Assembly (NCBI GenBank): GCA_963575745.1
Contig: CAUYUJ010000174.1
Coordinates: forward strand, 1 to 64,000
Direction of reading: 5' to 3'
From: Prorocentrum cordatum
Lineage: Eukaryota
Length of the DNA: 64,000 bases
How positions within the stretch are numbered: the first letter of the stretch is position 1; the number at the start of each line of letters is the position of its first letter. Under the pieces are notes generated by a model. It did no database searches and was not told where the DNA came from. It was given only the letters and a program-made list of their open reading frames with translations. A program made the translations under genes and the position numbers. Positions 1 to 64,000 of this stretch are shown here, piece after piece.

Positions 1-199
1 GCGCAAGGACGTACTAATACTAGATGTCCTTCGTGGACGCGCGCGTCCGACCTGAACATATAGAATACCCATATTGTAGTAGATCGTTTCCCGAACGGCG
101 TGGCCAGAAAGCGCCCGCCACGACGCATATACTATGAGATTGCTCGGTGCGCGCTTCGCCCCTGAGGCGGCGAAACACATATAATATAAGTATGTTAGG

Positions 200-2450
200 G
201 TGACGCCGGCTTGCCATCGCTGGGGCCGTGAACTGCGACGACATAGTCATTGCTGGCCCAGGCCACCATTGCCCGTGATGTTGGACGAACCGGTGAATTC
301 GTCATTCTGGTCGCCCTTGTCCTTGGCGAGACTGCTGCGCTGGAAGCTCGGCTGGAGCTTCTTGTGCCGCTCCTCGCTCAGCTCGGCGGCGTCGTGGTCG
401 TAGCTGAGCTGGCCATTCAGGATGTCCAAGATCAACTCTCCGCCGATGCTCCTTTCGGTCATGGGGTCGGCCCTCGTGCCGCGGGTGTCGCACCAAAGCG
501 TGTCCTCAATCTGCTGGGTGCGGAGTTCGATCTGGCAGCCGCCACAATTGGCCAGCCATGCTGTTCTCGGACGGTGGCCGAACAGGATCCATGGCCAGCG
601 TTGCAGGCACCGCGTAGCTTCCTTCTCTCCCGAGAGGAGGCGGGCCCACGGATCAATTCGTGGAGCGCGAGGAGGTGCGCCTGCAAGCCGTCCGCTGCTC
701 CACAGGTTGCGAGCAGCTCCGAGCCGAATGATCGTTTGCGCACGAGCTTGTGCGATCGGCCCGCGGCGTCGAGCAGCGCGGCGGCACTTGCCCAAGGGCA
801 TGTTTACGGCTCCTCTCAACCCGTTTCCTGTCTCTTCCTCCTCTCTCTCTCTCTCTCTCTCTTGAAGGATCTGTCTCTGCGCGCGCAGAATTGGCCAGCG
901 CATTCCATTGAGGGAAATCCGATGCGCGCGCTGATCTTTTGCATGGCCGAGACAACGCAGTTGAGCTGCATCGCGCGACGAATGAGCAGATTGTTCTTGG
1001 CCCTCTGCAGCGCGACGACGTACGCGGCGACGTGGTGCTGAGTGAGCAGAGCGTGGGATGCTGCTCCCAGGAGGGGGACGAACAGGTCTGGAAGCTAACC
1101 TTCTCCTGGCTCGTCGGCATTCGCATTGGCCAGGTCGACATGCCTGATCGGTATCGGCGGGTCGATGTACTCCTCCTGGTCGAACGCCACGGCGCCGTCG
1201 GCACTGGGGTCACCCTTCAACTTGCCGAAGACTCTTTGCGTCCAGCGATCTTCAGATCGTCGACGCGCTTGGACAGCATGAGCACAAACTTCGAGTCACC
1301 GGCGGCATAAACACCAGACGCCCCGTGCTTGACCTCAAGCTCTGGGCCCCGCCTGGCAGGCTTGGCGTCGCGCTCTGGCGAGCGCGTGACCCGGGCGGGC
1401 GCCCTGGCGACTCGTGCCCAGCTTGACGCGGCGCAGGCACTCGGTCCGCTCGTCGAAGGGCTTGTAGCCGGGCGGCAGGGTCTAAGTCACCTCGCGCGGT
1501 GCTCCACCTTGTTACTGCATCTCGGCACAGGTCATGCCCTGCAAGAAGGCCTTCTCGACGTCCACTGCGACATAGACCCAGTCCGGGCGACGCGCCGCAT
1601 CCGAAGACAGCGCGCGCTGTGACACAATCATCGGTGTCTCCGCGAACGTCTCAAGGGCTCCGGCGCCCATGTCTTGAAAGCCGCTGAGCGCCATGCATGC
1701 GGCAACGGATGATTTTCGCGGTTTTGCCGTCGGGTCCCTTCCCGTGCTTCTGCTTGAAGACGCGTCTGGAGTCAATGACGTCTCGGGCGCCCTTGAGTGG
1801 TCGCCGCTCGAAAAACTTGCATGTGACACAAGTGGTGACCTCCTCTAGGATGGCGGCCAGAACTTCCTGTGACAGCCTTGACACTTCCTCGTTGGTCAGG
1901 AGGTCGGCGTCGCGCTTGATGGCCGCGGTCTTGATGGCGGCATGCGCGTTAAGCGCGGCTGTCCGGGAATGTTCCAAGACCAGCCAATGATTCCCGACGA
2001 AGTGACAAGATGCCCTAACTGCCACCCCCGAGAGGGCCCGCTTGACGGCCACAGAGAACGGCGGTTACTCGCCCGAAGCATCTTCGCTAAAAGGCCGACG
2101 CAAATCCTCGCACATGGGATTCCCGGAACTGTCTCGCATCCTTCGACTGTGAAAATGTGTTGGTTGCCTTCGACTTCCGGGACAGTCAAAACTTGCACCG
2201 CCATGTCTTTGTGGTCAACGTCGAGTGTCGGGATCGACACGATTGCGTCAAAGACCCGACTACCACGGTGAACCTTCAGGTCGCACGCGCCCCTGGCTTC
2301 AAACTCTGAGAAAACGGACCCTGCCACGGCCACTGCGAGCCAACCGCTGTGAATTGCCAGGTATTTGAAGTTCTCGCTCACACGCATGCCATGGCATCCC
2401 TTCACCAGAAGCGCCACGACCAAGACAAACACGCCAGAGAGACGCCTGCC
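200..2450 (-). pseudogene. Decayed Ty1/copia-like pol (RT region) fragment
   Basis: Minus-strand pieces in different frames carry copia RT-like motifs: VIDSRRVFKQK (~1750-1790), VAVDVEKAFLQG (~1535-1575) and LMLSKRVDDLKIAG (YVDD-like, ~1240-1285). There are many frameshifts and stops, and no LTR was seen. Boundaries are approximate. Confidence 0.65.
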
Positions 2451-2549
2451 GCTTGGTCTCGCACCAGCGCCGCTTCGCTCTCCTGCTCGAGACGTGAAAT
2501 GCCTGTGCGTGCCGAGCTGGAAATCTGTTGCTGTGTACAAGCAAAGGCC

Positions 2550-2680
2550 GAGGGTTAGGTCGGGCATGTCCTCCTGCAGGGGGGGTTCGGACGAAAAATG
2601 AAACAGAGTCAAAACATACTCAAAAAATGCTACACACATCGTCCCCAGATGTGCCCGACTCAAGCCGAGGGAGGAGAGAG
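2550..2680. mobile_element. MITE-like family with GTCGGG...CCCGAC inverted ends
   Basis: Starts agggttaggtcgggcatgtcc and ends gtgcccgac. Related copies lie at ~3793-3955 and ~8066-8335, with partial matches at ~57320 and ~58050. Confidence 0.5.
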
Positions 2681-4506
2681 TGCCGGCGGGGAGGCCGAGG
2701 CACACGGTGCCGGAGCGGCGTGACAGACCCAGGCGCCGACATTGTTTTTTTTTTTTTTTTTTGCGGTTTTTTTTCCCTGGCCTCCTGGTGTTGGTCCTCG
2801 TTTATTGAATTCGCAGCGCCGCGCGTCTCCTTCTCTCCTCCTCCGCCTCCTCTCCTCCTCTCCTGCCTCCTCCCTCCTAATCCTCTCCTCCTCTCCTCCC
2901 TCCTCCTCTCCTCCTCTCCTCCTCCTCCTCCTCCTCCTCCTCCGCCTCCTACCTCCTCCCCCCTCTCCTCCTCCTCCTCCTCCTCCTCCTCCTCCGCCAC
3001 CTCCTCCCTCCTCCTCCTCTCCTTCTCCTCCTCCTCTCCTCCTTCCTCCTCCCTCTCCCTCCCCTCCCTCCTCCTCCTCCTCCTCCTTCCTCCTCCTCCT
3101 CCTCCCCTCCGCCTCCTCCTCCTCCCTCCTCCTCCTCCTCCTCCCTCCTCCTCCTCCCTCCACCTCCTCATCATCCTATTTCCTCTTCCTATCCCATCCC
3201 AAACCTCCCGTGTGTTGGGCCTTCTCTTTGAATCCGCAGCGCCGCGTCCCACCTCCTCACGTCCTCCCCCTCCTCCATTGGCAACGACCGCACGGTTACC
3301 CGCTCCATTTCGGCACACCCCTCACGCTCTCGTGGCCCCACAGGTGTCTCCGCCGAAGGCCCCAGCTGCAGCGTCCGCATGACTGCCCGCCGGATTTCAG
3401 CACACACCCCGCACACGCGCTTCTGAACCCCAAAGGTCCGCGTGTCCGTGTGCACTGAGCGTTCCTGCCAATACTCGTCACGCGTTTACAGTGGGAGGAG
3501 GAGGAGGAGGAGGAGGAGGAGGAGGAGGAGGAGGAGGAGGAGGAGGAGGAGCAGGAGGAGGAAGAGGAATACGGGCTCTTCGCCTGGACAATTGTTCAAC
3601 CCGCGGCTCCACAGATCCCGACCCCTCCCTCGGGTGCGGCTCCCCGTCCAGGGCCCGCATCTCGGGCGCCCAGATTGACGGCCCTGGGGATCCGAAAGCC
3701 CGAAGCGGCGCCGCAAATTCCGGACAACCGCCCGGACGGAAACAAAGATCAGACATCGTCTGGGGGGAGGCGGGCACAGCGAGGGCCAGGACCAGGGTTA
3801 GGTCGGGGATGTCCCCCTACATGCGGATTCTGACGAAAAATGAACATGGTCAAGAAGTACACCAGCATGGCCAACAAAAACAATCAAAACATGGCCCCCG
3901 TATCATCTTTTGACTACTCTGGAACAGTCCTCCTGTAGAGGGACAGGCCCGACTTACGACCAGGCGAGGGAATGCGGCAGACGTGCACACGGGACGAGAC
4001 CTCGCTGCAAGCACTCGGGGGGAGGCACACTGCCCGGCCGATGCTGCCCCAGAGCCCCAACGGGTGCCGGGTGCCCGGGGTCGCCGGGGAACAAGAAACC
4101 CCCGTGGGGCACCTGCTTGCGAGCGACGCCAGCGCCACCGTCACACTCGCTCCCCCCATATGTTCCTCCGCTCTCCTCCGCCTCGAGTTCCTCCTGCTTC
4201 CCCCTCCCTGCCTGGCTCCCTTCCTCCCTCCCCGCCCTCTTCCCCATCCCCCCCCCCCTCACTCTCAGTACAGGGCGTGCGACAGTGCCGAGGGCCCGAT
4301 GCCACACCCGGCGTGCCCACTGCAGGGAGACGGGAGCCAGGGGCGCGGAGGGCTGGCCCCTCGGGCACCGCGCCCTTGGTCCCCTCCTCTCCCTCTCGGG
4401 CCTCTCAAACAGCCCGCTCCTGTCCCCCCCCCCCTCCTTCTCCTCTTCTCCTCTTCTCCTCTTCTCCTCCTCCTCCTCCTCCTCCTCCTCCTCTTCCTCT
4501 TCCTCG

Positions 4507-4601
<95 letters not shown>

Positions 4602-5249
4602 CGCTACCCCGCCCTCCTCTTGGCGGCGCGCCCCCAGGGGATGTGAGAGGGGTCGGGCCCCCTCAGGGAGGCCCAGACGGCAGCCAGCCTTCTGAGAAGC
4701 CGCCCGAGCAAGAGATCCGACGCTCCGACATCCTCTTCCTCCTCCTCCTCCTCAAAATTGCAGCGGCGGGTTTCTGGCCGTTTTCGGCCTCCAGGGGTCC
4801 TCGCCGGGCCTCGGGACGGTCAACAAAACGACTCGGGACGAACAACTGGCCCTGTTGAAGTGGTCCAGACCTCCGGGGCCCACGGATCCAAAGAATCTGA
4901 GAGGCCGGATGTCTGGAGAGCCTCTTCCGAAGACGCAGGCGGCTTCTCAGAAGGCGCAAGGGCATCTGCAGGACATGTTGGGCACCGCGAGGCTTATCCC
5001 GTTCCTGGGCCTGTCTGATCCTCCCTCCTCCGGACCTCCCCTTGGTCAAGTACGCATTATGCGAGTGTCACCCGCCGCTCTCCCCCGATGCTGCCCAGTG
5101 CTGCCGCCACCTCTCCCGCGTGCTGTTGCACACACAAGACTTCATGGTCTGGACGTTCCCGTCTTTTCTGGTCGGAACGTTGCCGGTCCTTCACACATTG
5201 GGTTCCCTGTGCAGCGTCGTTGGCCACATTTCAGGATCAGGTCGGTGCT

Positions 5250-5860
5250 GTGCCTTAGCGCCGCGCGCACTCCTATTGAACATGTGCAACCTTTTCACGG
5301 ATGGAGGAAGGCCGTTTTCAAAATGTGACTTTCCCCCTAGCGCCGTGCACATTCGTCGGAAAAGTTCGAGACAGTTTCACGGATGGAGGGCGGGCCGTTT
5401 GCAACATGTGACGCTCGCCTTACCGAGGCGCACCTTCGTCTTAAAAGCTTGCTATTACTTTACGGATGGAGGACGCTTATTTTACAACATGTGGCTCCCG
5501 CCTTAGCGCCGCACCCATTCGTCGTGAAAGTTTGCAGCAGTTTCGAATATTCGCATGGTCGAAGTCCTGGGAATTGTGTTCTGGCAAGATCTAGGGTTGT
5601 CAGAACGCAACAGTCATGTTGATTCGCAGTGTTGACGTCCCAAGAATGGTTTTCTGGCAGGGACGCAACAATCACGTTGACTCGTCACGCTGAAATTACA
5701 GGAATGCTGTTTTGGCACGAGTGAAGCTTCTCAGACGCTTGATTTTCAATGGGGCATCTCCCGCTATGACAATAAATCCGTGTAGGGCCCTGTAAAGAGG
5801 GAAATTGGAGGGAGGGTTTATTGTAATTAACATTGCTGATGCGTCTTAGGTTTGCTCTGG
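5250..5860 (+). repeat. Non-autonomous element with a ~82-83 bp internal satellite and a conserved end abutting (CCT)n
   Basis: Unit is approximately ttcacggatggagggcgggccgttttcaaaatgtggctctcgccttagcgccgcgcacattcgt. The end is ggaaacttggaggaagggtg...ctggt(cct)n. Other copies: ~9591-10625 (-), ~11350-11605 (-), ~28950-30370 (+), ~31400-32140 (+), ~40030-40320 (-), ~49490-49920 (-). Confidence 0.7.
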
Positions 5861-6171
5861 TCCTCCTCCTCCTCCTCCTCCTCCTCATCCTCCTCCTCGT
5901 CGTCCGCATCTGCCTCCTGCTCGTCCGCCTCTTCCTCCTCCTCCTCCTCCTCCTCCTCCGCCTCCTCCTCCTCCTCCTCCTCCTCCTCGTCGTCCGCATC
6001 TGCCTCCAGCTCGTCCGCCTCTTCCTCGCTGCGAAGGAGGAGGGCGGAGGAAGGATCAGGGCGGAGGAGAGAGAAGGACTATGAGGAGGGGGACGGAAGG
6101 CTGAAGCAGGAGGGCGGAGGAAGGAGGAAGGAGGAGAACGGCGGAGAAAGGAGCGGGAAATAGAAGGAGAA

Positions 6172-6335
6172 CAAAACGCCATAAACATGAACTTCTGGCG
6201 CTCCGCGCGGATCTCTTGGATCTGCGGAGCGCGCCAGGGGCGGCGCCGGGGGCGCCGCCAGGGGGGGGGGGGGGCCCACGCGCGGATCCGAGAAATCCGC
6301 GCGGAGCGCCAAAAGTTCACGTGCATGGCGTTGTT
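6172..6335. mobile_element. MITE-like palindrome with ~50-bp inverted arms
   Basis: cgccataaacatgaacttctggcgctccgcgcggatctcttggatc is the near reverse complement of gatccgagaaatccgcgcggagcgccaaaagttcacgtgcatggcg. Confidence 0.75.
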
Positions 6336-6359
6336 TCTCTCCTCGAGGAACAGGGTGGA

Positions 6360-6570
6360 TCGGGCGTTGGCAGAGCTGGGTTTGATGGAACCTGGTTTGG
6401 TGATTTGTACCGGGGGCGCCCCCCCGTCCCATTTCCACTAACCGGAACTGCCGTCACCCGAGAAAAACACCAGTTACGGCAAACCTGGTGTAGTGAATCT
6501 GGCCAACTGGGGGGCCCCAGGGCCCTACCACTAACCTGGTCCCCTCACCTGGGGTCCTGGCTATACCCGA
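6360..6570. repeat. ~210-bp dispersed repeat, second copy at ~7325-7539
   Basis: Both copies start tcgggcg(t/c)tggcagagctg, share ccactaaccggaactgcc and end cctggggtcctggctatacccga, giving TCGGG/CCCGA termini. Confidence 0.75.
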
Positions 6571-6800
6571 GTGGGGCAGGAGGTGCTCCGACGAGCATGC
6601 GGCAGCAGATGCCGGCGCACGCTTTCCCGCAGCTCTGCGCCGGCCGCAGCCCTGCGCCGGAGGGGCGCGGGAGGCCGGGGGCGCGTGCGCGGCGGAGGGC
6701 GGGGGAGCGCGGGAGGGCGCGCCGAGGGCCCGGCGCAGAGGGAAGGAGACACGGCGAGAGGAGGGCGTCGGATAGCCCTGTCCTGAGGGCAGAAGAGCCA

Positions 6801-7058
6801 CCCTGACTCCAGATCCGCCCTACTTTGGCTTTTTTCCCACTTAAGACTGCGTCGGAAACCCACCTATGAGAAGCCGAAAAAGTAGGGCGGTAATTTCTGC
6901 ACCCAGCATAAGATAGGGCGGAAATCCACAGAAGTAGGGCGGAAACAGCAACAGAAAAGTAGGGCGGAAATTGGCATCAGCGGGGCTTGAAAAGTAAGGC
7001 GGGAATTCCAAGCCCTACTTACGAATTTCCCCAAAGTAGGGCGGATCCAGAGTCAGGG
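6801..7058. mobile_element. MITE with 28-bp TIRs and subterminal AGTAGGGCGG repeats
   Basis: Left end is ccctgactccagatccgccctactttgg. The right end, reverse-complemented, is ccctgactctggatccgccctactttgg. The agtagggcgg motif recurs inside. A CA dinucleotide on each side may be a 2-bp TSD. Confidence 0.8.
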
Positions 7059-7622
7059 CACCCCGAGAATCACCACCCCGGCACGCGAGGCCGTTTAGTA
7101 AGCGCACCCAGAGGAGGAATCAAACAGGGCAGGGCTTTTTCGTCAACGCCCAGGGCCGTGTAGTAGACGTAAATTGTCGGGTCTGGGTGGTTTCTCCTCG
7201 CTTGAATGTCGGCTACAAGCAGGGGCGGCCCTGGGCAAGGGTGGCCTTGGAGGTGCGCGGAGTTCGGGGGGCGCGGGAGGGCCCAACCCGGGAAGCTGCT
7301 GCTATTGCACCGCGCTCAGCCTGTCGGGCGCTGGCAGAGCTGTGTTCAGTGGGACCTGGTTTAATGATGAATCCTGGGGGACGCCCCCCCCCCGCCCCGC
7401 TCCACTAACCGGAACTGCCAACACCCGAAAAAAAAACACCAGCTACGGCACACCTGGTTTAGTGATTCTGGCCAATTTACCGGCTCTGGGGCCCTACCAC
7501 TGACCGGGTCCCCTTACCTGGGGTCCTGGCTATACCCGATCAGCCATCTGAGATCGCATGTATGCCCGCACCCAGAGGCCACTCAGGCGAAAGGTCATTC
7601 TTACGTGTAGCCGACCATTGGA

Positions 7623-7795
7623 TACAGCCCAGATCCATGATAAGGATGCAAGGTAGGGATGCAAGATCCTTGGGCCCCATTTGCCATTTCTAGAACACCT
7701 TGGAAGTCAACATTGGCTCAGGATGGGCCGAAGAAGCAAGGATGCAAGGGTAGCCTTGATGAGGCAGCGCATCCTTACTGTGGATTTTGACTGTA
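7623..7795. mobile_element. TA-flanked MITE (TACAG...CTGTA), Tc1/mariner-like
   Basis: Inverted ends tacagcccagatccatgataaggatgc and gcatccttactgtggattttgactgta. A related copy is at ~49049-49224. Another TACAGTC...GACTGTA element is at ~41100-41280. Confidence 0.6.
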
Positions 7796-8514
7796 AGGAG
7801 TCCAGGGGCTGGAAGCTGGTGGAACCTCAATCGTGGACTGGCGCGTGGAACAAAAACCGGACGGAGACCTTCCGTCGCTGTCGGCGCCTCAGTAAACGAT
7901 CCAAGACGAGAAAACCCAGACATCCGACGTCTCGATTTTTTCGAGACGCGGGCCCCCGACCTCCCGACCACTTCCCTGGGGGGGTAGGGGTAGGGTTCGC
8001 ATGTTGCCCCCTAATTCGGGCGAGGGAGCCCCTTGTTGGAACCTCCTGGCGAAACGCACGCTGCTAGGGTTAGGTCGGGCCCGTGCCCCTACGGGGGGAC
8101 TTTCGACGAGAACGAAAACATGGTCAAAAAATGCCCTCCAGATGCTCAAAAATAGTCAAAACATCGTCCCCTGACCATGTTCTCCCAGACCCCCGACGTA
8201 ATGAATTGTTCATTACGTCGACCCCAGAGTTCTCGACCCCTTGCGAAAAACCTCCCGTCATGATTTTTTCATTACTCGAGGGGGTCTGGGCTGACTGTTC
8301 TTGAATATTCCCCCTGTAGCGGGACAGGCCCGACGTAATGCCAGGGAACAGTGTGGCCGTCCCTTGGGGGCGCCTCTCTTGCCTCCGCCGCCCTCCGCCT
8401 TGGCCCTCGCGACGTCGAGGGAGGAGGAGGAGGAGGAGGAGGAGGAGGAGGAGGAGGAGGAGGAGGAGGAGGAGGAGGAGGAGGAGGGGGAGGAGGAGGG
8501 GGAGGGGGAGGGGG

Positions 8515-9267
8515 ACAAGCTAGGTGCGCTCGCGTCATATCTGACGTCCTACCCCTCCCTCCCATCCCTTACCATGGCGCTGATTTTCTCTATCCGCGGA
8601 CGCGTGTCGTAGCGGACCTGTGGCTCCGCGCGCGCGTGCGTAACTAGTGGGTGGTGGTGCGCGTGCGTGCGTGCGTGCGTGTGTGCGTGGTTGTGGTGGT
8701 GGTGCTGGTGCTGGTGCTGGTGCTGGTGCTGGTGCTGGTGCTGGTGCTGGTGCTGGTGCTGGTGCTGGTGCTGGTGGTGGTGTGGTGCTGGTGGTGGTGG
8801 TGGTGCTGGTGCTGGTGCTGGTGCTGTGGTGGTGGTGGTGCTGGTGGTGTTGGTGTGGTGCTGGTGTGGTGGTGGTTGTGGTGGTGGTGGTGGTGGTGGT
8901 GTTGGTGTTGGTGGTGGTGGTGGTGCTGGTGGTGGTGGTGGTGGTGGCGGTGCGGCGCGGTGGTGGCGGGCGGATAGGGCGCGCGAGAAAGAGGCCCGCG
9001 CTGGGGCGAGAACGCCATCCTGAACGACGGAGGCCAAACACCGATCCGAAAATGAGGCCCACGCTGCAGCGGGAGCACGATTCGGAACGATTCGGGAGCA
9101 GAAATGAGGCCGGCGCCTCAGCGAGAGCAGCATTTTAGAAAAAAACACAAGCGAAAACCCAACTCCGGGGAATCCTGTGTGTAAAAAAACAGTACGCGGG
9201 GGGTGCCGAACATCTTCCGGACGCCATCAGGGGAAGTGGGAGAGTAGATTCATATTGTGTAATTGTG
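8515..9267. mobile_element. Non-autonomous element with conserved ends and internal tandem repeats (Helitron/Helentron-like), copy 1
   Basis: Ends are acaagctaggtgcgctcgcgtcatatctgacgtc and ttcatattgtgtaattgtg, with a CGTCA-tatc-TGACG hairpin ~10 nt from CTAG. A near-identical copy is at 12088-12704, and a copy with a different interior is at 61951-62843. Confidence 0.65.
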
Positions 9268-10626
9268 GAGGAGGAGGAGGAGGAGGAGGAGGAGCGGAGA
9301 GGAGGGGGAGGGGGAGGAGGAGGGGGATGAGGAGGAGGAGGAGGAGGAGGAGGGGGAGGAGGAGGAGGAGGAGGAGGAGGAGGAGGAGGAGGAGGAGGAG
9401 GAGGAGGAGGAGGAAGATGAGGAGGACGGAGGAGGAGGAGGAGGAGGAGGAAGGAGGAGGGAGGAGGAGGAGGAGGAGGAGGAGGAGGAGGAGGAGGAGG
9501 AGGAGGAGGAGGAGGAGGAGGGGGAGGAGGAGGAGGAGGGGGAGAAGGAGGAGGAGGAGGAGGAGGAGGAGGAAGAGGAGGAGGAGGGGGGACCAGCGTG
9601 TAGACCCAAGGCGCGTGGACGATGCTGCGAAACACCCTCCCTCCAAGTTCCCTCTCCAAAGGTCCCGGCGAGAATAGATCTTCACTGCTGGAGATGCCCC
9701 GTTGGAAGACAGCCGTCTGATAAGCCTCACGCGTGCCAGAGCGCCACTCCTTGGACGACCACGCCGCGAATCAACCTTACTGTCGCGTCCTGACGGCCCT
9801 GGAGCGTGCTGGAACGCCGTTCCTGGGACTTCAACACACAGCGCATGAGAGTAACTGCCGTGCCGTGACAATCCGACATCGTGCCGGCACATCATTCCTG
9901 GGACGTCAACCACAAGAATCTGTTAAAAATGGTTGTAAACGCTTCAAAAGCAAATGTGCGCGGCGCTGGGGCAAGAGCCACATTATATAGAAAAGACCCG
10001 CCGTCCAGCCGCGAAGCCCTCGAACACTTTGCAACGAATGCGCGCGGCGATACGGCGAGAACCACGGTTTGACAACGACCGACCCGCCCTCCATCCGTGA
10101 ATCGACTGCAAACTCTTCAGACGAATGTGCGCGGCGCCAAGGCGAGAAAACGGCCCGCCCTCCACGCGTAAAGCTCTTGCGAACTTGTCTGCCCAATGTG
10201 CAGGGCGCTGGGGCCAAAGCCACACGCTGAAAAGGGCCCGCCCTCCATCCGTGAAGCTCGTGCCCACGAGTGCGCGGGGCGTTGCGGCGAGAGCCGCACT
10301 CTGAAGACGGCCCGCCCTCCATCCGCGAAGCTCCGTCAGCTCTTAAGACGGATGCGGGCGGCGCTGGGGCGAGAACCACACCTTGAGAGGGAGCCGCCCC
10401 CCTCCGTAGAAGCTCTCACAAGCCCTGACAACGAATGTGCTCGGCGCGGCGCCACACTTTGAGAGGGAGCCGCCCCCCCTCCGTAGAAGCTCTCACAAGC
10501 CCTGGCAACGAATGTGCTCGGCGCGGAGGCGAGGGCCCCACATATGTTCGAAGCGGCCCGCCGTCCATCCGTGAAGCTCTCGCAAGCGTTCGCGACGAAT
10601 GCGCGCGGCGCTGGGGCAAGAACCAC

Positions 10627-10700
10627 ATTATTATTATTACTATTATTATTACTACTATTATTATTACTATTATTATTACTATTATTAGTAGTAGTAGTGA

Positions 10701-10772
<72 letters not shown>

Positions 10773-10911
10773 TAGTAATAGTGGTAGTCGTAGCAGTCGT
10801 AGTCGTAGTAGTAGTAGTGGTGGAAATAATAGTAACCGTACTAGTCGTAGTATTAGTAGTGGTAGTAGTGATTGTCGTGGTATGGTAGTAGTAGTAGTAG
10901 TAGTAGTCGTA

Positions 10912-10946
<35 letters not shown>

Positions 10947-10947
10947 G

Positions 10948-11009
<62 letters not shown>

Positions 11010-11014
11010 GGTAC

Positions 11015-11066
<52 letters not shown>

Positions 11067-11194
11067 CGTAGTTAAGGTAGTAGGAGTAGGAGTAGGAGTA
11101 GGAGTAGGAGTAGGAGTAGGAGTAGGAGTAGGAGTAGGAGTAGGAGTAGGAGTAGGAGTAGTAGTAGTAGTAGTAGTAGCAGCAGCAGCAGCAG

Positions 11195-11285
<91 letters not shown>

Positions 11286-11340
11286 CTTATTATCATTATT
11301 AGTAGTATTATTCTTCTTCCTATTATTATTAATACCATTA
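10627..11340. repeat. (TAT)n/(TAG)n/(TAGGAG)n microsatellite block
   Basis: Direct reading. Similar AT-rich simple-repeat blocks lie at ~44460-45420 and ~47210-48040. Confidence 0.95.
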
Positions 11341-12087
11341 TTTATGTATGAAAAACGCACTCTCCATCCGCGAAACTCGTGCGAACTTTTGGAATGAATG
11401 CGCGCGGCGCTACGGCGAGAACCACACTCCGACAGCGGCCCGCCCCCCGTGAGACTCCCGCAAACTCTCACCACGAGTGCGCGCGGCGTTGCGGCGAAAC
11501 CTACATCTTGGAGACCTCGGCGAGTCCAGTCAAAGCGGCGCTGGGCGACCCGCCCTCCATCCGTGAACTTCCTGCGCGCGGCGCCGAGGCGAAGGCCACA
11601 TTTCAGAGGAGGAGGAGGAGGAGGACGAGGAGGAGGAAGACGAGGAGGAGGAGGAGGACGAGGACGAGAACAAGGAGGCCCGCCCTCCACGAGAACGAGG
11701 ACGAAGAGGAGGACGAGGCACCACGTTTCGAAGAGGGGCCCGGCCCTCCCTCCGGGGAATGGGGAAGCAAGCTCTGGCGACGCGCCCGGCCCGCCCGACC
11801 AGCACGTCTCTGGGTGCGACAGGGATGAGTTAGCTGTGCGGGAAATGAGCGGGAGGAGGAGGAGGAGGACGAGGAGGAGAAGGAGGAGGACGAGGACGAG
11901 GAGGAGGAGGAGGACGACGATGAAGAGGAAGATCAAGACATTCTGTTCAATACGAGCTTCTCTTGAACATGAGCTGCAGAAGGAGGAGGAGGAGGAGGAG
12001 GCGGATGAGGAGGGGGGAGGAGGAGGAACAGGGCGGAGGTGGAGGGGAGGGAGGGGGAGAGGAGGGGGAGGTACAGAGGGGGTGGGG

Positions 12088-12704
12088 ACAAGCTAGGTGC
12101 GCTCGCGTCATATCTGACGTCCTACCCCTCCCTCCCATCCCTTACCATGGCGCTGATTTTCTCTATCCGCGGACGCGTGTCGTAGCGGACCTGTGGCTCC
12201 GCGCGCGCGTGCGTAGTGGGTGGTGGTGCGCGTGCGTGCGTGCGTGCGTGTGTGCGTGGTTGTGGTGGTGTGGTGGTGGTGGTGCTGGTTGGTGGGTGGT
12301 GTGGTGGTGAGGTGGTGGTTGGTGGCTGGTGGTGGTTGGTGGGGTGGGGGTGGTGGTGGTGGTGGTGGTGGTGGGGGTGGGCGGCGGTGGTGGCGGGCGG
12401 ATGGGCGCGCGAGAAAGAGGCCCGCGCTGGGCGAGAACGCCATCCTGAACGACGGAGGCAAACACCGATCCGAAAATGAGGCCCACGCTGCAGCGGGAGC
12501 ACGATTCGGAACGATCGGGAACAGAAATGAGGCCGGCGCCTCAGCGAGAGCAGCATTTTGAAAAAAAAAAAAAAAAAAAAAACGCAAGCGAAAACCCGTT
12601 TCCCGGGAATCCTGTGTGAAAAAACAATACGCGGGGGGGGGGTCGGCGATCTTCGGGACGCCATCAGGGGAAGTGGGAGAGTATTTTCATATTGTGTAAT
12701 TGTG
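12088..12704. mobile_element. Copy 2 of the 8515-9267 element
   Basis: Same termini and the same unique interior (gagaacgccatcctgaacgacggagg...cagcgagagcagcatttt). The GGT tract is shorter. Confidence 0.7.
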
Positions 12705-13659
12705 GAGAACGGGCAGGAGGAGGGGGAGGGAGGAGGAGAATGGGAGAGGATGAGGAGGAGGAGGAGGAGGAGGAAGAGGAGGAGGAGGAGGAGGGCGTCG
12801 GCACGACACTCCAGCCAACAGGCAACAGGAGGAGGAGGAGGAGGAGGAGGAGGAGGAGGTCGCGATGCTGCAGGTCTCGCCCCGCCCCCGCCCCAGCTCA
12901 CAGCCGGGCGCGGGCCAGCCGGCCGTACCGCTTCTTGAGCAGGCAGGACCTGCCGGCAGACGCGCACGGAGCGAGGCCGCGGCCGCGCGGAGGGGCAGAG
13001 AGAGTTTTTGATCCGCGGGTCGAGAGCGCACCTCTTCCGGTCGAGGCTAAGCGGGCCGCGCGACGCTTGAATCAACAAAGAGAGGCAGAGAAAGGTGCCC
13101 GGACCTCCTGCGCATCTCGCCATCGCTCGGACGTCCATTCCAACCACGGTGCAGCTGTTCTGCTGCACGTCGAGGACGGGGCGGCTTCTAAGAGGCCCCC
13201 GCTGCCGTCTCAGACGGGTCCCTCCCCTCGTGCAGCATGCTGGCCGTTGGGCCAACCTCCCCCCAAAAGACTCGTCATCGCTCTGATATCCATTTCCCGT
13301 GCATGTTTCGACTTCGTGCGTTTTTCTTTTTGTCCGCAAGGTGATCCAAGATGTTCCTCGAGGTTCAGCGCCGAGAAAAAATGCACACGTTCGAGCGATG
13401 CCAAAGTATTGACCAACATGCTGAATTGTTTCGCCGACTTTGGCCTCCGGGGTCCCTCACAAGACCACGGGACCGTCATCCGCCACCGTGCCACTGGGCA
13501 CGGAGTGGGCGTGTCCTCAGGCCCTTGGCCCAAGCCTCTGAGCCTCAGTTCTCAGTCCTGAGAAATGTTTCAGGGACCTGGACCCCAATTTCTGAAATCT
13601 CTTGGGGTTTGGCACGTGCCCCCTGCGCTTTCCGGCATCTTGAGGCACGATTTTGTCGG

Positions 13660-15260
13660 GCCCAAGGGGGCCTCGGACGGGCCAAGAGGGCCCAAAGAGG
13701 CACTCCAGACGTTCCAAGATGGCCCCCAGACGCCGAATGATCGTTCCAAGATGTCCAAGATGGCCCGAAGACGGCCCAAGAGGCCGCAAAGGCGCCACAA
13801 GAGGCCTCCAAGAAGACGCCCAAGAGAGCCCCGAGAGGCACAAATCGCTGATTTTCCTAAGGTTTGGCCTTCTCGCCTTTTCGGCTTCTTCTCGACGCTC
13901 CAAGGCGGCCCAAGATGCCCTGTGATCAATCAACAGGGTGCGGCAGATCGAGTGGTCTTCGGCCCATCCCGCCACCGTGCCTCGGTTATGGGTATGAAGC
14001 CTATTGGATCTTCGTTGGGATCTCGTGAAAATCATCTCGGGGGCCTCTTGGAGGCAACTCTGAAGCGGGGGGTGGGGCTGTTTTGGAGCCTCTTGGGGCC
14101 TCTTTTGGGCCTCTTGGGGGCCTCTGGGGCTCCCAAGACCGGCCCAATACCCCAAGGGGGCCAATACGGCCCAAGAGGGCCCCAAGACAGCCCAAGTGGC
14201 GCCCAAGACGGCCCGAGAGGGCTCCAAGACGACCCCAGGAGCGGCCACGAGGGGGACCACGAACCGAACATTCGAGCCTTCCGCCCTAAGAGGGCCCCAG
14301 GAGGCCCCGGAGAGGCCCCGGAGAGGCGCCCAAGAGGCCCAAAAGAGGCTCCGAAACGGCTCCCAAAAGGCGTCCAAACTGCCCCCAAGAGGCCCCCGAG
14401 AGGCCTCCCACGAGACCCCAACGAACATCCAGTAATTAGGCTTCATACCCTCCACAACCCAGGCACGGTGGCGGGATGGACCGAAGGCCATTCGATCCGC
14501 CGTCCCCTGTCGATTCATCGCAGGGGCGCCTGGCGTGCTAGACCCTTTCGGTTTTGGTTTTGGTTGTTTTCCCAAAAGAACCCCCCCTGGGGCTTCGGCC
14601 CGTCCCGCCAGCCACCCGGAAAGATCTTCCAGATTGCCCAGAGGTGGTTACCAAGGGTTTTTTCCTGCTCCAAACGGCTCCAAGACGGCCCGAGATGGCC
14701 TCCAAGACGCCTTCAAGACGGCCAACATGGCCTCCAAGACGGCTCAGATGGCCCCAAGATGCCTCCAAGATGCCCCAAGATGCCTCCAAGACGGCCTAAG
14801 ATAGCCTCAAGATGGGTCAAGACGGCCCAAGAGGCCTCAAGAGCCCCCCAAGACGCCTCCAAGAGGTCCTCAAGGAGAGCCCGAAGAGGCCAAAATCATT
14901 GGTTTTCCTTAGGTTTATGAAGGACTTCAGCATTTGCTTATTTTCGACCTTCCGAAGACCTCAAGACGGCCCAAGAGGCCCCCCAAGATCGCCCCAAAAT
15001 CGCTCACGAGGCCTCCAAGATGGCCCCATGACGGCCCAAGAAGGAAGCTCTCAAGAAGGCCCCAAGACGGCCCCAAGACGGCCCAAGAGGCCTCCAATAC
15101 GCCCAAGATGGCCTCCAAGACGGACCCGAAGCGCCCCAAGTGGGCCCCAAGTCGGTTCAGAGAGGCCCCCCAAGAGAGCCCAAGATAGCCCCAACATGGT
15201 CTCCAAGACGGTTCCAAGATGGTCCAATCGAGCCCAAGAGTCCCTTACGAGGCTCCGAAG
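13660..15260. repeat. Degenerate ~11-bp CCAAGA(C/T)GG minisatellite region
   Basis: Dense ccaagacggc, ccaagatggc and ccaagaggc units. Confidence 0.8.
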
Positions 15261-17986
15261 AGGCATCCTCCCCCTTCGCCTTTTTCCTCCTTCTCAGCCT
15301 CCTCCCCTTCCTCCCCCCCGCGTTCCCCGAAACCTTTCCAAACCGACTCGGGAAACACATGGTCCGATAGATTGGCCAAGCTCTATCTAGCCCAGCTATC
15401 AGACACATAGGCGCTTCCACAAGGGCAGGGGGCGGCGGTGATTCGCCGTAGGCATCTTGGATAAAACGATCCGAGACGAAAAAACCGGTTCGGGGCAGGT
15501 GGTCTGGAGCTCTGGAGACTCCGTGCTGGAAAATCAAACCAGCGGAGACCTGAGGACAGAGACAAGGACAGAGAGGCAGACAGGTGGACAGATAGAGAGA
15601 GGTGGAGGGGCGCAGGCATGCCACGCCGCCGCGGCGAATCCCGCGGAGGAGGCAAGCAGAGGGCCGCCGCTGCCGTGCAGAGGAGGAGAAGGAGGAGGCC
15701 CTGACGCGACGGCGCTGGCAGGCCCACGTTACGGCCCTGGCAGCGCAGAAGAAGGAAGATGAGGACAGGGGGGCAGGAGGAAAATAAGAGAGAGGAGAAA
15801 AGAGAAGAACGCAGAGGAGAAGGAAGAGGAGGAGGACGACGAGGGAGGATGAGGAGAACTTGACGCGACTGCTCCTGCAGGTCTACGTTAATGCTCTTGC
15901 AGCGCAGAAGGAGGAAGAGGAGGACACGAAACAGGAGGAACAGGATAATAAGGAAACAAAAAGAAAGAGGAGGAAGACGAGGATGACGAGGAGGGATGAG
16001 GAGGAAGGGAGGAAAGGGGGGACAGGGACATGGTGCCGGGGGGGAAGAGAGGCCCTGAGATTTGACGCTGCGAGAATTGCAACAGCGCAAAAAAAACACG
16101 ACCGGAGCGGAGCCCTGGACCCTGCTTTCTGCTGCGTTTTTCTGGCCAGATCGATCTGTCGGGCGAAAACACTTTTTTCGTCAGCGGCGAGGCGGCGAAC
16201 TCCGCTCCAGCGAGAAGCTAGATAGGGACACTAAATAGCGAAGTAGCCGGCGAGCAAAGAGGGAAAGGGGGACGGCCGAGGGGAAGAAGGGACGCTCAGA
16301 CGCCGAAGAGTTCGACGACGAGCAGCCGGGGGGGCAGCAGCAGCCAGGCGTGCAGCCGGGCGAAAACACCCATAGCGAACAGAAATGCCACGCCAGGATC
16401 TGGGGGGGGGGGTCGTGCCGCGCCCAGCCCAGAGAAGCTCCCCCGCCCAACCCGCCAGAGGAGGGCTCCAGCCAAACAGCGGTCCCGCCGCAGCCCGCAG
16501 GAGGGAAAACAATAGGAGCACGATGATGATGATGATGATGATGATGGATGATGATGATGTGATGATGATGCTGATGATGATGATGATGATGATGTGATGA
16601 TGATGATGAAGAGGAGGGAGGAGGAGGAGGAGGAGGAGGAGAGTGAGGAGGAGGAGGAGGATAAGAAAAGAGGAGGAGAGAGGAGAAAGGAGGAGGATGG
16701 AGGAGGAGGCGGAGGAGGAGGAGGAGGAGGAGGAGGCGGAGGAGGAGGAGGAGGAGGAGGAGGAGGAGGGGAGGAGGAGGAGGAGGTAAGGGAGGAGGAG
16801 GAGGAGGGAGGAGAGGAGGAGGAGACGGAGAACCCCTCGCCCAACCCGCAGAGGGGGGCTCCAGCCAACAGCCGGTCCCAGCCGCCGCCCACTGCGTTCG
16901 CCCAAGAGGAGGAGGGGGACAACAGGACCAGGATGAGGAGGAGAAGGAAGATGGGAGAAGAGGAAGTCGAGGACGAGGAGGGGAGGCGGAGGAGGAGGAG
17001 TAGGAGTAGGAGGTAGGAGAGGAGGAGAGGAGGAGGAGGAGGAGGGAGGAGGAGGAGGAGGTAGGAGGAGGAGGAGAGGAGGAGGAGGAGGAGGAGGAGG
17101 GAGGAGGAGCAGGAGGAGGAGAGGAGGAGGAGGAGGAGGAGGAGGAGGAGGAGGAGGACGACGAGGACGAGACGAGGAGGAGGAGAAGGAGGAGCGAGGA
17201 GGAGGAGGGAGGAGGATGAGGAAGGAGGAGGAGGAGGAGGAGGAGGAGGAGGAGGAGGCAGGAGAGGAGGAGAGGAGAAGGAGGGAGGAGGAGGAGAGGA
17301 GGCGGAGAAGGAGGAGGAGAGGTGAAGACGCAGGAGGAGGGAGGGGGGAAGTGAGGAGGACGAGGCGAGGGAACCCCGAGGGACCGAGGAGGAGGAGGAG
17401 GAGGAGGAGGAGTAGGAGGAGGAGGAGGAGGAGGAGGAGGAGGAGGAGGAGGAGGAGGAGGAGGAGAGGGAGAAAGCCAGGAGGAGGAAGAGGGCCGAGG
17501 ACGAGGCCGAGGAGGAGGAGGAGGAGGAGGAGGAGGAGGAGCAGCAGGAGAAGGATGAGGAGGAGGAAGGGGCGAGGACGAGGGCGAGGAGGCCCAGCGC
17601 AATCGCGCCCACGCCGTGAGCGGGCGCCTCGCCGTCCCCTCGGTGTGCATCCGAGGTGTGCGCCTGGCAGGGAAGCCGCTGGCCCCGCAGCGCGGGCACG
17701 GTGGCGGGTTGGGCCGCCGGGCCCTACGGATGCATACCGCTCTCCTGCGCGGCGGTGCGCGATGTGCGGGGCCCTCGGAAGCGGCACTCCCCGTGCTCTG
17801 CCTCCTCCCACCTGCTCCTCCTGCTCCTCCTCCTCCTCCTCCTCCCTCCTCCTCCCCCTCCTCCTCCTCCTCCTCCTCCTCCTCCCTCCTCCTCCTCCTC
17901 CACCTCCTCCTCCTCCTCCTCCTCCTCCTCCTCCCCCCTCCTCTTCCTCCTCCTCCTCCTCCTCTTTCTCCTCCTCCTCCTCCTTC

Positions 17987-18161
17987 TGCAAAACCCCGAG
18001 GAGGGTTCTGCGCGGGAGCCTGGCAACAATGATAACGATTGGTCACCTTTATACTCCCGAACGGCAAAGCAGGTCTATGTAGCTTCGACCGTTAAACACT
18101 TGAGCCAAAGGCAGCAGGGTTACTATTCCTCCCCTGTCACACGCACGCTTGCATGTTAACA
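17987..18161 (-). repeat. 3' LTR (175 bp)
   Basis: tgcaaaaccccgag...gcatgttaaca, matching 28556-28730 except at two positions. Confidence 0.95.
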
Positions 18162-18169
18162 CCCCCCTC
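18162..18169 (-). promoter_or_regulatory. Polypurine tract
   Basis: Minus strand reads GAGGGGGG immediately before the TGTTAAC start of the 3' LTR. Confidence 0.85.
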
Positions 18170-18568
18170 GGACGCTAGTCCGCATTGGCTGACGGGGAGG
18201 TGCCTATAAACGCAAAGACAGGTTAAATCAAGCAACAGGCTGCATGGACATCGTTATAATACCGAATTCGAAATATCTCATAACAACGTTCACGAGCACC
18301 ACGTCTCTCAGACATGCAACGTGAGCTCAAGTAAACATTCAATCAGTTACGAAATTAAATGTAGCATCCAAAGTTCACACGGCAGGCTAGCATTTATATG
18401 GTTTTGATTGCTTTCGCTTTTTATGCGCCAATACCTGCGGTAACTATAAAAGATGCACATGCAAATAGATTCAGCTCAATAGTCTACTGCAACGCTGTTG
18501 TTAAGCCTGGTTGAGAGGGGAGATGAGAGAGAGCGTAAAAGAAAAGCATGCCGGTCGCCTGTCACCGT

Positions 18569-21019
18569 TTACGAGCGGCGCGGGCGCCTCACTGACGGAG
18601 CACGCGCGCCTCTGGACTTCGGTAAACCACGGTGCCCCACGCTGGCCGCCGTATAGGACGACACCCTGTTAAGGGCCTGCGTCGGGCTGTAATAGTCGGT
18701 GTCCAGGTACGCGTTAATGCGCTCCTCGTCGTCCAGCCAGCACCCCTCGTCAAAGCTCTTGGTGGACCCGTCAACAATGTTGTGGTAAGTGCCGATGGCC
18801 CTCCAGTAACTGGCGTGGGGAGCCTTCAGCAGAGGTTTACCACCTGGATTGTTGCGGAGGTGCTCTTCGACCGCAACTCCGGTAAACGGGTTCACAGTCC
18901 AGGCCGGGTCGGTAAGCCAGTTGGGGAAGTCGTCGCACGGCAACCATCCAAACCAACAGAGCTTCTCGCGGTGGTCACTTTTACGCTCGGTGATGTGATC
19001 GGCAGGCCAGTTGTCACGGTAAAGTGCCCTCATGGACCCCTGATCGTTAAGAGCGACGTCTAGGATGGTCTGGTGCCAGTAAACCGGAGGCTTGTTGATG
19101 CTGCCCTTTAACTCCTCGGCGCTCCTGACCTCGAGATCCTCGATGAAGTAGTTGCGGTAATACACCTGGAGCCCGTTCATGTAACGGCAATAGAGCTTGG
19201 CAAGGTCGTGCGTCGCAAACCTGATCACGGTAACCCCAGTTGAGATGTAACCGCGCGGTCCGTAAGTGTCTTCCACCAGGTGCTTAACGGAGACCACGGC
19301 GGGGTTGCCGTGGGGCAGCATCCCGGCCCACGTTAGCAGAAGGCCGTTAAGCTGCTTCTCGTTCATTTCTGGTGCCTTGTTGACGTAGACCTGTGTATCT
19401 GGGCAGCTGTGAACGTCGAACCACACTGGGTGGAGATCGTTAACGTGGATCGGCGGCACGTACTCGTCGTCGAACAGGGATTGTACGTGCCCGACCGCGT
19501 CAACCCACTCGTCGTGCTTGGCCAGCTCCTTCTCCGTCAACTGAGATCTCCAGCTGCACGGGCCCTTCAACACTGAGTAACCGAGGAAGCCGTAAGCGTG
19601 CTGCCCGTAAATGTCGACGAACACCTCATCGTAGTCGTTAAGCTCCCGCCCCGCGTTGCCCTGAATAGACCGACCACCTGGAGTCGTTAACCCCTCTTTT
19701 GCCACATGTCCGACGAAGTTGCCTTCGAACCTGCGCCAGTTGTCGCGCGTCTTCATCGTTAACGCGACTACTTCCCTGGGGTCGGGCTCCACCTTGTAGT
19801 TGACGTCGTGGTCCTCGCTCCTGTCGTTCACCATGGGCATGCGGCCGTTGACATGGTACAGTGGGCGGTACATGCCCCTGGCAACGTTCCGCGAGTACGC
19901 CGCAAGCTGCTCGTCTGTACGGTTAACAGCTTGAGGCTGCGGTGGAGGAACGCGCTGGGTCGATAACTTCTTGGGCACCGGAGGCGGGGGATTCATGCCG
20001 CTATCACTGCTCGATGCACCTGACTCGCCAAGGCCTGGAGGAGGCGGCTTGGGCGCCCTCACGTTCACCACCGGGGCAGGACCTTTTGGTACTTCGTCAC
20101 GTTGACTGCCCTGTGCGCGATCTTCATCCATCTTCATTCCCAGCTGCAGTAACTCTTCCAGTTCCCGTTTACGCTCATGCATGGCCTTGGGTGCTTTCTT
20201 GTAAACAGGTTGAGGTGACGTTGACTGCGGGATCTTATTCGGCGACACGGATCGACCGAACCCTCCGGTCTTGGGCGTGGCGCCGGTAAAGCCCTGAGCC
20301 GGGGGTGCACCCGATGCCGCGGCAGCTCGGGCTAGAGGCTTGCTGGCCTCGGCCGCCGCGTTGACTGCAGTGGGAGGCGCCTTGGCGGCCACTGCCGTTG
20401 GGGGCTGCTCGGGTAACGGCGGAGGAACCTGCGGGATGTTGGTAACCGGGGAGTTGATCGGGTCATGCAAGAACCTCTGTAATCCTTCGAGCCTCTCTGT
20501 TACTGCCACCAACAGGCGCAGTGCCGCATCACGTTTACCCTCGAAGTCCTGCAGGGGCGTGTTCTCGGTAAGGCGCTTGGCGGTGTTCAGGAGGTAACCA
20601 ATGTTGTCGTTGATGCGCCTATACTTGGTTGCATTCTCCTCCGTGTTAACTCCCGAGTCACGATTCTGAATGTTCAGGTCCGTAATCGTCGCCATCAGAG
20701 CGTTAATCTCCGCCTGCGCCCTTTGGAGATTCTCGTTGACGTCGTCACTGTCCTGGATCAGCGCCTCGTTCTGCCGCGTTAATTCCTCGATCCTCTTCGC
20801 CATGTCATCCGCGGCCCTTTGCACCTCGTCAACGTGTTTGTCGTAGGCTCCGTGGAAGTTGATCGCCATGTTAGTGAGGGTTACGGTAAACGCGTGAGCA
20901 ACGTGCACCATGTCGTCAACACGGCGGTTGAGGTTCTCACGCGTAACCGGTCCATCCCCAGCCGGGCTCTGGTCGACCATGGAGCCGTTAATGGTGAGGT
21001 TGACCTGAGGAGCCGCCAT
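18569..21019 (-). CDS. Retrotransposon ORF3 of unknown function: coiled coil, Pro/Ala linker and RRM-like C-terminal region
   Basis: Uninterrupted ORF (track 18569-21136; likely start MAAPQVNL at 21019). The N-terminus is heptad-rich. It contains RNP2-like QVYVNKAP, RNP1-like STGVTVIRF and AKLYCRYMNG. Confidence 0.8.
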   Translation of the reverse strand: MAAPQVNLTINGSMVDQSPAGDGPVTRENLNRRVDDMVHVAHAFTVTLTNMAINFHGAYDKHVDEVQRAADDMAKRIEELTRQNEALIQDSDDVNENLQRAQAEINALMATITDLNIQNRDSGVNTEENATKYRRINDNIGYLLNTAKRLTENTPLQDFEGKRDAALRLLVAVTERLEGLQRFLHDPINSPVTNIPQVPPPLPEQPPTAVAAKAPPTAVNAAAEASKPLARAAAASGAPPAQGFTGATPKTGGFGRSVSPNKIPQSTSPQPVYKKAPKAMHERKRELEELLQLGMKMDEDRAQGSQRDEVPKGPAPVVNVRAPKPPPPGLGESGASSSDSGMNPPPPVPKKLSTQRVPPPQPQAVNRTDEQLAAYSRNVARGMYRPLYHVNGRMPMVNDRSEDHDVNYKVEPDPREVVALTMKTRDNWRRFEGNFVGHVAKEGLTTPGGRSIQGNAGRELNDYDEVFVDIYGQHAYGFLGYSVLKGPCSWRSQLTEKELAKHDEWVDAVGHVQSLFDDEYVPPIHVNDLHPVWFDVHSCPDTQVYVNKAPEMNEKQLNGLLLTWAGMLPHGNPAVVSVKHLVEDTYGPRGYISTGVTVIRFATHDLAKLYCRYMNGLQVYYRNYFIEDLEVRSAEELKGSINKPPVYWHQTILDVALNDQGSMRALYRDNWPADHITERKSDHREKLCWFGWLPCDDFPNWLTDPAWTVNPFTGVAVEEHLRNNPGGKPLLKAPHASYWRAIGTYHNIVDGSTKSFDEGCWLDDEERINAYLDTDYYSPTQALNRVSSYTAASVGHRGLPKSRGARAPSVRRPRRS

Positions 21020-21107
21020 GCCTTCGTTCACGCCCAAGAGTAAGAGGTAATGGGTGGAGAAGGCCTTTAATAGCTGCAGTTTGCTTGACAGAAATGAGCT
21101 GCGAACA

Positions 21108-23198
21108 TCAACATTCGGTAGCTGGCGCAAGCTCATGCCTACCTGTTAATGCACATTGATTCGTGTTTCGTAGATGTGTGCTCATGCTTTCACGACTGAC
21201 ATACTTGGTCAACGCATCCGCTGCATTCTCATGTGTCCCTACTTTCACAATACGAATCACTCCCTCCTTAACTTTCTGCTGTAACCACAATTGACACACC
21301 TCGATATGTCTTACTTTCCCCAAGCCTCGTCTGCTCGCAATGGCAATCGCAGCCGTGGCGTCGCTCTTCACTGTAATCTCAACTTCCAAGTTAAAGTCTC
21401 TTAATACTGCCTGAAGTCCTAAACCCACTGATCCTCCTTTCACAAGTCCATAATACTCTGCTTCACCTGACGATAATGCGATGACACTCTGAGTCGTGCT
21501 CCAAGATTTTATGAGATGTTTACCCCACATTACTACTCCTCCACTCGTAGACTTCCTCGTTCGCTTACATCCTGCGTAATCCGTGTCGGTCCAAATAGTT
21601 AATTCTTGGGGCTGCTCCTGATATTGATACACATAGCTGCTTCTGCTGTGGTACTTCAAATACTTTCCTAACTTGACTAAACCCTTCCAAGAACTCATCG
21701 TTGGCTTTGACATGGTCCTAGCGAGTTCCTTCACATAATACTGTATGTCAGACCTGTCCTGAGCTAAGTAGTTTGCTCTGGCCGTCAACGCTTGATATAT
21801 TTTAGTCATGTTGGGCGAAAGTTCTACCTCATCTCCCTCTTCAACTGGAATTCGCTCACCTGGCACTTCAGTCCTCACTTTTACTCCTTCTAGCTCAAGC
21901 TCTTTCACAATTATCTCTGCATGCCTTTGATCTGCCTCATACCTCAATCCTTCCTTCGTCCATTCCACAATCCTGTTCAGAATTCTGATCGCCTTCATGT
22001 CCTCCTTCCCTGGTCCAAGTCGTCCTCTCACCTTCACTTCAAACTCCTCCTTAATTTTATTTTCAAACCAGTCGAGATCATGATCACCTCCTAACAGCGT
22101 GAAATCATCTCCATGAACTGTTAACCATAACGCTCGACTCTCATGCTTGAACACGCATGGTGACGCAATTCCGCTCTTGAACCCAGCCTCGTTAGCAAAG
22201 TCCATGTAACAGTCTTCCCAGTTGCTCGCAGCGTCTCTGGTTCCGTACATTGATTTTAACAGTTTTCCGCACATGCCTGGTTCATAGTCTTCGTCTGGTA
22301 ACCTGATAAATATGTCTTTCTTTGCTGGAGCGTAAAAGTAAGTTCGTTTGATGTCAACGAATGCTAACTTTAATCCTTTCTCACGCTCACCGTTCGTGAA
22401 TCCAACTCCCTCGGTAACTGCCATTGAGAAAAGCAGTTTTTGTGCCTCCAGTGGAGGTGTAGCTGCGAATATGTTCTTTTCTTTGGAATTGTATTTAACC
22501 TGCTGGGCTACCAGCCTTGATCTGTGGTCTGGGCTTAACTCATCTCCTTTGTTGATGTCTATCCATCTGGTTCCGATGGGCGCCTTCCCCGTGATTTGCC
22601 AACGCACTTCCTCCCTCACTTTCTCGTAAACTTTGTGTTTTCTGAATTGTTCCATTTCTTCTTGACGTGCTTTTACAGTCAATTTAGGGTCGAGCTCGTT
22701 TCCTGTGACATCATCCCAAGCTTGAGTAATCTCTCCATTTTCTCTGTGGACAACGTTGATCGTGTTCATTGGGAGAGGGTTAACTGTACCAGTTCTTTCG
22801 CACGCCGCACATGTGCTAGGCGCCTTGAGCCATCCCTCATGCTCACATGCACAGCACTTCCACCTGTGTGGAGCAATTTCGCCGACAGCTTCATACGTAA
22901 AGGTGGTGGAAGTGTTAACTGGTCCCTTCTTAAACATTCTCCTTCTCTCTTTCCCTGTGATCTCGTTCACAGGCCTGTCCTCGATAATCTTCCCGGTGTC
23001 TATGTCAGCGGTAATTCTCCTAATGCATGAACTCCATTGCGGTCCACTTGGCCCCGGCAGCATTAATCTTTGTGTTCCATAATCTCTCCTCGTCCACGTT
23101 AACTGGTGCTTGTGCTTCCTATCTTCGTTCTCATGTTCACATGCCCAGTTAATCTCGCTTATCTGCGCCTCACTTTGTTGTTCTTCTTCGACTTCCAT
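21108..23198 (-). CDS. pol: copia reverse transcriptase + RNase H
   Basis: RT motifs TRWIDINKG, RSRLVAQ, DIKRTYF, KSMYGTRDA and VHGDDF. RNase H motifs TDTDYAGC, RKSTSGG, SSGEAEYY, SDATAA and ADALTK. Confidence 0.95.
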   Translation of the reverse strand: MEVEEEQQSEAQISEINWACEHENEDRKHKHQLTWTRRDYGTQRLMLPGPSGPQWSSCIRRITADIDTGKIIEDRPVNEITGKERRRMFKKGPVNTSTTFTYEAVGEIAPHRWKCCACEHEGWLKAPSTCAACERTGTVNPLPMNTINVVHRENGEITQAWDDVTGNELDPKLTVKARQEEMEQFRKHKVYEKVREEVRWQITGKAPIGTRWIDINKGDELSPDHRSRLVAQQVKYNSKEKNIFAATPPLEAQKLLFSMAVTEGVGFTNGEREKGLKLAFVDIKRTYFYAPAKKDIFIRLPDEDYEPGMCGKLLKSMYGTRDAASNWEDCYMDFANEAGFKSGIASPCVFKHESRALWLTVHGDDFTLLGGDHDLDWFENKIKEEFEVKVRGRLGPGKEDMKAIRILNRIVEWTKEGLRYEADQRHAEIIVKELELEGVKVRTEVPGERIPVEEGDEVELSPNMTKIYQALTARANYLAQDRSDIQYYVKELARTMSKPTMSSWKGLVKLGKYLKYHSRSSYVYQYQEQPQELTIWTDTDYAGCKRTRKSTSGGVVMWGKHLIKSWSTTQSVIALSSGEAEYYGLVKGGSVGLGLQAVLRDFNLEVEITVKSDATAAIAIASRRGLGKVRHIEVCQLWLQQKVKEGVIRIVKVGTHENAADALTKYVSRESMSTHLRNTNQCALTGRHELAPATEC

Positions 23199-23217
23199 GT
23201 TCGCTACTTCTTCTTCT

Positions 23218-25000
23218 TTATGTACCCCCTTGACGACCGTCGATCTTCATTTGCTTTACAAGTCCTTTCAGTATCGCTCGACACAGTTTATCTGGGTAGA
23301 CCTCTGATCTGTGCGTCCTACCGCCACCAGTTAACTCCATGTGTCGATGTTGCCCTTTACATTTCCAGCTTAACTCATGGCCAATGGCTGAACTGTTTGT
23401 CATGAACTTGGTCGGTTTCTTAATGAACATCTCTTCGCCTTTGACCATCTGCTTTAAGTCGTAACAGCACAAATCTCCATCGTATACTTTGACATCCTTG
23501 TTTCTGAGTAACCGTTGCACCGTTGAAGTGCCCCAGCTGGTTGCTCCTGCAGGGTGCTCAAACAGAAAGTATAACCCATTTCGCCGTTGAATTTCGCAAA
23601 GCTCCATCGCAAACGTCAAATGCTTGATCCCGTAATCCAACATCTGTTTCACACGGTCGGCACCTAATCTTTTAAAGTTGAACGTTTGGAGTCTGCTGAA
23701 GGCTGCGCACATGGGGCTCACCACCAGTAACAGGGCTGCTTTGGATTTGACAATCTTTTTCGCTTTCGCACGCATGGCTGGCACATTAAAATCCCATGGG
23801 TTACCATGTTGGTCTCGCGTCGTTAAGTCCATTGCTAATCCCGGTATCAATCCCATTTTTTCTGCCATTCCAGTAACTCTCACCGGCGAATACGCATCGG
23901 TCACGTGCGCCTGAGTCTCGTGTTGGCATGCCCCATGGAGCCTGGTGGCTCTCCTTACTTCGTTTAATTGACGTACGATGTTCAATTCCCCACTTGTCAA
24001 CCATTCAACCAGTTCAGAGTCAAATCCCATCATGTTGAGCCCCAATCTGATGTCGTTTACTTCTGACATTTCTTCATCTTGTTCCATATCAAGTTGACGA
24101 TGCTGAGTTGCCTGTTGATCTTCTTCGTCGTGGTCGCCCTCTGCTTTTCGTTTAATGGGTTTACTCGGGGAATCTTTCATTTCTTCATCTTCCACTTCGA
24201 ACTCGGTCCATCCGGTCCAGTAACCGTTAAAGGGGTTTCCCATAGCCCATGTTTGATCGTCTCCATCTTCACCATACCAAGCACCTTCGTGCTCATGTAT
24301 CTTGCCGCCGTCAATCATGATCGCGTGGGTATATCTTTTAGGCTTAAGTTTGTCCCAATCTACTGGGCACCCACCATTGGTGGGGAAGGCTAACTCTTTC
24401 CTCGGTCGTCGGTGCTGGCATATAACTTTGTTTCCCTTTATTACCCACTCGTCCTTAGGTTCCTCAACTTTGGCGCTCGGCGGAGGTGGTACATTGATCC
24501 TCAGTTTCTTCGCTTGACTTTCTGATTCTTGTTCGCGATTTTCTGGTGCACGACTTTTACTCTCAAGCCTTAACTGCGCAGACGCTAGCCTTGCCTGGAT
24601 GCTCGGGCTCTCTTGTTTCTTTAACCATTCAATAACTCGAGCCCTGCAATCAGCGTTATGCGGCTTGTGTTCTTTGTCTCCTCTCACGAGGCATTTACAT
24701 CCGTAACACCCTGGTGTCGGTCCCATTTTCAAGTATTCGTGCTTTTTAACTGCAATCCCTCGTGCAATGAGCGGCTTCGTCTCAGGCGCAGTTAAATCTT
24801 GCTCTGGTAGATCCATGGGTACCATGATCCTAGACTGTAATTCCATTCCCGCTGTGCTCGGGTCAGGCTGCCAAGGTAACCCCTTTATTTCGGTGATCTC
24901 GGCAATATTCCATCTTTCCGCATCACTTCCTTTTCTTTTAAACTCGTGCGCCTTGATTGCACCATTGGGCGCCCCAATAATTAGCTCTTCACTTTTCTCG
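23218..25000 (-). CDS. pol middle segment: integrase C-terminus, CxxC-H-C motif, acidic linker and C5 cytosine methyltransferase-like domain (~23250-23907)
   Basis: TPGCYGC...HNADC, then VTDAYSPVRV (motif I-like), LVVSPMC (motif IV-like, PxC instead of PC), FLFEHP (motif VI-like), DLCCYDL...KKPT (motif VIII-like) and YPDKLCRAI (motif X-like). Small indels separate it from the neighbouring ORFs. Confidence 0.75.
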
Positions 25001-25970
25001 TGCCTAGAAACACTCCACTTTCCCATCTCATTGCGAGCTTCTCGCGGCCTTTGTGCGCAGGTGTCTTCAAATACATGACACACTCACCAAACTCAGGAAT
25101 TTGCTTGTTAAACTTTCGCCCCCTGCACCTCTCATGGGCCGTCTTCCCATCCGTGTCTATTGTGAACTTGTTAATCAAAGAGGACGCGCAGCTCACCAGC
25201 CAAGGTATTATCTGATGGCTTTCACCAAACTCAGTCTTATAATTGGCATCTAAGGCGCTCTTTAACGTTCTGACCTGACCCTGCACTGTCCTAACGGCTC
25301 TCTCAATTTCGCCATTGGCCTTTGAGTCGCCGACTGGGCTAACTTCAACTCCCATGTCAAGATCACACGAAGCTTTAATCCTATTAGCCAGTGCTGTGAT
25401 TGCCGCTTCCCCATCACTTTTGAGTATCACCTTCTTGTATCCGGTAAAACTTATCATGTCACATCCTACTTTTACCGAGTACGAGTCCACTCCCTTTTTC
25501 ATCAACACTCTGCTCCAAGTTAATTTGGTCTCTCTGCAATGCATGGCCAAAATTGGATTGCCATTGCTGGTGCTTTCACCTTCATCCTTTCTTCCTTTAA
25601 GCCACATGTAGTCCATTGAAATCACTGGCACGTTTCCGTTCCCCTCTCTTTTGCGTCTACGGTGATTGCGTCTGCGCGCTTTCCCTCTAACGCAATGTGG
25701 GCGCCAGCTTCGGTAAGGCAAATGCGTCGTGTTATGCGCTTCAACTTCCTCCTTTGAGGGCCTCATGTCACAGTAAACTTTCTTTGGTAACTCCGCTTCA
25801 TCACCCGCAAATACATCTTCCACATCACTTAACTCACTATCGTTGCCCCCACTTTCACTTCCTTCGTCTCCTTCGGTATTAAAGACGTTTAAGTTTTCGC
25901 TTGGTCTTACGGGTGATGGGGGGCTTAGTAGAACAGATCCGCCTCCAGGGTTCCCGGCCGCGGAAAACCC
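24981..25970 (-). CDS. pol: integrase
   Basis: HNTTHLPYRSWRPHC (HHCC with one Cys replaced) and a DDE triad in ISMDY, KSDGE and NGEIER. The frame is open back to the slippery site at 25964-25970. Confidence 0.9.
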   Translation of the reverse strand, partial: GFSAAGNPGGGSVLLSPPSPVRPSENLNVFNTEGDEGSESGGNDSELSDVEDVFAGDEAELPKKVYCDMRPSKEEVEAHNTTHLPYRSWRPHCVRGKARRRNHRRRKREGNGNVPVISMDYMWLKGRKDEGESTSNGNPILAMHCRETKLTWSRVLMKKGVDSYSVKVGCDMISFTGYKKVILKSDGEAAITALANRIKASCDLDMGVEVSPVGDSKANGEIERAVRTVQGQVRTLKSALDANYKTEFGESHQIIPWLVSCASSLINKFTIDTDGKTAHERCRGRKFNKQIPEFGECVMYLKTPAHKGREKLAMRWESGVFLGTRKVKS

Positions 25971-28534
25971 TCAGTAACGTTCACTTCGCTCCTGGGATTG
26001 ACGGCCTCCGCTGGTCCCTTCGGTACTGTGATGTTGAACTGGAATGTGCCATTCTTCTCATGAATGGTTGTGAACTTACCGGTCGCCTTGTTCATGATGT
26101 GGCTCAGGGATCTCCCGTTAGAACCCTTGTCGAACACCACTCTATTTCCAGCGTTTACCATCTCTCTGACAGATCCTAGGACTTTGTTGACCTCTGCTAC
26201 CTGAATCGGCATACTGACGGCGCTCCCATGCTCATTTTTACCTGTGATCACTCGTTGACCATAATTCTTTATCGTGGTTCCATTTGCTGCACTGTAGTGT
26301 CGTCCCTGCTTTGACGCGCCCGTATGCTTAATAGGGAAATGAGTGCCAACTTTGGGGGGCCCCACTGTGTTGTATGCGCCGGAGTCCACGGTAACCACGA
26401 TCGTCTCATGCGTTGCACTTGGCGGTGGCACCGCGTTAATCTCTGGATCACAGCCCCGCATCTCAATTAGCCCAATTTCCTTGCACTTCTCCAGCCAACT
26501 TTTTTCCTGCCTCACGCTTTTACTTATTCTCTGGTCCCATTGACTAGTATGATTACAGTCCCCGTTACGCTGGTGTTCCTGATAAATTCTTTTCAAATTC
26601 ACCGCGTTGTTACGTGCCGTTTTCTTTCTGGCGTAATAGGGCAGGTCCCATTTCTCGTTAACCTCCTCGATTGCAGGCTGGTCTAGCGGCACGTTCATTG
26701 CTTCCTTCATCTCAACGCTGAGAACATGCTGTGGTTGGCCGAACGAGGTGGTTTGTTCAATCTCAGTGTTCACTGCAGGTTTCTCTTGCTCAACTTCGTT
26801 GGCGGTCTTCTTAGGGCCCGGACAGTTAATGGCGATATGCCCTTTTCCGCCACACTTGTAACACTCACGCTCGCTGTGCGGGGTGAACTTCCCTTGGCCT
26901 CCGTAGCTTCCTCCCCACGAGCTACTTCCTTTACCTCCCTGTTTGCCTCCGATCTTACCTTTCACATAGGATCCGTAAGTGGCTCGGTAACCTTTGCCTT
27001 TTCCGCCCTTGCCACCTTTACCTCCTTTGGTGAACTGTTTAGGTCTTGTGCAGTTTCTGGCTAAATGGCCCATGCCTCCACAATTGTAACACCTGGGGCC
27101 CGCTCCTTTACCTTTGCCTTTGTTTACGGCGTCAATTTCTTCATATTCTCCACCGTCGCTCTCATTGGCCCAGGACCCGTAATTCCACGATCCGTCTTCT
27201 GACCACCAGTTTCCATCTTCGTCAACCCATCCTGTTTGGTCCCAAACATTTTCGGACCCTTGACTCATCTCGTTGATATTCCCAATGTCCATTGCATCCT
27301 TATTTTTCGTATCTGAGTCAAGTTTCTTTTTACGCGCCCAGTCTTCGCACTTTGAGTACAATTTCTGAAATGAGTCAATGTTAAGCGCGTCAGGCGTTCG
27401 CCAACATGCCTGCTGCCATTCGTCGAACCAGTCATTCGCGTGCACCATTATGGCCCTGAGCGCGGTGACTTTAAAAGGAAGAGGCAGCGAGTAATCTTTA
27501 CCATATTTCTCAAGATTTTCTGCCAATGCGCTCCATTCCTCAAGTCGGGTAACGGTGTCAGTGATCTTCTTGGGCGGCTCAGGATTCATGGCATGCGTCA
27601 TTTTTGATGATAAGGTCGCTCCGGTTACCGCCGAGTACCATTTGTAAACCTTTTGCCAAGCCATGATTCCATCTCCATCCATCAGTCCCTTTAATTTTCC
27701 TCTGGCCTCCGCACCTTCAAGTTTCTCGTTCAGAATGTACCATAAGTCTTCCTCCATCTGAGTTTTGTCTCCCTCGGTGAACTCATATTCGCCTTTGTTG
27801 TCGTCCTCGGCCTGTTTGGCTTGATTCGCCTTCAGGTACTCACTTGCAGTTAATCGGCCGTTCATTATGCGTATGATGTCGTCATCGTCCTCCTCTGGTA
27901 CGACTCCGTCAAGCGTCTCCAGCTTCTTGTTTAGCATTTTCAGTGCCGGTCGGTAACTCGGCTTCACTTGGGCTAGTGCGTTCAAGAACTTGTCGTTCCA
28001 GTCTCTGAACTTTGCTCTTTCCCCACTGAAGTTCTTTAGCGCCTGTAATGCTTTATATTCGCTTATCGGTTTACTGCTCCCGTGCTTGCTTCCGCTTCCT
28101 CCTTTAATCGCTTCCGAGATCTGACCAAACCTTTCGATCAACTTTTCTTGTACTTCACTGTTGGTCTCCAACTCGGTGACTCTTTCCACCAATCTGCGAG
28201 CATCCCTTTCGAGTGCAGCGTTTCTCTTTGTGATCGCTAACAGCATGCTGTTGGTCTTGTGGGCACTCTGTAACATTTGGAACGCTTCGGCATTCGATAC
28301 CTCCCTTCGATCCTGTGTTACTCGCTCGTTAATGAACGTTGCGAGTCCGAAATGGTTCGCGAGTAGCGCCGTCTGAACGTAACTGAAGTCTCCGCTCATG
28401 TATGCTTGCTCGCACAGATCGTTGAAGCGATTCGGGTCCATGTTGACCCATGCATCTCTGTCTGCCGGCACATTGAGATTAACTGGCGGGTCGCCCTGCC
28501 CAGGTCTGGCCGCAGCTGCCGCTGCCGCTGCCAT
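25925..28534 (-). CDS. Gag-protease polyprotein (869 aa)
   Basis: Two CCHC knuckles (CYNCGGMGHLARNC and CYKCGGKGHIAINC) and the aspartic protease motif VTVDSGA. The ATG lies just downstream of the PBS. Confidence 0.93.
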   Translation of the reverse strand: MAAAAAAAARPGQGDPPVNLNVPADRDAWVNMDPNRFNDLCEQAYMSGDFSYVQTALLANHFGLATFINERVTQDRREVSNAEAFQMLQSAHKTNSMLLAITKRNAALERDARRLVERVTELETNSEVQEKLIERFGQISEAIKGGSGSKHGSSKPISEYKALQALKNFSGERAKFRDWNDKFLNALAQVKPSYRPALKMLNKKLETLDGVVPEEDDDDIIRIMNGRLTASEYLKANQAKQAEDDNKGEYEFTEGDKTQMEEDLWYILNEKLEGAEARGKLKGLMDGDGIMAWQKVYKWYSAVTGATLSSKMTHAMNPEPPKKITDTVTRLEEWSALAENLEKYGKDYSLPLPFKVTALRAIMVHANDWFDEWQQACWRTPDALNIDSFQKLYSKCEDWARKKKLDSDTKNKDAMDIGNINEMSQGSENVWDQTGWVDEDGNWWSEDGSWNYGSWANESDGGEYEEIDAVNKGKGKGAGPRCYNCGGMGHLARNCTRPKQFTKGGKGGKGGKGKGYRATYGSYVKGKIGGKQGGKGSSSWGGSYGGQGKFTPHSERECYKCGGKGHIAINCPGPKKTANEVEQEKPAVNTEIEQTTSFGQPQHVLSVEMKEAMNVPLDQPAIEEVNEKWDLPYYARKKTARNNAVNLKRIYQEHQRNGDCNHTSQWDQRISKSVRQEKSWLEKCKEIGLIEMRGCDPEINAVPPPSATHETIVVTVDSGAYNTVGPPKVGTHFPIKHTGASKQGRHYSAANGTTIKNYGQRVITGKNEHGSAVSMPIQVAEVNKVLGSVREMVNAGNRVVFDKGSNGRSLSHIMNKATGKFTTIHEKNGTFQFNITVPKGPAEAVNPRSEVNVTEGFPRPGTLEADLFY

Positions 28535-28537
28535 GGC

Positions 28538-28555
28538 AACCGCGCTCCGCTACCA
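28538..28555 (-). promoter_or_regulatory. Primer binding site, probably tRNA-iMet
   Basis: TGGTAGCGGAGCGCGGTT directly follows the CA of the 5' LTR. TGGTAGC is the complement of an initiator-Met-type 3' end. Confidence 0.8.
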
Positions 28556-28730
28556 TGCAAAACCCCGAGGAGGGTTCTGCACGGGAGCCTGGCAACAATG
28601 ATAACGATAGGTCACCTTTATACTCCCGAACGGCAAAGCAGGTCTATGTAGCTTCGACCGTTAAACACTTGAGCCAAAGGCAGCAGGGTTACTATTCCTC
28701 CCCTGTCACACGCACGCTTGCATGTTAACA
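28556..28730 (-). repeat. 5' LTR (175 bp)
   Basis: Direct repeat of 17987-18161. Confidence 0.95.
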
Positions 28731-29097
28731 CCTCCTCCTCCTCCTCCTCCTCCTCCTCCTCCTCCTCCTCCTCCTCCTCCTCCTCCTCCTCCCATCTCCT
28801 CCTCCTCCTCCTCTTCCTACTCGATGCGTTCGTCTTTAAGCAGAGCCCTCCTCGAGTTACTTGTGGTAGAAGTACCTCCTTCCTGCTTCACCCCCAGACA
28901 TGTTGGTAGGGCGGGCTGGGCGCTTCTCCTGAGACTTATTCACCGCTTATGATCCTGTGAATGTTACAACAGCTTCACGGACCGAGATCGGGTCATTCTC
29001 AAAAATGTGGCTCTCGCCTTAGCGCCGCGCACGCTCGTATTAGAAAATGAACCAAACGCGACCCCGATCAGGGTTAAGCTTGCCATTCCATGGGCGC

Positions 29098-29285
29098 AGT
29101 GCTTGGCATTGCTTAGCGATGCTTGAGATTGCTTGGCGTTGCCAGGCATTGCTTGGCACTGCTTGGCGTTGCTTGGCACTGCTTGGCATTGCTTGACATT
29201 GCTTGAAATTGCTTTGCATTGCTTGGCATTGCCTGGCATTGCTTCGCATTGCTTGGCATGCTTTCCATTTCTTGGCATTGCTAAG
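29098..29285. repeat. Short-period tandem repeat (GCATTGCTTG-like)
   Basis: Repeated ttggcattgc and ttggcactgc units. Confidence 0.85.
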
Positions 29286-32200
29286 ACTACGAAGCATCGG
29301 GGGCGGGGAACCCGAGTAACCCGGGGAATCCGAGGAACCTGAGGAACCATCAGAAACTAGGCAACGTATCAATAGGAAGCACCTGGGGCGGGAAACCCAA
29401 AGAACTCAGGGAACCCGAGGAACCTCCGGGAAACGGGCAACGTAGCAATAGGAGGCACCTGGGGCGGGGAACCCGAGGAACCCGAGGAACCTCCGAGCAA
29501 CGGGCAAAATAATAATAGAAGTAACCAACCCTTCATCAAGTAAGAAGTCCTTAGGCAAGCCTAGTTGGGACATTACAAAGGCTTCACGGATTGAGGGCGG
29601 GCCGTTTTCAAAATGTGGCTCTCGCCTTAGCGCCCCGCATTGTAAACATCTGCAAGAGTTTCACATATTTAGGGCGGTTCGTTTTCGAATTGTGGCTTTC
29701 GTCCAAGCGCCGCACACCCTCGTTTTTTTTTTGACTTGACAAGAGCTTCACGGATGGAGTGCCATTCCTGTTCAAAGTGCGGCTCTCGCCGTAGCGCCGC
29801 GCACAATCGTCCTAAACGCCTGCATGAATTTCATGGATGGAAAGCGGCTCGCTTTCAAGATGCGGTTATCGGCTAGGTACCGCGCGCATTCGCCTTAAAG
29901 GTCTGGTTTCAAAGCTGGAGGCCAGGCCGGCTTTTACAGGTGGTTCTCGCCCCAGCGCCGTGCAGTCTTTCGGCAACATGTCACGAGAGGTTCACAGATG
30001 GACGGCGGGTCGTTTTCAAAATGTGGCTCTTGCCCCAGCGCCGTGCACAGTCGTCTTCAAACTATCGCAACTGTTTCAAGGATTCGTAGGGGTAAAGTCC
30101 CAGACGCAACAGTAGTGTTGACTCGCGGTGCTAAAGTCCGAGGAGCGGTGTTCTGGCACGGTTTAGGGTTGTCAGGACGCAAGAGTCACGTCGACCCGCT
30201 GCGCTGAAGTCTCAAGAATGGGGTCTTGGCACGGCTGAGGTTGCTCATACGGTTGTCTTCCAATGGGGCACTTCCCGCAATGACGAACATCTTGTATGGG
30301 CCTATGAAGGGGAAACTTGGAGGAAGGGTGTACTGCAATTTCGTTGATGAATCTTGAGTTTACACTGGTTATCCTCCTACTCGCCCTCCTTCCTCTTCCA
30401 CTGCTGCCCCCTCCCTCCTTCTCTCCCAACACCTCCACTTCCACCTCCGCCTCGTCCTCCTCCTTCTCCTGACCCTCCTCCTCTTCCTACTCCGTCTCCT
30501 CATTCCTCCTCCATTTCTTCCTCCTCCTCCTCCTCCTCCTCCTCCTCCATCCTCCCCCTCCTCCTCCTCCTCCTCCTCGTCCTCCTCCTCCTCCTCCTCC
30601 TCCTCCTCCTCCCTCCTCCTCCTCCTCCTCCTCCATTTCTTTCCTCCTCCTCCTCCTCCTCCTCCTCCTTCTCCTCGGGGCGGGGCCACGGCCGAACAAG
30701 AAAACACCCGAGCAGGAGCCCGGAAGGCCAAGGCGGACAGCCCTGGTGGACGCCCACGGCGACGCCCTGGGCTGCCAGAGCAGCCCGGGGCGCTCGGGGA
30801 GGAGGACAACGACCAGGACCACGGCGCACATGGCAGGCAGATCTCTGAATCCACGAACTGGGTGCGGAAGCTTGAGGGCAGGAGGGACGGACAAAGGGGG
30901 GCTGGGGGGGGGGCGGGGAGGGGCGGTCGTAGCGTCGTGGTGGTGGCGGTCGTCGTGGGGGTGGTCGTGGAAGCATTGGTGGTGACCACGTCCTCCTCCT
31001 CCCTCCATCCCCCCCTCCCTTCCCTCCTCCTCCTCCTCCTTCTCCTCCTTCTCCTCTTCCTCCTCCTCTGCTGCGTTCTCCTCCTTCTCCTCCCTCCCCT
31101 CCTCCCTCCTCCCTCCTCCCTCCTCCCTCTTCCTCCTCCTACCCCTCTTCCTCCTCCTCCTCCTTCTCCTCCTCTCGTCGGGGGGGAGAAGGCGTCCCAA
31201 GCCAGCACGCCAGCGGCACCTCCTCCTCCTCCTCCTCTTCTTCTACTTCTTCTTCTTCCTCCTCCTCTCCTCCTCGTCCTCCTCCTCCTCCTCCACCATT
31301 CAATTTTCCGTGTGAATAACTCCTCCCTGTCGCGCCCCGAGGCCAGTCGGAAGGGCGGCCGGGCGTGTCGCCTGAGACTTCCTTTCGACGCATGAGCCCC
31401 AAGCTGAACAACTTGCAACAGCTTCACAGATGGAGGGCGGGTCGTTTTCAACATGTGGCCCTAGCCTTAGGGCCGCGCACATTCGGTTTAAAACTTTGCA
31501 AGAGCTTCATGGATTGCGGGTGGGTGGCTTTCAAAATGTGGTTTCGCCTTTTCGCCGCGCACATTCTTGTTAGAAATCCTTCAGAGCTTCACGAAGTGAG
31601 GGTGGGTGGTTTACGAAATGTGGTTTTCGCCTTTTCGCCGCGCACATTCGCTTTACAAGTCCTTCAGAGCTTCACGTATGGAGGGTGGGTGATTTACGAA
31701 ATGTGGTTCTCGCCTTGCCGCCGAGCACATGCTTTTAGAAATCCTTCAGAGCTTCACGGATTGAGGGTGGGTGGTTTACGACATGTGGCTCTCACCTTAA
31801 CGCCGCTCATATTCGTTGTACAACTTTGCAACAATTTCAAGGCTGCTCGTGATTTACGTACCAGAAGTGGCGTGTTTGAGCGATTCAGGATTGACAGAGC
31901 GCAACAGTACTGCTAATTCACTGTGTTCGAATCCCACACGTGATTTTCTGGCACGATTCAGGATCGTCCAGACGCATCAGTTAAGTTGACTCTTGGTGTT
32001 GAAATTCGGAAAATGATGTTTTGGTGCGCGTCAGGATTTTCAAACGGCTGTCCCCCAACGCTGTAGGTGCCTATGAAAAAAAGGAACTTGGAGGAAGGGT
32101 GTATCCCAACATCGTTGATGAGTCGTGAATTTGCTCTGGTCCTCCTCCTCCTCCTCCTCCTCCTCCTCTCCTACTCCTCCTCCCTCCTCCCTCCTCCCCT

Positions 32201-32837
32201 CTCCTCCTCCTCCTCCTCCTCCTCCTCCTCCTCCTCCTCCTCCTCTCCTCCTCCTCCTCCTCCTCCTCCTCCTCTTCCTCACTCCTCCTCCACTTCCTCC
32301 TCCTCCTCCTCTCCTCCTCTCCTCCTCCTCCCCTCCTCCTCCATCTCCTCCTCCCCCTCGTCCCTCGTCCTCCTCCTCCTCCTCCTCCTCCTCCTCCTCC
32401 TCCTCCTCCTCCTCCTCCTCCTCCTCCTCCTCCCTCCCCCTCGGCGGGGGCGACTCCACGCAGGTGATGCCCCAATCGATGCCGCTGTTGTGGCCCGCCC
32501 CGTCCACCCCGGAGCGCGCCTTGGGGGCGGTGGCGGCGATTCGCGGGCACAGGCGCGGGGAGGGCCCAGAGGCCGAGGCCGTCTGGGAGGAGGATCTTCA
32601 GATAACTATTCGGAAGGGGAGGGAGAGGAGGAGGGGGAGGGGGAGGAGGAGGAGGAGGAGGAGGAGGAGGAGGAGGAGGAGGAGGAGGAGGAGGAGGAGA
32701 AGAAGGAGGATGAGGAGGAAGAGGAGGAGGAGGAGGAGGAGGAGGAGGAGGAGGAGGAGGAGGAGAATGAGGAGGAGGAGGAGGACACGCACATGGCTTG
32801 GGGGTGTTCGATGTGCGCCGCGAGAGAGCGCGGCCGA

Positions 32838-35800
32838 CTATGGAGGGCTTAGTGCCTCCTCTCCCTGGGTCTTGGCACGCTCCTCGCGCACCAACTGGGC
32901 CAGGGGAATAGCGGGGGTCTTAAAAACGATCGGGGACGACTTTGTGCCCTTGGGATCTCGACCCTCCTGGACGCGGGCTAGCTGAGTGGCCGCTCCTTGG
33001 TGGCTCACTCTAGTGCTGCACGCACTAGCGAGCCCTCGACCCAACCCTTCAGAGAAGGATCCACACTTATGGCAAACCAAGATACTCGTCGGGTGATCAA
33101 GGTGCTCGTAGTAAAACAAATCGTGGCCTTTATTATCATGCACAAGATCGGAGAGCTGCTTACAGTGGCCTGGGCAATGCTGGGCCTGTAAGACTCCCCG
33201 CTGTTTGAAAGACTTGGTCTGCACTCTACACAGGATGCACCTGTGGTACTGGTGAATGAGAGCCCATGTGTGGTACCTGAAGGGCTCTCTGGGCTCCTCT
33301 TGGGGCACAGGCGGAGGCGGAGGGGGGGGGGGGCTCGACCGACGACGGCGGCGTCCACGACGAAAGGGCAGAGGCGGCACCCGTGGGGGGAGAAAAACTC
33401 TTCTCTGGGGCGGCCAAAACTTTGTTGCGGTGGGGGGCGATCGCGGGCCACTCTCCCAGAGCCTGCGCAACATACTTCAAATATCGCACGATAAACTTCC
33501 GACTGTCAGTGAAATCACTTTTCTCTGCTTCACTGGGCTGCATTCCTTTAAAAGCGGCTGCCTTGGCAATGCGGTCAGCAGTGCTATTACCTTCGGCCAA
33601 CCTTCTCTCTTCACTGCCTTCTGAGAGGGCCTGCAAGTCTTGGTGGGCCTTGACCTTGCGCAGGCGTTGGCCGAGGGGGAACTAGCTCCTGCCAGCCAAG
33701 ACCTTACACCCAGCCCATACGTTGTGCCGAGGGTACTCAGACCCTTGGTGCAGGGACAAAACTCGTTTATAATCAGAGTAAATGACTTCCACATCCCTAG
33801 AAAGAATACTGGCCGCAACAGCGGCCAAATGCTCCGCGGCACCCGAGGTTTGTAAAAACATCTGGCCGACTCGGCCACTGAAATGGGCAAAAGCTTCACC
33901 GTTACGCATACAGACAACCGCGAAACCTGCGGCGTTGAAAACATAGTGACCGTGGTTAGTGCAACTACCATCTATATACACCTCCCCTTCGCTGAAAGCC
34001 TCCTGCGGGGTGATCCCCTCCTGAGCACACCAAAACTCCCCAAACTCCAGGCCCGAACCAGGAGGATTCTCTCCACGATACTCGGGAACCAGCTGGAAAC
34101 CGAGATACTGGGGCAGGGTCTGGGGAGGAGGCTCTCTTAAATTCTGAAGCTCCGCTGCCGAGAAGTGAGTGGTTCTGAGATTCTCTGTCTTCGGGCAGTA
34201 AAGTATGCGGTGGCCGAGGTTGTCCGAATGGTGGCCGCACTCGCAGCCAGTCTCGACTTCATATCCTGCTGCCTTGGCTCTGTCCATAGTCCATATACTC
34301 TGGGTGAGGAAGGCGAGGAGGGTTCCCTTCTGGTGGCCAAGGAGGTCTGGCGATGACAGAGCAGCACGGGCAGCAACCACATCTAACTGGGCGTTCGGGT
34401 GGCCGATCTTCTCGGCCGCCTTGGAAGCGAGCTGGCCGTGCCAGTCGAACTCCATGAGCTTTTGGAGGAGGGCGGGGGAATGTCCTGGGAGAGGGTACTC
34501 AATGCCTGAGGAGGTCACAAAAGTAAATGGTCCCTGGAATTTCCAACCGATCCTTTTAAGCGAAAGCACCGCAGCGCTTAGGGGGCCCCTGGAGGAGCCC
34601 CAAGATTTAACAACTCTCGGGAGGATGGCCTACACGTAACTGCTGGAGGCTGGTCACGGCGAGGTGGGGGCGGGTGGCGGCGTCCCAAACAAGGCGATGC
34701 CACATAATGGCGGGGCCCAGGGCAGCTTTCCACAAGGGGTCCTTGAGGATGAGCAGAGCCAAACTGCGGCTGCGCGTCGGGCAACGGGGTCCCGCAGCAA
34801 AAACTGCGACCTAGCTGATTCCAACTGCGTGCCATTGATGCCAGTCACCTCGACTCCGAACGTGGTGGCCGCCTCGAGGCCAGTCCCATACAACTTATGA
34901 GTGTTACCCCCTGCTCTCTTGAGCATGCGAACCCTGTTAAGTCTTTTACGCATCTTATCAAGACGCTCCGAAATCTTACGCTGCTTTCTCCAGCGTCGTT
35001 GGGGCCGTCCAGCCCCAGTTTCACAACCCAGGTTAGGTCCAGACCTATCCGAGTTCGGGCCCGCCAGAGGCCCGAGGGCCGTCCTGAGTTGATCCTGAAG
35101 GGCTTGCTGGGACGCCAGGACCTGACTTTTCTTGCTGGCGATCTGGCACTTAAACTCATTGATGATGCAGTCTGCCATGGACCTGGCAGCAATATTGAGC
35201 TGGCTGGCGATGAGGCTGCAACTGCGGCCGTGGCACTGGAGCAGCAGATCATCTATAAACATCGCGAGCCTGATATGACAATGCGCCTGCGTCCACACGT
35301 CGAGCGGGGCGAGCACATACATTTGCACAATATAGGTGGCCCAACTGCATCCTGCGGCTATGCCCCTCCAAGGCTTGCCTACGCTGACTGCACAATCTTG
35401 TAGTGCAACTATGCGTTCACTGGCATATTGAGATAGTATGATACGCAATAAACAGCACGGAAAACCTGATTCAACAGCACGATAAGCAAGACAAGGCCGA
35501 TCAACATGTTCGTAGTAGTTAGATAAATCGTAGAGAACTTGGGCACTATATTGTTGATCTTTGTCAGAGCTGTTGAACTCGCATTCCAAGGATTGTTTGT
35601 ATACTAATTCCACTATGGAGTGACCAGCCTGATGAGCAAGATACGGCCTGCGGTGGTGTGCCTCCCACTCTCTGGCCGCTGACCTCCTGAGCCTAGCCCA
35701 GACTCTGTACAAAGCTGGAAGCATGCCAATGGACCTGAAAGAGGGCTGGCTGGCTGGGGCATCATGCTGTTTCAACTTCATCATCAGAGTCGATACGATG

Positions 35801-37555
35801 CCTTGGAGCTGGGTTGGCATATGTCCAATCTTTTCCAGCAGGCCAATAAAATCGCAGACAATCTCTGCCTGTTCGTTACTCAACATACTGAAATGCCTAG
35901 GGTGGAACCCGTCCCAGGTAGTGGCAGTGGCATGGGGAAAACTTTTCGCAACCTGTCGTAATCTCTTGGGGCTGATGGGGCCCAGGGCAATTCGATCTTC
36001 TCTGTCAGGAACGAGCTGAGGTGGGGTATCCTGGGAAACCTGCCATATTTTTGCCAGACGATCTGCTTCAGCCTGCAATATATGCTGGGGCCTGCCAGAA
36101 TACTGCGACTTAAATGGAACTGACGAGGGCCTCCAGGCCTCCAAACGCTTGGTCCATCTGTGAGCCCATCCCATTCCTCCCTTCATGTTGTCCTGAACCC
36201 AATCCCTCCATGCCTTCCCGTCTGCAGCGTTCTCTGCCGCCTGCTCCTGATGCAGGAGCTTGGTGACGTGCTCTAGCAGCTCGTCCAGAACCTGGATCGC
36301 CAGCGCCTGGTTCAGGGCACCAGCGCTGAACTCAACGCGCAACAGACCTGCAGCAACTCTAATCTCTTGCAGCCCCTCCTTGAGGGACACGACGGTGGTG
36401 AACAGCTCAGGGCAATCCTCTAAGCTGTCGAGAGCGTCCTGAAACTCAGTGAGATTCCAGTCCTGAACACATCTATGGAAATCTTGGATCCTATTGATGA
36501 GCCATCTCAACGGGCCCGTGTAGGCCACCCATTTGGCCCTACTCCTAGCAGCCTTGGCCTCAGCGAGGACCATAAGAACCTGAGGGGGGGGTGGGCCCTG
36601 GGGTACTTGCTAGGCTTGAGGGGGGTGTTAGTTTTCTTACTGATTGTAGCTTCCAAGTCCTGGGCCAAGCTGAAATACACGTGGTCCAGGAGCACCGACT
36701 GCTGTTGATCGCTGAGCGGCCGTCGAGCATCATCGATCAATAGTGAAGCGTACTCCAATGCAGCAGCTGACTGGTGCCAACTCACTTCTGGCAATTGCGG
36801 GCCCACAGGGATACGTGTGGGTAGCTTCTGGGGCCTATGCAGCGTGGGGATATTAAAGTTATTCCCAACTACAATATCTAGCAGCACAGGTCTGTGAGGG
36901 GAGAGAGGATACGAGGAAAGAGTACGGGGGTTACTGAGCCACGGCGAGAGGCCTTGGCTAGACAGGAAATAATCTAGCGTGGATTTGGTCTTCTTGTTTC
37001 GGTAGGTGGCGGTCGGCGGCGCAAGCAGGGTCATCGTGGACCTGGACAGAAACTCCGCTTGGGCCAACCTAGCGGGGGCTAGGTTAAAATCCCCCGCAAC
37101 CAAAACTGGATGGGTCAAATCATCCTGAAGTTGGCCTATGGCGGCCAGCAGTTTTAAATTGGTCTCGGAGAGACCAGCAGCAGCCTGAAAGTAGGTACAA
37201 CATATGGCGAACTTCGGGGCCCCAGGAAGTTCGAGCAACACCCCCGATAATCGAGCGGGGTCGAAAGCGGCAGAAAAAGTGATTGGCTGGACCCCCAGGT
37301 CCAAGCCATCCCGAATCAAAATCGCAACTCCCGAAACCAACTCATTATTCTCACTCGTGGCTGCAGGCGTGATGTAAGCCAGCCACCCCTGGGCCGAGCA
37401 CCATTGTATCTGACGCACAATGCGATCTCCTTCGGCAGGCTTACGCTCCTGAGCACAGATGATCGTGACTGCACTAGACTGCGGCGAAAGGACAAACTTG
37501 CGCACAGCAGGCCAGCAGGAACCATTGATAGTAGCGGTCTTATAAGTGTTACCCT
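32838..37555 (-). pseudogene. LINE A ORF2, split over several frames
   Basis: APE ~36600-37550, RT 34654-36573, linker and RNase H ~33480-34569, and C-terminal Cys/His region 32838-33300. Confidence 0.85.
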
Positions 37556-38706
37556 GGCGGCTTCTGGCCCTGGGTGGCCGCGAGAGACGCAGCCTCGGCT
37601 GCCGCCTTGACCCTCTTGGTCTCGGGGCCTGACTCACTCTGGATCTTGGCCATGCCCTGGGCGACCTCGGACAGCGCAGCAGCCGCACGGCGGCGGCCTT
37701 CAGACGTATCCATGGCCTGCTCCTCTGCCATGGACTCCAGCTCCTTGTCGTCGGCGGGAGTGGGGACGTGCTGGCCTGGGATGGGCACGGGCGTCTGACT
37801 TGCCTGGCCGACATCAGGGCTCTCTCCAACTGCAGGGAAGCCGTCGATGACCCCGCGCTGGGCCGCCTCCGCAGGCGGGCCGCCACCTGCTGGTGCGCCC
37901 GAGGCCTGGGATGCGACATGTTGCTGCTGCAAGGTGTCGAACATGGCGGCCAGCTCCGATACTTTATCTCGTAGTTCAGGTGGGGCCAGCCCTCCTTGTG
38001 GCATTCTGGCGGATATAACTCCTTGAATGGTGGTGAGCAAATCTTCAGCGTTGGATGCCTCGTATGCAGCCGCCTGGGTGGCCGCATTGAGCTGTGTCTC
38101 CAGCGTTTGCACTTCTTTTGAATTAGCTTCGATCTCCTCGACCAGCTTGCCGTCATATTCACTTGCCTCGACAATAGTAGTGACCAGCTCGCTGGCCTCC
38201 TGCTTCTGCGACTGCAACCTCTGGCGCAGCACCTGGAGTTGATCTGACAGGGATTGTGCTTGCTGCTCCAGGCTCTTGGCTGATAGCGCCTGCGCCTTGG
38301 CGAACTTGAGCTTGCCCAGCGCCGCCCTGTGCTCCTCTCCATCTGGCTTCCACTTTTTCCAGAAGGTGACTTGAGCTTGGGCCAGGGCGACTGGGTCGTC
38401 AGCGGGAACTGCATCCTCGAAGGTGACCACTCGGCCGCCTCCGCGCCCCAGGCCTGGTGGGCGCTCTGGACCGCGGGAGCCTTTCCTCCAGCGTCCTGGC
38501 TTGGCGGACTCCTCCTCGACGTCAGGCCGAACATCCTGGGGGCCACCTCCACCGCCTTGGGGTCTAGCTGGGGGACCATGATCCCCGCCCTGCTTGAAAC
38601 GGCTGCCACACTGCATGCAATGACGAGAATTCGTCGCGCACCAAGCCCAGCCCTTGCAACCTCGCTTCGAGCAGACCATGTACTTCTTCTGCTGCTGGGC
38701 GGGCAT
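37549..38706 (-). CDS. LINE A ORF1 (N-terminal Cys zinc finger + coiled coil)
   Basis: MPAQQQKKYMVCSKRGCKGWAW...HCMQCGSRF followed by a long Q/E/A/L heptad region. The frame is intact. Confidence 0.8.
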   Translation of the reverse strand: MPAQQQKKYMVCSKRGCKGWAWCATNSRHCMQCGSRFKQGGDHGPPARPQGGGGGPQDVRPDVEEESAKPGRWRKGSRGPERPPGLGRGGGRVVTFEDAVPADDPVALAQAQVTFWKKWKPDGEEHRAALGKLKFAKAQALSAKSLEQQAQSLSDQLQVLRQRLQSQKQEASELVTTIVEASEYDGKLVEEIEANSKEVQTLETQLNAATQAAAYEASNAEDLLTTIQGVISARMPQGGLAPPELRDKVSELAAMFDTLQQQHVASQASGAPAGGGPPAEAAQRGVIDGFPAVGESPDVGQASQTPVPIPGQHVPTPADDKELESMAEEQAMDTSEGRRRAAAALSEVAQGMAKIQSESGPETKRVKAAAEAASLAATQGQKPPG

Positions 38707-39834
38707 CTTCTGATGATGGCAGGGCGCTGGCGCACGCACACGAGAGGCCCTATGGCAGCACTGATGCGGGTCGTGATTGTGCCTCTGCCTGGGGCTGACC
38801 AGGCGGCACGGGGGCAGAGCAAACAAGCTTGGGCCCCAGCACCCAGGGCCTGCCCTGGATGGCAATGCTGAGACCTGCACCTCCCGCGGTGTGCTCAGGT
38901 CTTGAGCCAGGAGGAGGAGGAGGAGGAGAGGAGGAGGAGGAGGAGAAGAGGAGGAGGAGGAGGAGGAGGAGGAGGAAGAGGAGGAGGAGGAGGAGGAGGA
39001 GAAAGAGGAGGAGGAGGAGGAAGAGGAGGAGAGGAGGAGAGAGAGGAGGAGGAAGAGGAGGAAGAGGAGGAAGAGCAGGAGGAGGAGGAAGAGGAGGCGG
39101 AAGAGGAGGAGGAGGATTTTTTTTTGTCGACCCATGAACAGCCACATGACTCCGCTGGCGTGGCGAGTGCCAGCGAGATGCACCAAAAACGGCGCAGGCC
39201 GCGCCACCGACGGGGCCATGCCCCCGTGGCGCGACCTAAGCGCGACCAGGGAGCGCTGGGAGACCGTGCTCCGCGCTCCCTGGTCGGGGTGGGGGCGCGA
39301 GCCGTGCTCAGCGCCAACCCTACCCACCACCCACTCCATGGGTGGCCGCGTTTTACGGCCCCGGGACCACGACACGACGCGACACGACAGGGGGACGAAA
39401 CGAACGACGCGACACGAACGACACGAGACGGACGAGCGACACGACGGAGACGAGCCGCCAGCCCCGCCCCAGGGCGGCGAGTGCTGGGGGGGACCCAGCA
39501 CCGCCCTGGGGAAGCACACGGGGCCTGGCGACCCCCCCGGGGGAAGGAAACCGCACTTTGGCGGCGTCCCCCGGGGTGCGGGGGATTTTCGCCCCTCGGG
39601 CCCGGCGCTCCCCGCCTGCGCCAGGAGGACCCTGGGGTCCCGACCCCTCCCCTACGGGAAAGAGGAGGAGGAGGAAGAGGAGGAGTAGGAAGAGGAGGAG
39701 GAGGAGGAGGAGGAGGAGGAGGAGGAGGAGGAGGAGTAGGAGCAGGAGGAGAAGAAGTGGAGGAGGAGGAGGAGGAGGAGGAGGAGGAGGAGGAGGAGGA
39801 GGAGGAGGAGGAGGAAGAGGAAGAGAGTAGCACG

Positions 39835-39950
39835 GCTCTGGGGCACCCTCACCCCGTCTTTGATCCCGATGTCCTGGTGCCGCGACCCTTGAGACCACGT
39901 TGAACGCGAGCGTACGTCGTGCTTGACACGTAAAGTCGGGGCAATCAGGA
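39835..39950. repeat. ~115-bp dispersed repeat, second copy at ~42062-42175
   Basis: Both copies contain ggctctgggg...cctggtgccgc.acccttgagaccacg.tgaacgcg...tcgtgcttgac.cgtaa...aatcaggagga. Confidence 0.75.
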
Positions 39951-40529
39951 GGAAAGGGAGGAGGACGAGAAGGAGGGTGAAGGGGATCTCCAGGATTCCC
40001 AGGGGCAGGAGGAGGAGGAGGACATATGAGGACCCGTGCAAACCCAAGACTCATCAACGATGTTGAAATACACCCTCCCTCAAAGATCCCTCTTCACAAG
40101 CCCCTACAAAGGGTCATTGCCACTGAAAGAATTGCCCCGTTGGGGGTCAACCGTGTAAACATCTTGAAGCGTGCCAAAATACCATTCTCAGGACGTCAAT
40201 GCCACGAACTAAACCTGACTGTTACGTCTTGGCGATCCTGGATCGCGCAAGAACGCCTCTCCTGGGACTCCAGCGCCGCGAATCAACGTAATTCATTGTT
40301 GCGCCCTGACACTCGTGAACCGCACCGCTCCAAAACACCCTCTCTGGTACGTGAGCCAGACAGACAGGCGGACAACACAGCCAGACAGGCCAGGCGCCCG
40401 GACGGCGCATCGGCAGCAGAGCTCGGCCGAATCAGCAGGACACAACCAAGGAGCCCCCTCGAGCACCACTCACGTCATCCTTACCCCCTGCGCGCGGGAG
40501 AGTCGCTTCCAAACGCACCTCCAAGGACC

Positions 40530-40845
40530 GGGCGTGTCCCAACCCGGCGCCCTCGCTCAAGACATCCTCGCAAAATCACCACTCAGGCCCCCAAGGCACC
40601 CCCAAGGACCATTTCCGGCGCTGCACCGGGCGCACCGGGCGCTCCGGGCGTGTCCCAACCCGGCGCCCTTGCTCGAGACATCCTCGCAAAATCGCCACAC
40701 GGGCCCCCAGCGCACCCCCACGGACCATTTCCGGCGCTGCACCAGGCGCACCGGGCGCGTCGGGAGTGTCCCAACCCAGCGCCCTCGCTCGAGACTTCCT
40801 TGCAAAATCGCCACTCGGGCCCCCAGCGCACCCCCAGGGACCCCC
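40530..40845. repeat. ~117-bp tandem repeat, ~3 copies
   Basis: gtgtcccaaccc...gctc.agac...gcaaaatc.ccac recurs at ~40535, ~40650 and ~40766. Confidence 0.8.
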
Positions 40846-41419
40846 AGGTGATCCCCGCCCGCCCGATCCTCACCCTCCTTGATCTTCCTTCTCCTCATCC
40901 TCGCTCTCCCGATCCTCACCCGCCGCACCAACGTTGCCCGCTCTCTATCACCATCGTCATCGAGCGCAGGCGCGCGCGCCTTGTTTGTATATACAAAAAA
41001 CCCCGATCAACCGCAGAGTGGAGAGTTTCAAGACCCGGTGACAGACGGAGTTATAACCCAGTAAGATGTACTTATTCTTGCGTCCATACCTCAGACCACT
41101 ACAGTCGGGGCCCTGAAGAAGGAACCCTTTTCGTTGGGGAGGGGCTCCGCGTTCCTTAAGTGTTTCACAGCTTGCCTCAGGTTTTCCTTATGTTTTCGAT
41201 CGGAAATCGAAGTTGAACTTATGGAAAAAAAGGGGCCTCGTTCCTTATTTAGGGTTCCTTAGGTCAACGTCCCGACTGTAGGGTCCCACGTGGCAAGGAC
41301 GACTGTCCCTGAATGATCAAGTGCACTCAGTCTCCCTGGGGGATCCCGCAGGCTCAAGGCAACACCCGAGAGTTATTGAGCAGGGTGGGTGCCCAACTGA
41401 GGGCGACTCTTGTGCTGGG

Positions 41420-41464
<45 letters not shown>

Positions 41465-42246
41465 GGCTGGGGTGAGCTTCGCTTTTAGCCACAAAGGGTC
41501 GTCCTCGGCGCATGTGCCCGAGATCTGGGGTATCCCAGAGCTCCGATCCACGATGGCTTTTGCCCGCAAGGGCAGATGCAGGTACACGGCTCGTTGGAGT
41601 TGTTCGCCTCCCCCTCCCATACAGGTCAGGGCTCTCCACGCGGAGATCCTGGCACGGAGGAGGCTCGGGGTGATGAGCACTCGCAGCCTCCTAGAGCAGA
41701 GTGCTCACGCTTTGCACTGGGACATCCGTAGCAGGGGCCTCTGATCCATGGGACGGTTCGTTCCCTGAGGCTGACCTGGACCTGGTTCCGTTCCTGGCCC
41801 CCTGCACCCTTTCCTGGCGGGCTCCTGGGACGAATGACAGAACATAGACTACCGCCGAGGCTAACCCCGTCCTTCCCCTTTCCCCCCTTCCCCCGTGTTG
41901 CATGCGTATGTGGTGCATGATTCAAGCACAGAGACACTTGCTCCCCAAGGTCGTTCGCAACAACATGATGATGAGGAGGAGGCGGAGGCTGAAGAGGAGG
42001 CGGAGGAGGAGGCCTAGAAGGAGCAGCACGAGGAGAAGGAGGAGGAAGAATCTAGTAACATGGCTCTGGGGCACCTCCACCCCATCAATGAGCCCTGTTT
42101 CCTGGTGCCGCTACCCTTGAGACCACGGTGAACGCGCGCGTGCATCGTGCTTGACGCGTAAGGTTTCGGAAATCAGGAGGAAGAGGAAGAGGAGGAGGAG
42201 GAAGAGGAGGAGGAGGAGGAGGAGGAGGAGGAGCAGGAGGAACAGT

Positions 42247-42303
<57 letters not shown>

Positions 42304-42421
42304 TGATGTGATGCTGATGTGATGCTGATGATGATTGATGATGATGGATGTGATGGTGATGGTGATGGTGATGATGATGATGCTGATGATGATGATGGTG
42401 ATGAATGATGATGATGATGAC

Positions 42422-42478
<57 letters not shown>

Positions 42479-42978
42479 CATCGTCATCATCATCATCATC
42501 ATCATCATGAGGAGGAGGAGGAGGAGGAGGAGGAGGAGCAGGATGATGAGGAGGAACAGGAGGAGGAGTAGGAGGATTTCAAGGACCTCCGGGGGGAGGA
42601 GGAGGAGGAGGCGGAGGAAGAGGAGAAGGGACAGGAGAAGGGAAACCAGGAGGAGGAGGAGGAGGATCCGAGGTTCGAGAGGAGAGGTCACATCCTGAGG
42701 CCACGCCCCTCAGAAAGGCGGCGGCAACTGCGCGCTGATAGGCGGCGCACGGCGCACCGCCGAGGGCCGCCCGGGCCGAGCACGGTGTCTCGGCGGCGCG
42801 CGCAGCAGCCCCGAGCCTGCAGGGCCAGGCTCCCTGCCAGGAGGAGGGACGAGGAGAGAGGAAAAGGGTTCGGCAGGAGGAGGGGCGGGAGGGGGACTAG
42901 GAGGGTGCGGTCGAAGGAAGGCCCAGAGAAGGAGGAGGAGGAGGAGGAGGAGGAGGAGGAGGAGGAGGAGGAGGAGGA

Positions 42979-43078
42979 NNNNNNNNNNNNNNNNNNNNNN
43001 NNNNNNNNNNNNNNNNNNNNNNNNNNNNNNNNNNNNNNNNNNNNNNNNNNNNNNNNNNNNNNNNNNNNNNNNNNNNNN
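42979..43078. other. Assembly gap (100 N)
   Basis: Run of N flanked by (GAG)n on the left and (CCT)n on the right. Confidence 1.
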
Positions 43079-43449
43079 GTCCTCGTTCCTCCTCCTCCCT
43101 CTTCGTCCCTTCTCCTCCTCCTCCTCCTCCTCCTCCTCCTCCTCCTCATCCTCCTCATCCTCCTCATCCTCCCCTTTTTCCTCCTCCTCCTCCTCCTCCT
43201 CCTCCTCCTCCTCCTCCTCCTCCTCCTCCTCCTCCTCCTCCTCCTGGTACTCCTCCCCCTCCCCTCCTCCTCCTCCTCCTCTTCCTGGTCGTCCTCCTCC
43301 TCCTGGTCGTCCTCCTCCTCCTGCTCGTCCTCCTCCTCCTCCTGCTCGTCCTTCTTCTCCTGCTCCTCATGCTCCTCGTCCTGCTCCTGCTCGTCCTCGT
43401 CCTCCTGGTCTTGCTCGTCCTCCTCCTCGTCGTGCTCTTGCCCCTGCTG

Positions 43450-44235
43450 AAAATGTGGCCCAGGAATGGGAGTTCTGGGAAGTCGAAAAGCACGAAGTTG
43501 CCTACAGTTAGCTACGGGCATTCAAAATGTGGCCCGGGAATGGAGTTCTGGGAACTCGAAGAGCACGAAGTGGCCTACAGTTGGCTCCGGGCATTCAAAA
43601 TGTGGCCCGGGAGTGGAGTTTTGGGGACTCGAAGACCACGAAGTGGCCTACAGTTGGCTCCGGGTATTCAAAATGTGGCCCGGGAATGGAGTTCTGGGAA
43701 TCGAAGGCACGAAGTGGCCTACAGTTGGCTCCGGGCATCCAAAATGTGGCCCTGGAATGGAGTTCTGGGAACTCGAAGAGCACGAAGTGGCCTACAGTTG
43801 GCTCCGGGCATCCAAAATGTGGCCCGGGAATGGAGTTCTGGGAACTCGAAGAGCACGAAGTGGCCTACAGTTGGCTCCGGGCATTCAAAATGTGGCCCGG
43901 GAATGGAGTTCTGGGAACTCGAAGAGCACGAAGTGGCCTACAGTTGGCTCCGGGCATTCAAAATGTGGCCCGGGAATGGAGTTCTGGGAATCGAAGAGCA
44001 CGAAGTGGCCTACAGTTGGCTCCGGGCATCCAAAATGTGGCCCGGGAATGGCGTTCTGGGAACTCGAAGAGCACGAAGTGTGTGACTGTTGCATCCGGCC
44101 CCCCAGAATGTGGCCCGGGAATGGCGTTCTGGGATGTCGAAGAGCACTTTGTGTGTGACTGTTGCATCCGGCCCCCCAGAATGTGGCCTGGGAATGGAGT
44201 TCTGGGAAGGCGAAGAGCACGAAGTGTGTGACTGT
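43450..44235. repeat. ~73-bp tandem satellite, ~11 copies
   Basis: Unit aaaatgtggcccgggaatggagttctgggaactcgaagagcacgaagtggcctacagttggctccgggcattc. The last units carry a variant segment. There are no unique spacers. Confidence 0.92.
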
Positions 44236-44509
44236 TGGTGAAAAACGAGCCCGGCTCATGCCGCCCGGAAACGCCCCAACACCTGCCCGGACCCCCCTGT
44301 GGAGTGATCTGTGAGCTCTTTTGAGTCAACTAGAAACCTATCAGTCTTCGCTGTTAGGTAAAAAGGTATTAAAATCTTCATGGGGGGTCATCTCGCGAAT
44401 TTTCCGGCGATCGTATCCCCTGGAGATAAAAAATGCCCGCAGGGAAGAGGGAAGGTAGTAGTCGTAGTCGTATTAGTACTGATGGTGGAGTAGTAGCAGT
44501 AGCAGTAGC

Positions 44510-44583
<74 letters not shown>

Positions 44584-44901
44584 TAGTAGTAGTAGTAATG
44601 CGAGTACTGATGGTAGTAGTACTAGTAGTAGTCGTAGTCGTAGTCGTAGTAGAAGTAAAAGAAATAGTGGTGGCAGTAGTAGTAGCAGCAGTCGTAGTAG
44701 TAGTAGTAGTAGTAGCAGTAATAATAATAGTAGTCGTAGGCGTAATCGTAGTCGTAGTCGTAGTAGTAGTAGTAGTAGTAGTCGTCGTCGTAGTAGAAGA
44801 AGTATTCGTAGTAGTAATAGTAGCAATAGTAATAGTAACAATAGTAATAGTTGTAGTAGTAGTAGTAGTAATAGTAGTCGCACTAGTAGTAGCAGTAGAA
44901 A

Positions 44902-44936
<35 letters not shown>

Positions 44937-46743
44937 ATAGTAGCAGTAATAGTACTTGTGGTTGTACTTGTACTTGTAATACTGGTGGTAGTCGCAACAG
45001 TAGTATTAAACATACGAGTAGTGGTACTAGTGATAGTAATAGTATGAGTAGTAGTAGTAGCCGTCGTAGTAGTAGTAGTAGTAGTAGTAGTCGCTGTTAT
45101 ACTTGTCGCTAAAGGGGTAGCAGTAATCATGGTAGTAGTCGTAGTAGTAATAGCCGTAGTAGTACTAAAAGTAGTAGTGATATCAATCGTATGATTAGTA
45201 GTAGTCGACGCCGTCGTAGTCGGAGTAGTAGTAGTAGTAGTAGTAGTAATAGTAGTAGTAGTAGTAGTAGTAATAGTAGTAGTAATAGTAGTAGTAGTAG
45301 TAGTAGTCGTCGTAGTAGCGGTGAGAAGTTAGTAGTAGTTGTTGTTGTAGATGTAGTAGTAGAAGTAGTCGCAGTAGCAGTAGTAGTAGTGGTGACAGTA
45401 GCAGTAATAGTTTTTGATAATGACGATAATCATCATGGTGATGCTCATGATGGCGATGATGCGTTCGGAAGATCCTAATACGATCCGTACTTTCCCTTGT
45501 GATAATGAAGATCGGCCCCGCCGCTCCAAACCGTCGACATAAACTGCACTTGCCGGAGATAATCAACACTCAGGTCTTAAAGGGGGGATGCTTTATTATC
45601 CGGGGCATGAGGTTAGGAAAAGGATCCCAACTCCTTCGACCCTCAAAGGGAAGGCTTGTTTTCGGAGCGCCCAAGCTGCCTTCCTGGCCAGGACAGGAGA
45701 GGGCGGACATGCGCCGATCCTGGGACAGGATGGGCCCGACAAGGACCGACGAGGCGGACCATTAACACGTCCTCCAAACTGTTTGAGCATCGCACACGTC
45801 CTCCGAATTGTTTGAGCATTGCGACGTCGCGGAGGGTTCCAACGTCGCGTTCTTTCTCACCACCAGGTGGACACCGAGTGGTCTGGACCCCTGGGTGGGC
45901 ATTTCATCCTGACTCGTTTTTGCTGATGGTCCCAGGGCATGCCGTACTCTGGATGCGCGCGCAGGGGGATAGGGGAGAGGTGGGAAGGCTTCTTCGAAGG
46001 AGGCGGCTTCTTAGAAGGCGCCGCCTCTAAGACAAGCACCGCGCCTTGTAAGAAGCAGGGGTGCTTCTAAGGACCTGACCCCCTTCCCCTATCCTCCCCT
46101 GCGCGTGGCCAAATACTAGAAGGCCAGACGAAATCGCCATGGCTGCATGTACAAAGGTGGCGGTCCAGCGGGGACCTGCGACCCCGCACGCCCACTGAGC
46201 GCACGCAAAACGAAGGATCCGTCGAGGCGTACTTCCACCGCCGCCGGCTTCCGCACGCGCAGCCTGTGGGGACAGAAAGATACCGATACCGCCAGCCCCC
46301 AGGCCTCTCCCAGAGTGCGTCCTGACCAGCCTTTCGAATCAAATCCAGCCGCGGCGACGAGGGCCTGCCTCCCAGGAGGCCCAAAAAGGCCAAGACGAGG
46401 GAAGGGTGGGTAGCGGCGTGGGTACCGCGCCCCCGAACGTTGTCCCTGAAATTTTCTGGTCATCATGTCATCATTCGGTTCGCCAGCGGCCGCTCGGGAC
46501 GAGCCTGTCCCCCAAGAGAACGCCCTCGACGAGGCGCAGTGGATGGCAACCACCCTGGGCCTCGAAAACTTCTGAAGACGAGGCCGGGGTAGCGGCGGTG
46601 CCGGCACCTCGTCCCCCTCTGAGCCGCAGAACTCCGCGGGCCTCCCGCCAGAGACGAAGAGCGCGCCCGGGGCGAGGCCGTCTCCGAGGGGCGCCCCCGC
46701 GGCCGCTCCCGGCGGGATGCGTGCGCGGCGGCGCTGGGGATAC

Positions 46744-46809
46744 TTTGTTGTCGTTGCCCCCCGACGCCAGCTGCTGCTCGTCGTAGGACCACCGGAGGCC
46801 GCAGACCTC
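46744..46809 (-). CDS. FZR1: Cdh1/Cdc20 (fizzy-related) WD40 gene, exon D: EVCGLRWSYDEQQLASGGNDNK
   Basis: Matches the family motif EVCGLKWS...LASGGNDN. CAG acceptor, GT donor, phase 0. Confidence 0.9.
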
Positions 46810-46947
46810 CTGCGGGGACTCAAATAATATACACCACCACCACGTCGATTCCTCCTCTCTCCTCTACCCTCCTCTTCCTTTCCTCTATCCTGGGAGAGGG
46901 AGGGGGTGAGGAAAGTGGTGGTGGTGTATATTTTTGGGCCCCCCATC

Positions 46948-46983
46948 CTGCTGGTGCCCCGTGAGCTTTGACATGTAGTGGGC
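46948..46983 (-). CDS. FZR1: Cdh1/Cdc20 exon C: AHYMSKLTGHQQ
   Basis: Supplies the L-x-GH-x-Q needed before EVCGL. CAG acceptor, GA donor, phase 0. Confidence 0.85.
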
Positions 46984-49900
46984 CTGCAGGGCCGGGGGGG
47001 GGAGGCGGCCGCCACGAGCGGCGCGCGCCTCCCGGTCCACACGCCCTCGCGGGCTGGCGTCCGGGGCGCGGTGCCGCGGTGACACGCGGCCGCACGGCTC
47101 CTCTGCCTCCTCTGCCTCCTCCTCCTCCTCCTCCTCCTCTTCCTCCTCCTCCTCTCCTCCTCCTCCTCCTCCTCCTCCTCCTCCTCCTCCTCCTCCTCTT
47201 ATTTGTTTCTTGATATTTCTATTATTATGGTTACTCATTATTAGTAGTAGTATGATTAGTATTCGTATCATTAGTATTATTATTATTATTATTAGTAGTA
47301 GTAGTAGTAGTAGTCGTAATATTCTTGTTCATATTAAATCGTATTATTATTCGTAGTATTACTATAATTAGTCATAATCATACTAATAATAATAGTGATA
47401 TTAAGTTTTATGATTCAACTTATGATGATTAGTCTTATTCGTCGTAGCAGTAGTAGTATTGTTTTAACTGCTCGTGTTGTTCGTTGTATGTATGTTCTTA
47501 TTGTTCTTAGTAGTACCCGTATTATTATTAGTAGTACTCGTAGTATGTTCGTTTATTGCTCGTCTTATATTTCTTAGTAGTATTATTCTTCTTCTTATTC
47601 TTATTCGTATTACTGATAGTATTAGTTGTATCCGTATTCGTATTGTTACTCGTACTAGTATGAGTAGTAGTATTCATCGTAGCCTTAATATTGTTATTAT
47701 TTCTTATTCTGCATACTAGTAGTACTCGAACTATCCGTCTTAGTCGTACTATTGTTAATCGTATTATTATTCGTATTAGTATTAGTATGTTTCGGTTCCT
47801 TATTCGTCTTATGTGTATTATGTTTCTTCTCATTATTCTTCTTAATATTACTAGTAGTAATAATAATATTCCTCTTCGTAGTATTCCTCTTAGTATTATT
47901 AGTAGTCGTGTCCTTATTGTTACGTTGTTCATAATATGACTCTTAGTCTTAGTCTTAGTATTATTATCATGTGTCTTATTATTCGTCTCATTACTTCTTT
48001 TCGAATAATCGCATTACTATTATTCGTATTATTATTCCTCTTCTTCCTCTTCTTCCTCTTCTTCCTCCTCCTTCTCCTCCTCCGCCTCCTCCTCCTTCTC
48101 CGCCTCCTCCTCCTCTTCCTCCTCCGCCTCCTCCTCCTCCTCCTCCTGCTCCGCCTCCTCCTCCTCCTCCTCCTCCTCCTCCTCCTCCTCCTCCTCCTCC
48201 TCCTCCTCCCCCTATCCGCGGAGTCGCGGCCCAGGAGCCTGGCCTGCGAGGCCTCGCATATACGGATATGTGTTTCGGCCACGCGAGGGCGGGGGAGGGG
48301 GCGGGCCCTGGGCGGGCGCGCGCGGGCGGGCGAGGAGGAGGGCCAGCGCCGAGCAGAGAGGCACACCCAGACACCCGACGTCGGGACTTCTTCACAACGT
48401 CGACCCCCAGAGGTCCAGACCCCTTCCCCGGGACCAGTTTCTCGTCCTGGGTGGTTATTGACGGCCCCGAGGCCCGGCGAGGGCCCCCCCCGTCGTGATT
48501 TTTGTCGCGAGGCCGAAGATAGCGAAAAACAACGCGGGCGTCGAGCCGGCGGACCTGATGGCCCTCACCTTCCCTGTCGATGGCGCCCTCCTCCTCCTCC
48601 TCCTCCTCCTCCTCCTCCTCCTCCTCCTCCTCCTCCGCCTCCTGCTCCTCCTCCGCCTCCTGTTCCTCCTCCTCCTCGTGATGTTTGCCGCAGCTCGAGG
48701 GGGTCTGGGCAGGGATGCTGCAGTGCACCATTCCGTCCCGAGGCCCCCTCCTCGCCTGCCCCACGCAGGCCCTCCCCATTCACTGCAGAAAGCGCCCCTC
48801 TTGAGGGACCGGCTCGGTTGGGCCTGCCATGCTCTTGGCGAGGGCCCAGCTCTGAGAATGGCCTGCCGTGCATCTCCCTGGCGCGTACACGGCAATGTTT
48901 AATACATAGGTTTTTTATATATATAAAAAATGATACATGAATAATGTATGAATAAGTTGATGCATGAACTCATCGTTGTTTTGAATCATAGATCCGTGCA
49001 TGTTTAATAGATGATCCACACGCGGAGCATGTATTAAAAACGGCACTGTACACTCAATTTGTATCATAAGGATGCGCGGTAAGGATGCAAGGGCTTTTGG
49101 GGGCCATGCTCGCGTTTTTCGCACGAGGCTGGCCTGCGAACGTCGCTAAGGGTGGGCCGAAGGGGCAAGGATGCAAGGGTACCCTTGGGAAGGTTGCCTA
49201 TCCTTATTATGCGGGTTGACTGTAGTCAGGGAAGTCATAAACAATGACCATACAGCTCAACGAGGTGTCCAGCAAGGTACCGTTCGAAGAAGGACAGCAC
49301 TCCTGTCCCAACAACTATTGCGCAAGTTCACCTTTGTGGTCATGAGCTTCGAGGAAATTTCAAACGACAGCTCAACATTGAGAAAAGCCGCTATGGATCA
49401 ATTCAATGCTACGTGCGTTAAGGACTCGGGCCCTAAACGAAATGAAGTCTCAAGCGAGAGCTGCATGTTGACAAAGAGCGGCCCTGCATTTTGCTAGCTG
49501 CGCGGCGCTGAAGCAAGAACACGACTTTGAAAAAGAACCACCCTCCGTCCGCGTGAACCTCGTGCAGTGTTCACAATTAGACGTGTGCTCTTACAAGCGA
49601 GAACAACATTTTAAACACGTCCCCCATTCATCCGTGAGACGCTTGCAAACAATTGAACGAATATGCGCGGTACTATGGTGACAACCACATTTTGAAAACG
49701 AGCCCCCCTCCATCCGCTAAAATATTGTAAACGTTCGGGCAAACGCGCGCGGCACGAAGGCGATAACAATATTCTAAAACACACACACCCGTCCCATCAT
49801 TGAATCTGCAGCGAACTTTGAAAACGAATGTGCACGGCACTAGGGCGGGAACCATAGTTTGACCCCCCCCATCCGTGAAACTGTTGCAGATTTTAAGCGA

Positions 49901-50091
49901 AACGCCCGACCCGCCCTACTGACACACCTGGGGGTGCGGCAGGGAGGACTTCATAGAAGGAAAAGGGATAGAAGAGGAAATGCGGCGAGGAGGGAACGGA
50001 GGGGAAGGGGGGAGGAGCGAGGATGCGAGGAGGGGGAGGAGGAGGAGGAGGAGGAGGAGGAGGAGGAGGAGCAGGAGGAGGAGGAGGACCA

Positions 50092-53000
50092 GCGTCAGGC
50101 CTGGTCGTGCAACCGAGGGACGGGAGCACGGGCCGATCATACGAGATTAGTCGGGTCTTAAAGACTTGCCCGACTTAGGATGGCGACCAGCCTTGATAGC
50201 AGATATAATAGATGTCTGTTTATATCTGGTCTGCCCGTGCTCCGACGGCCCCAAGCAGCGATCCTGCAATCTGCAATTCGCAACTTTGCCACTGGACACC
50301 TGATAGGAGCCGCACTGGGTACACACCATGGCCCGCGGGAGCACCAAGACACGATAGCCCTGGAGCTCAACGATTTCCACGGCAGGCGCAAGGCCCCCAG
50401 GGGCCTCGTGAGGCCATTGGTCCTGTGGCAAATCTACACCTTCAAAAGCCGCGGCACCCAATAGGGCGGCCTTCGCAGCGTGAGACCTCATCAGGGGGGG
50501 CAGTCTGTAGCTCCTGACCCGCTCGCGCCTTCAGCCTCTCTTGGGCCGACGGGTTACATAGCGTTCCCAAGAGCTTCCCAAGACTGGCCTGCGCACGGGC
50601 AACCGCTAAGCAGACCCCGCATTGGAAAAACCCGGGGGCCCTAACTACCATACAATGATGCGTGAGCGCTACCGACGGAACCTTCCTAGTAGATGTCCTC
50701 AGGAGATGTTCAGGTCGCCCACTCACTGAATCCCGCGTTGCCATCTTGGCCGCTGCCCAAGAGAAATACTTCGCCTGCATGCGTGCGTCGTGGAGCCGAG
50801 CCTCGCACAGCTTGACTATCACCTCTGGCAGCGCATGGATCACTGCACCTTTCTTGGCGAAGTAATCCGCACACACGTTGCCAAGCACAAGCTCCTAGGG
50901 GACATTTTGCCTAGCAGCATCTTCAATGCACCGCTCGACTGTTAGGTGCGATGGGCACCACGAAAGCTGCGGCCTGGCGACACTCGCCGAGCAGCGGTAC
51001 TGAATCAAGCGCCAAGTATCTGCACACGGCGCCTGCGCATCTGTGAATTCAGGCAGCCATTGTTGCCCTTATTGGACCAGTCCGAGCAGGTCCGAGACAA
51101 TCAAAGATATTCCCGGGAAATAGGTCAAGGCCTGGAGCACTGCAAACCTCTCCGCACGCCCAACAGTCTGGATTGGCCCCCACAAGGGCCCAAGACAGCT
51201 CTAATCGGCATCCCATTGTCCCCGAACTGCACTGCAGACCACCCACATCGCCGGAGTTCTGGCCAACCCGGGGCCATCCCAGATCCATCCGCATATACAG
51301 TACTCGCCCAAGACAGCTTATCCGAATCCCAGTCTCCCCAGAACTCAATCTTCAGCTTATCATCAACACGCGGTGGAACCAAAGGACTAAGGGGCATTCC
51401 CACAGAGGTCTCAAAGTAATCATAATATGCCTGGCCTCCTCCTGGCTGACCCTTGCCATGAAGATAAGAGCACACCTGTTCTAGATCACGGTCCCAGTCT
51501 AAATCAGGATCCTCAGATATGTCGCAAAGGAACCCAGGGCACTGGTAAAACTCGTGGCCGATTGTTGCTTTGTCAGCTGAGCACCAGTAGCATGCAGGAG
51601 AAATTCAATAGCCAGCGCGAGCAACTTGGTCTCGTGACCATATCGCACCTGACCACAGAGAGCGCAGAGCACCAGCAACACGAGGACGCTTAACTGCTGC
51701 ATTCCCTCCTCCCACACATTTCCTCCATAGCCTGGTCCATATTAGCCCCCCTCCCACGCAGAAATCTCGATGGTGCTCGATCATCCGTCGAGCTTGCCAT
51801 CGCTCGATACCTTGCCGAACGAGCTCAAGAATGGACCGAGGAGGAAGACGCTGCATACCAAACAAGTGCCCAAGATCACTGACGAGCACCGCGCTAGAAC
51901 ACGCATCCCAGCCAACCCTTGCCAGGGAGAGAACAAAGCACAGCTATTGGTCCCCTTGTCGTGGGCAAGGATGCTCTGGATGCACGGATCTCCCGAACCT
52001 TCACCCACGCCCTCTGGAGCCTCCCAAGGCTCATCCTCTGGTCCCATACGAACGAAGCGTATGCCCTGAGGGGGTTCATGGTGGCGCCGCACATCGGGTC
52101 GTACTTGGCGTCGGCCTGGGTGGCAAGCATGAGCGTGATAGAAGAAGATTTGCTGGCCCTTCCAGCGAGCATGGCAGCCGTTTGCCGTAAAATGGAAAGC
52201 TCCTGATTACTTACTCCAGCGACAGTGGCACCATGAGCAGCAGCTGGCATTAAACCTTTTCGCCACAGCAGCGTGACCCGGTTGCCAGCCCCACGTCGCA
52301 AAATCTGCAGTCTGGGGAGCCTCTCCGAAAGCTGCCTCAGCCTAGCCTTGGCCCGACGCCTGACCCAAGACTTGGCCCTGAGTTGGATCTTCTTGGCGAA
52401 CCTCCCGAACCCATGCCTAGCCGAAGCAGCCGTGGCCGCCCACCCAGACTTCTTGACCTGCAACAGAAGCCCTAACCTAGCTGTGTCCTTCACGAAGCTC
52501 TGGGCCCCCCTTGAAGAGCTCCTGCGCCGAGCGAGTTCCCTTTGGGTCCTGCCCACTGCAAAGTAGAGTCATCAACCAAGGCCCTGGGGTACACATTGGG
52601 GCTGACATGGGTGACCCTGTGCATGGCCCCGTATGTGAGGATGCTGAGGAGAGCCGTAGCATGCGCGCACCCCGCAATAATCCCTTGTCGAGCCCTGAAC
52701 TCTTTACTCCAACACCCAAACGCACGAACCACTCGAGGTGAGTATGAGTCTAGGAGCATCCAGTTTAGCTTCATGGGGAGCTGCATCTCCTGAACCTCTT
52801 GAACCAAGACCGAAAACACCACCGTCTCAAAGCATTTCCACATGTCCAGGAACACAGTTACCGAACACTCTCCTAGACGATCAGCGATTTCAGCCTGCAA
52901 ATTGTGCTCGTAGGCTGAGAAACTACGAGGAACCTCTTCGATTGCCCCAGCTACGCTTACTTCCATGAGGGGCAATCCATGCTCTGGATATGGGACGCCT

Positions 53001-56000
53001 GGCTCTAGACCAAAGTCTGATCAGACCCTCGACCAACGCGGTTAATCTTGTTCCTCCAGGCTTAGCCAAGCGTGCAATTTCATTAACAATTCTATTCGAC
53101 GGCCAACATAGTAAATTCTCGCAGACCGCGAAGAGAGCACAAACAGCCAAAAGCCCAGGATGTGAGAGATACCCGAAGGCCCTTGGATGTACACGATTGG
53201 GCCCGACGGCCGTCTTCCATGGAAAAGCGCGCGCCGCTTCTTGCAACATAGTTGGCGTGAGCGCTGGCAGCGAAGCCCATTCAGCAGCATCATGCGGAAG
53301 CGGGTTGCTCGTATCATCATGGCAGCTCCATAGTTCACTCCATTGTTCCGATTCACGATCAGCAAGCTGGCAAGGTTGGGAGAGGTCTGCCTGATGCACC
53401 ACCGCCTCTGGCGCCTTGGCCCGCGAGGCACGGCGGGCAGCACCGGCGCCCTTCGGAAAAGCTTCGCGTATCCAGTTACTCCAGCTCGTGTCTGCCCCTG
53501 TCTGGTACTTTGCTAAGAAAACATCAGCCTGCCCAACAATCTTAAATGCAATAGGCAAAAACTCAGAGTGCATAAGAATCATGAGAAATTACTGTCCAAT
53601 CATCAAGGTGCCCCAGCGTCGCGTATGCCGTGTGCACCTTTTTTCCAGGACGTTGGTTGCGTCCGTCAGCGATCTCGCCAGTCCCTGAACGGGGGTGAAC
53701 ATCTCGTGGTTCACGATGTGGTTCTTGTGCCCACTGCATATGCCGGGGCCTTGTCCGACCTTGGCGTCCTGACTACATGTTTTAAGAGCCTTTGTCGAGC
53801 TCGAGTGGGGGCGAGATTTGCCAGTATGGACCGCCGCCCAACCAGCTTCTGCAGGTGCTTGAACCGTCACCTGCCCTGGGTGCAGGTTGGTGCAGTCAGG
53901 GGGGTTGAACGCTCCTGCACAACGGCCTTCACGTAGAAATCCGGATATCATTTTGCACTAGAATTCTCGCACCTTCATCAAGTGTTTAGCCCATCTCCCC
54001 GCCTGTAGCCATGCACGAAGCTTGGACCCACGCTGCTGATTTCGACGTTGAGGCTGCCACTTAGCAAGCACGAACTTGGTTCTGGTTGGCCCACCACGTC
54101 CAATATAAGCTGCACCATGGTCACCCACCTTGTCATAGCGATCACACAGCTCCCTCTCCACTCCCACCAACACCATGTCCCAAGCATGCTGTCATGCGGG
54201 CTGGCCCACTGCATCTTCGATCGCGGTCATGATGGGTGTCCACTCACTGGGATATCTGGAGCAGCCAATACGTGGTCCTTTCGGCAACTGGCGAGGTTCA
54301 ACTGGCAGACGCAGCCAGGTGTCCTGGTCCGTGCCTGAGAAAGGTATTACCACTGGCGTGTGAGCGGGCAGCATGTCTTGATCCATGATCTGAGGGGCCC
54401 CAACTCTGCTCGCAAGTACCTCCGACAAGATGAAGTAATCACACGCCCTGCCTTCAGCCCCATGATTCACTCGGCAGGTGGCCCCGACTGGCACAAGGAA
54501 CATGGCTCTGATCTGCTCTAGCCAAGCTTCTCCTCGTAACTGGTATGACTCAACATTCCAATCACCACCCATCACCCAGGGTCGATCAAGAGGGTTGAGC
54601 CTCCCTAAGTACGTGGCCAACTGGTAGAGCACAGACATGTTGAACGTATCAAGGCCGACGGAGTCCTTCAAATACAGAGAAACCAAGACCACCCCGCCTC
54701 GACATCCCCAATTCACTTGGGCTGCGACGGCCCTTGCCGGAAACCGCTCGCCCGAAGACAAGAGAGGTGGAGCAGTGATCATCATGTATGTGGGGACCAA
54801 CACAGCAACTCCTGCACTAAGTCCATCTGCTTCAGTGCGGTCCGCTGCCAAAAAAACCCATGGTACCTATGCCCTTCAACTGAGACTGGAGCTTGGGCAG
54901 CATGGCCCTGTCCGACTTGTGCTCCTGGAGCAGCAGTGCTGCGTCACTGGCTTGCTCAACATATGCCAAGAGAGGGCCTGCCGCATCTGCGTTGGTCGCG
55001 ACAAGCTGCCCATCGACTCCATTATTACTGCCATGCTTCTCAGAAGAATCCTTGCGCGATAAATCTCCATCCCACTCAAAGACCGCACGTGCCGAAGTCC
55101 CAGCAGTCGATCCCATCGCGGGCGATGCCGAAGTACATGGGGCGCACACTCGCGCCCCCCGGGCCACAGCGATTCCACTCCCCAGGCCATCCCCACGCGG
55201 CAGGGGAGCGCCTCCCCTACAAACGTGGGAGGTCACTTGGGAAACAGTCTCCACCTTCTCAGCTCGAGAGGGGTCGACGCCGAAAGGCGATCCACAGGGT
55301 GGACGGCCCTGTTGCATAGTACACACCATCTGAGTCGCCGTCAATGCCGAGGTCGAAGTCAAACTCATGTGGCCACCTCTGGCCTGATCCGCGGAGTACA
55401 TCATTGTGATCATCCATAGCATCGTATATATAGATATATATGACCATCCGCCATACATTAGTACGCCGTGAAGCCTCCGAACTCTGTCTGCGCACGGAAC
55501 AGCAGGAGCTTGCGCGCAGCCTCTCGAAGATCCTCATGTTCCTCAGGCTTGGGTGCACCAGCAGCCTCAAGCATGGCTCCCAGTGCTTCATTACTCGCCT
55601 CTTCGAATGACTTCTCACGCTGCTCCTGGAGCTGTTTGGCTTCATCAGCTTGCTCCTGCGCTCCCTGCACCGCAGCAGCAGCAGCAGCAGCGTCTTGATC
55701 AGGTTGTCCAGGGGCCTCGTCACGCCCCAGTACCTTAACCTGTGCATGTGCAATGATGGTTGGTAGCGCCTCCGCAATCCCTTTTGACAAGACTGTCCGT
55801 GCGCTCGCCGGCACCCAATTGTCGTAAACCTTCCCCCAGCTTCGTCGCGTCCAGGCCGAACGCTGCGACAGGAGAGCTTCCATCCTTACTTTCAGGAGGT
55901 CGCACCGAAACCTTAGCCACCTCGGCCGCCTGGGCGCGCATCTCCTCGAGCTTGGCTCTGCCCTCCAAGACGAGTTTCTGGGCCTCTTCGATCTCCTGCT

Positions 56001-56777
56001 GCAGGATGAGCTGCTGAGCTTTCTTATCCTCAACCAACTTCTCCTGCTTCGAAATCTGCAACCCCATCGCCGCAATACGTCTCGTGAGATTGAGCACTCG
56101 GGCTGCAGCTGGCTTGCGCTTGTTGACCTCATCCTGCAGATGCTCGCGTTCTTGCTGCAGCGCCTGCTTGAGTGAAGTCCACTCAGCTCCTTCAAACTTT
56201 GTGGCCACCTCCAGTTGTTTGTCGAGTTCTGCAATCCTAGTTCTCGTCTTGCCCTCGTCATAGCCTGGTGCTGGTGGCCCCAATGGTGCTTCACCCGAAT
56301 CGTCGTCGATAACCATGGCTTGGTCGATCTGCGCTCGCTGGTGCTGGTCACGCTCCTTGAGCTTGGCCTCCAGTCTCTTGATGGTAGCCTGTGTTTCTTG
56401 AAGCTGCTCACGTGTCTGGGCCCATGGGGCCTGCTTCGCCCCAGCACTTGAGGCAGCACGGAAAGAAGGGGTAGTCGGCTCCTTGTACGAATGAAAGCAT
56501 GTCCCCTTCGATCGTCGACACTTGGAGCACACATCCCGATCTGGTTTATTGAAGAATCGTTCACCCGTCTTGTTGTGCGTGCAAAACCGACAGAACCAAG
56601 TGCGAGGCATGTCGTTCGCAGCACGGGCAGGCGGCGCCATGGGCCACCGCGCTGGCAGGGAGCAACGGCTGGGGCCGCCGTGCTCCTCGCGCGCGGCTCG
56701 CGTAGCCTGGCTCGCGAATCCCCAGCCCTTCTGAAGTGCTGGGATCCGCAAGCACAAAAACTTGTGCCAGAAGGGCT
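50092..56777 (-). mobile_element. LINE B: full-length, degenerate non-LTR retrotransposon inside the Cdh1/Cdc20 intron
   Basis: ORF1 contains WFCRFC...VCSKC and a coiled coil. APE motifs LLQEH, SAGVAVL, GGDWN, CDYF and AHTPV. RT motifs FLDMWKCFE, QGIIAGC and LVDDS. RNase H motifs YADGS and GNVCADYFAK. It has many frameshifts and an in-frame stop, a 5' SL relic and a 3' (TCC)n. Confidence 0.88.
55458..56640 (-). pseudogene. LINE B ORF1 (RanBP2-like zinc finger + coiled coil), one frameshift near 55790
   Basis: Starts MAPPARAANDMPRTWFCRFC and continues in another frame to GFTAY*. Confidence 0.75.
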
Positions 56778-58528
56778 GAGGATGAGGAGGAGGAGGAGGA
56801 GGAGGAGGAGGAGGAGGAGCGAACGAACACCATGGAGGAGGAGGAGGAGGAGGAGGAGGAGGATGATGAGGAGGAGGAGGAGGAGGAGAACGACAACAAA
56901 CTACGACTAGGAGAGTGTGGTGGAGACTGGGCGGGCAACAAAAAGGTACCGCCACCGCTGCTCCCAAAGACCTCGCCCGTGGTGCGCTCCGGCCCCCCCT
57001 CTCGAGTGGAGCATCCGGCCGTGGCGGCGAAGGCCCTCCAGGACGAGCGGCGGCATCGGCACCAGCATCCAGGAATGAAGGGGCCCCAGGACACACAAAT
57101 AAATACACACAAATAAAAATATTCCCCATATTTTCCTATATATTCTGGGTTTTTGTCTTCCCCCCCCAATTCCCATATTTTCCCATATTTTCTGGGGAAT
57201 CGAGGATTAATTGTGTCTGTGTGTTTTTCCTCTCTTGAAGGAAGGCACGCCGCTGAGCTGCACGCATCCCCCCGAGCCGGCGAACGACCCGAGCGGAGAG
57301 CAGCCGGAGAGCCCTCGCCGAGGTTTAGGTCGGGCATGTCCTCCTACAGACGGACTTTCGAAGAACCATAAAATACAACAAAGATACGTTCAAACACATT
57401 CAAAAATCCGCCGACCCTGTCGGCGTGTGACAGGGGCTGCTCCGTCGCCATCGCCGTCGCTGCCGCCGTCGCGTCGCCGCCGCCATCACATCCCCTCCTT
57501 CCCTTGAGTCCGTAGCGGCCCTCGTCCTCAAGCACGCCAGCCAAAGCGCAATACACCAGCGCATGCACAGCGAAATTGAGCAACGCTGTCATTGAGTCGA
57601 GGGGAAGGAAGCTCCTTCCCTTTGATCCCCTCCCCGCGGAGGGAGGGGGGGGGGGGGGCGGGGGTCCCGGGGGGGTGGTCCCAGGGGGCGGTCCCGGGGG
57701 GTGGTCCCGGGCTAGAATAACATCCTCCCGGGGCCGATGGCCCGCCCTCCCTCCCAGTTCCGCCGAGGGCCGAGGCCTCCAGGGTCGGCGGCACTGGCCG
57801 CAAGGCCTTATTGGGGATGGACTGACCGCCCTTTAGCAAAACGTGGTTTAGGGAAAACGACCTGAGGCCCAAACCTGGCGGGCGCAAGCCTGGAAAATAA
57901 CAGCCGAGGCGCCCTCTCGAGAACCGAAAACGGACAATTCACTAATCGACGCGTCACTGTTGGGGGTTCTGTCCACCCCCGACCTTAGCAATAGTCGAAA
58001 AATCGTCCCCAGATCATTGTTTAAGTATTCTCGAATTCTCCTCCTGAAGAGGGGCATGCCCGACTTGAGGAGAACGACTCGGGCGGAGAGCAGCCGGAGA
58101 GCCCTTGCCGATGGCGGGCATGCCCTCCTACAGACGGATATTGGAGGAGAAAGGAAACATAATGACGAAATACTCACAAGTAGTCAAAAAGATCTTCAAC
58201 AAGTGGAAAACTATCCCAAAAATGACACCGCATGAGAAAATGTTCAAAACTAGCCAGAACATGTCGAAGCATCGTCCCCAGACTATTGCTTGACTAGTTT
58301 TTCAGATCCCTCCTGTGGAGGCACGTGCCCCGCAGGGGCGGGCGCGACTGGGGGCGAGGAGGGAGGAGGGAGGAGGAGGAGGAGGAGGAGGAGGAGGAGG
58401 AGGAGGAGGAGGAGGAGGAGGAGGAGGAGGAGGAGGAGGGGGAGGAGGAGGAGGAGAGGGAGGTGGAGGAGGACGAGGAGGAGGACGAGGAGGCGCGAGG
58501 CCGGCGTCGGCCCCCGCGGGGGGCCCGC

Positions 58529-58612
58529 CTGCTGGCGCACGTCCCGGTGCAGGATGCTGTGGTCGCGGCTGCCGGTGGACAGCACGTAGCCGTTCCATGC
58601 CATGGTGCCCAC
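58529..58612 (-). CDS. FZR1: Cdh1/Cdc20 exon B: VGTMAWNGYVLSTGSRDHSILHRDVRQQ
   Basis: Matches the Cdh1-type VGALAWN...LSSGSRD..IL.RD.R. AG acceptor, GC donor, phase 0. Confidence 0.9.
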
Positions 58613-59234
58613 CTCGGGGGCCAGGACGGAGCCACGGCCCTCCTCGATATCAAACTGACTACCTACCAGACCACCCCAACCCAACCCGAAGACCCGAATT
58701 TGACCCGAATCTCGGGTTGGGGGGGGTACGGATACCATGTGTTTTTTCAACGTTCCCCGACCCCCCCCCACTGGAAATGGAGGGCAATTTGAGGCCTTCG
58801 GGTTGGGTTGGGGTGGTTTGGTGGGTGGTGACAGACGCAAGGCTTGACTCCGCATGTTTGTTCTGTCCCGCTCCTCTTCCCGCTTCTCCTCCTCCTCCGC
58901 CTCCGCACCCCTTCCTCCTCCTCCTCCTCCTGCCACTCCTCTTCCTCCCGCCCACCTCGGGGTCCAAGACCAACGGGCAAGCTGTAAAACAGGCAGTAAG
59001 GAACACCGAGCCCCTCCCCGACGAAGAGGGCTCCTCCTTCGGCGCCCCGACTGTACCCCCGACGCTCCCTCTCCTGTCCTGCCGCGCGGCCCAGCCAATG
59101 GTTCATCCAAGACAGTCAGACAGGTGGTCAGCGAGCGGTGGGCAGAGGAACAGAGCTGGAGGGCAGAAGAGCCACCCCGACCATAGCCACCCCGACGCGC
59201 GAGGCCGCTTCGTCAACGCACCCAAAGAAGGAAT

Positions 59235-59520
59235 CAAACAGGGCAGAGCTGTCTAGTAAACGCCCAGGGCCGTTTAGTAAACGCCAACTGTCTGGTCCGG
59301 GTGGCTTGTCGGCGGTGGACAAACCTCCCTTTAGTAAACCTCCCCTTAGTGAAAACGGTCTGGGACCGAAACCGACGGACCTGGACCCGCAAAAATGACG
59401 GCCGCGACGCCCTCTCGCGAACCGAAAACGGCCAATTCACTAATCGACGTGCCAGGGTAGGAATCAGACAGGGCAGAGCTGCTTGGTAAACGCCCAGGGC
59501 CGTTTAGTAAACGCCAACCG
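59235..59520. repeat. Dispersed repeat family (tttagtaaac / aaaacggccaattcactaatcgacg)
   Basis: Related pieces lie at ~7090-7180, ~57830-57955 and ~60225-60375. A second family (atccatggat...ggaaacgggacccgtcgctaatccacgcccc) lies at ~59930-60070 and ~63690-63860. Confidence 0.65.
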
Positions 59521-61950
59521 TCGGGTCCGGGTGGTCTGTCCCCCCGTGAGCCAAGACGGAGCCACAGCCCTCCCCGAAGTCAAGCGCAAGGCTCGCATGC
59601 CGATCGGCGCGCGAGGCGCGGCCCGCGGGGGGTCCGAGGTTCGTGTTTGCAGCCTTACCCGCCTGGGACACATCCCTATCCCTGAGCTTGGCATCGCCTC
59701 ATTAAGGGATCCCCTTAGTTTTTCAGGGCGCATCCCTAAGATTGTCATCGCTTTTTGGCGTGTCAATCTTAGGGATAGGGACAAGCTCGAGGCTGGTGAC
59801 AGTCCCCAGTTCCGGCGCGCACTTTGAAATCTGGGGGGTCCTGCATGGGGAGCCGCCACGTCGCGGACAAAAAAAATGCGTTTTTGACTTCGAGGAGGGA
59901 TGCAGCATCTCGGGGGCGCGTCAGCATGGATCAGCGATCCATGGATCTGGCGCTCCCTCCCCTAAATGCGGCCAGCGTCGCCTCGGCGGCGGAAATCCGC
60001 GATTTCCCTTGGAAACGGGACCCGTCGCTAATCCACGCCCCCTTATTCCATGTTTGCGATCGCCTGAGAATCGGGAGGGAGCCGGACCGGGACAGATCGG
60101 CCGGTCTCCGAAAAGCCGGCTGCTCCGGAGGACGTGGCGGGCCCCGCGGCCTTCCTCGGAGCGTTCTGGAACGCTCCGAGAGCGCTCAAGAGCGCCCCGG
60201 AACGATCACCCCAAGTTTCTTAATTCGGCGGTGGACAAGCCTCCCTTTAGTAAACCTCCCCGTAGTGGAAACGACCCAGGGCCGAAATCGACGGACCTGG
60301 ACCCGCAGACATGACGGCCGCGACGCCCTCTCGCAACCGAAAACGGCCAATTCCTTAATCGACGTGTCAGGGTAGGAGGTCTGTCCACCTCCGATTAATA
60401 AGCGTCGGGGGCGTCACCCCCGCCGACAGCCCCACATCGACCCCCGTCGCGGGCAGCCACCGCGCGCCGAAGGCGCTCCGACCCCCGTCGCGGCGCGACG
60501 ACGAGGCGAGGCTGACCCCCGTCGGGGGGGGTACCCCCCGCGCTTACTGAGTAACCCAGAATATGTATCCCGTTCCTAGACATGCCCGCCCTGAAGCCCA
60601 GACCCTTTCGAGTCGTAACAAAAGCCAGGACGGTCCAAAAAAGCCACTCGTGGACCAGAAGCCGGTCCCCTTGGAAGGGGCTGGCACCTGCGGCTGGGGC
60701 CAACGCCCTGGCCCCCAACTCGGAGGGCAGGCAACCACATGACGGACTCCAGAAAACCCTGAACCCAAAAATATTTTGCGTCTCTTGGAGGGCAATGTTT
60801 TACTTCCTTTTTTTCAGCACTGCGCCCGCAAGTCTCAGCAGCAGGGCCCGTGGTGGGCCTCACTGAAAAGTCCACCGGAAGCGGCGCGATTGAAGCGCTT
60901 CGAGTCCGCCGGCTTCCGCCGGCCTTCCGCCGGCTTCCCCCAGCATCCGCCAGCGGAACCGCCCCCGTTTTACTTCCGCCGCCTCCCGCCGACCCTCCGC
61001 CGCCTTCCGCCGATGAAGAGGTGCCAACTCCTTCGATCCTCGAAGGCAAGGGGCCCTTTCTGGAACACCTTATGCCTCATGTGACGAGAGGAGGAGGAGG
61101 AGGAGGAGGAGGAGGAGGAGAAGGAGAAGGAGAAGGAGGAGGAGCAAGAGGAGGAGGAGAGGAGGAGGAGGAGGAGGAGGAGGAGGAGAGAGAGTGAGGA
61201 GAAGGAGGGAGGAGGAGGAAGTGGGGAGGAGGAGGAGGAGGGAGGAGGAGGAGGAGGAGGAGGAGGGAGGAGAAGCTCTGCCCCCGCAGGCGGAGCTCAT
61301 GAAACACCGGCAGGGGCTCAGAGAGCTCGAGGGGCGCCCGCGGCCGCGTGAGCCCCGAAGGTGGGGGCCTGGTGTCCGAAGCCCTGGCGCCGCTTGGGCC
61401 TCTGCAGGGGCAGGGTTCGCGAGCGGTCGCAGCGCCTCGCGCCCAAGGCGGAGCAGGGCAACGTTCGACGTTCGCTTCCTGCTCCTCCTCCTCCTCCTCC
61501 TGTTCCTCCTCCTCCTCCTCCTCCTCCTCCTCCTCCTCCTCCTCCTCCTCCACCTGCTCCTGATCCTCCTCCTCATCATCTTCCTCCTCCTGCTCCTGCT
61601 CCTGGTCCTGCTCCTGCTCCTCCTCCTCCTCCTCCTCCTCCTCCTCCTCCTCCTTCCTCCTCTCCTCCTCCTCCTCCTCCTCCTCTTCCTCCTCCCCCTC
61701 CTCCTCCTCCTCCTCCTCCTCCTCCTTCCTCCTCCTCCTGCGGAAATCTCGTGAGACCTCAGGAGACCGCGGAGCCCTCCCGGGCCCTCTTGAGATCTGT
61801 TTTCCTCTCTCTCTGTCTCTAGCTATTCGGAGGCGGAGGCATGAAGTGCAGCACTCGTTTCGTCCCTGGCCCGTGGGCCAGCGCCCGTGCACGAGCCGCA
61901 GGGGGACTGACGGAAGAGGGAGGAGGGGAGGGAGGGAAAGAGGGGGGAGG

Positions 61951-62843
61951 ACAAGCTAGGTGCGCTCGCGTCATATCTGACGTCATACCCCTCTCTCCCA
62001 TCCCTTACTATGGCGCACATCTCCTCCCTATTCGCACATTCGGATGTCGCAGCATGGCGTGGCATCACATGGCATAACATGGTGTTGAAGATTAACGCGT
62101 ACCATGACATAGCATGGCGTGGCGACGCCCCATAGTGGGGGGGGGGGGGCTTCTGCGGCGCAAAAGATCAACGCATCGACAACGAACGTGTTTTTTGTAT
62201 AGCCCTACAGCCCCATAGCCACATAGCCCTATATCATTAGAGCCCTATAGACCCATAACCCAATAGCCTTATGGTCCTATGAATAGCCCAATAGCCCAAT
62301 AGCCCGATAGCCTTATAGCCTTATAGCCTTATAGCCCAATAGCCCTATCGCCCTAGATCCAAATAGCTCTATAGCCCTATTGCCCTATAGCCCCTTAGCC
62401 CTACAGCCCTAAAGCCCAATAGCCCTATAGCCACATAGCCCTATAGCCCTATAGCCCTCAAGCCCTATAGCCCAATAGCCCTACAGCCATATAGCCCTCT
62501 ATCCCTGTAGCCCTGTAGCCCTATAACCCTATAGCCGTATGGCCATATAGCCCTATAGCCCTCTAGCCCTCTAGCTCTATATGCCTATAGCCTATAGCCC
62601 TATAGCCCCATGGTCCTCCTATAGCCAAGAGTCCCAGAGCCCCATAGCCCTATAGACCTACAGCCCTATAGTCCCACAGCCCTATAACCCTATAGACCAA
62701 TAGCCATGTGGCTCTATAGCCCTATAGTTCCACAGCCCTTGCGCCCCGTAGCCCCATCGCCTTATAGCCCAATAGCACTATAGCCCTAAAAAGACTGTCA
62801 TTCGGTCTTTTATCCGGTATCATGTTCATATTGTGCAACTGCG
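61951..62843. mobile_element. Copy 3 of the Helitron/Helentron-like element, carrying a (TAGCCCTA)n satellite at ~62200-62790
   Basis: Same termini as 8515-9267 with a different interior. Confidence 0.6.
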
Positions 62844-63165
62844 GAGGAGGGGGAGGAGGAGGAGGAGGAGGAGGAGGAGGAGGAGGAGAGGAGGAGGAGG
62901 AGGAGGAGGAGGAGGAGGAGGAGGAGGAGGAGGAGGAGGAGGAGGATGAGGAGGTAGGGAGGAGAGGAGAGGAGGAGGGAGAGGGAGGGAGGGAGGAGGA
63001 GGGAGGAGGAGGAGGAGGAGGAGGAGAGGAGGAGGGAGGAGGAGGAGGAGGAGGAGGGAGGAGGGACGGGGGCGCCCCCCCCCCTCGCGCGACTCCGCGG
63101 TTCGCGCCGTCGACCGCGCCGGCGGCGGGGCCCGGACCCCGGGAGCGCCCCGCCGAGGCCCCCGC

Positions 63166-63228
63166 GCGGCTGCGGTGGCCCGTCATGGTCCGCAGCTTCC
63201 GGCACTGGGCCGCGTCCCAGATCTGGAC
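63166..63228 (-). CDS. FZR1: Cdh1/Cdc20 exon A: VQIWDAAQCRKLRTMTGHRSR
   Basis: WD40 pattern VQIWD...GH..R that joins in frame to exon B. AG acceptor, GC donor. Confidence 0.88.
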
Positions 63229-64000
63229 CTCCGGCACAAGAGGACACGCTGGAGGAGGAGGAGGAGGAGGAGGAGGAGCAGCAGGAGGAGGAGGAGGAGG
63301 AGGAGGAGGAGGAGGAGCAGGAGGAGGAGGAGGAGGAGCAGGAGCAGGAGGAGAAGGAGAAGGAGGAGGAGGAGGAGGAGGAGGAGGTGGCCTCGCTGCC
63401 CTGCGGCGGGCACAGGAGGGCACGCTGGCCGCAGGCGGGAGTGCATCCGAGGGGCTGACACCGCGTGGCGGCTCGCCCCTCTTCCTCGCCTGCCCCGTGG
63501 GGGCCCCGCCCGTGCGCTATCTGCACCAGGCTCCGCCGCGTCCCAGGCTGTGATGCCGTGCGCTGGCCTTGGGAGTGCGTTCGCTGTCACGTCAGCACGG
63601 CTCTCGGTAGGGCACAGGACTGCGGATGGCGAGCACGCGTGCCACATCCAGCGGGGGCGCTCTTTCATCGGGGGCGCGCAGACACGGATTAGCGATCCAT
63701 GGATTTGGCGCGCGGCCGCCTGATCCATGGATCGGGGGAGGTGCCCTCCGCAAAATGCGGCCGGTGCCGCCTCGCTCGGCGGCGGGAATCCGCGATTCCC
63801 CATGGAAACGGGACCCGTCGCTAATCCACGCCCCCTTGATCCATGTTTGCGATCGCCTGATCTCAGTAGTGCGCAGAAGGACACTCTGGTGCTGCAGGCC
63901 TCGGACGAAGGTTAGCGAGCACGCATGCCACGTCTATCGGTCAAGGCCCTCCCCTCCCCCCGATGTTCAAAGTTGGCGGTGGGCCTGGTGAGTTGCACTT

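What the first reader, a model, noticed from the sequence alone, without database searches (positions are those of the whole stretch)
17987..28730. Young copia element combining a DNMT-like domain, an RRM-like ORF3, an SL-like LTR and a PR/INT frameshift
Seen: LTRs differ at 2 of 175 positions, PBS and PPT are present, and four unusual modules sit in one 10.7 kb element. Established: dinoflagellate (Symbiodiniaceae) retrotransposons with cytosine methyltransferase domains have been described. Inference: this combination may define an undescribed lineage that modifies its own cDNA and uses host trans-splicing and an accessory RNA-binding protein. I cannot verify novelty without a search.
Basis: partly seen in the sequence, partly recalled or inferred. 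Interest (0 to 1): 0.9.

Follow-up and report, generated by a model that had tools for sequence, protein, structure and literature searches.

The report
Dinoflagellate-type copia element with extra modules
This is a recently inserted but broken copy of an abundant jumping gene of dinoflagellate-type algae whose family carries a hidden methyltransferase-like domain, a built-in ribosome slip site, an extra gene, and a piece of the host's universal mRNA leader in its terminal repeats.

Summary
The element is real and its coordinates are exact: a 10,744-bp Ty1/copia-type LTR retrotransposon on the minus strand, with 175-bp LTRs differing at 2 sites, a PBS and a PPT, inserted in a (CCT)n microsatellite. 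Three of the four "modules" hold. (1) A ~230-aa domain between integrase and RT folds like a C5 cytosine methyltransferase, but no Pfam model detects it and it lacks the glycine SAM loop. (2) The PR/INT -1 frame change sits on GGGTTTT, and the in-register T-run recurs in all 9 elements that show the -1 relation (of 12 with both domains). (3) The LTR holds 11 nt identical to the 3' end of the dinoflagellate spliced leader, kept in relatives' LTRs and in published SmTCL3. (4) ORF3 is a conserved protein, but "RRM-like" has only sub-threshold support. An independent 10.5-kb metagenome contig (L001) has the same three-ORF plan intact. The methyltransferase-like domain, slip site and leader motif are shared by the distant relatives sampled; ORF3 was found only in the close sublineage. 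My searches found no paper describing these features. Functions remain inferred.

The parts
28556..28730 (-). 5' LTR, 175 bp, TG...CA
   Evidence: 173 of 175 positions identical to the 3' LTR
17987..18161 (-). 3' LTR, 175 bp
28668..28678 (-). TTTGGCTCAAG in the 5' LTR: 11 nt identical to the 3' end of the dinoflagellate spliced leader
   Evidence: only 2 sites in the window, both in LTRs. Leader sequence as printed in PMC5585692. The 10-mer is kept in relatives' LTRs.
18099..18109 (-). the same motif in the 3' LTR
28540..28555 (-). Primer binding site directly after the 5' LTR
   Evidence: The first 12 nt are identical in 7 of 9 elements with a mapped LTR end, with 1 change in the other 2. That it matches an initiator-tRNA-Met 3' end (A1:U72 type) is my inference; no tRNA gene lies in the window.
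25925..28534 (-). ORF1: gag with two CCHC zinc knuckles, plus an aspartic protease (DSG)
   Evidence: translation; zf-CCHC, E 1.6e-11, 2 stretches; 50% identical to L001 ORF1
25964..25970 (-). -1 frameshift site G GGT TTT, in register. The -1 frame opens on its first base, right after a TGA.
   Evidence: An in-register NNT TTT lies at the PR/INT overlap in all 9 elements that show the -1 relation. No indel here among the 12 indel rows shown for four runs; 12 more rows were not shown.
25001..25970 (-). Integrase: HHCC finger and DDE core, in the -1 frame, up to the first private break
   Evidence: motifs read from the translation; 67% identical to L001 ORF2; no Pfam rve hit
25000..25001 (-). 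Private 4-bp deletion inside the integrase C-terminal part; shifts the frame
   Evidence: 4 extra bases here in all covering contigs of X2 (depth 5.62 of 5.62), X3 (9.32 of 9.32) and X4 (3.1 of 3.1), none in X1 (0 of 14.6). L001 reads through in one frame.
23233..23919 (-). C5-methyltransferase-fold domain (residues 50-278 of the 282-aa query)
23219..23220 (-). Private 2-bp deletion between the MTase-fold domain and RT; creates a stop and shifts the frame
   Evidence: 2 extra bases here in X1 (110.6 of 179.7), X2 (21.4 of 21.4) and X3 (15.9 of 15.9); no cover in X4
21108..23219 (-). Reverse transcriptase and RNase H
   Evidence: RVT_2, 49.6 bits against a cutoff of 31.6; 73% identical to L001
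21036..21063 (-). Pyrimidine-rich tract followed by AG, just upstream of the ORF3 start: a possible splice or trans-splice acceptor
   Evidence: a comparable tract ending in CAG precedes the L001 ORF3 ATG. The function is inferred.
18569..21019 (-). ORF3, 816 aa: N-terminal coiled coil, Pro/Ala-rich linker, conserved ~430-aa C-terminal domain
   Evidence: three full-length homologues at 52-55% identity. L001 ORF3 is 29-33% identical over the C-terminal domain; no membrane segment (max hydropathy 1.06).
19100..19423 (-). Possible RRM inside ORF3
   Evidence: window RRM_MARF1 E 0.18 (12.5 bits, cutoff 27); L001 counterpart RRM_1 E 0.026 (14.8 bits, cutoff 20.7). RRM_1 clusters at 0.80 and 0.78. 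All are below threshold.
18162..18169 (-). Polypurine tract
   Evidence: purine tracts of the same kind precede the LTR in relatives
17801..17984 (+). (CCT)n microsatellite flanking the 3' LTR
28731..28822 (+). (CCT)n microsatellite flanking the 5' LTR. The element split one array; the 5-bp flanks match at 4 of 5.
   Evidence: L001's 5' flank is the same repeat.

Best explanation
Window 28730 to 17987 (minus strand) is a full-length, recently inserted copy of a high-copy Ty1/copia-type LTR retrotransposon family. The host is most likely a dinoflagellate.

Family plan, shown by comparison: LTR, PBS, ORF1 (gag-PR), a -1 shift, ORF2 (INT, linker, C5-methyltransferase-fold domain, RT, RNase H), ORF3, PPT, LTR.

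This copy carries two private deletions in ORF2 (4 bp and 2 bp). It cannot make its own integrase-to-RNase H protein. It either moved with proteins supplied by intact relatives or was damaged after insertion.

How it most likely works (all inferred):
(i) Ribosomes usually stop after Gag-PR. A minority slip back one base on the in-register U-run and make the long fusion protein, which sets the Gag:Pol ratio as in retroviruses. My odds that the shift is programmed: about 0.85.
(ii) The MTase-fold domain is made as part of Pol and so sits next to the reverse transcriptase. It keeps an invariant Cys after strand 4 and a Glu after strand 5, but has no glycine-rich SAM loop. I put about 0.4 on a pyrimidine-C5-modifying enzyme acting on the new cDNA. 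The rest goes to another chemistry or a non-catalytic role.
(iii) The 11-nt leader match in the LTR most likely marks where the element's RNA 5' end is made. The AG that ends the motif would be used as a spliced-leader acceptor, so the mature RNA starts with the host leader and the motif becomes part of the terminal repeat used for the first strand transfer. My odds: about 0.35. The alternative is a captured TTTG core promoter.
(iv) ORF3 is an accessory protein of the close sublineage, possibly RNA-binding. It could be expressed from a (trans-)spliced subgenomic RNA that uses the pyrimidine tract and AG before its ATG. My odds: about 0.3.

The confidence given (0.8) is for the identity, architecture and defective state of the element; the odds of the four mechanistic steps are those stated above.
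For: Anatomy: LTRs, PBS, PPT and ORFs; RVT_2 and zf-CCHC above Pfam cutoffs.

Family and copy state: contigs of four runs lay on the whole element (2009, 945, 1208 and 577 pieces at >=90% likeness, of which 494, 211, 409 and 108 at >=99%). Those contigs carry 4 and 2 extra bases at the two private breaks.

Independent full-length relative L001: three ORFs of 857, 1614 and 885 codons, with LTRs. Identity to the window: 50% gag-PR, 67% INT, 68% MTase-fold, 73% RT-RH, 29-33% ORF3 C-terminal part.

Frameshift: the -1 relation between PR and INT holds in 8 of 11 metagenome loci that hold both domains, plus the window. All 9 have NNT TTT in register inside the overlap, and the -1-frame peptide is conserved directly after it.

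Leader motif: 14 sense-strand sites of the 10-mer in 122,601 bases of loci; about 0.1 expected by my arithmetic. It lies 30-96 nt inside the LTR and 31-148 nt before the PBS. It follows the RNase H end in 10 of 12 loci that reach that end. L008 keeps almost the whole leader. The SmTCL3 LTR in the supplement of PMC5776459 has the same 11-mer.

ORF3: full-length homologues, and a Py-tract plus AG before its ATG in both the window and L001.
Against: Sequence methods do not support an MTase. No Pfam hit on the window's domain at E<=10. PF00145 matched only 3 of 55 family members, best E 0.047. hhalign against four true C5-MTases gave E 0.05, probability 1%, over 24 columns. No PDB sequence hit.

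The glycine SAM loop is replaced, and the catalytic dipeptide is P-x-C rather than PC. TM-scores are only 0.30-0.41.

CpG is not depleted in the element: observed/expected 0.94, against 0.74-0.82 in the flanks.

Only 3 of the 9 slip sites are canonical X XXY YYZ heptamers. The 70 nt downstream fold no better than shuffles (z -1.08 to +1.75).

The leader match stops at 11 nt. The next upstream base never continues the leader (0 sense sites of TTTTGGCTCA), and nothing in my data shows trans-splicing.

No full leader lies in the window.

The RRM hits are below cutoff and the ORF3 model is unusable.
Confidence: 0.8

Rival explanations
1. The MTase-fold domain is not a methyltransferase. It would be a Rossmann-type domain with a different nucleophilic-cysteine chemistry, or a non-catalytic scaffold kept for polyprotein folding, nucleic-acid binding or targeting.
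For: No canonical motif I, and P-x-C instead of PC. Sequence-profile tests are not significant. Generic SDR Rossmann folds score only about 2 Z units lower. No CpG depletion.
Against: Every listed Foldseek match is a C5-MTase-family entry. Nine C5-MTase-family entries head the search that does not lean on Foldseek. The Cys and Glu sit after strands 4 and 5, as in C5-MTases. The only hhalign segment is motif IV. Conservation is strong, equal to INT and RT.
Confidence: 0.45
2. The LTR motif is a captured spliced-leader relict that serves as the LTR's core promoter. The TTTG box would stand in for a TATA box, as proposed for dinoflagellate retrogenes. It would have nothing to do with trans-splicing of the element's own RNA.
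For: PMC5585692 (abstract and passages) reports that relicts keep TTT(T/G) and proposes this as a portable promoter, best conserved 50-100 bp upstream of start codons. The LTR motif starts with TTTG in 11 of 14 sense sites. It lies roughly 75-140 nt before the gag ATG (my reading).
Against: All 10 nt are invariant while the rest of the LTR is unalignable, which is more than a 4-nt box needs. In L015 and L016 only 31-36 nt of LTR follow the motif, leaving very little room for R and U5 if transcription starts 20-30 nt downstream.
Confidence: 0.3
3. The PR/INT frame change is not programmed. It would be decay or homopolymer assembly error, like the other two breaks, and the family really has one gag-pol ORF.
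For: It lies in a G3T4 homopolymer run. This copy does have two other frame breaks. No convincing downstream structure.
Against: The same -1 relation and in-register T-run occur in 9 elements that share only about 31-67% integrase identity and come from different contigs. L001 is otherwise intact and still needs the shift. No indel at the site among the rows shown for four runs. The -1 frame opens exactly at the site.
Confidence: 0.05
4. The element is a chimera or misassembly of unrelated pieces (copia, a host methyltransferase gene and a host ORF).
For: Unusual length and content. No whole genome was available to check.
Against: L001 from an unrelated metagenome has the same order end to end. 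The 31 loci holding both MTase-fold and RT matches show the same order, and the 11 that also hold INT have it upstream of the MTase-fold domain. Contigs of four runs cover all 30 bins. LTRs, PBS and PPT bracket the whole.
Confidence: 0.02
5. ORF3 is not an RNA-binding accessory protein. It would be a fast-evolving structural or host-interaction protein, for example a coiled-coil oligomer for particle traffic or counter-silencing, and the RRM resemblance would be chance.
For: RRM hits are below the curated cutoffs. Atlas scores are under 0.9. The model is unusable. The N-terminal part matches only coiled coils. ORF3 evolves much faster than pol (29-33% against 73%).
Against: Two orthologues at about 30% identity each give an RRM-clan family as their only Pfam hit on the same 100-aa segment. 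That segment has RNP2- and RNP1-like patterns by eye.
Confidence: 0.5

Closest known systems
SmTCL1-4, heat-activated Ty1-copia-like elements of Symbiodinium microadriaticum (Chen et al., PMC5776459; whole main text and parts of the supplements read)
   Same: Copia order with LTRs and about 10 kb length. The SmTCL3 LTR in supplementary file 2 carries the same 11-mer followed by an A-run. The SmTCL4 genomic sequence (file 10) has GGCTCAAG about 170 nt before a PBS starting with the same 12 nt.
   Different: The paper describes only RT, INT, RNase H and LTRs. Its main text has no occurrence of 'spliced', 'frameshift' or 'ORF', and 'methyl' occurs only in a reference. I could not compare the sequences themselves, so whether SmTCLs hold the MTase-fold domain, the slip site or ORF3 is open.
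SymbioLINE-Dnmt and SymbioDIRS-Dnmt3, and the charophyte DNMT3-bearing retrotransposon (de Mendoza et al., PMC5890265; abstract and sections 6-7 read)
   Same: A retrotransposon of a dinoflagellate-type host that encodes a DNMT-fold domain next to its reverse transcriptase. The same idea of self-methylation of cDNA applies.
   Different: Those are LINE and DIRS elements whose DNMTs are recognised by PF00145 and keep the key residues. The paper says Symbiodinium Copia lack a DNMT domain. Here the carrier is copia, the domain is invisible to PF00145 and it lacks motif I.
Ty1 of yeast and other Pseudoviridae (recalled, no call)
   Same: LTR, a PBS that pairs with an initiator tRNA-Met, gag, then PR-INT-RT-RH; frameshifting is used to lower Pol output.
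   Different: Ty1 uses a +1 shift between gag and PR, and most copia have one ORF. Here a -1 shift lies between PR and INT, so PR is made with Gag. That layout is recalled from alpharetroviruses (gag-pro, then -1 to pol).
Sireviruses, copia elements with an env-like third ORF (recalled, no call)
   Same: A long extra ORF between pol and the 3' LTR.
   Different: ORF3 here has no membrane segment. It is a coiled coil plus a Trp/Cys-rich domain with a possible RRM.
DinoSL relicts of dinoflagellate retrogenes (Slamovits and Keeling 2008 as cited in, and Song et al., PMC5585692)
   Same: A genomic copy of the 3' part of the 22-nt leader upstream of an ORF, starting at TTTG.
   Different: Here the relict is a fixed, invariant part of the LTR of an autonomous retrotransposon lineage, at a similar place in highly diverged LTRs. 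It is not a decaying tag of a retroposed host mRNA.

Membership tests
Ty1/copia (Pseudoviridae) LTR retrotransposon | Two LTRs ending TG...CA, with PBS and PPT abutting them | tested here: met
Ty1/copia (Pseudoviridae) LTR retrotransposon | Domain order PR-INT-RT-RNase H, with a copia-type RT (Pfam RVT_2 above cutoff) | tested here: met
   (49.6 bits against 31.6); order; integrase identified by motifs and by homology to rve-bearing relatives, not by Pfam
Ty1/copia (Pseudoviridae) LTR retrotransposon | 5-bp target-site duplication | tested here: inconclusive
   the flanks match at 4 of 5 and lie in a trinucleotide repeat, so the match is uninformative
C5 cytosine methyltransferase (PF00145 / DNMT) | Match to the family profile above the curated cutoff | tested here: not met
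   no hit at E<=10 on the window's domain; 3 of 55 family members, best E 0.047; hhalign against Dcm and three phage enzymes E 0.05
C5 cytosine methyltransferase (PF00145 / DNMT) | Motif I glycine-rich SAM loop (FxGxG; motif recalled) | tested here: not met
   the family consensus has YSPPRV at that place after strand 1
C5 cytosine methyltransferase (PF00145 / DNMT) | Motif IV catalytic Cys after strand 4 and motif VI Glu after strand 5 | tested here: inconclusive
   invariant C120 in SPMC..FS and nearly invariant E170 in EHP sit at those places. hhalign pairs C120 with Dcm's PC cysteine, but at probability 1%. It is P-x-C, not PC.
C5 cytosine methyltransferase (PF00145 / DNMT) | C5-MTase fold | tested here: met
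C5 cytosine methyltransferase (PF00145 / DNMT) | SAM-dependent methyl transfer to cytosine C5 | not testable with these tools
   needs an enzyme assay
Published dinoflagellate DNMT retrotransposons (SymbioLINE-Dnmt, SymbioDIRS-Dnmt3) | LINE (endonuclease plus RVT_1) or DIRS (tyrosine recombinase) backbone with a PF00145 domain | tested here: not met
   the backbone here is copia (RVT_2, DDE-type integrase, LTRs) and PF00145 is absent; definition from PMC5890265
Programmed -1 ribosomal frameshift | Slippery heptamer X XXY YYZ in register inside the ORF overlap | tested here: met
   G GGT TTT in the window. Only WIN, L024 and L026 of the 9 are canonical; all 9 keep NNT TTT.
Programmed -1 ribosomal frameshift | Site and frame relation conserved among diverged relatives | tested here: met
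   9 of 12 elements with both PR and INT show it; the other 3 show no PR/INT ORF overlap and 2 of them have further breaks
Programmed -1 ribosomal frameshift | Stimulatory downstream structure | tested here: inconclusive
   minimum-energy folds of the 70 nt downstream are not better than shuffles (z -1.08 to +1.75); pseudoknots were not tested
DinoSL relict | At least 9 nt identical to the 22-nt leader, upstream of an ORF (criterion of PMC5585692) | tested here: met
   11 nt, about 140 nt before the gag ATG
RRM (RNA recognition motif) | Profile match above cutoff, or a confident beta-alpha-beta-beta-alpha-beta fold | tested here: inconclusive
   12.5 bits (cutoff 27) and 14.8 bits (cutoff 20.7) on two orthologues; model pLDDT 31.5

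The most novel reading that the evidence does not exclude
A large dinoflagellate copia clade has built the host's trans-spliced leader into its replication cycle. The LTR-encoded 3' half of the leader ends in the acceptor AG. Any read-through transcript would then be capped with the full leader exactly there, and the leader would become the 5' copy of the terminal repeat used for strand transfer. The element would need little or no promoter of its own, and the motif would be renewed from the host at every cycle. The same particles would carry a divergent C5-MTase-fold enzyme that marks the new cDNA. Such leader-primed particles would be natural makers of the leader-tagged retrogenes reported to make up over a fifth of Symbiodinium gene models (PMC5585692).
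Probability: 0.2. Interest if true: 0.85.

Novelty: new variant of a known kind. Interest (0 to 1): 0.66.

Why it matters
Dinoflagellate genomes are huge, rich in retrogenes tagged by the spliced leader, and heavily methylated. Which reverse transcriptase makes the retrogenes, and how retrotransposons live with universal trans-splicing and few promoters, are open questions (PMC5585692 and PMC12014239, passages).

An abundant copia clade that keeps the leader's 3' half at a similar place in otherwise unalignable LTRs gives a concrete, testable link between trans-splicing and retrotransposition.

A C5-MTase-fold domain with thousands of relatives, invisible to Pfam and sitting in Pol, would mean DNMT-like modules in retrotransposons are far commoner than the LINE and DIRS cases published. 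It would also mean that domain counts based on PF00145 miss them.

The conserved PR/INT slip site is a compact candidate for studying recoding in dinoflagellates. Relatives (SmTCLs) are the heat-activated elements of coral symbionts.

Tried and rejected
- Whole-genome copy census: no genome is held for this window.
- No other copy or solo LTR in the window.
- Rfam at gathering thresholds: 0 matches in the window.
- tRNA scan: 0 genes, so the primer tRNA could not be checked.
- Full 21-nt leader with up to 3 mismatches: 0 sites in the window.
- Metagenome scan with the ORF3 alignment: 64 pattern matches, none a relative.
- ORF3 homologues: three searches of 5.8 billion proteins returned the same 3 clusters. 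Shorter and longer length classes were not searched.
- ORF3 C-terminal model: pLDDT 31.5, not used for any fold search.
- PDB sequence searches: nothing relevant for the domain; only coiled-coil noise for ORF3.
- Atlas search gave unnamed clusters for the domain, with the nearest named one PF00145 at 0.83, a lead only.
- Cluster look-up gave no names or taxa.
- RNA evidence: no RNA holder listed among the runs. Only contigs could be laid, so starts, ends and splice joints of RNA are untested.
- Downstream frameshift stimulator: no support from MFE folds.
- CpG depletion as a footprint of self-methylation: not seen, although 10 of the 24 listed C>T / G>A differences between copies fall in CpG.
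- Earlier findings of this scan: nothing relevant.
- 'Tandem' element-LTR-element contigs (L012, L015, L016, L033): rejected as biology, because short-read assemblers circularly permute LTR elements.

Full report
THE OBSERVATION

A direct-repeat search finds one long pair, 17987-18166 and 28556-28735, at 98% identity. Aligned on the minus strand, the repeats are 175-bp LTRs that start TG and end CA and differ at 2 positions.

- A primer binding site follows the 5' LTR directly, and a purine tract precedes the 3' LTR.
- The element splits a (CCT)n array: 61 units on one side and 31 on the other. The 5-bp flanks agree at 4 of 5, which means little inside a repeat.
- No other copy or solo LTR lies in the window.
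- No whole genome is held.

CODING CONTENT OF THIS COPY

Five long stop-to-stop frames tile the minus strand.

1. 28549-25925 holds gag, with two CCHC knuckles, and a DSG protease.
2. 25970-24981 holds an integrase with an HHCC finger and a DDE core.
3. 25083-23218 holds the integrase C-terminal part, a linker and the 'DNMT-like' stretch.
4. 23246-21108 holds RT and RNase H (RVT_2, 49.6 bits against a cutoff of 31.6).
5. 21145-18569 holds the third ORF, whose ATG is at 21019.

Pol is thus interrupted three times, not once. Pfam sees no DNA_methylase, rve or RRM even at E<=10.

WHICH FRAME BREAKS BELONG TO THE FAMILY

Twelve public runs hold part of the stretch, none on record as RNA. I laid the contigs of four runs on the element at >=90% likeness. 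They gave 2009, 945, 1208 and 577 pieces covering all 30 bins. Transitions far outnumber transversions (622 against 142 variant places in X1). This is a high-copy family.

- At 23219/23220, other copies carry 2 extra bases: X1 110.6 of 179.7 depth, X2 21.4 of 21.4, X3 15.9 of 15.9.
- At 25000/25001, other copies carry 4 extra bases: X2 5.62 of 5.62, X3 9.32 of 9.32, X4 3.1 of 3.1, X1 0 of 14.6.
- Each insertion restores a single reading frame.
- No indel is listed at the PR/INT junction among the 12 rows shown. Twelve more rows were not shown.

These two breaks are therefore private lesions of this copy or its subfamily. In X1, part of the depth shares them, so they are probably real variants and not assembly errors. 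X1 may, however, be the window's own sample.

AN INDEPENDENT INTACT RELATIVE

A scan of metagenome contigs with an alignment of the domain returned 33 loci. L001 is a 10,523-bp contig with LTRs at both ends and exactly three ORFs of 857, 1614 and 885 codons.

Identity to the window is 50% for gag-PR, 67% for INT, 68% for the domain, 73% for RT-RH and 29-33% for the ORF3 C-terminal part. ORF2 is in the -1 frame relative to ORF1. L001 also abuts a (GGA)n repeat.

This excludes a chimera. It shows the family plan: gag-PR, a -1 shift, then INT-domain-RT-RH, then ORF3.

THE FRAMESHIFT

In the window, the -1 frame opens exactly on G GGT TTT, straight after a TGA, 46 nt before the gag-PR stop.

- Among the 11 metagenome loci that hold both PR and INT, 8 show the -1 relation.
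- The other 3 (L018, L020, L033) have no PR/INT ORF overlap, and L018 and L033 carry other breaks.
- With the window, that makes 9 elements. All 9 have NNT TTT in register inside the overlap: GGT, GAT, GCT, CCT, ACT, CCT, CCT, GGT, GGT.
- The -1-frame peptide is conserved directly after the site.
- Only 3 of the 9 are canonical heptamers.
- The downstream 70 nt fold no better than shuffles (z -1.08 to +1.75).

I read this as a programmed -1 shift on an A-site U UUU. The mechanism of stimulation is unknown.

THE DNMT-LIKE DOMAIN

An exhaustive HMMER search of 1.84 billion representative proteins found 5947 at E<=1e-3 and 2315 at E<=1e-10. I scanned 16 of them (15 of the longer hits and the best hit): 7 had RVT_2 and 4 had rve, one of them both. 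The domain lies either between INT and RT, as here, or upstream of INT.

A 55-sequence alignment gives these features:
- an invariant Cys in SPMC..FS;
- a nearly invariant EHP;
- conserved D, WD, Q and Cys/His positions;
- YSPPRV where C5-methyltransferases have their glycine loop.

All of these residues are present in the window copy.

Structure evidence:
- The AlphaFold model is confident (pLDDT 89.1).
- Foldseek against the PDB lists only C5-methyltransferase-family entries (DNMT1, DNMT3A/B with DNMT3L, DNMT2, MET1 and a prophage enzyme). Best E is 1.4e-4, TM 0.30-0.41, identity 8-15%.
- The Cys follows strand 4 and the Glu follows strand 5, as motifs IV and VI do.

Sequence evidence is weak:
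- PF00145 touches 3 of 55 members, best E 0.047.
- Profile comparison with E. coli Dcm and three phage enzymes aligns only motif IV, at E 0.05.

The fold claim holds. Membership in the enzyme family and activity do not follow from it.

CpG is not depleted in the element (0.94 against 0.74-0.82 in the flanks).

THE SPLICED-LEADER MOTIF

The LTR 11-mer equals the last 11 nt of the 22-nt dinoflagellate leader as printed in PMC5585692. The window has it only in the two LTRs.

- In the 33 loci (122,601 bases) the 10-mer occurs 14 times in sense and 2 times in antisense. Words from the leader's 5' half occur 0-1 times in sense. The word one base longer upstream never occurs in sense.
- The sense sites lie 30-96 nt inside the LTR and 31-148 nt before a conserved PBS.
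- Ten of the 12 loci that reach the RNase H end have the motif downstream. L003 does not. L018 has too little sequence there but has the motif before gag.
- Conservation stops exactly at the leader's last base. The flanks are unalignable.
- L008 keeps nearly the whole leader.
- The supplement of PMC5776459 shows the same 11-mer in the LTR of SmTCL3, a heat-activated copia of Symbiodinium microadriaticum. It also shows the same PBS start in SmTCL4. This ties the clade to dinoflagellates. That paper's main text does not mention it.

Two readings fit, and no RNA data could decide between them:
- The motif's terminal AG is a leader acceptor, so the host leader becomes the 5' repeat.
- The motif is a captured TTTG promoter, as proposed for retrogenes.

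ORF3

Three full-length homologues at 52-55% identity exist among 5.8 billion proteins. Two further searches added none. L001 has a diverged counterpart.

- The protein has a coiled-coil N-terminal part, a Pro/Ala-rich linker and a conserved C-terminal domain of about 430 aa. It has no membrane segment.
- A 100-aa segment gives RRM-clan families as its only Pfam hits in both orthologues, but below cutoff.
- The structure model failed.
- In the 8 more distant relatives whose 3' LTR start could be placed, only about 200-740 nt lie between pol and the 3' LTR, so they lack ORF3.
- A pyrimidine tract and AG precede the ATG in both the window and L001.

COMPARISON WITH PRINT

De Mendoza et al. place dinoflagellate DNMTs in LINE and DIRS elements and state that Symbiodinium Copia lack them. 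Chen et al. describe SmTCLs only as INT-RT-RNase H with LTRs.

Four searches and the passages read found none of the following:
- a copia-borne DNMT-fold domain;
- a PR/INT slip site;
- a leader relict in LTRs.

Supplements other than those of PMC5776459 were not read.

VERDICT

This is a real element and a defective copy. It is a new variant of copia with several family-wide features that appear undescribed. The functions are inferred, not shown.

Noticed in passing
window 34654-38894 (minus strand): A LINE-type element: one ORF with an Exo_endo_phos endonuclease (E 9e-8) and the next with RVT_1 (E 2.7e-8). CpG observed/expected is 0.65, lower than in the copia element. Whether an upstream ORF carries a DNMT, as in SymbioLINE-Dnmt, was not examined.
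   Followed up: no
window 16611-17592, 17801-17984, 28731-28822; L001 17-37: The element sits in a (CCT)n array next to a 324-unit (GAG)n array. The only other close relative with a readable flank (L001) also abuts (GGA)n. This may be a target preference for this repeat, whose sequence resembles the element's own polypurine tract.
   Followed up: partly
L008 3236-3268: This LTR keeps almost the whole 22-nt leader, not just its last 10-11 nt, with one substitution and a small insertion.
   Followed up: partly
proteins P0152, P0118, P0095, P0075: In another set of long polyproteins, some from contigs of 0.1-1.2 Mb, the same MTase-fold domain lies upstream of the integrase instead of between integrase and RT. 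The module has therefore moved or been acquired more than once.
   Followed up: no
window 17800-28900 against runs X1-X4: Copies differ mostly by transitions. 10 of the 24 listed C>T / G>A differences fall in CpG of the window copy. This fits methylation-driven decay of genomic copies, although the young copy itself is not CpG-poor.
   Followed up: partly
L012, L015, L016, L033: These contigs run RNase H, LTR, PBS, gag, as if elements were in tandem. This is most likely circular permutation by short-read assembly of identical LTRs. Real tandem arrays are not excluded.
   Followed up: no
downstream of the leader motif in the LTRs (window, L001, L008, L012, L015, L016, L018, L020, L025, L029, L033): An A-run of the type AAAA followed by G, T or C lies a few to about 70 nt after the motif in the LTRs I looked at (the window has TATAAAG); the same type follows the motif in the SmTCL3 LTR. 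It may be a poly(A) signal or site. I recall a similar motif reported at dinoflagellate poly(A) sites but did not check it.
   Followed up: no
window 29096-29282 and 29318-29491: A 10-bp tandem repeat (18.8 copies) and a 76-bp repeat (2.3 copies) lie just beyond the element.
   Followed up: no
window 22100-22120 region of the RT (translation): The RT active-site box reads HGDD instead of the usual Y/F-x-DD of copia elements (the motif comparison is recalled). It was not checked in relatives.
   Followed up: no

What the first reader, a model, noticed from the sequence alone, without database searches (positions are those of the whole stretch)
23250..23907. C5 DNA methyltransferase-like domain inserted between integrase and RT
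Seen: ordered motifs VTDAYSPVRV, LLVVSPMC, FLFEHP, DLCCY...KKPT and YPDKLCRAI. Established: C5-MTases have motifs I (FxGxG), IV (PC), VI (ENV), VIII and X in this order. Inference: the putative catalytic Cys and Glu are kept, but motif I lacks the glycines and motif IV reads PMC. It could be a divergent active enzyme or a repurposed DNA/SAM-binding module packaged with pol.
Basis: partly seen in the sequence, partly recalled or inferred. Interest (0 to 1): 0.8.

Follow-up and report, generated by a model that had tools for sequence, protein, structure and literature searches.

The report
Phage-like mini cytosine methyltransferase in Copia
A jumping gene of the Copia type carries, between its integrase and its reverse transcriptase, a small and well conserved domain related to the DNA cytosine methyltransferases of phages, a kind of hidden enzyme domain that standard domain searches miss.

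Summary
Observation confirmed; interpretation supported. Window 23233-23913 (minus strand) encodes a ~225-aa domain ("X") inside the pol of a 10.7-kb Ty1/copia LTR retrotransposon (17987-28730). Pfam finds nothing in it, but an AlphaFold model (pLDDT 90.7) matches C5 cytosine methyltransferases first in three fold searches. Profile comparison links X to small (~220 aa) phage C5-methyltransferases (97.5%, E 5e-12), which link to canonical Dcm-type enzymes (98.6%). The catalytic Cys (73 of 75) and Glu (75 of 77) and the two cofactor-binding acids are kept. Both glycines of motif I are replaced (Y-S-P-P-R). The family is large: 5,982 clusters. X evolves as slowly as RT and IN (pN/pS 0.21 vs 0.22 and 0.25). 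It occurs in two pol architectures, with one relocation. The window copy is damaged: two frame breaks and a Cys-to-Arg change in the integrase zinc finger, all absent from sibling copies. Activity is untested. I put about 0.5 on X being an active cytosine-5 methyltransferase acting on the element's cDNA. I found no published description; canonical DNMTs in retrotransposons are known.

The parts
28556..28730 (-). 5' LTR (175 nt, TG...CA)
   Evidence: Direct repeat pair, 98% identical. Ends read.
28544..28555 (-). Primer binding site-like TGGTAGCGGAGC directly after the 5' LTR
   Evidence: Sequence read. The likeness to the 3' end of initiator tRNA-Met is recalled, not tested.
25925..28549 (-). 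gag-protease ORF (874 aa): two CCHC knuckles (27091-27050, 26863-26822) and aspartic protease DSGA (26386-26375)
   Evidence: (zf-CCHC E 1.6e-11). 49% identical to ORF1 of L011.
24981..25970 (-). Integrase ORF (HHCC finger and D,D,E core). In this copy the finger reads W-R-P-H-C, where relatives and sibling copies have Cys.
   Evidence: Alignment with 11 relatives. 25703 is read differently in all contigs of 4 runs, giving Cys there in place of the window's Arg codon. No Pfam rve hit.
24995..25005 (-). Frame break between integrase and the following frame: the window copy lacks 4 letters that sibling contigs have here
   Evidence: table 4: all depth at this place in X2, X3 and X4. Frames.
24637..24708 (-). 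Zinc-finger-like module C-x2-C-x13-H-x3-C-R-x-R upstream of X
   Evidence: The motif is found upstream of X in 22 of 36 family members that have at least 260 aa upstream. Residues 50-120 of model 2 have pLDDT 92-97.
23233..23913 (-). X domain: mini C5 cytosine-methyltransferase fold (P0001 residues 30-256)
23217..23222 (-). Frame break and TAA stop at the X/RT junction: the window copy lacks 2 letters that sibling contigs have here
   Evidence: table 4: X1 110.6 of 179.7 depth, X2 21.4 of 21.4, X4 15.9 of 15.9. P0321 and L011 ORF2 read through this junction.
21108..23246 (-). Reverse transcriptase / RNase H ORF (712 aa)
   Evidence: RVT_2 E 5.2e-13. 73% identical to L011 ORF2 residues 949-1614.
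18569..21145 (-). Third ORF (858 aa) of unknown function
   Evidence: no Pfam family above cut-off. Its counterpart in L011 is an 885-aa ORF, 29% identical over 553 aa.
18162..18170 (-). Polypurine tract-like CGAGGGGGG before the 3' LTR
   Evidence: Sequence read.
17987..18161 (-). 3' LTR (175 nt)

Best explanation
Window 23233-23913 (minus strand) encodes a ~225-aa domain that is a true but very divergent relative of C5 cytosine methyltransferases. It belongs with the TRD-less 'mini' enzymes of about 220 aa found in phages (phrog_757 type). It is a built-in, selected part of the Pol polyprotein (IN-X-RT-RNase H) of a large Ty1/copia lineage, so it would be made and packaged together with integrase and reverse transcriptase. 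Shown here: the fold, the homology, conservation of the catalytic Cys and Glu and of the two acids that bind the adenosine of the cofactor in canonical enzymes, constraint equal to RT and IN, and a single origin in Copia followed by one move inside pol. Inferred: it still works as a cytosine-5 methyltransferase by the usual route. In that route the Cys attacks C6, the Glu protonates N3 and the methyl comes from S-adenosylmethionine. The substrate would be the element's own newly made cDNA in the particle or pre-integration complex, so that new copies arrive already modified. The modification could disguise them or protect them, as in the phages from whose kind of enzyme the domain descends. 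The motif I loop has changed to Y-S-P-P-R without glycine, so the cofactor pocket may be altered. My confidence that the domain is a C5-MTase homologue is about 0.95, that it is functional in some way about 0.9, and that it is an active DNA cytosine-5 methyltransferase about 0.5. This particular copy is defective.
For: Fold:
- The AF2 model has pLDDT 90.7 and pTM 0.87.
- Foldseek against PDB: 40 of the 42 rows listed are C5-MTases, best E 1e-4.
- VIA-align against 48,161 chains: the top 10 are all C5-type enzymes. DNMT3B scores Z 10.8, rmsd 4.0, 191 aligned; M.HhaI scores Z 9.9. Generic Rossmann proteins score Z <=8.7.
- BFVD: the best hits are ~210-220-aa viral putative cytosine MTases, E 1.8e-8 and 7.7e-6.

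Sequence:
- phrog_757 'DNA methyltransferase' is hit by 23 of 77 family members, best E 4.4e-6. The four most frequent PHROGs are all DNA methyltransferases.
- phrog_757 falls on the annotated C5-MTase genes in 5 of 5 phage records.
- Its member P0358 passes PF00145: 33.8 bits against a cut-off of 22.
- hhalign of the X family against 7 phage mini-MTases gives 97.5%, E 5.3e-12, 201 columns.
- hhalign of the mini-MTases against 12 canonical enzymes gives 98.6%, E 6.3e-16.
- These alignments equate X C98 with the PC cysteine, E148 with the ENV glutamate, Y37 with the motif I Phe, D58 with the motif II acid and D70 with the motif III Asp.

Conservation: C98 73 of 75, E148 75 of 77, D58 67 of 69, D70 66 of 74, R41 55 of 57.

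Selection:
- pN/pS window vs L011 is 0.206 for X, 0.218 for RT-RH, 0.247 for IN, 0.386 for gag-PR and 0.72 for ORF3.
- The 3 best-supported differences to sibling copies inside X are all synonymous.

Context:
- L011 has one uninterrupted 1,614-aa IN-X-RT-RH ORF.
- 15 of 34 long relatives have X just before RVT_2 and 9 have X just before rve.
- Copia X domains form one clade against the phage enzymes (100/99). The X-before-IN type is one nested clade (99/98).
Against: - No activity, SAM binding or methylation data exist for this family or, as far as I found, for the phage mini-MTases.
- Motif I has lost both glycines. Position 39 is P in 48 of 57 and position 41 is R in 55 of 57. All 7 phage mini-MTases keep the first Gly.
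- Motif VIII reads K-P-T instead of Q-x-R-x-R, and there is no sizeable target-recognition domain. Both traits are shared with the phage mini-MTases.
- PF00145 is not reached by any of 77 members: 3 weak hits, best E 0.047.
- Direct profile comparison with Dcm-type enzymes aligns only motif IV, at probability 1-4%.
- PDB sequence searches find nothing.
- The element shows no CpG depletion: observed/expected 0.95 against 0.76 in the rest of the window. So there is no footprint of long-term CG methylation. This is weak evidence for a young copy under selection.
- Residue equivalences rest on profile alignments and aligned ranges, not on a superposition that I could inspect.
Confidence: 0.5

Rival explanations
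1. Pseudo-enzyme. The domain keeps the methyltransferase fold but no longer transfers methyl groups. It would serve as a nucleic-acid-binding, base-flipping or covalently trapping module, or as a scaffold between integrase and RT, much as DNMT3L serves DNMT3A.
For: The glycine-less motif I (Y-S-P-P-R) holds across the family, whereas 7 of 7 phage mini-MTases keep the first Gly. Motif VI reads E-H-P instead of E-N-V/P. DNMT3L is among the structural matches at Z 7.8. The element has no CpG depletion.
Against: The residues expected to decay first in a pseudo-enzyme are nearly invariant: Cys 73 of 75, Glu 75 of 77, motif II acid 67 of 69, motif III Asp 66 of 74. A conserved Arg (55 of 57) sits in the motif I loop at the same place as in most phage mini-MTases. 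This points to a remodelled rather than a lost pocket.
Confidence: 0.3
2. An RNA (or RNA:DNA hybrid, or single-strand) cytosine-5 methyltransferase. Like DNMT2, it would use the DNA-methyltransferase mechanism on RNA, here the element's genomic RNA or its primer tRNA, to stabilise or mark it.
For: There is no sizeable target-recognition domain. DNMT2 enzymes are among the fold matches: S. pombe Dnmt2 at Z 8.2 and at E 4.7e-4. De Mendoza et al. 2018 raise RNA methylation for the SymbioLINE DNMT, which failed to methylate DNA in yeast (Discussion read).
Against: DNA enzymes (DNMT3B Z 10.8, M.HhaI Z 9.9) score above DNMT2. The nearest sequence relatives are phage enzymes annotated as DNA methyltransferases.
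Confidence: 0.13
3. Chance resemblance. The motifs mimic C5-MTase motifs, and the domain is an unrelated Rossmann-like protein or another enzyme such as a Cys/His protease.
For: Pfam gives no hit. Many short-chain dehydrogenases reach Z 7.4-8.6.
Against: Three fold searches rank C5-MTases first. Two-step profile homology stands at 97.5% and 98.6% with the motifs in register. PHROG hits are only to DNA methyltransferases. The element already has an aspartic protease.
Confidence: 0.02

Closest known systems
Small phage C5 cytosine methyltransferases of the phrog_757 type (e.g. Bacillus phage Thurquoise Thu_144, 221 aa; Haloferax tailed virus 1 gp60)
   Same: Size of about 220 aa and no large target-recognition domain. 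The same motif set in the same order: E-x-[FY], S-P-x-C-[TA]-x-x-S, E-[NH]-P, C-x-[YF]-G, K-P-T, a Cys/His-rich stretch, and [IY]-P-x-x-L-C. hhalign gives 97.5%, E 5.3e-12 over 201 columns.
   Different: The phage proteins stand alone, keep the first glycine of motif I (7 of 7) and have E-N-P. One of them passes PF00145. X is a segment of a eukaryotic retrotransposon polyprotein, has Pro and Arg in place of the glycines, has E-H-P, and is separated from the phage clade by a long branch.
Retrotransposon-encoded DNMTs: SymbioDIRS-Dnmt3, SymbioLINE-DNMT, KnitGypsy-Dnmt3 (de Mendoza et al. 2018, PMC5890265) and the DNMT4-like module of EpiLTRs (bioRxiv 10.64898/2026.05.21.726589)
   Same: A C5-MTase-fold domain inside a retrotransposon coding region, under purifying selection. 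It has been proposed to methylate the element's own cDNA (sections read).
   Different: Those are canonical eukaryotic DNMT3/DNMT4-type domains found with PF00145 (Methods passage), in DIRS, LINE and Gypsy/chromovirus elements. X fails PF00145, is of the phage mini type and sits in Ty1/copia. The 2018 paper states that Symbiodinium Copia elements lack any DNMT domain. A 2025 paper mentions DNMT3 members in LTR Copia (passage).
DNMT3A/DNMT3B catalytic domain
   Same: Best solved-structure match: 6u8p_A Z 10.8, rmsd 4.0, 191 residues aligned. Foldseek gives E 1e-4 and TM 0.43-0.48. Its target-recognition region is also short.
   Different: Only 8-12% identity. DNMT3 has canonical motifs I, VIII, IX and X.
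DAM-LTR retrotransposons (prokaryote-like adenine methyltransferases co-opted by retrotransposons; 2026 preprint, abstract and section 8 read)
   Same: A methyltransferase of prokaryotic or viral type captured once and then spread and moved among retrotransposons.
   Different: That is a different enzyme class (N6-adenine). The word Copia does not occur in that text.

Membership tests
C5 cytosine methyltransferases (PF00145 DNA_methylase superfamily) | Class I methyltransferase fold with C5-MTase topology | tested here: met
   Model pLDDT 90.7. C5-MTases rank first in Foldseek PDB (40 of the 42 listed rows), VIA-align (top 10 of 48,161 chains, Z 9.2-10.8) and BFVD.
C5 cytosine methyltransferases (PF00145 DNA_methylase superfamily) | Score above the Pfam gathering cut-off | tested here: not met
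   0 families for the window ORF. 0 of 77 family members reach the cut-off; 3 of 77 give weak hits, best E 0.047.
C5 cytosine methyltransferases (PF00145 DNA_methylase superfamily) | Motif IV catalytic Cys (P-C) | tested here: met
   S-P-[MP]-C, with Cys in 73 of 75. It aligns with the Dcm P-C cysteine and with the S-P-x-C of the mini-MTases, which aligns with F-P-C. In the window the residue before the Cys is Met, not Pro.
C5 cytosine methyltransferases (PF00145 DNA_methylase superfamily) | Motif VI Glu (E-N-V) | tested here: met
   E-H-P, with Glu in 75 of 77. It aligns with E-N-P, which aligns with E-N-V. Only the Glu is kept.
C5 cytosine methyltransferases (PF00145 DNA_methylase superfamily) | Motif I F-x-G-x-G cofactor loop | tested here: not met
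   Y-S-P-[PV]-R. The aromatic residue is kept (Y 44 plus F 10 of 57). Both Gly positions are replaced: P in 48 of 57 and R in 55 of 57.
C5 cytosine methyltransferases (PF00145 DNA_methylase superfamily) | Motif II and III acids that bind the adenosine of SAM | tested here: met
   D58 in 67 of 69 and D70 in 66 of 74. They are placed at the ends of strands 2 and 3 and align with the corresponding acids through. Their role in canonical enzymes is from established knowledge.
C5 cytosine methyltransferases (PF00145 DNA_methylase superfamily) | Motif VIII Q-x-R-x-R, and a target-recognition domain with motif IX | tested here: not met
   K-P-T at the matching strand. Only about 35 residues, rich in Cys and His, lie before the last helix.
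C5 cytosine methyltransferases (PF00145 DNA_methylase superfamily) | SAM-dependent methyl transfer to cytosine C5 | not testable with these tools
   Needs biochemistry or methylation-aware sequencing.
Phage mini C5-MTases (phrog_757) | Profile match | tested here: met
   23 of 77 family members hit phrog_757, best E 4.4e-6; the window's own sequence does not. Profile-profile comparison: 88.3% against one member and 97.5%, E 5.3e-12 against seven.
Phage mini C5-MTases (phrog_757) | Invariant Gly in motif I (7 of 7 phage sequences) and E-N-P | tested here: not met
   X has Pro at that place and E-H-P, and forms its own clade.
Retrotransposon-encoded DNMTs (de Mendoza 2018 sense) | A DNMT domain within a retrotransposon ORF, under purifying selection | tested here: met
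Retrotransposon-encoded DNMTs (de Mendoza 2018 sense) | Derived from a host DNMT3/DNMT4-type gene | tested here: inconclusive
   The nearest sequence relatives found are phage mini-MTases. No eukaryotic DNMT3/4 sequences were included in a tree here.
Ty1/copia LTR retrotransposons | LTRs; gag with CCHC; protease; IN before RT (RVT_2); RNase H | tested here: met

The most novel reading that the evidence does not exclude
A very large and so far unrecognised lineage of Ty1/copia retrotransposons of marine protists and algae packages an active, glycine-less, TRD-less cytosine-5 methyltransferase of phage or viral ancestry next to integrase and RT. It would methylate its own cDNA before integration. 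That would make it the most widespread transposon-borne DNA-modifying enzyme, invisible to PF00145-based surveys of eukaryotic methylation machinery.
Probability: 0.35. Interest if true: 0.85.

Novelty: new variant of a known kind. Interest (0 to 1): 0.66.

Why it matters
Retrotransposons that carry their own cytosine methyltransferase are known from a few lineages, and all were found with the standard Pfam model. This domain escapes that model, yet it defines thousands of sequence clusters and is as constrained as RT and integrase. If it is active, surveys of which eukaryotes and which mobile elements can write 5-methylcytosine are incomplete, and part of the methylation seen in some algal and protist genomes could be written by transposons. 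The domain would also be a natural minimal C5-methyltransferase with a remodelled cofactor loop, which is of interest for enzyme mechanism. If it is inactive, it is a widespread, strongly conserved pseudo-enzyme in pol whose role is unknown. Its phage-like ancestry is a further case, beside the adenine methyltransferases reported in 2026, of prokaryote- or virus-type methyltransferases captured by eukaryotic retroelements.

Tried and rejected
- The window's genome could not be searched: none is held.
- PDB sequence searches with the protein and with the family profile gave only chance hits, E 1 and 1.5.
- Direct hhalign against E. coli Dcm, and against 12 Dcm-type and phage C5-MTases, aligned only motif IV at probability 1.3% and 4.1%. 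Forcing longer or global alignments gave nothing reliable.
- A word-index search seeded with Dcm returned only close Dcm orthologues of 79% identity or more. It was of little use for a diverse profile.
- PF00145 in the E. coli record returned only dcm.
- Cluster look-ups gave no organism names for 10 representatives. The taxonomic range is therefore unknown beyond two EukProt proteins labelled Pyramimonas sp.: P0017, 54% identical, and P0321, 82% identical.
The single protein then gave 4 loci, of which 2 (L012, L014) carry stops or frameshifts in X.
- dS is saturated in all pairs, so only pN/pS is given. A first integrase calculation was wrong because a stop codon shifted the codon alignment. 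It was redone.
- BLASTP of the window integrase against P0195 found no similarity.
- A regular-expression classification of pol architectures was unreliable and was replaced by Pfam scans.
- No RNA holder was listed among the sequencing runs.
- The second AF2 model (zinc finger, linker and X; 561 aa) has pTM 0.50, so the arrangement of the domains is not resolved. I made no fold search of its N-terminal parts.
- Literature searches for a methyltransferase-like domain in Copia elements found no description of this family. One search was rejected for a term format. A search for data on the Haloferax virus enzyme gave only listings, which I did not read. Supplements of the papers were not opened.
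- Earlier notes of this scan by sequence and by place gave nothing.
Full report
**The element.** The finding lies inside a full-length Ty1/copia-type LTR retrotransposon on the minus strand.
- Two 175-nt LTRs (28556-28730 and 17987-18161) are 98% identical over the 180-nt repeat that was found. They begin with TG and end with CA.
- A primer-binding-site-like TGGTAGCGGAGC follows the 5' LTR. A purine run precedes the 3' LTR.
- Read from stop to stop, the inside holds five successive minus-strand ORFs:
  - gag with two CCHC knuckles and a DSGA protease, 25925-28549;
  - an integrase ORF, 24981-25970;
  - an ORF, 23218-25083, whose last 230 residues are the domain in question;
  - RT/RNase H, 21108-23246 (RVT_2, E 5.2e-13);
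  - an 858-aa ORF of unknown function, 18569-21145.
- Pfam rve does not reach the integrase. In an alignment with 11 relatives it shows the H-x4-H...C-x2-C finger and the D, D, E residues.
- The element has 51% G+C in a window of 59%. It sits in a GGA/CCT microsatellite.

**The observation.** The domain is called X below. Residues are numbered on P0001, the translation of 24000-23218.

**X is a conserved family.**
- A full HMMER scan of 1.84 billion representatives found 5,982 clusters at E<=1e-3, 2,328 at <=1e-10 and 167 at <=1e-30. The matches cover residues ~30-256.
- The word-index search gave 58 near-length relatives: 54 from ENA assemblies, 2 JGI, 1 Logan and 1 EukProt protein labelled Pyramimonas sp..
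- A search for longer proteins gave 12. The best is another Pyramimonas sp. protein, 82% identical.
- In a 77-sequence alignment (A2) these positions are at least 90% conserved: W69, P96, C98, H127, Q138, G142, E148, H149, P150, A153, S155, W156, C178, K195, T197, N202, C214 and H220. The window sequence keeps all of them.

**Fold.** AlphaFold2 on A2 gave a confident model (mean pLDDT 90.7, pTM 0.87) with alternating strands and helices. The Cys follows strand 4 and the Glu ends strand 5.
- Foldseek against PDB: 24 matches at E<=1e-3. Of the 42 rows listed, 40 are C5 cytosine methyltransferases (DNMT3A/3B, DNMT1, DNMT2, MET1) and 2 are MtmC. The best has E 1e-4 and TM 0.43-0.48.
- VIA-align, which does not depend on Foldseek, compared 48,161 chains and put ten C5-type enzymes on top. 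DNMT3B scored Z 10.8, rmsd 4.0, 191 aligned. DNMT3A scored 10.4, MET1 10.1 and M.HhaI 9.9. Generic Rossmann proteins follow at Z 8.7 and below. The margin is 1-2 Z units, so on its own this is suggestive rather than decisive.
- M.HaeIII aligns from its residue 1 to model residue 31. This places its motif I opposite D-A-Y-S-P-V-R.
- Against predicted viral structures the best matches are small proteins of 210-220 aa. They include a putative cytosine DNA methyltransferase of Tetraselmis virus 1 (E 7.7e-6, TM 0.59 on the target) and a Lactococcus phage putative DNA methylase.
- The protein-language-model atlas gave unnamed clusters first. One of them is auto-named a cytosine-5 methyltransferase family protein. 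PF00145 was the nearest Pfam-bearing cluster at 0.84, which is only a lead.

**Sequence homology.** Direct tests fail.
- Pfam finds nothing in the window ORF. Among 77 members it gives only 3 weak PF00145 hits, best E 0.047.
- PDB sequence searches are empty.
- hhalign against Dcm or against 12 Dcm-type enzymes aligns only motif IV, at 1-4% probability.

The link appears through an intermediate family.
- Scanning the 77 members against PHROGs, the four most frequent families are all 'DNA methyltransferase': phrog_757 in 23 of 77 (best E 4.4e-6), phrog_2882 in 14, phrog_116 in 5 and phrog_363 in 3.
- phrog_757 lands on the annotated cytosine methyltransferase genes in 5 of 5 phage records tried. 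Its best hit is a 221-aa protein of Bacillus phage Thurquoise, P0358.
- P0358 passes PF00145: 33.8 bits against a cut-off of 22, E 3.2e-8, motifs I-VI.
- hhalign of the X family against P0358 gives 88.3%, E 2.9e-6.
- hhalign against an alignment of 7 such phage proteins (A4) gives 97.5%, E 5.3e-12 over 201 columns, nearly the whole domain.
- A4 against the canonical set gives 98.6%, E 6.3e-16 over motifs I-VI.

Through these alignments, canonical motifs map onto X as follows.

| Canonical motif | Residues in X |
|---|---|
| I, [DE]-L-F-A-G-x-G-G | E/D35-x-Y37-S-P39-[PV]-R41 |
| II, acid | D58 |
| III, Asp | D70 |
| IV, P-C | S-P-[MP]-C98 |
| VI, E-N-V | E148-H-P |

X and the phage mini-enzymes share C-x-[YF]-G, K-P-T, a Cys/His-rich stretch and [IY]-P-x-x-L-C. 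They also share what they lack: motif VIII arginines and a sizeable target-recognition domain.

X differs from them in two respects. It has lost the one motif I glycine that all 7 phage proteins keep (P in 48 of 57), and it has His for Asn in motif VI.

**Place in pol, and history.**
- A 10.5-kb metagenome contig (L011, 70% identical in X) has the intact plan. It holds gag-PR (857 aa), one uninterrupted 1,614-aa IN-X-RT-RNase H ORF and a third ORF of 885 aa.
- Of 34 long family members scanned with Pfam, 15 have X 70-210 aa before RVT_2, mostly 70-110 aa. Nine have X about 120-150 aa before the integrase core. One is probably of the second kind, and 9 are uninformative.
- The tree has 61 rows: the window, 53 of the 124 proteins with a near-complete domain, and 7 phage proteins. 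It was built with IQ-TREE under LG+G4, and the bootstrap had not fully settled.
  - The Copia domains form one clade against the phage proteins (100/99).
  - The X-before-integrase type is a single clade (99/98) nested among the X-before-RT type.
  - The root lies on a long branch, so the direction of the move is likely, not proven.
- A zinc-finger-like C-x2-C...H-x3-C-R-x-R module lies 157-326 aa upstream of the catalytic Cys in 22 of 36 members that have enough upstream sequence. In the window it is at 24637-24708. It is confidently folded in the second model (pLDDT 92-97). That model's pTM of 0.50 leaves its position relative to X open.

**Selection.** Synonymous sites are saturated between the window and L011, so I give pN/pS.

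| Region | pN/pS |
|---|---|
| X (227 codons) | 0.206 |
| RT-RNase H | 0.218 |
| IN | 0.247 |
| gag-PR | 0.386 |
| IN C-terminus plus linker | 0.441 |
| C-terminal part of ORF3 | 0.72 |

X is thus as constrained as the core enzymes.

Contigs of four coded public runs hold many sibling copies. In run X1, 994 contigs were laid: 235 at 99% or more, 345 at 95-99% and 414 at 90-95%. Of the 40 best-supported single-letter differences in pol, 28 are synonymous when taken singly. All 3 that fall inside X are synonymous.

**This copy is damaged.**
- Relative to L011, to the Pyramimonas protein and to sibling contigs, its pol is split into three frames.
- It lacks 4 letters near 25000 and 2 letters near 23219 that sibling contigs have. 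These are exactly the places where the frames change and where the stop after X arises (table 4; frames).
- Its integrase finger has Arg where all laid contigs of the four runs, and the relatives, have Cys.
- The X segment itself is open and keeps every conserved residue.

**What it most likely does.** Shown here: fold, homology, conserved catalytic and adenosine-binding residues, constraint, and co-translation with IN and RT. Inferred: X is still a cytosine-5 methyltransferase acting on the element's cDNA in the particle or pre-integration complex. De Mendoza et al. proposed this for DIRS-borne Dnmt3 (Discussion read). The modification would serve as disguise or protection, in line with the phage ancestry of the domain. 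Against this stand five points:
- the glycine-less motif I;
- K-P-T in motif VIII;
- the missing recognition domain;
- the lack of any experimental data;
- the absence of CpG depletion in the element (0.95 against 0.76 in the rest of the window).

The main rival is a pseudo-enzyme that binds or flips bases without transferring methyl groups. A second rival is RNA methylation in the manner of DNMT2.

**Comparison with what is known.**
- Retrotransposon-borne DNMTs are established for DIRS, LINE and Gypsy elements, and DNMT4-like modules for EpiLTRs.
- They were found with PF00145, and the 2018 paper states that Symbiodinium Copia elements lack a DNMT domain.
- A 2025 paper mentions DNMT3 members in LTR Copia (passage).
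- None of the searches found a description of a phage-like mini-methyltransferase domain in Copia. Absence from this library is not proof.
I did not check it. It concerns a different element class and a domain without catalytic residues.

**Verdict.** The domain is a new, cryptic and very abundant variant of a known kind of thing, a methyltransferase domain carried by a retrotransposon. Its activity is open.

Noticed in passing
window 18569-21145 (-): A third ORF of 858 aa follows RT/RNase H, with only sub-threshold coiled-coil-type Pfam hits. Its counterpart in L011 is an 885-aa ORF, 29% identical over 553 aa. It evolves fast (pN/pS 0.72). It could be an env-like or accessory gene of this Copia lineage.
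   Followed up: partly
window 24637-24708 (-); relatives: A conserved zinc-finger-like module C-x2-C-x9-16-H-x3-C-R-x-R, with flanking helices, lies upstream of X in 22 of 36 relatives. It is confidently folded in AF2 (pLDDT 92-97), and I made no fold search of it. A beta-rich stretch of moderate confidence lies between it and X.
   Followed up: partly
P0356 residues 203-241, P0357 residues 178-205: In the architecture with X before integrase, two relatives carry a GRF zinc finger (PF06839, E 1e-10 and 1.1e-7) upstream of X. The view that GRF fingers bind single-stranded DNA is recalled, not tested.
   Followed up: no
window 34654-38894 (-): A LINE-type element: an ORF with an Exo_endo_phos endonuclease (E 9e-8) followed by an ORF with RVT_1 (E 2.7e-8).
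   Followed up: no
window 16181-18091, 28740-28800 and 30355-30700: Long GGA/CCT-type microsatellites flank the element, which seems to have inserted into one. A target-site duplication could not be read with confidence (GGAGG against GAAGG).
   Followed up: partly
window 29086-29275; 29581-30048 and 31421-31810: A 10-nt tandem array (12 copies) and two arrays of a unit of about 83 nt (12 copies in all) lie just beside the element.
   Followed up: no
window 21000-26100, sibling contigs of runs X1-X4: Differences between the window copy and sibling contigs are mostly transitions and are uneven between strands. In X1, on the + strand, C>T occurs at 109 places against G>A at 60, and T>C at 82 against A>G at 72. 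Whether this reflects editing, methylation-driven deamination or sampling was not examined.
   Followed up: no
L012 and L014 (metagenome contigs): Two of the four related metagenome loci carry stops or frameshifts inside the X domain. Decayed copies, or assembly errors at low coverage, therefore exist beside intact ones.
   Followed up: partly

What the first reader, a model, noticed from the sequence alone, without database searches (positions are those of the whole stretch)
28668..28689. Spliced-leader-like sequence built into both LTRs
Seen: the LTR sense strand reads ACCCTGCTGCCTTTGGCTCAAG here and at 18099-18120. Established: DinoSL is DCCGTAGCCATTTTGGCTCAAG, and the last 11 nt are identical. 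Inference: the motif may mark the U3/R boundary. If the genomic RNA is trans-spliced, an SL mimic in the 3' LTR would keep the homology needed for strong-stop strand transfer. Alternatively, its terminal AG is the trans-splice acceptor.
Basis: partly seen in the sequence, partly recalled or inferred. Interest (0 to 1): 0.8.

Follow-up and report, generated by a model that had tools for sequence, protein, structure and literature searches.

The report
Spliced-leader piece inside dinoflagellate copia LTRs
A jumping gene in a dinoflagellate genome carries, at the same spot in both of its end repeats, the last 11 letters of the leader that the host splices onto its messenger RNAs; relatives carry the same piece there, so these elements seem to have built host trans-splicing into their copying cycle.

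Summary
TTTGGCTCAAG (DinoSL positions 12-22) lies on the sense (minus) strand of both 175-nt LTRs of a Ty1/copia-type element. An exact match is expected 0.01 times per window. All 4 of 4 relatives fetched through their gag protein, not through the motif, carry TTTGGCTCAAGT at the same LTR position. It is the only word of 7 or more letters shared by the five LTRs. In the published Symbiodinium microadriaticum SmTCL records, 3 of 4 author-annotated LTRs carry TGGCTCAAG or the full 11-mer, and that paper's text never mentions the leader. The likeness always ends at the leader's last base and always starts within its T-run. The block sits where U3 should meet R. Best reading (0.5): the genomic RNA is trans-spliced at the block's AG, the block is the 5' end of R, and it is re-copied from fresh leader each cycle. 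No transcript data could be obtained. This appears to be an unreported variant of LTR-retrotransposon design.

The parts
28556..28730 (-). 5' LTR, 175 nt, TGTTAAC...TTTTGCA
   Evidence: Direct repeat D10. Sequence read. Boundaries fixed by the TG..CA ends, the PBS on one side and the microsatellite flank on the other.
17987..18161 (-). 3' LTR, 175 nt, 2 differences from the 5' LTR
28668..28678 (-). Spliced-leader block TTTGGCTCAAG in the 5' LTR (LTR positions 53-63). Its last AG is the proposed trans-splice acceptor and the proposed 5' edge of R.
   Evidence: Invariant in relatives.
18099..18109 (-). The same block in the 3' LTR
28679..28689 (-). It is not leader-like beyond chance and belongs to the variable U3-like part.
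   Evidence: 4 of 11 ungapped matches, counted by eye. Not conserved in relatives.
28616..28619 (-). AAAG run 48 nt after the block, a candidate poly(A) site and R/U5 boundary. The matching run in the 3' LTR is at 18047-18050.
   Evidence: It is the only A(3-6)[GC] run in the LTR tail, and the same holds for each of the 4 relatives. AAAAG/C at the exact poly(A) site of dinoflagellate genes comes from PMC2488372, abstract and passages. This is inference; no 3' ends were seen.
28540..28555 (-). Primer-binding site TGGTAGCGGAGCGCGG, directly after the 5' LTR
   Evidence: TGGTAGCGGAGCG is in the same place in L016-L019. TGGTAGCGGAGC is in 3 of 4 SmTCL records. The tRNA was not identified (one search found no tRNA gene in the window).
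18162..18169 (-). Polypurine tract GAGGGGGG, directly before the 3' LTR
   Evidence: G-runs sit at the same place in L016, L018, L019 and at the L017 3' end.
25925..28534 (-). gag-protease ORF, 869 aa, with two CCHC knuckles
   Evidence: PF00098, E 1.6e-11. The VDSGA protease motif was read by eye.
21108..25970 (-). pol region in three overlapping frames (24981-25970, 23218-25083, 21108-23246). The last holds a copia-type RT.
   Evidence: PF07727 RVT_2, E 5e-13. The relative L017 has one 1614-aa pol ORF, so this copy's pol is broken by two frame changes.
18569..21145 (-). Third ORF, 858 aa, no known family
   Evidence: L017 has an 885-aa ORF in the same position.
38901..38909 (-). TGGCTCAAG at the 5' end of a separate LINE, abutting a (CCT)n repeat. 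It is in-window evidence that retroelement RNAs here carry the leader.
   Evidence: Endonuclease and RVT_1 ORFs lie downstream.

Best explanation
The block is a piece of the host spliced leader that entered the LTR through reverse transcription of trans-spliced element RNA, and it now works as part of the replication cycle. Proposed cycle: the element is transcribed from an unidentified start, possibly by read-through from host gene arrays, since the part upstream of the block is only 52-146 nt. The host trans-splices DinoSL onto the AG that ends the block, so the mature genomic RNA starts with the leader followed by T(G/A)T... Poly(A) is added at the A-run 33-48 nt further on in the 3' LTR. 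The last 9-11 leader letters at the RNA's 5' end are then identical to the block in the 3' LTR. R is therefore the block plus the next 35-50 nt. Minus-strand strong-stop DNA copies into the leader and transfers to the 3' copy using this homology, probably while paused in the leader's U-run. The new LTRs thus receive a freshly copied block each cycle. Shown: presence, strand, position, invariance across lineages, and exact boundaries. Inferred: the acceptor use, the R boundaries, the transfer point and the renewal.
For: 1) Conservation: all 4 of 4 relatives found through a gag alignment carry TTTGGCTCAAGT in the LTR, 70-80 nt before the same PBS. That 12-mer is the only word of 7 or more letters shared by the five LTRs, and 0 of 2000 shuffles share any 7-mer. 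Window gag is 52-55% identical to theirs, and LTR identity outside the block is 32-59%. 2) In S. microadriaticum, the SmTCL3 5' LTR has the exact 11-mer. A second record has TGGCTCAAG in both LTRs, and a third has it in its LTR. 3) The likeness ends at the leader's last base in all 8 LTRs; the next letters are T, C or G, and not the SL-RNA intron GTACAC quoted in PMC12584245. This points to spliced RNA as the source. 4) The likeness starts inside the T-run every time (3 T or 1 T), as it does at the in-window LINE's 5' end. 5) Retroelement RNAs here do carry the leader. 6) Host acceptors have no consensus beyond AG (PMC2488372 passage), so acceptor use alone would not hold 9-11 letters fixed, whereas pairing with leader-derived cDNA, or re-copying, would. 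7) No other AG lies within 24-39 nt upstream of the block's AG in the five LTRs. 8) No tandem relic leaders occur, as expected if the block's own AG is the acceptor.
Against: No transcript was seen. The one read-laying run gave DNA contigs (X1, X2), 3 short contigs (X11) and an 18-25-nt low-complexity match from the only RNA run (X20). If full-length strong-stop DNA copied all 22 leader letters, its last 11-13 letters would not pair with the 3' LTR, so the model needs transfer before the end, which is assumed. Full homology of 22 letters would seem better for the element and is not found. One of the 4 SmTCL LTRs (supplement file 7) has no clear block. The four metagenome relatives form one clade at 81-86% gag identity, so the deep comparisons are few: the window lineage, that clade, and three Symbiodinium elements. 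The poly(A)-site assignment rests on a short motif.
Confidence: 0.5

Rival explanations
1. Cis-encoded leader mimic. The LTR has its own promoter, transcription starts at or next to the block, and the RNA begins with the leader's 3' half without being trans-spliced. The block is kept by selection because that half of the leader does something for host mRNAs, such as translation, export or protein binding.
For: The block lies where U3 should meet R, which is where transcription starts in ordinary LTR elements. PMC2488372 notes a host gene whose genomic leader-like sequence at the exact splice site could give a leader-bearing message without trans-splicing (passage). SmTCLs are heat-induced (Chen et al., abstract), which fits LTR-borne control.
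Against: The 5' half of the leader, next to the cap, is missing. No function is known for positions 12-22 alone. The upstream part is as short as 52-69 nt, and no shared promoter-like word is found there. This reading gives no reason for the likeness to stop exactly at the splice junction.
Confidence: 0.2
2. Relic leader kept as a core promoter. The TTT(T/G) motif inside the relic acts as the dinoflagellate TATA-box equivalent, as proposed for retrogenes, and transcription starts some 25-30 nt downstream.
For: Song et al. 2017 (PMC5585692, abstract and passages) report that relic leaders keep TTTT/TTTG, with a step-up in retention at TTTG. That is the same left boundary as the block here. The window, the 4 relatives and SmTCL3 all keep TTTG.
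Against: Two Symbiodinium LTRs keep TGGCTCAAG but have GATGG and TGTGG in place of TTTGG, so the shared core is not the promoter motif. A 4-letter promoter motif does not explain invariance of the following 8 letters. The block lies 116-144 nt before the gag ATG (window 28678-28668 against the ATG at 28534), outside the -50 to -100 zone of that paper. R would shrink to about 10-25 nt.
Confidence: 0.1
3. Neutral fossil or chance. An ancestor once copied a leader-bearing RNA, and the remnant is decaying without function, or the match is accidental.
For: An 11-mer match somewhere in a large scan of windows is not rare in itself (0.01 per window). The upstream half is already unrecognisable.
Against: 12 of 12 letters are unchanged between lineages whose gag proteins are 52-55% identical and whose LTRs are otherwise 32-59% identical. 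The block is in the same place in Symbiodinium elements. In L016-L019 all 5 of 5 TGGCTCAAG hits are sense-strand and in an LTR.
Confidence: 0.03
4. Captured fragment of an SL-RNA gene, with the LTR perhaps acting as a leader donor.
For: The record in supplement file 10 continues with GT after the AG, as SL-RNA genes do.
Against: There is no full 22-nt exon. 7 of 8 LTRs do not continue with GT, and none continues with the GTACAC intron start quoted in PMC12584245.
Confidence: 0.02

Closest known systems
Relic DinoSL of retroposed dinoflagellate genes ('mRNA recycling'; Slamovits and Keeling 2008 as described in passages of PMC3229502 and PMC7245778)
   Same: It is a DNA-encoded piece of the spliced leader, in sense orientation, ending exactly at the leader's last base, left by reverse transcription of a trans-spliced RNA.
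   Different: Classic relics are 15-nt pieces cut at the leader's internal AG. They are often tandem, sit once at the 5' end of a retrocopy, and decay with age (PMC3229502 passages). Here the piece is 9-11 nt starting in the T-run, single, present in both LTRs, and invariant across deep lineages.
SmTCL1-4, heat-activated Ty1/copia-like elements of Symbiodinium microadriaticum (Chen et al., PMC5776459)
   Same: Short LTRs (118-254 nt as annotated). Three of 4 share the PBS TGGTAGCGGAGC. Three of 4 have the leader block in the LTR.
   Different: They come from another genus. The letters after the block differ, and the block is 9 nt in two of them. The paper's main text has 0 mentions of spliced leader, DinoSL or trans-splicing, so the feature was not described there.
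Spliced-leader-headed LINE in this window (33.6-38.9 kb, minus strand)
   Same: It is a retroelement whose DNA copy records the leader at the position of the RNA's 5' end, and its likeness begins in the T-run.
   Different: In a LINE the leader sits once at the extreme 5' end and needs no homology. In an LTR element it must exist at both RNA ends to survive strand transfer.
R region and first strand transfer of retroviruses and Ty1 (textbook knowledge, recalled; no paper read here)
   Same: A terminal repeat of the genomic RNA lets minus-strand strong-stop DNA jump to the 3' end. A hairpin lies in R, and a poly(A) site marks R/U5.
   Different: There the 5' edge of R is a transcription start. 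Here it would be a trans-splice junction, and part of R would be host-supplied sequence.
TTT(T/G) core-promoter reading of relic leaders (Song et al. 2017, PMC5585692)
   Same: It has the same left boundary (TTTG) and the same idea that a relic leader is retained for a function.
   Different: The conserved core here is TGGCTCAAG, not TTTG. The position relative to the ATG also differs.

Membership tests
Ty1/copia-type LTR retrotransposon | Copia-type reverse transcriptase (Pfam RVT_2) | tested here: met
   PF07727, E 5.2e-13, 49.6 bits against a cut-off of 31.6. Also found in L017 pol.
Ty1/copia-type LTR retrotransposon | Direct long terminal repeats ending TG...CA | tested here: met
   175-nt LTRs, TGTTAAC...TTTTGCA, 2 differences.
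Ty1/copia-type LTR retrotransposon | PBS next to the 5' LTR that pairs with a tRNA 3' end, and a polypurine tract before the 3' LTR | tested here: inconclusive
   TGGTAGCGGAGCGCGG and GAGGGGGG are in the right places and are shared with relatives. The tRNA itself was not found, so pairing is unverified.
Ty1/copia-type LTR retrotransposon | gag with CCHC knuckle, and integrase upstream of RT | tested here: inconclusive
   zf-CCHC is met. No integrase family hit at E up to 10 in the window ORFs, nor at up to 0.01 in L017 pol. The order rests on ORF position only.
Classic relic DinoSL of a retrogene | Leader likeness ending at the leader's last base, in sense orientation | tested here: met
Classic relic DinoSL of a retrogene | Truncated at the internal AG (15-nt relic), often in tandem behind a newer leader (PMC3229502 passage) | tested here: not met
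   The likeness starts at leader position 12 or 14. There is a single copy per LTR.
Classic relic DinoSL of a retrogene | Decays with age | tested here: not met
   12 of 12 letters are invariant across lineages with 52-55% gag identity.
SL-RNA gene | Complete 22-nt exon followed by a GT intron (GTACAC..., PMC12584245 passage) | tested here: not met
   No 22-mer at up to 3 mismatches. The letters after the AG are TGT or TAT.
Leader-derived TTT(T/G) core promoter (Song et al. 2017) | TTTT/TTTG retained, 50-100 nt upstream of the start codon | tested here: inconclusive
   TTTG is retained here and in 5 other LTRs but not in 2 Symbiodinium LTRs. The block is 134-144 nt before the window's gag ATG.

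The most novel reading that the evidence does not exclude
Dinoflagellate copia elements have given up defining their genomic RNA by a transcription start. They ride on host read-through transcription, let the host's SL trans-splicing create the RNA's 5' end at an acceptor built into the LTR, and use the leader's own last 9-11 letters as part of R for strand transfer. That part of every new LTR would then be written from host sequence at each round. This would be a mode of LTR-retroelement replication in which R is bounded by a splice junction.
Probability: 0.3. Interest if true: 0.85.

Novelty: new variant of a known kind. Interest (0 to 1): 0.72.

Why it matters
LTR elements and retroviruses must have the same sequence at both ends of their RNA. 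In an organism that replaces the 5' end of its mRNAs with a foreign leader, that rule is broken unless the element adapts. A leader piece fixed at the U3/R junction of copia LTRs in at least two dinoflagellate genera looks like that adaptation. It gives a concrete, testable link between trans-splicing and retrotransposition. It bears on which elements make the many leader-tagged retrogenes of dinoflagellates. It also supplies a simple sequence marker (block, short R, A-run, PBS TGGTAGCGGAGC) for annotating these abundant, short-LTR elements. It warns that searches for relic leaders upstream of genes will also pick up copia LTRs.

Tried and rejected
Own-genome search: no genome is held for this window, so no genome-wide LTR survey was possible.

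Transcript evidence: the look-up of sequencing runs listed one RNA run, at share 0.04. On laying, X1 and X2 behaved as DNA with 1209 and 2009 family contigs. X11 gave 3 short contigs. RNA run X20 gave one contig matching 18-25 nt of low-complexity gag sequence. Nothing can be said about expression, starts or joints.

Viral contigs:
- An RT query found none.
- A PBS pattern gave 15 loci, all unrelated GC-rich or phage-like coding sequence without the block.
- The gag alignment found none.

Prokaryote genome contigs: none.

fold_alignment of the stretch from block to A-run gave no consensus structure, because the MAFFT alignment is not structure-aware. Hairpins are reported only as single-sequence MFE folds.

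Pfam at E up to 10 and a PDB sequence search gave nothing for the ORF at 23218-25083. Pfam gave nothing for the putative integrase ORF. My recalled idea that 23218-25083 holds a cytosine methyltransferase is unsupported. PMC5890265 states that Symbiodinium Copia elements lack DNMT domains (passage).

I rejected it.

The internal TGGCTCAAG at 22824-22832 lies in coding sequence (EGWLKAP), is absent from L017, and is within the chance expectation of 1.02 per window. I rejected it.

Full report
OBSERVATION. The finding's string is on the minus strand. The window reads ACCCTGCTGCCTTTGGCTCAAG at 28689-28668 and again at 18120-18099. The last 11 letters equal positions 12-22 of the dinoflagellate spliced leader DCCGTAGCCATTTTGGCTCAAG, as quoted in the finding and in PMC7245778 (passage). 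They are the only exact matches in the window. Shuffles expect 0.01, and 0 of 100 shuffles reach 2. With one mismatch allowed the count is not above chance. The two hits are one event, since they are the two copies of an LTR. The first 11 letters match the leader at 4 of 11 ungapped positions (my count). No 22-mer match exists at up to 3 mismatches. The feature is therefore an 11-letter block.

THE ELEMENT. A 180-nt direct repeat at 98% identity resolves into two 175-nt LTRs at 28730-28556 and 18161-17987 on the minus strand. They read TGTTAAC...TTTTGCA and differ at 2 positions. The 5' LTR is followed at once by TGGTAGCGGAGCGCGG, a PBS-like site, and 21 nt later by the gag ATG. The 3' LTR is preceded by GAGGGGGG. 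Between the LTRs lie:
- a gag-protease ORF with CCHC knuckles (PF00098);
- a pol region holding a copia-type RT (PF07727);
- a third 858-aa ORF of no known family.

The integrase is not recognised by Pfam. In the relative L017, pol is one 1614-aa ORF. In the window it is spread over three frames, so this copy is probably defective despite its near-identical LTRs. Laid DNA contigs of two runs (1209 and 2009 pieces at 90-100% identity) show that the family is highly repeated in two coded organisms.

IS THE BLOCK MORE THAN CHANCE? I built a gag alignment from database relatives and used it to fetch loci from metagenome contigs. The selection was therefore by protein, not by the motif. Four loci came back, L016-L019. 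All 4 of 4 carry TTTGGCTCAAGT in the LTR, 70-80 nt upstream of the same PBS. L017 also carries it in its partly captured 3' LTR.
- Among the five LTRs, the only shared word of 7 or more letters is this 12-mer. The next longest shared word is the LTR end TTTGCA. In 2000 shuffles, none shared a 7-mer.
- Window gag is 52-55% identical to the four, which are 81-86% identical to one another. This is one deep split plus four shallow ones.
- Outside the block, window-to-relative LTR identity is 32-59%.
- In L016-L019, every TGGCTCAAG on either strand (5 of 5) is the sense-strand LTR block.

A SECOND GENUS. Chen et al. (PMC5776459) deposited four annotated Symbiodinium microadriaticum copia records as supplementary files.
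- The SmTCL3 record (file 9, 5' LTR annotated 3866..4044) has the exact 11-mer at 3979-3989, followed by CACTGCGTAAAAAC.
- File 8 (LTRs 5169..5286 and 12892..13009) has cgacgaTGGCTCAAGcatgcacagcaaaagg in both LTRs, then TGGTAGCGGAGC.
- File 10 has gcgtgTGGCTCAAGgtgcc inside its LTR, and TGGTAGCGGAGCC at 2031.
- File 7 (LTR 3430..3677) has the same PBS but no clear block, only a degenerate TTTCGGACCACAG.

So 3 of 4 records carry the block. I read only those parts of the files. The text search misses motifs split by the 10-letter blocks of the format, and files 13-18 were not searched. The main text of that paper contains 0 occurrences of 'spliced leader', 'DinoSL' or 'trans-splic'.

BOUNDARIES OF THE LIKENESS. 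On the right, the likeness stops at the leader's last base in all eight LTRs. The next letters are T (window and four relatives), C (two Symbiodinium records) or G (one). None continues with the SL-RNA intron GTACAC quoted in PMC12584245 (passage). That is the signature of a spliced RNA, not of an SL-RNA gene. On the left, the likeness always begins inside the leader's T-run: three T in six LTRs, one T in two. The window also holds a LINE (endonuclease and RVT_1 ORFs) whose 5' end reads (CCT)n-cTGGCTCAAG-ACCTGAG. This shows that retroelement RNAs in this organism carry the leader, and it has the same left boundary. Song et al. (PMC5585692, passage) saw a step-up in retention at TTTG among Symbiodinium relic leaders, which is the same boundary.

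POSITION IN THE LTR. The part upstream of the block varies from 52 to 146 nt and does not align between lineages. The downstream part is 70-112 nt and aligns in places. Each of the five LTR tails has exactly one A(3-6)[GC] run, 33-48 nt after the block. AAAAG/C at the exact poly(A) site is the dinoflagellate pattern reported in PMC2488372 (abstract and passages). The Symbiodinium LTRs have AAAAAC and AAAAGG 9-11 nt after the block. MFE folds place a GC-rich hairpin between the block and the A-run. In L016, L017 and L019 they place another hairpin whose 3' arm runs into the block's first T's; these are single-sequence folds, and no covariation test succeeded. No other AG lies within 24-39 nt upstream of the block's AG. 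This anatomy reads as U3, then the block, then an R hairpin, the A-run, U5 and the PBS. I infer that order; it is not shown.

MECHANISM. All nuclear mRNAs of dinoflagellates are thought to receive the leader (PMC2606063 abstract; PMC5585692 abstract). If element RNA is trans-spliced, strong-stop DNA ends in leader complement, and the 3' LTR must offer matching sequence for the first jump. A leader piece at the U3/R junction of both LTRs is the expected footprint. Host acceptors show no consensus beyond AG. Eleven fixed letters therefore need either pairing with a fixed partner or re-copying from fresh leader each cycle. The absence of tandem relics argues that the block's own AG is the acceptor. 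Why only 9-11 letters are kept is not explained by any data. I propose that transfer occurs while the enzyme pauses in the U-run, which would also explain the left boundary shared with the LINE. In the two shortest Symbiodinium cases, the block would be nearly half of a roughly 25-nt R. I give this model a confidence of 0.5.

The rivals are:
- a cis-encoded leader mimic with a transcription start at the block (0.2);
- a TTT(T/G) core promoter (0.1), weakened by the two LTRs that keep TGGCTCAAG without TTTG;
- a neutral fossil or chance match (0.03), contradicted by the conservation;
- an SL-RNA gene fragment (0.02).

WHAT IS KNOWN. Full-text searches were run for:
- DinoSL + LTR + retrotransposon (15 papers);
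- spliced leader + LTR retrotransposon + dinoflagellate + copia (5 papers);
- spliced leader + LTR retrotransposon + strand transfer (2 papers);
- a search around the DNMT-retrotransposon paper.

I read passages in 14 papers. No statement was found that a leader piece sits inside copia LTRs. This covers only the open-access library searched. Earlier notes of this scan on other pieces of the same genome reached the same idea. I treated them as leads, and the conservation test here is my own.

LIMITS. No RNA data. Few deep lineages. The origin of L016-L019 is unknown. The identification of the organism as a dinoflagellate rests on the leader-headed LINE in the window, on the element's kinship with Symbiodinium elements (shared PBS and block), and on unchecked scan notes.

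Noticed in passing
window 33600-38910, minus strand: This is a LINE (Exo_endo_phos and RVT_1 ORFs) whose 5' end is cTGGCTCAAG, the last 9 letters of the spliced leader. It directly abuts a long (CCT)n repeat. I did not look for its 3' end or a target-site duplication.
   Followed up: partly
window 17750-17986 and 28731-28830; L017 1-39: The copia element is flanked on both sides by a (GGA)n microsatellite on its sense strand. The relative L017 is also preceded by (GGA)n. The LINE sits in the same kind of repeat. This suggests a preference for inserting into, or surviving in, this microsatellite. A 5-bp target duplication cannot be read unambiguously (GGAGG against GAAGG).
   Followed up: no
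window 18569-21145 (-); L017 7479-10136; L018 1-620: A third ORF of 858-885 aa with no Pfam family lies after pol in the window element and in L017. In L018 the RNase H end is followed after about 240 nt by the polypurine tract and the LTR, so that close relative lacks the ORF.
   Followed up: partly
window 21108-25970 (-): pol is split over three overlapping frames here, whereas L017 has a single 1614-aa ORF. The 621-aa middle piece (23218-25083) has no Pfam hit, and only a chance-level PDB sequence match (E 0.33).
   Followed up: partly
L016 1-62, L018 1-622, L019 1-33: Three metagenome contigs run from the element's 3' internal end (polypurine tract) through one LTR straight into the PBS and gag. 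This could reflect assembly collapse of a repeated element, tandem copies sharing an LTR, or one-LTR circles. The three cases were not distinguished.
   Followed up: no
window 28540-28555; L016-L019; PMC5776459 supplementary files 7, 8, 10: The PBS core TGGTAGCGGAGC is shared by the window element, its metagenome relatives and three of four Symbiodinium SmTCL records. SmTCL3 has a different site (TGGTTATCAGCC). The priming tRNA was not identified.
   Followed up: partly
window 29086-29275 and 29580-31810: Just beyond the 5' LTR lie a 10-nt tandem array (GCATTGCTTG-like, 12 or more copies) and an array of roughly 83-nt units in two blocks.
   Followed up: no
window, position not located: The window contains 100 N, presumably an assembly gap.
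   Followed up: no
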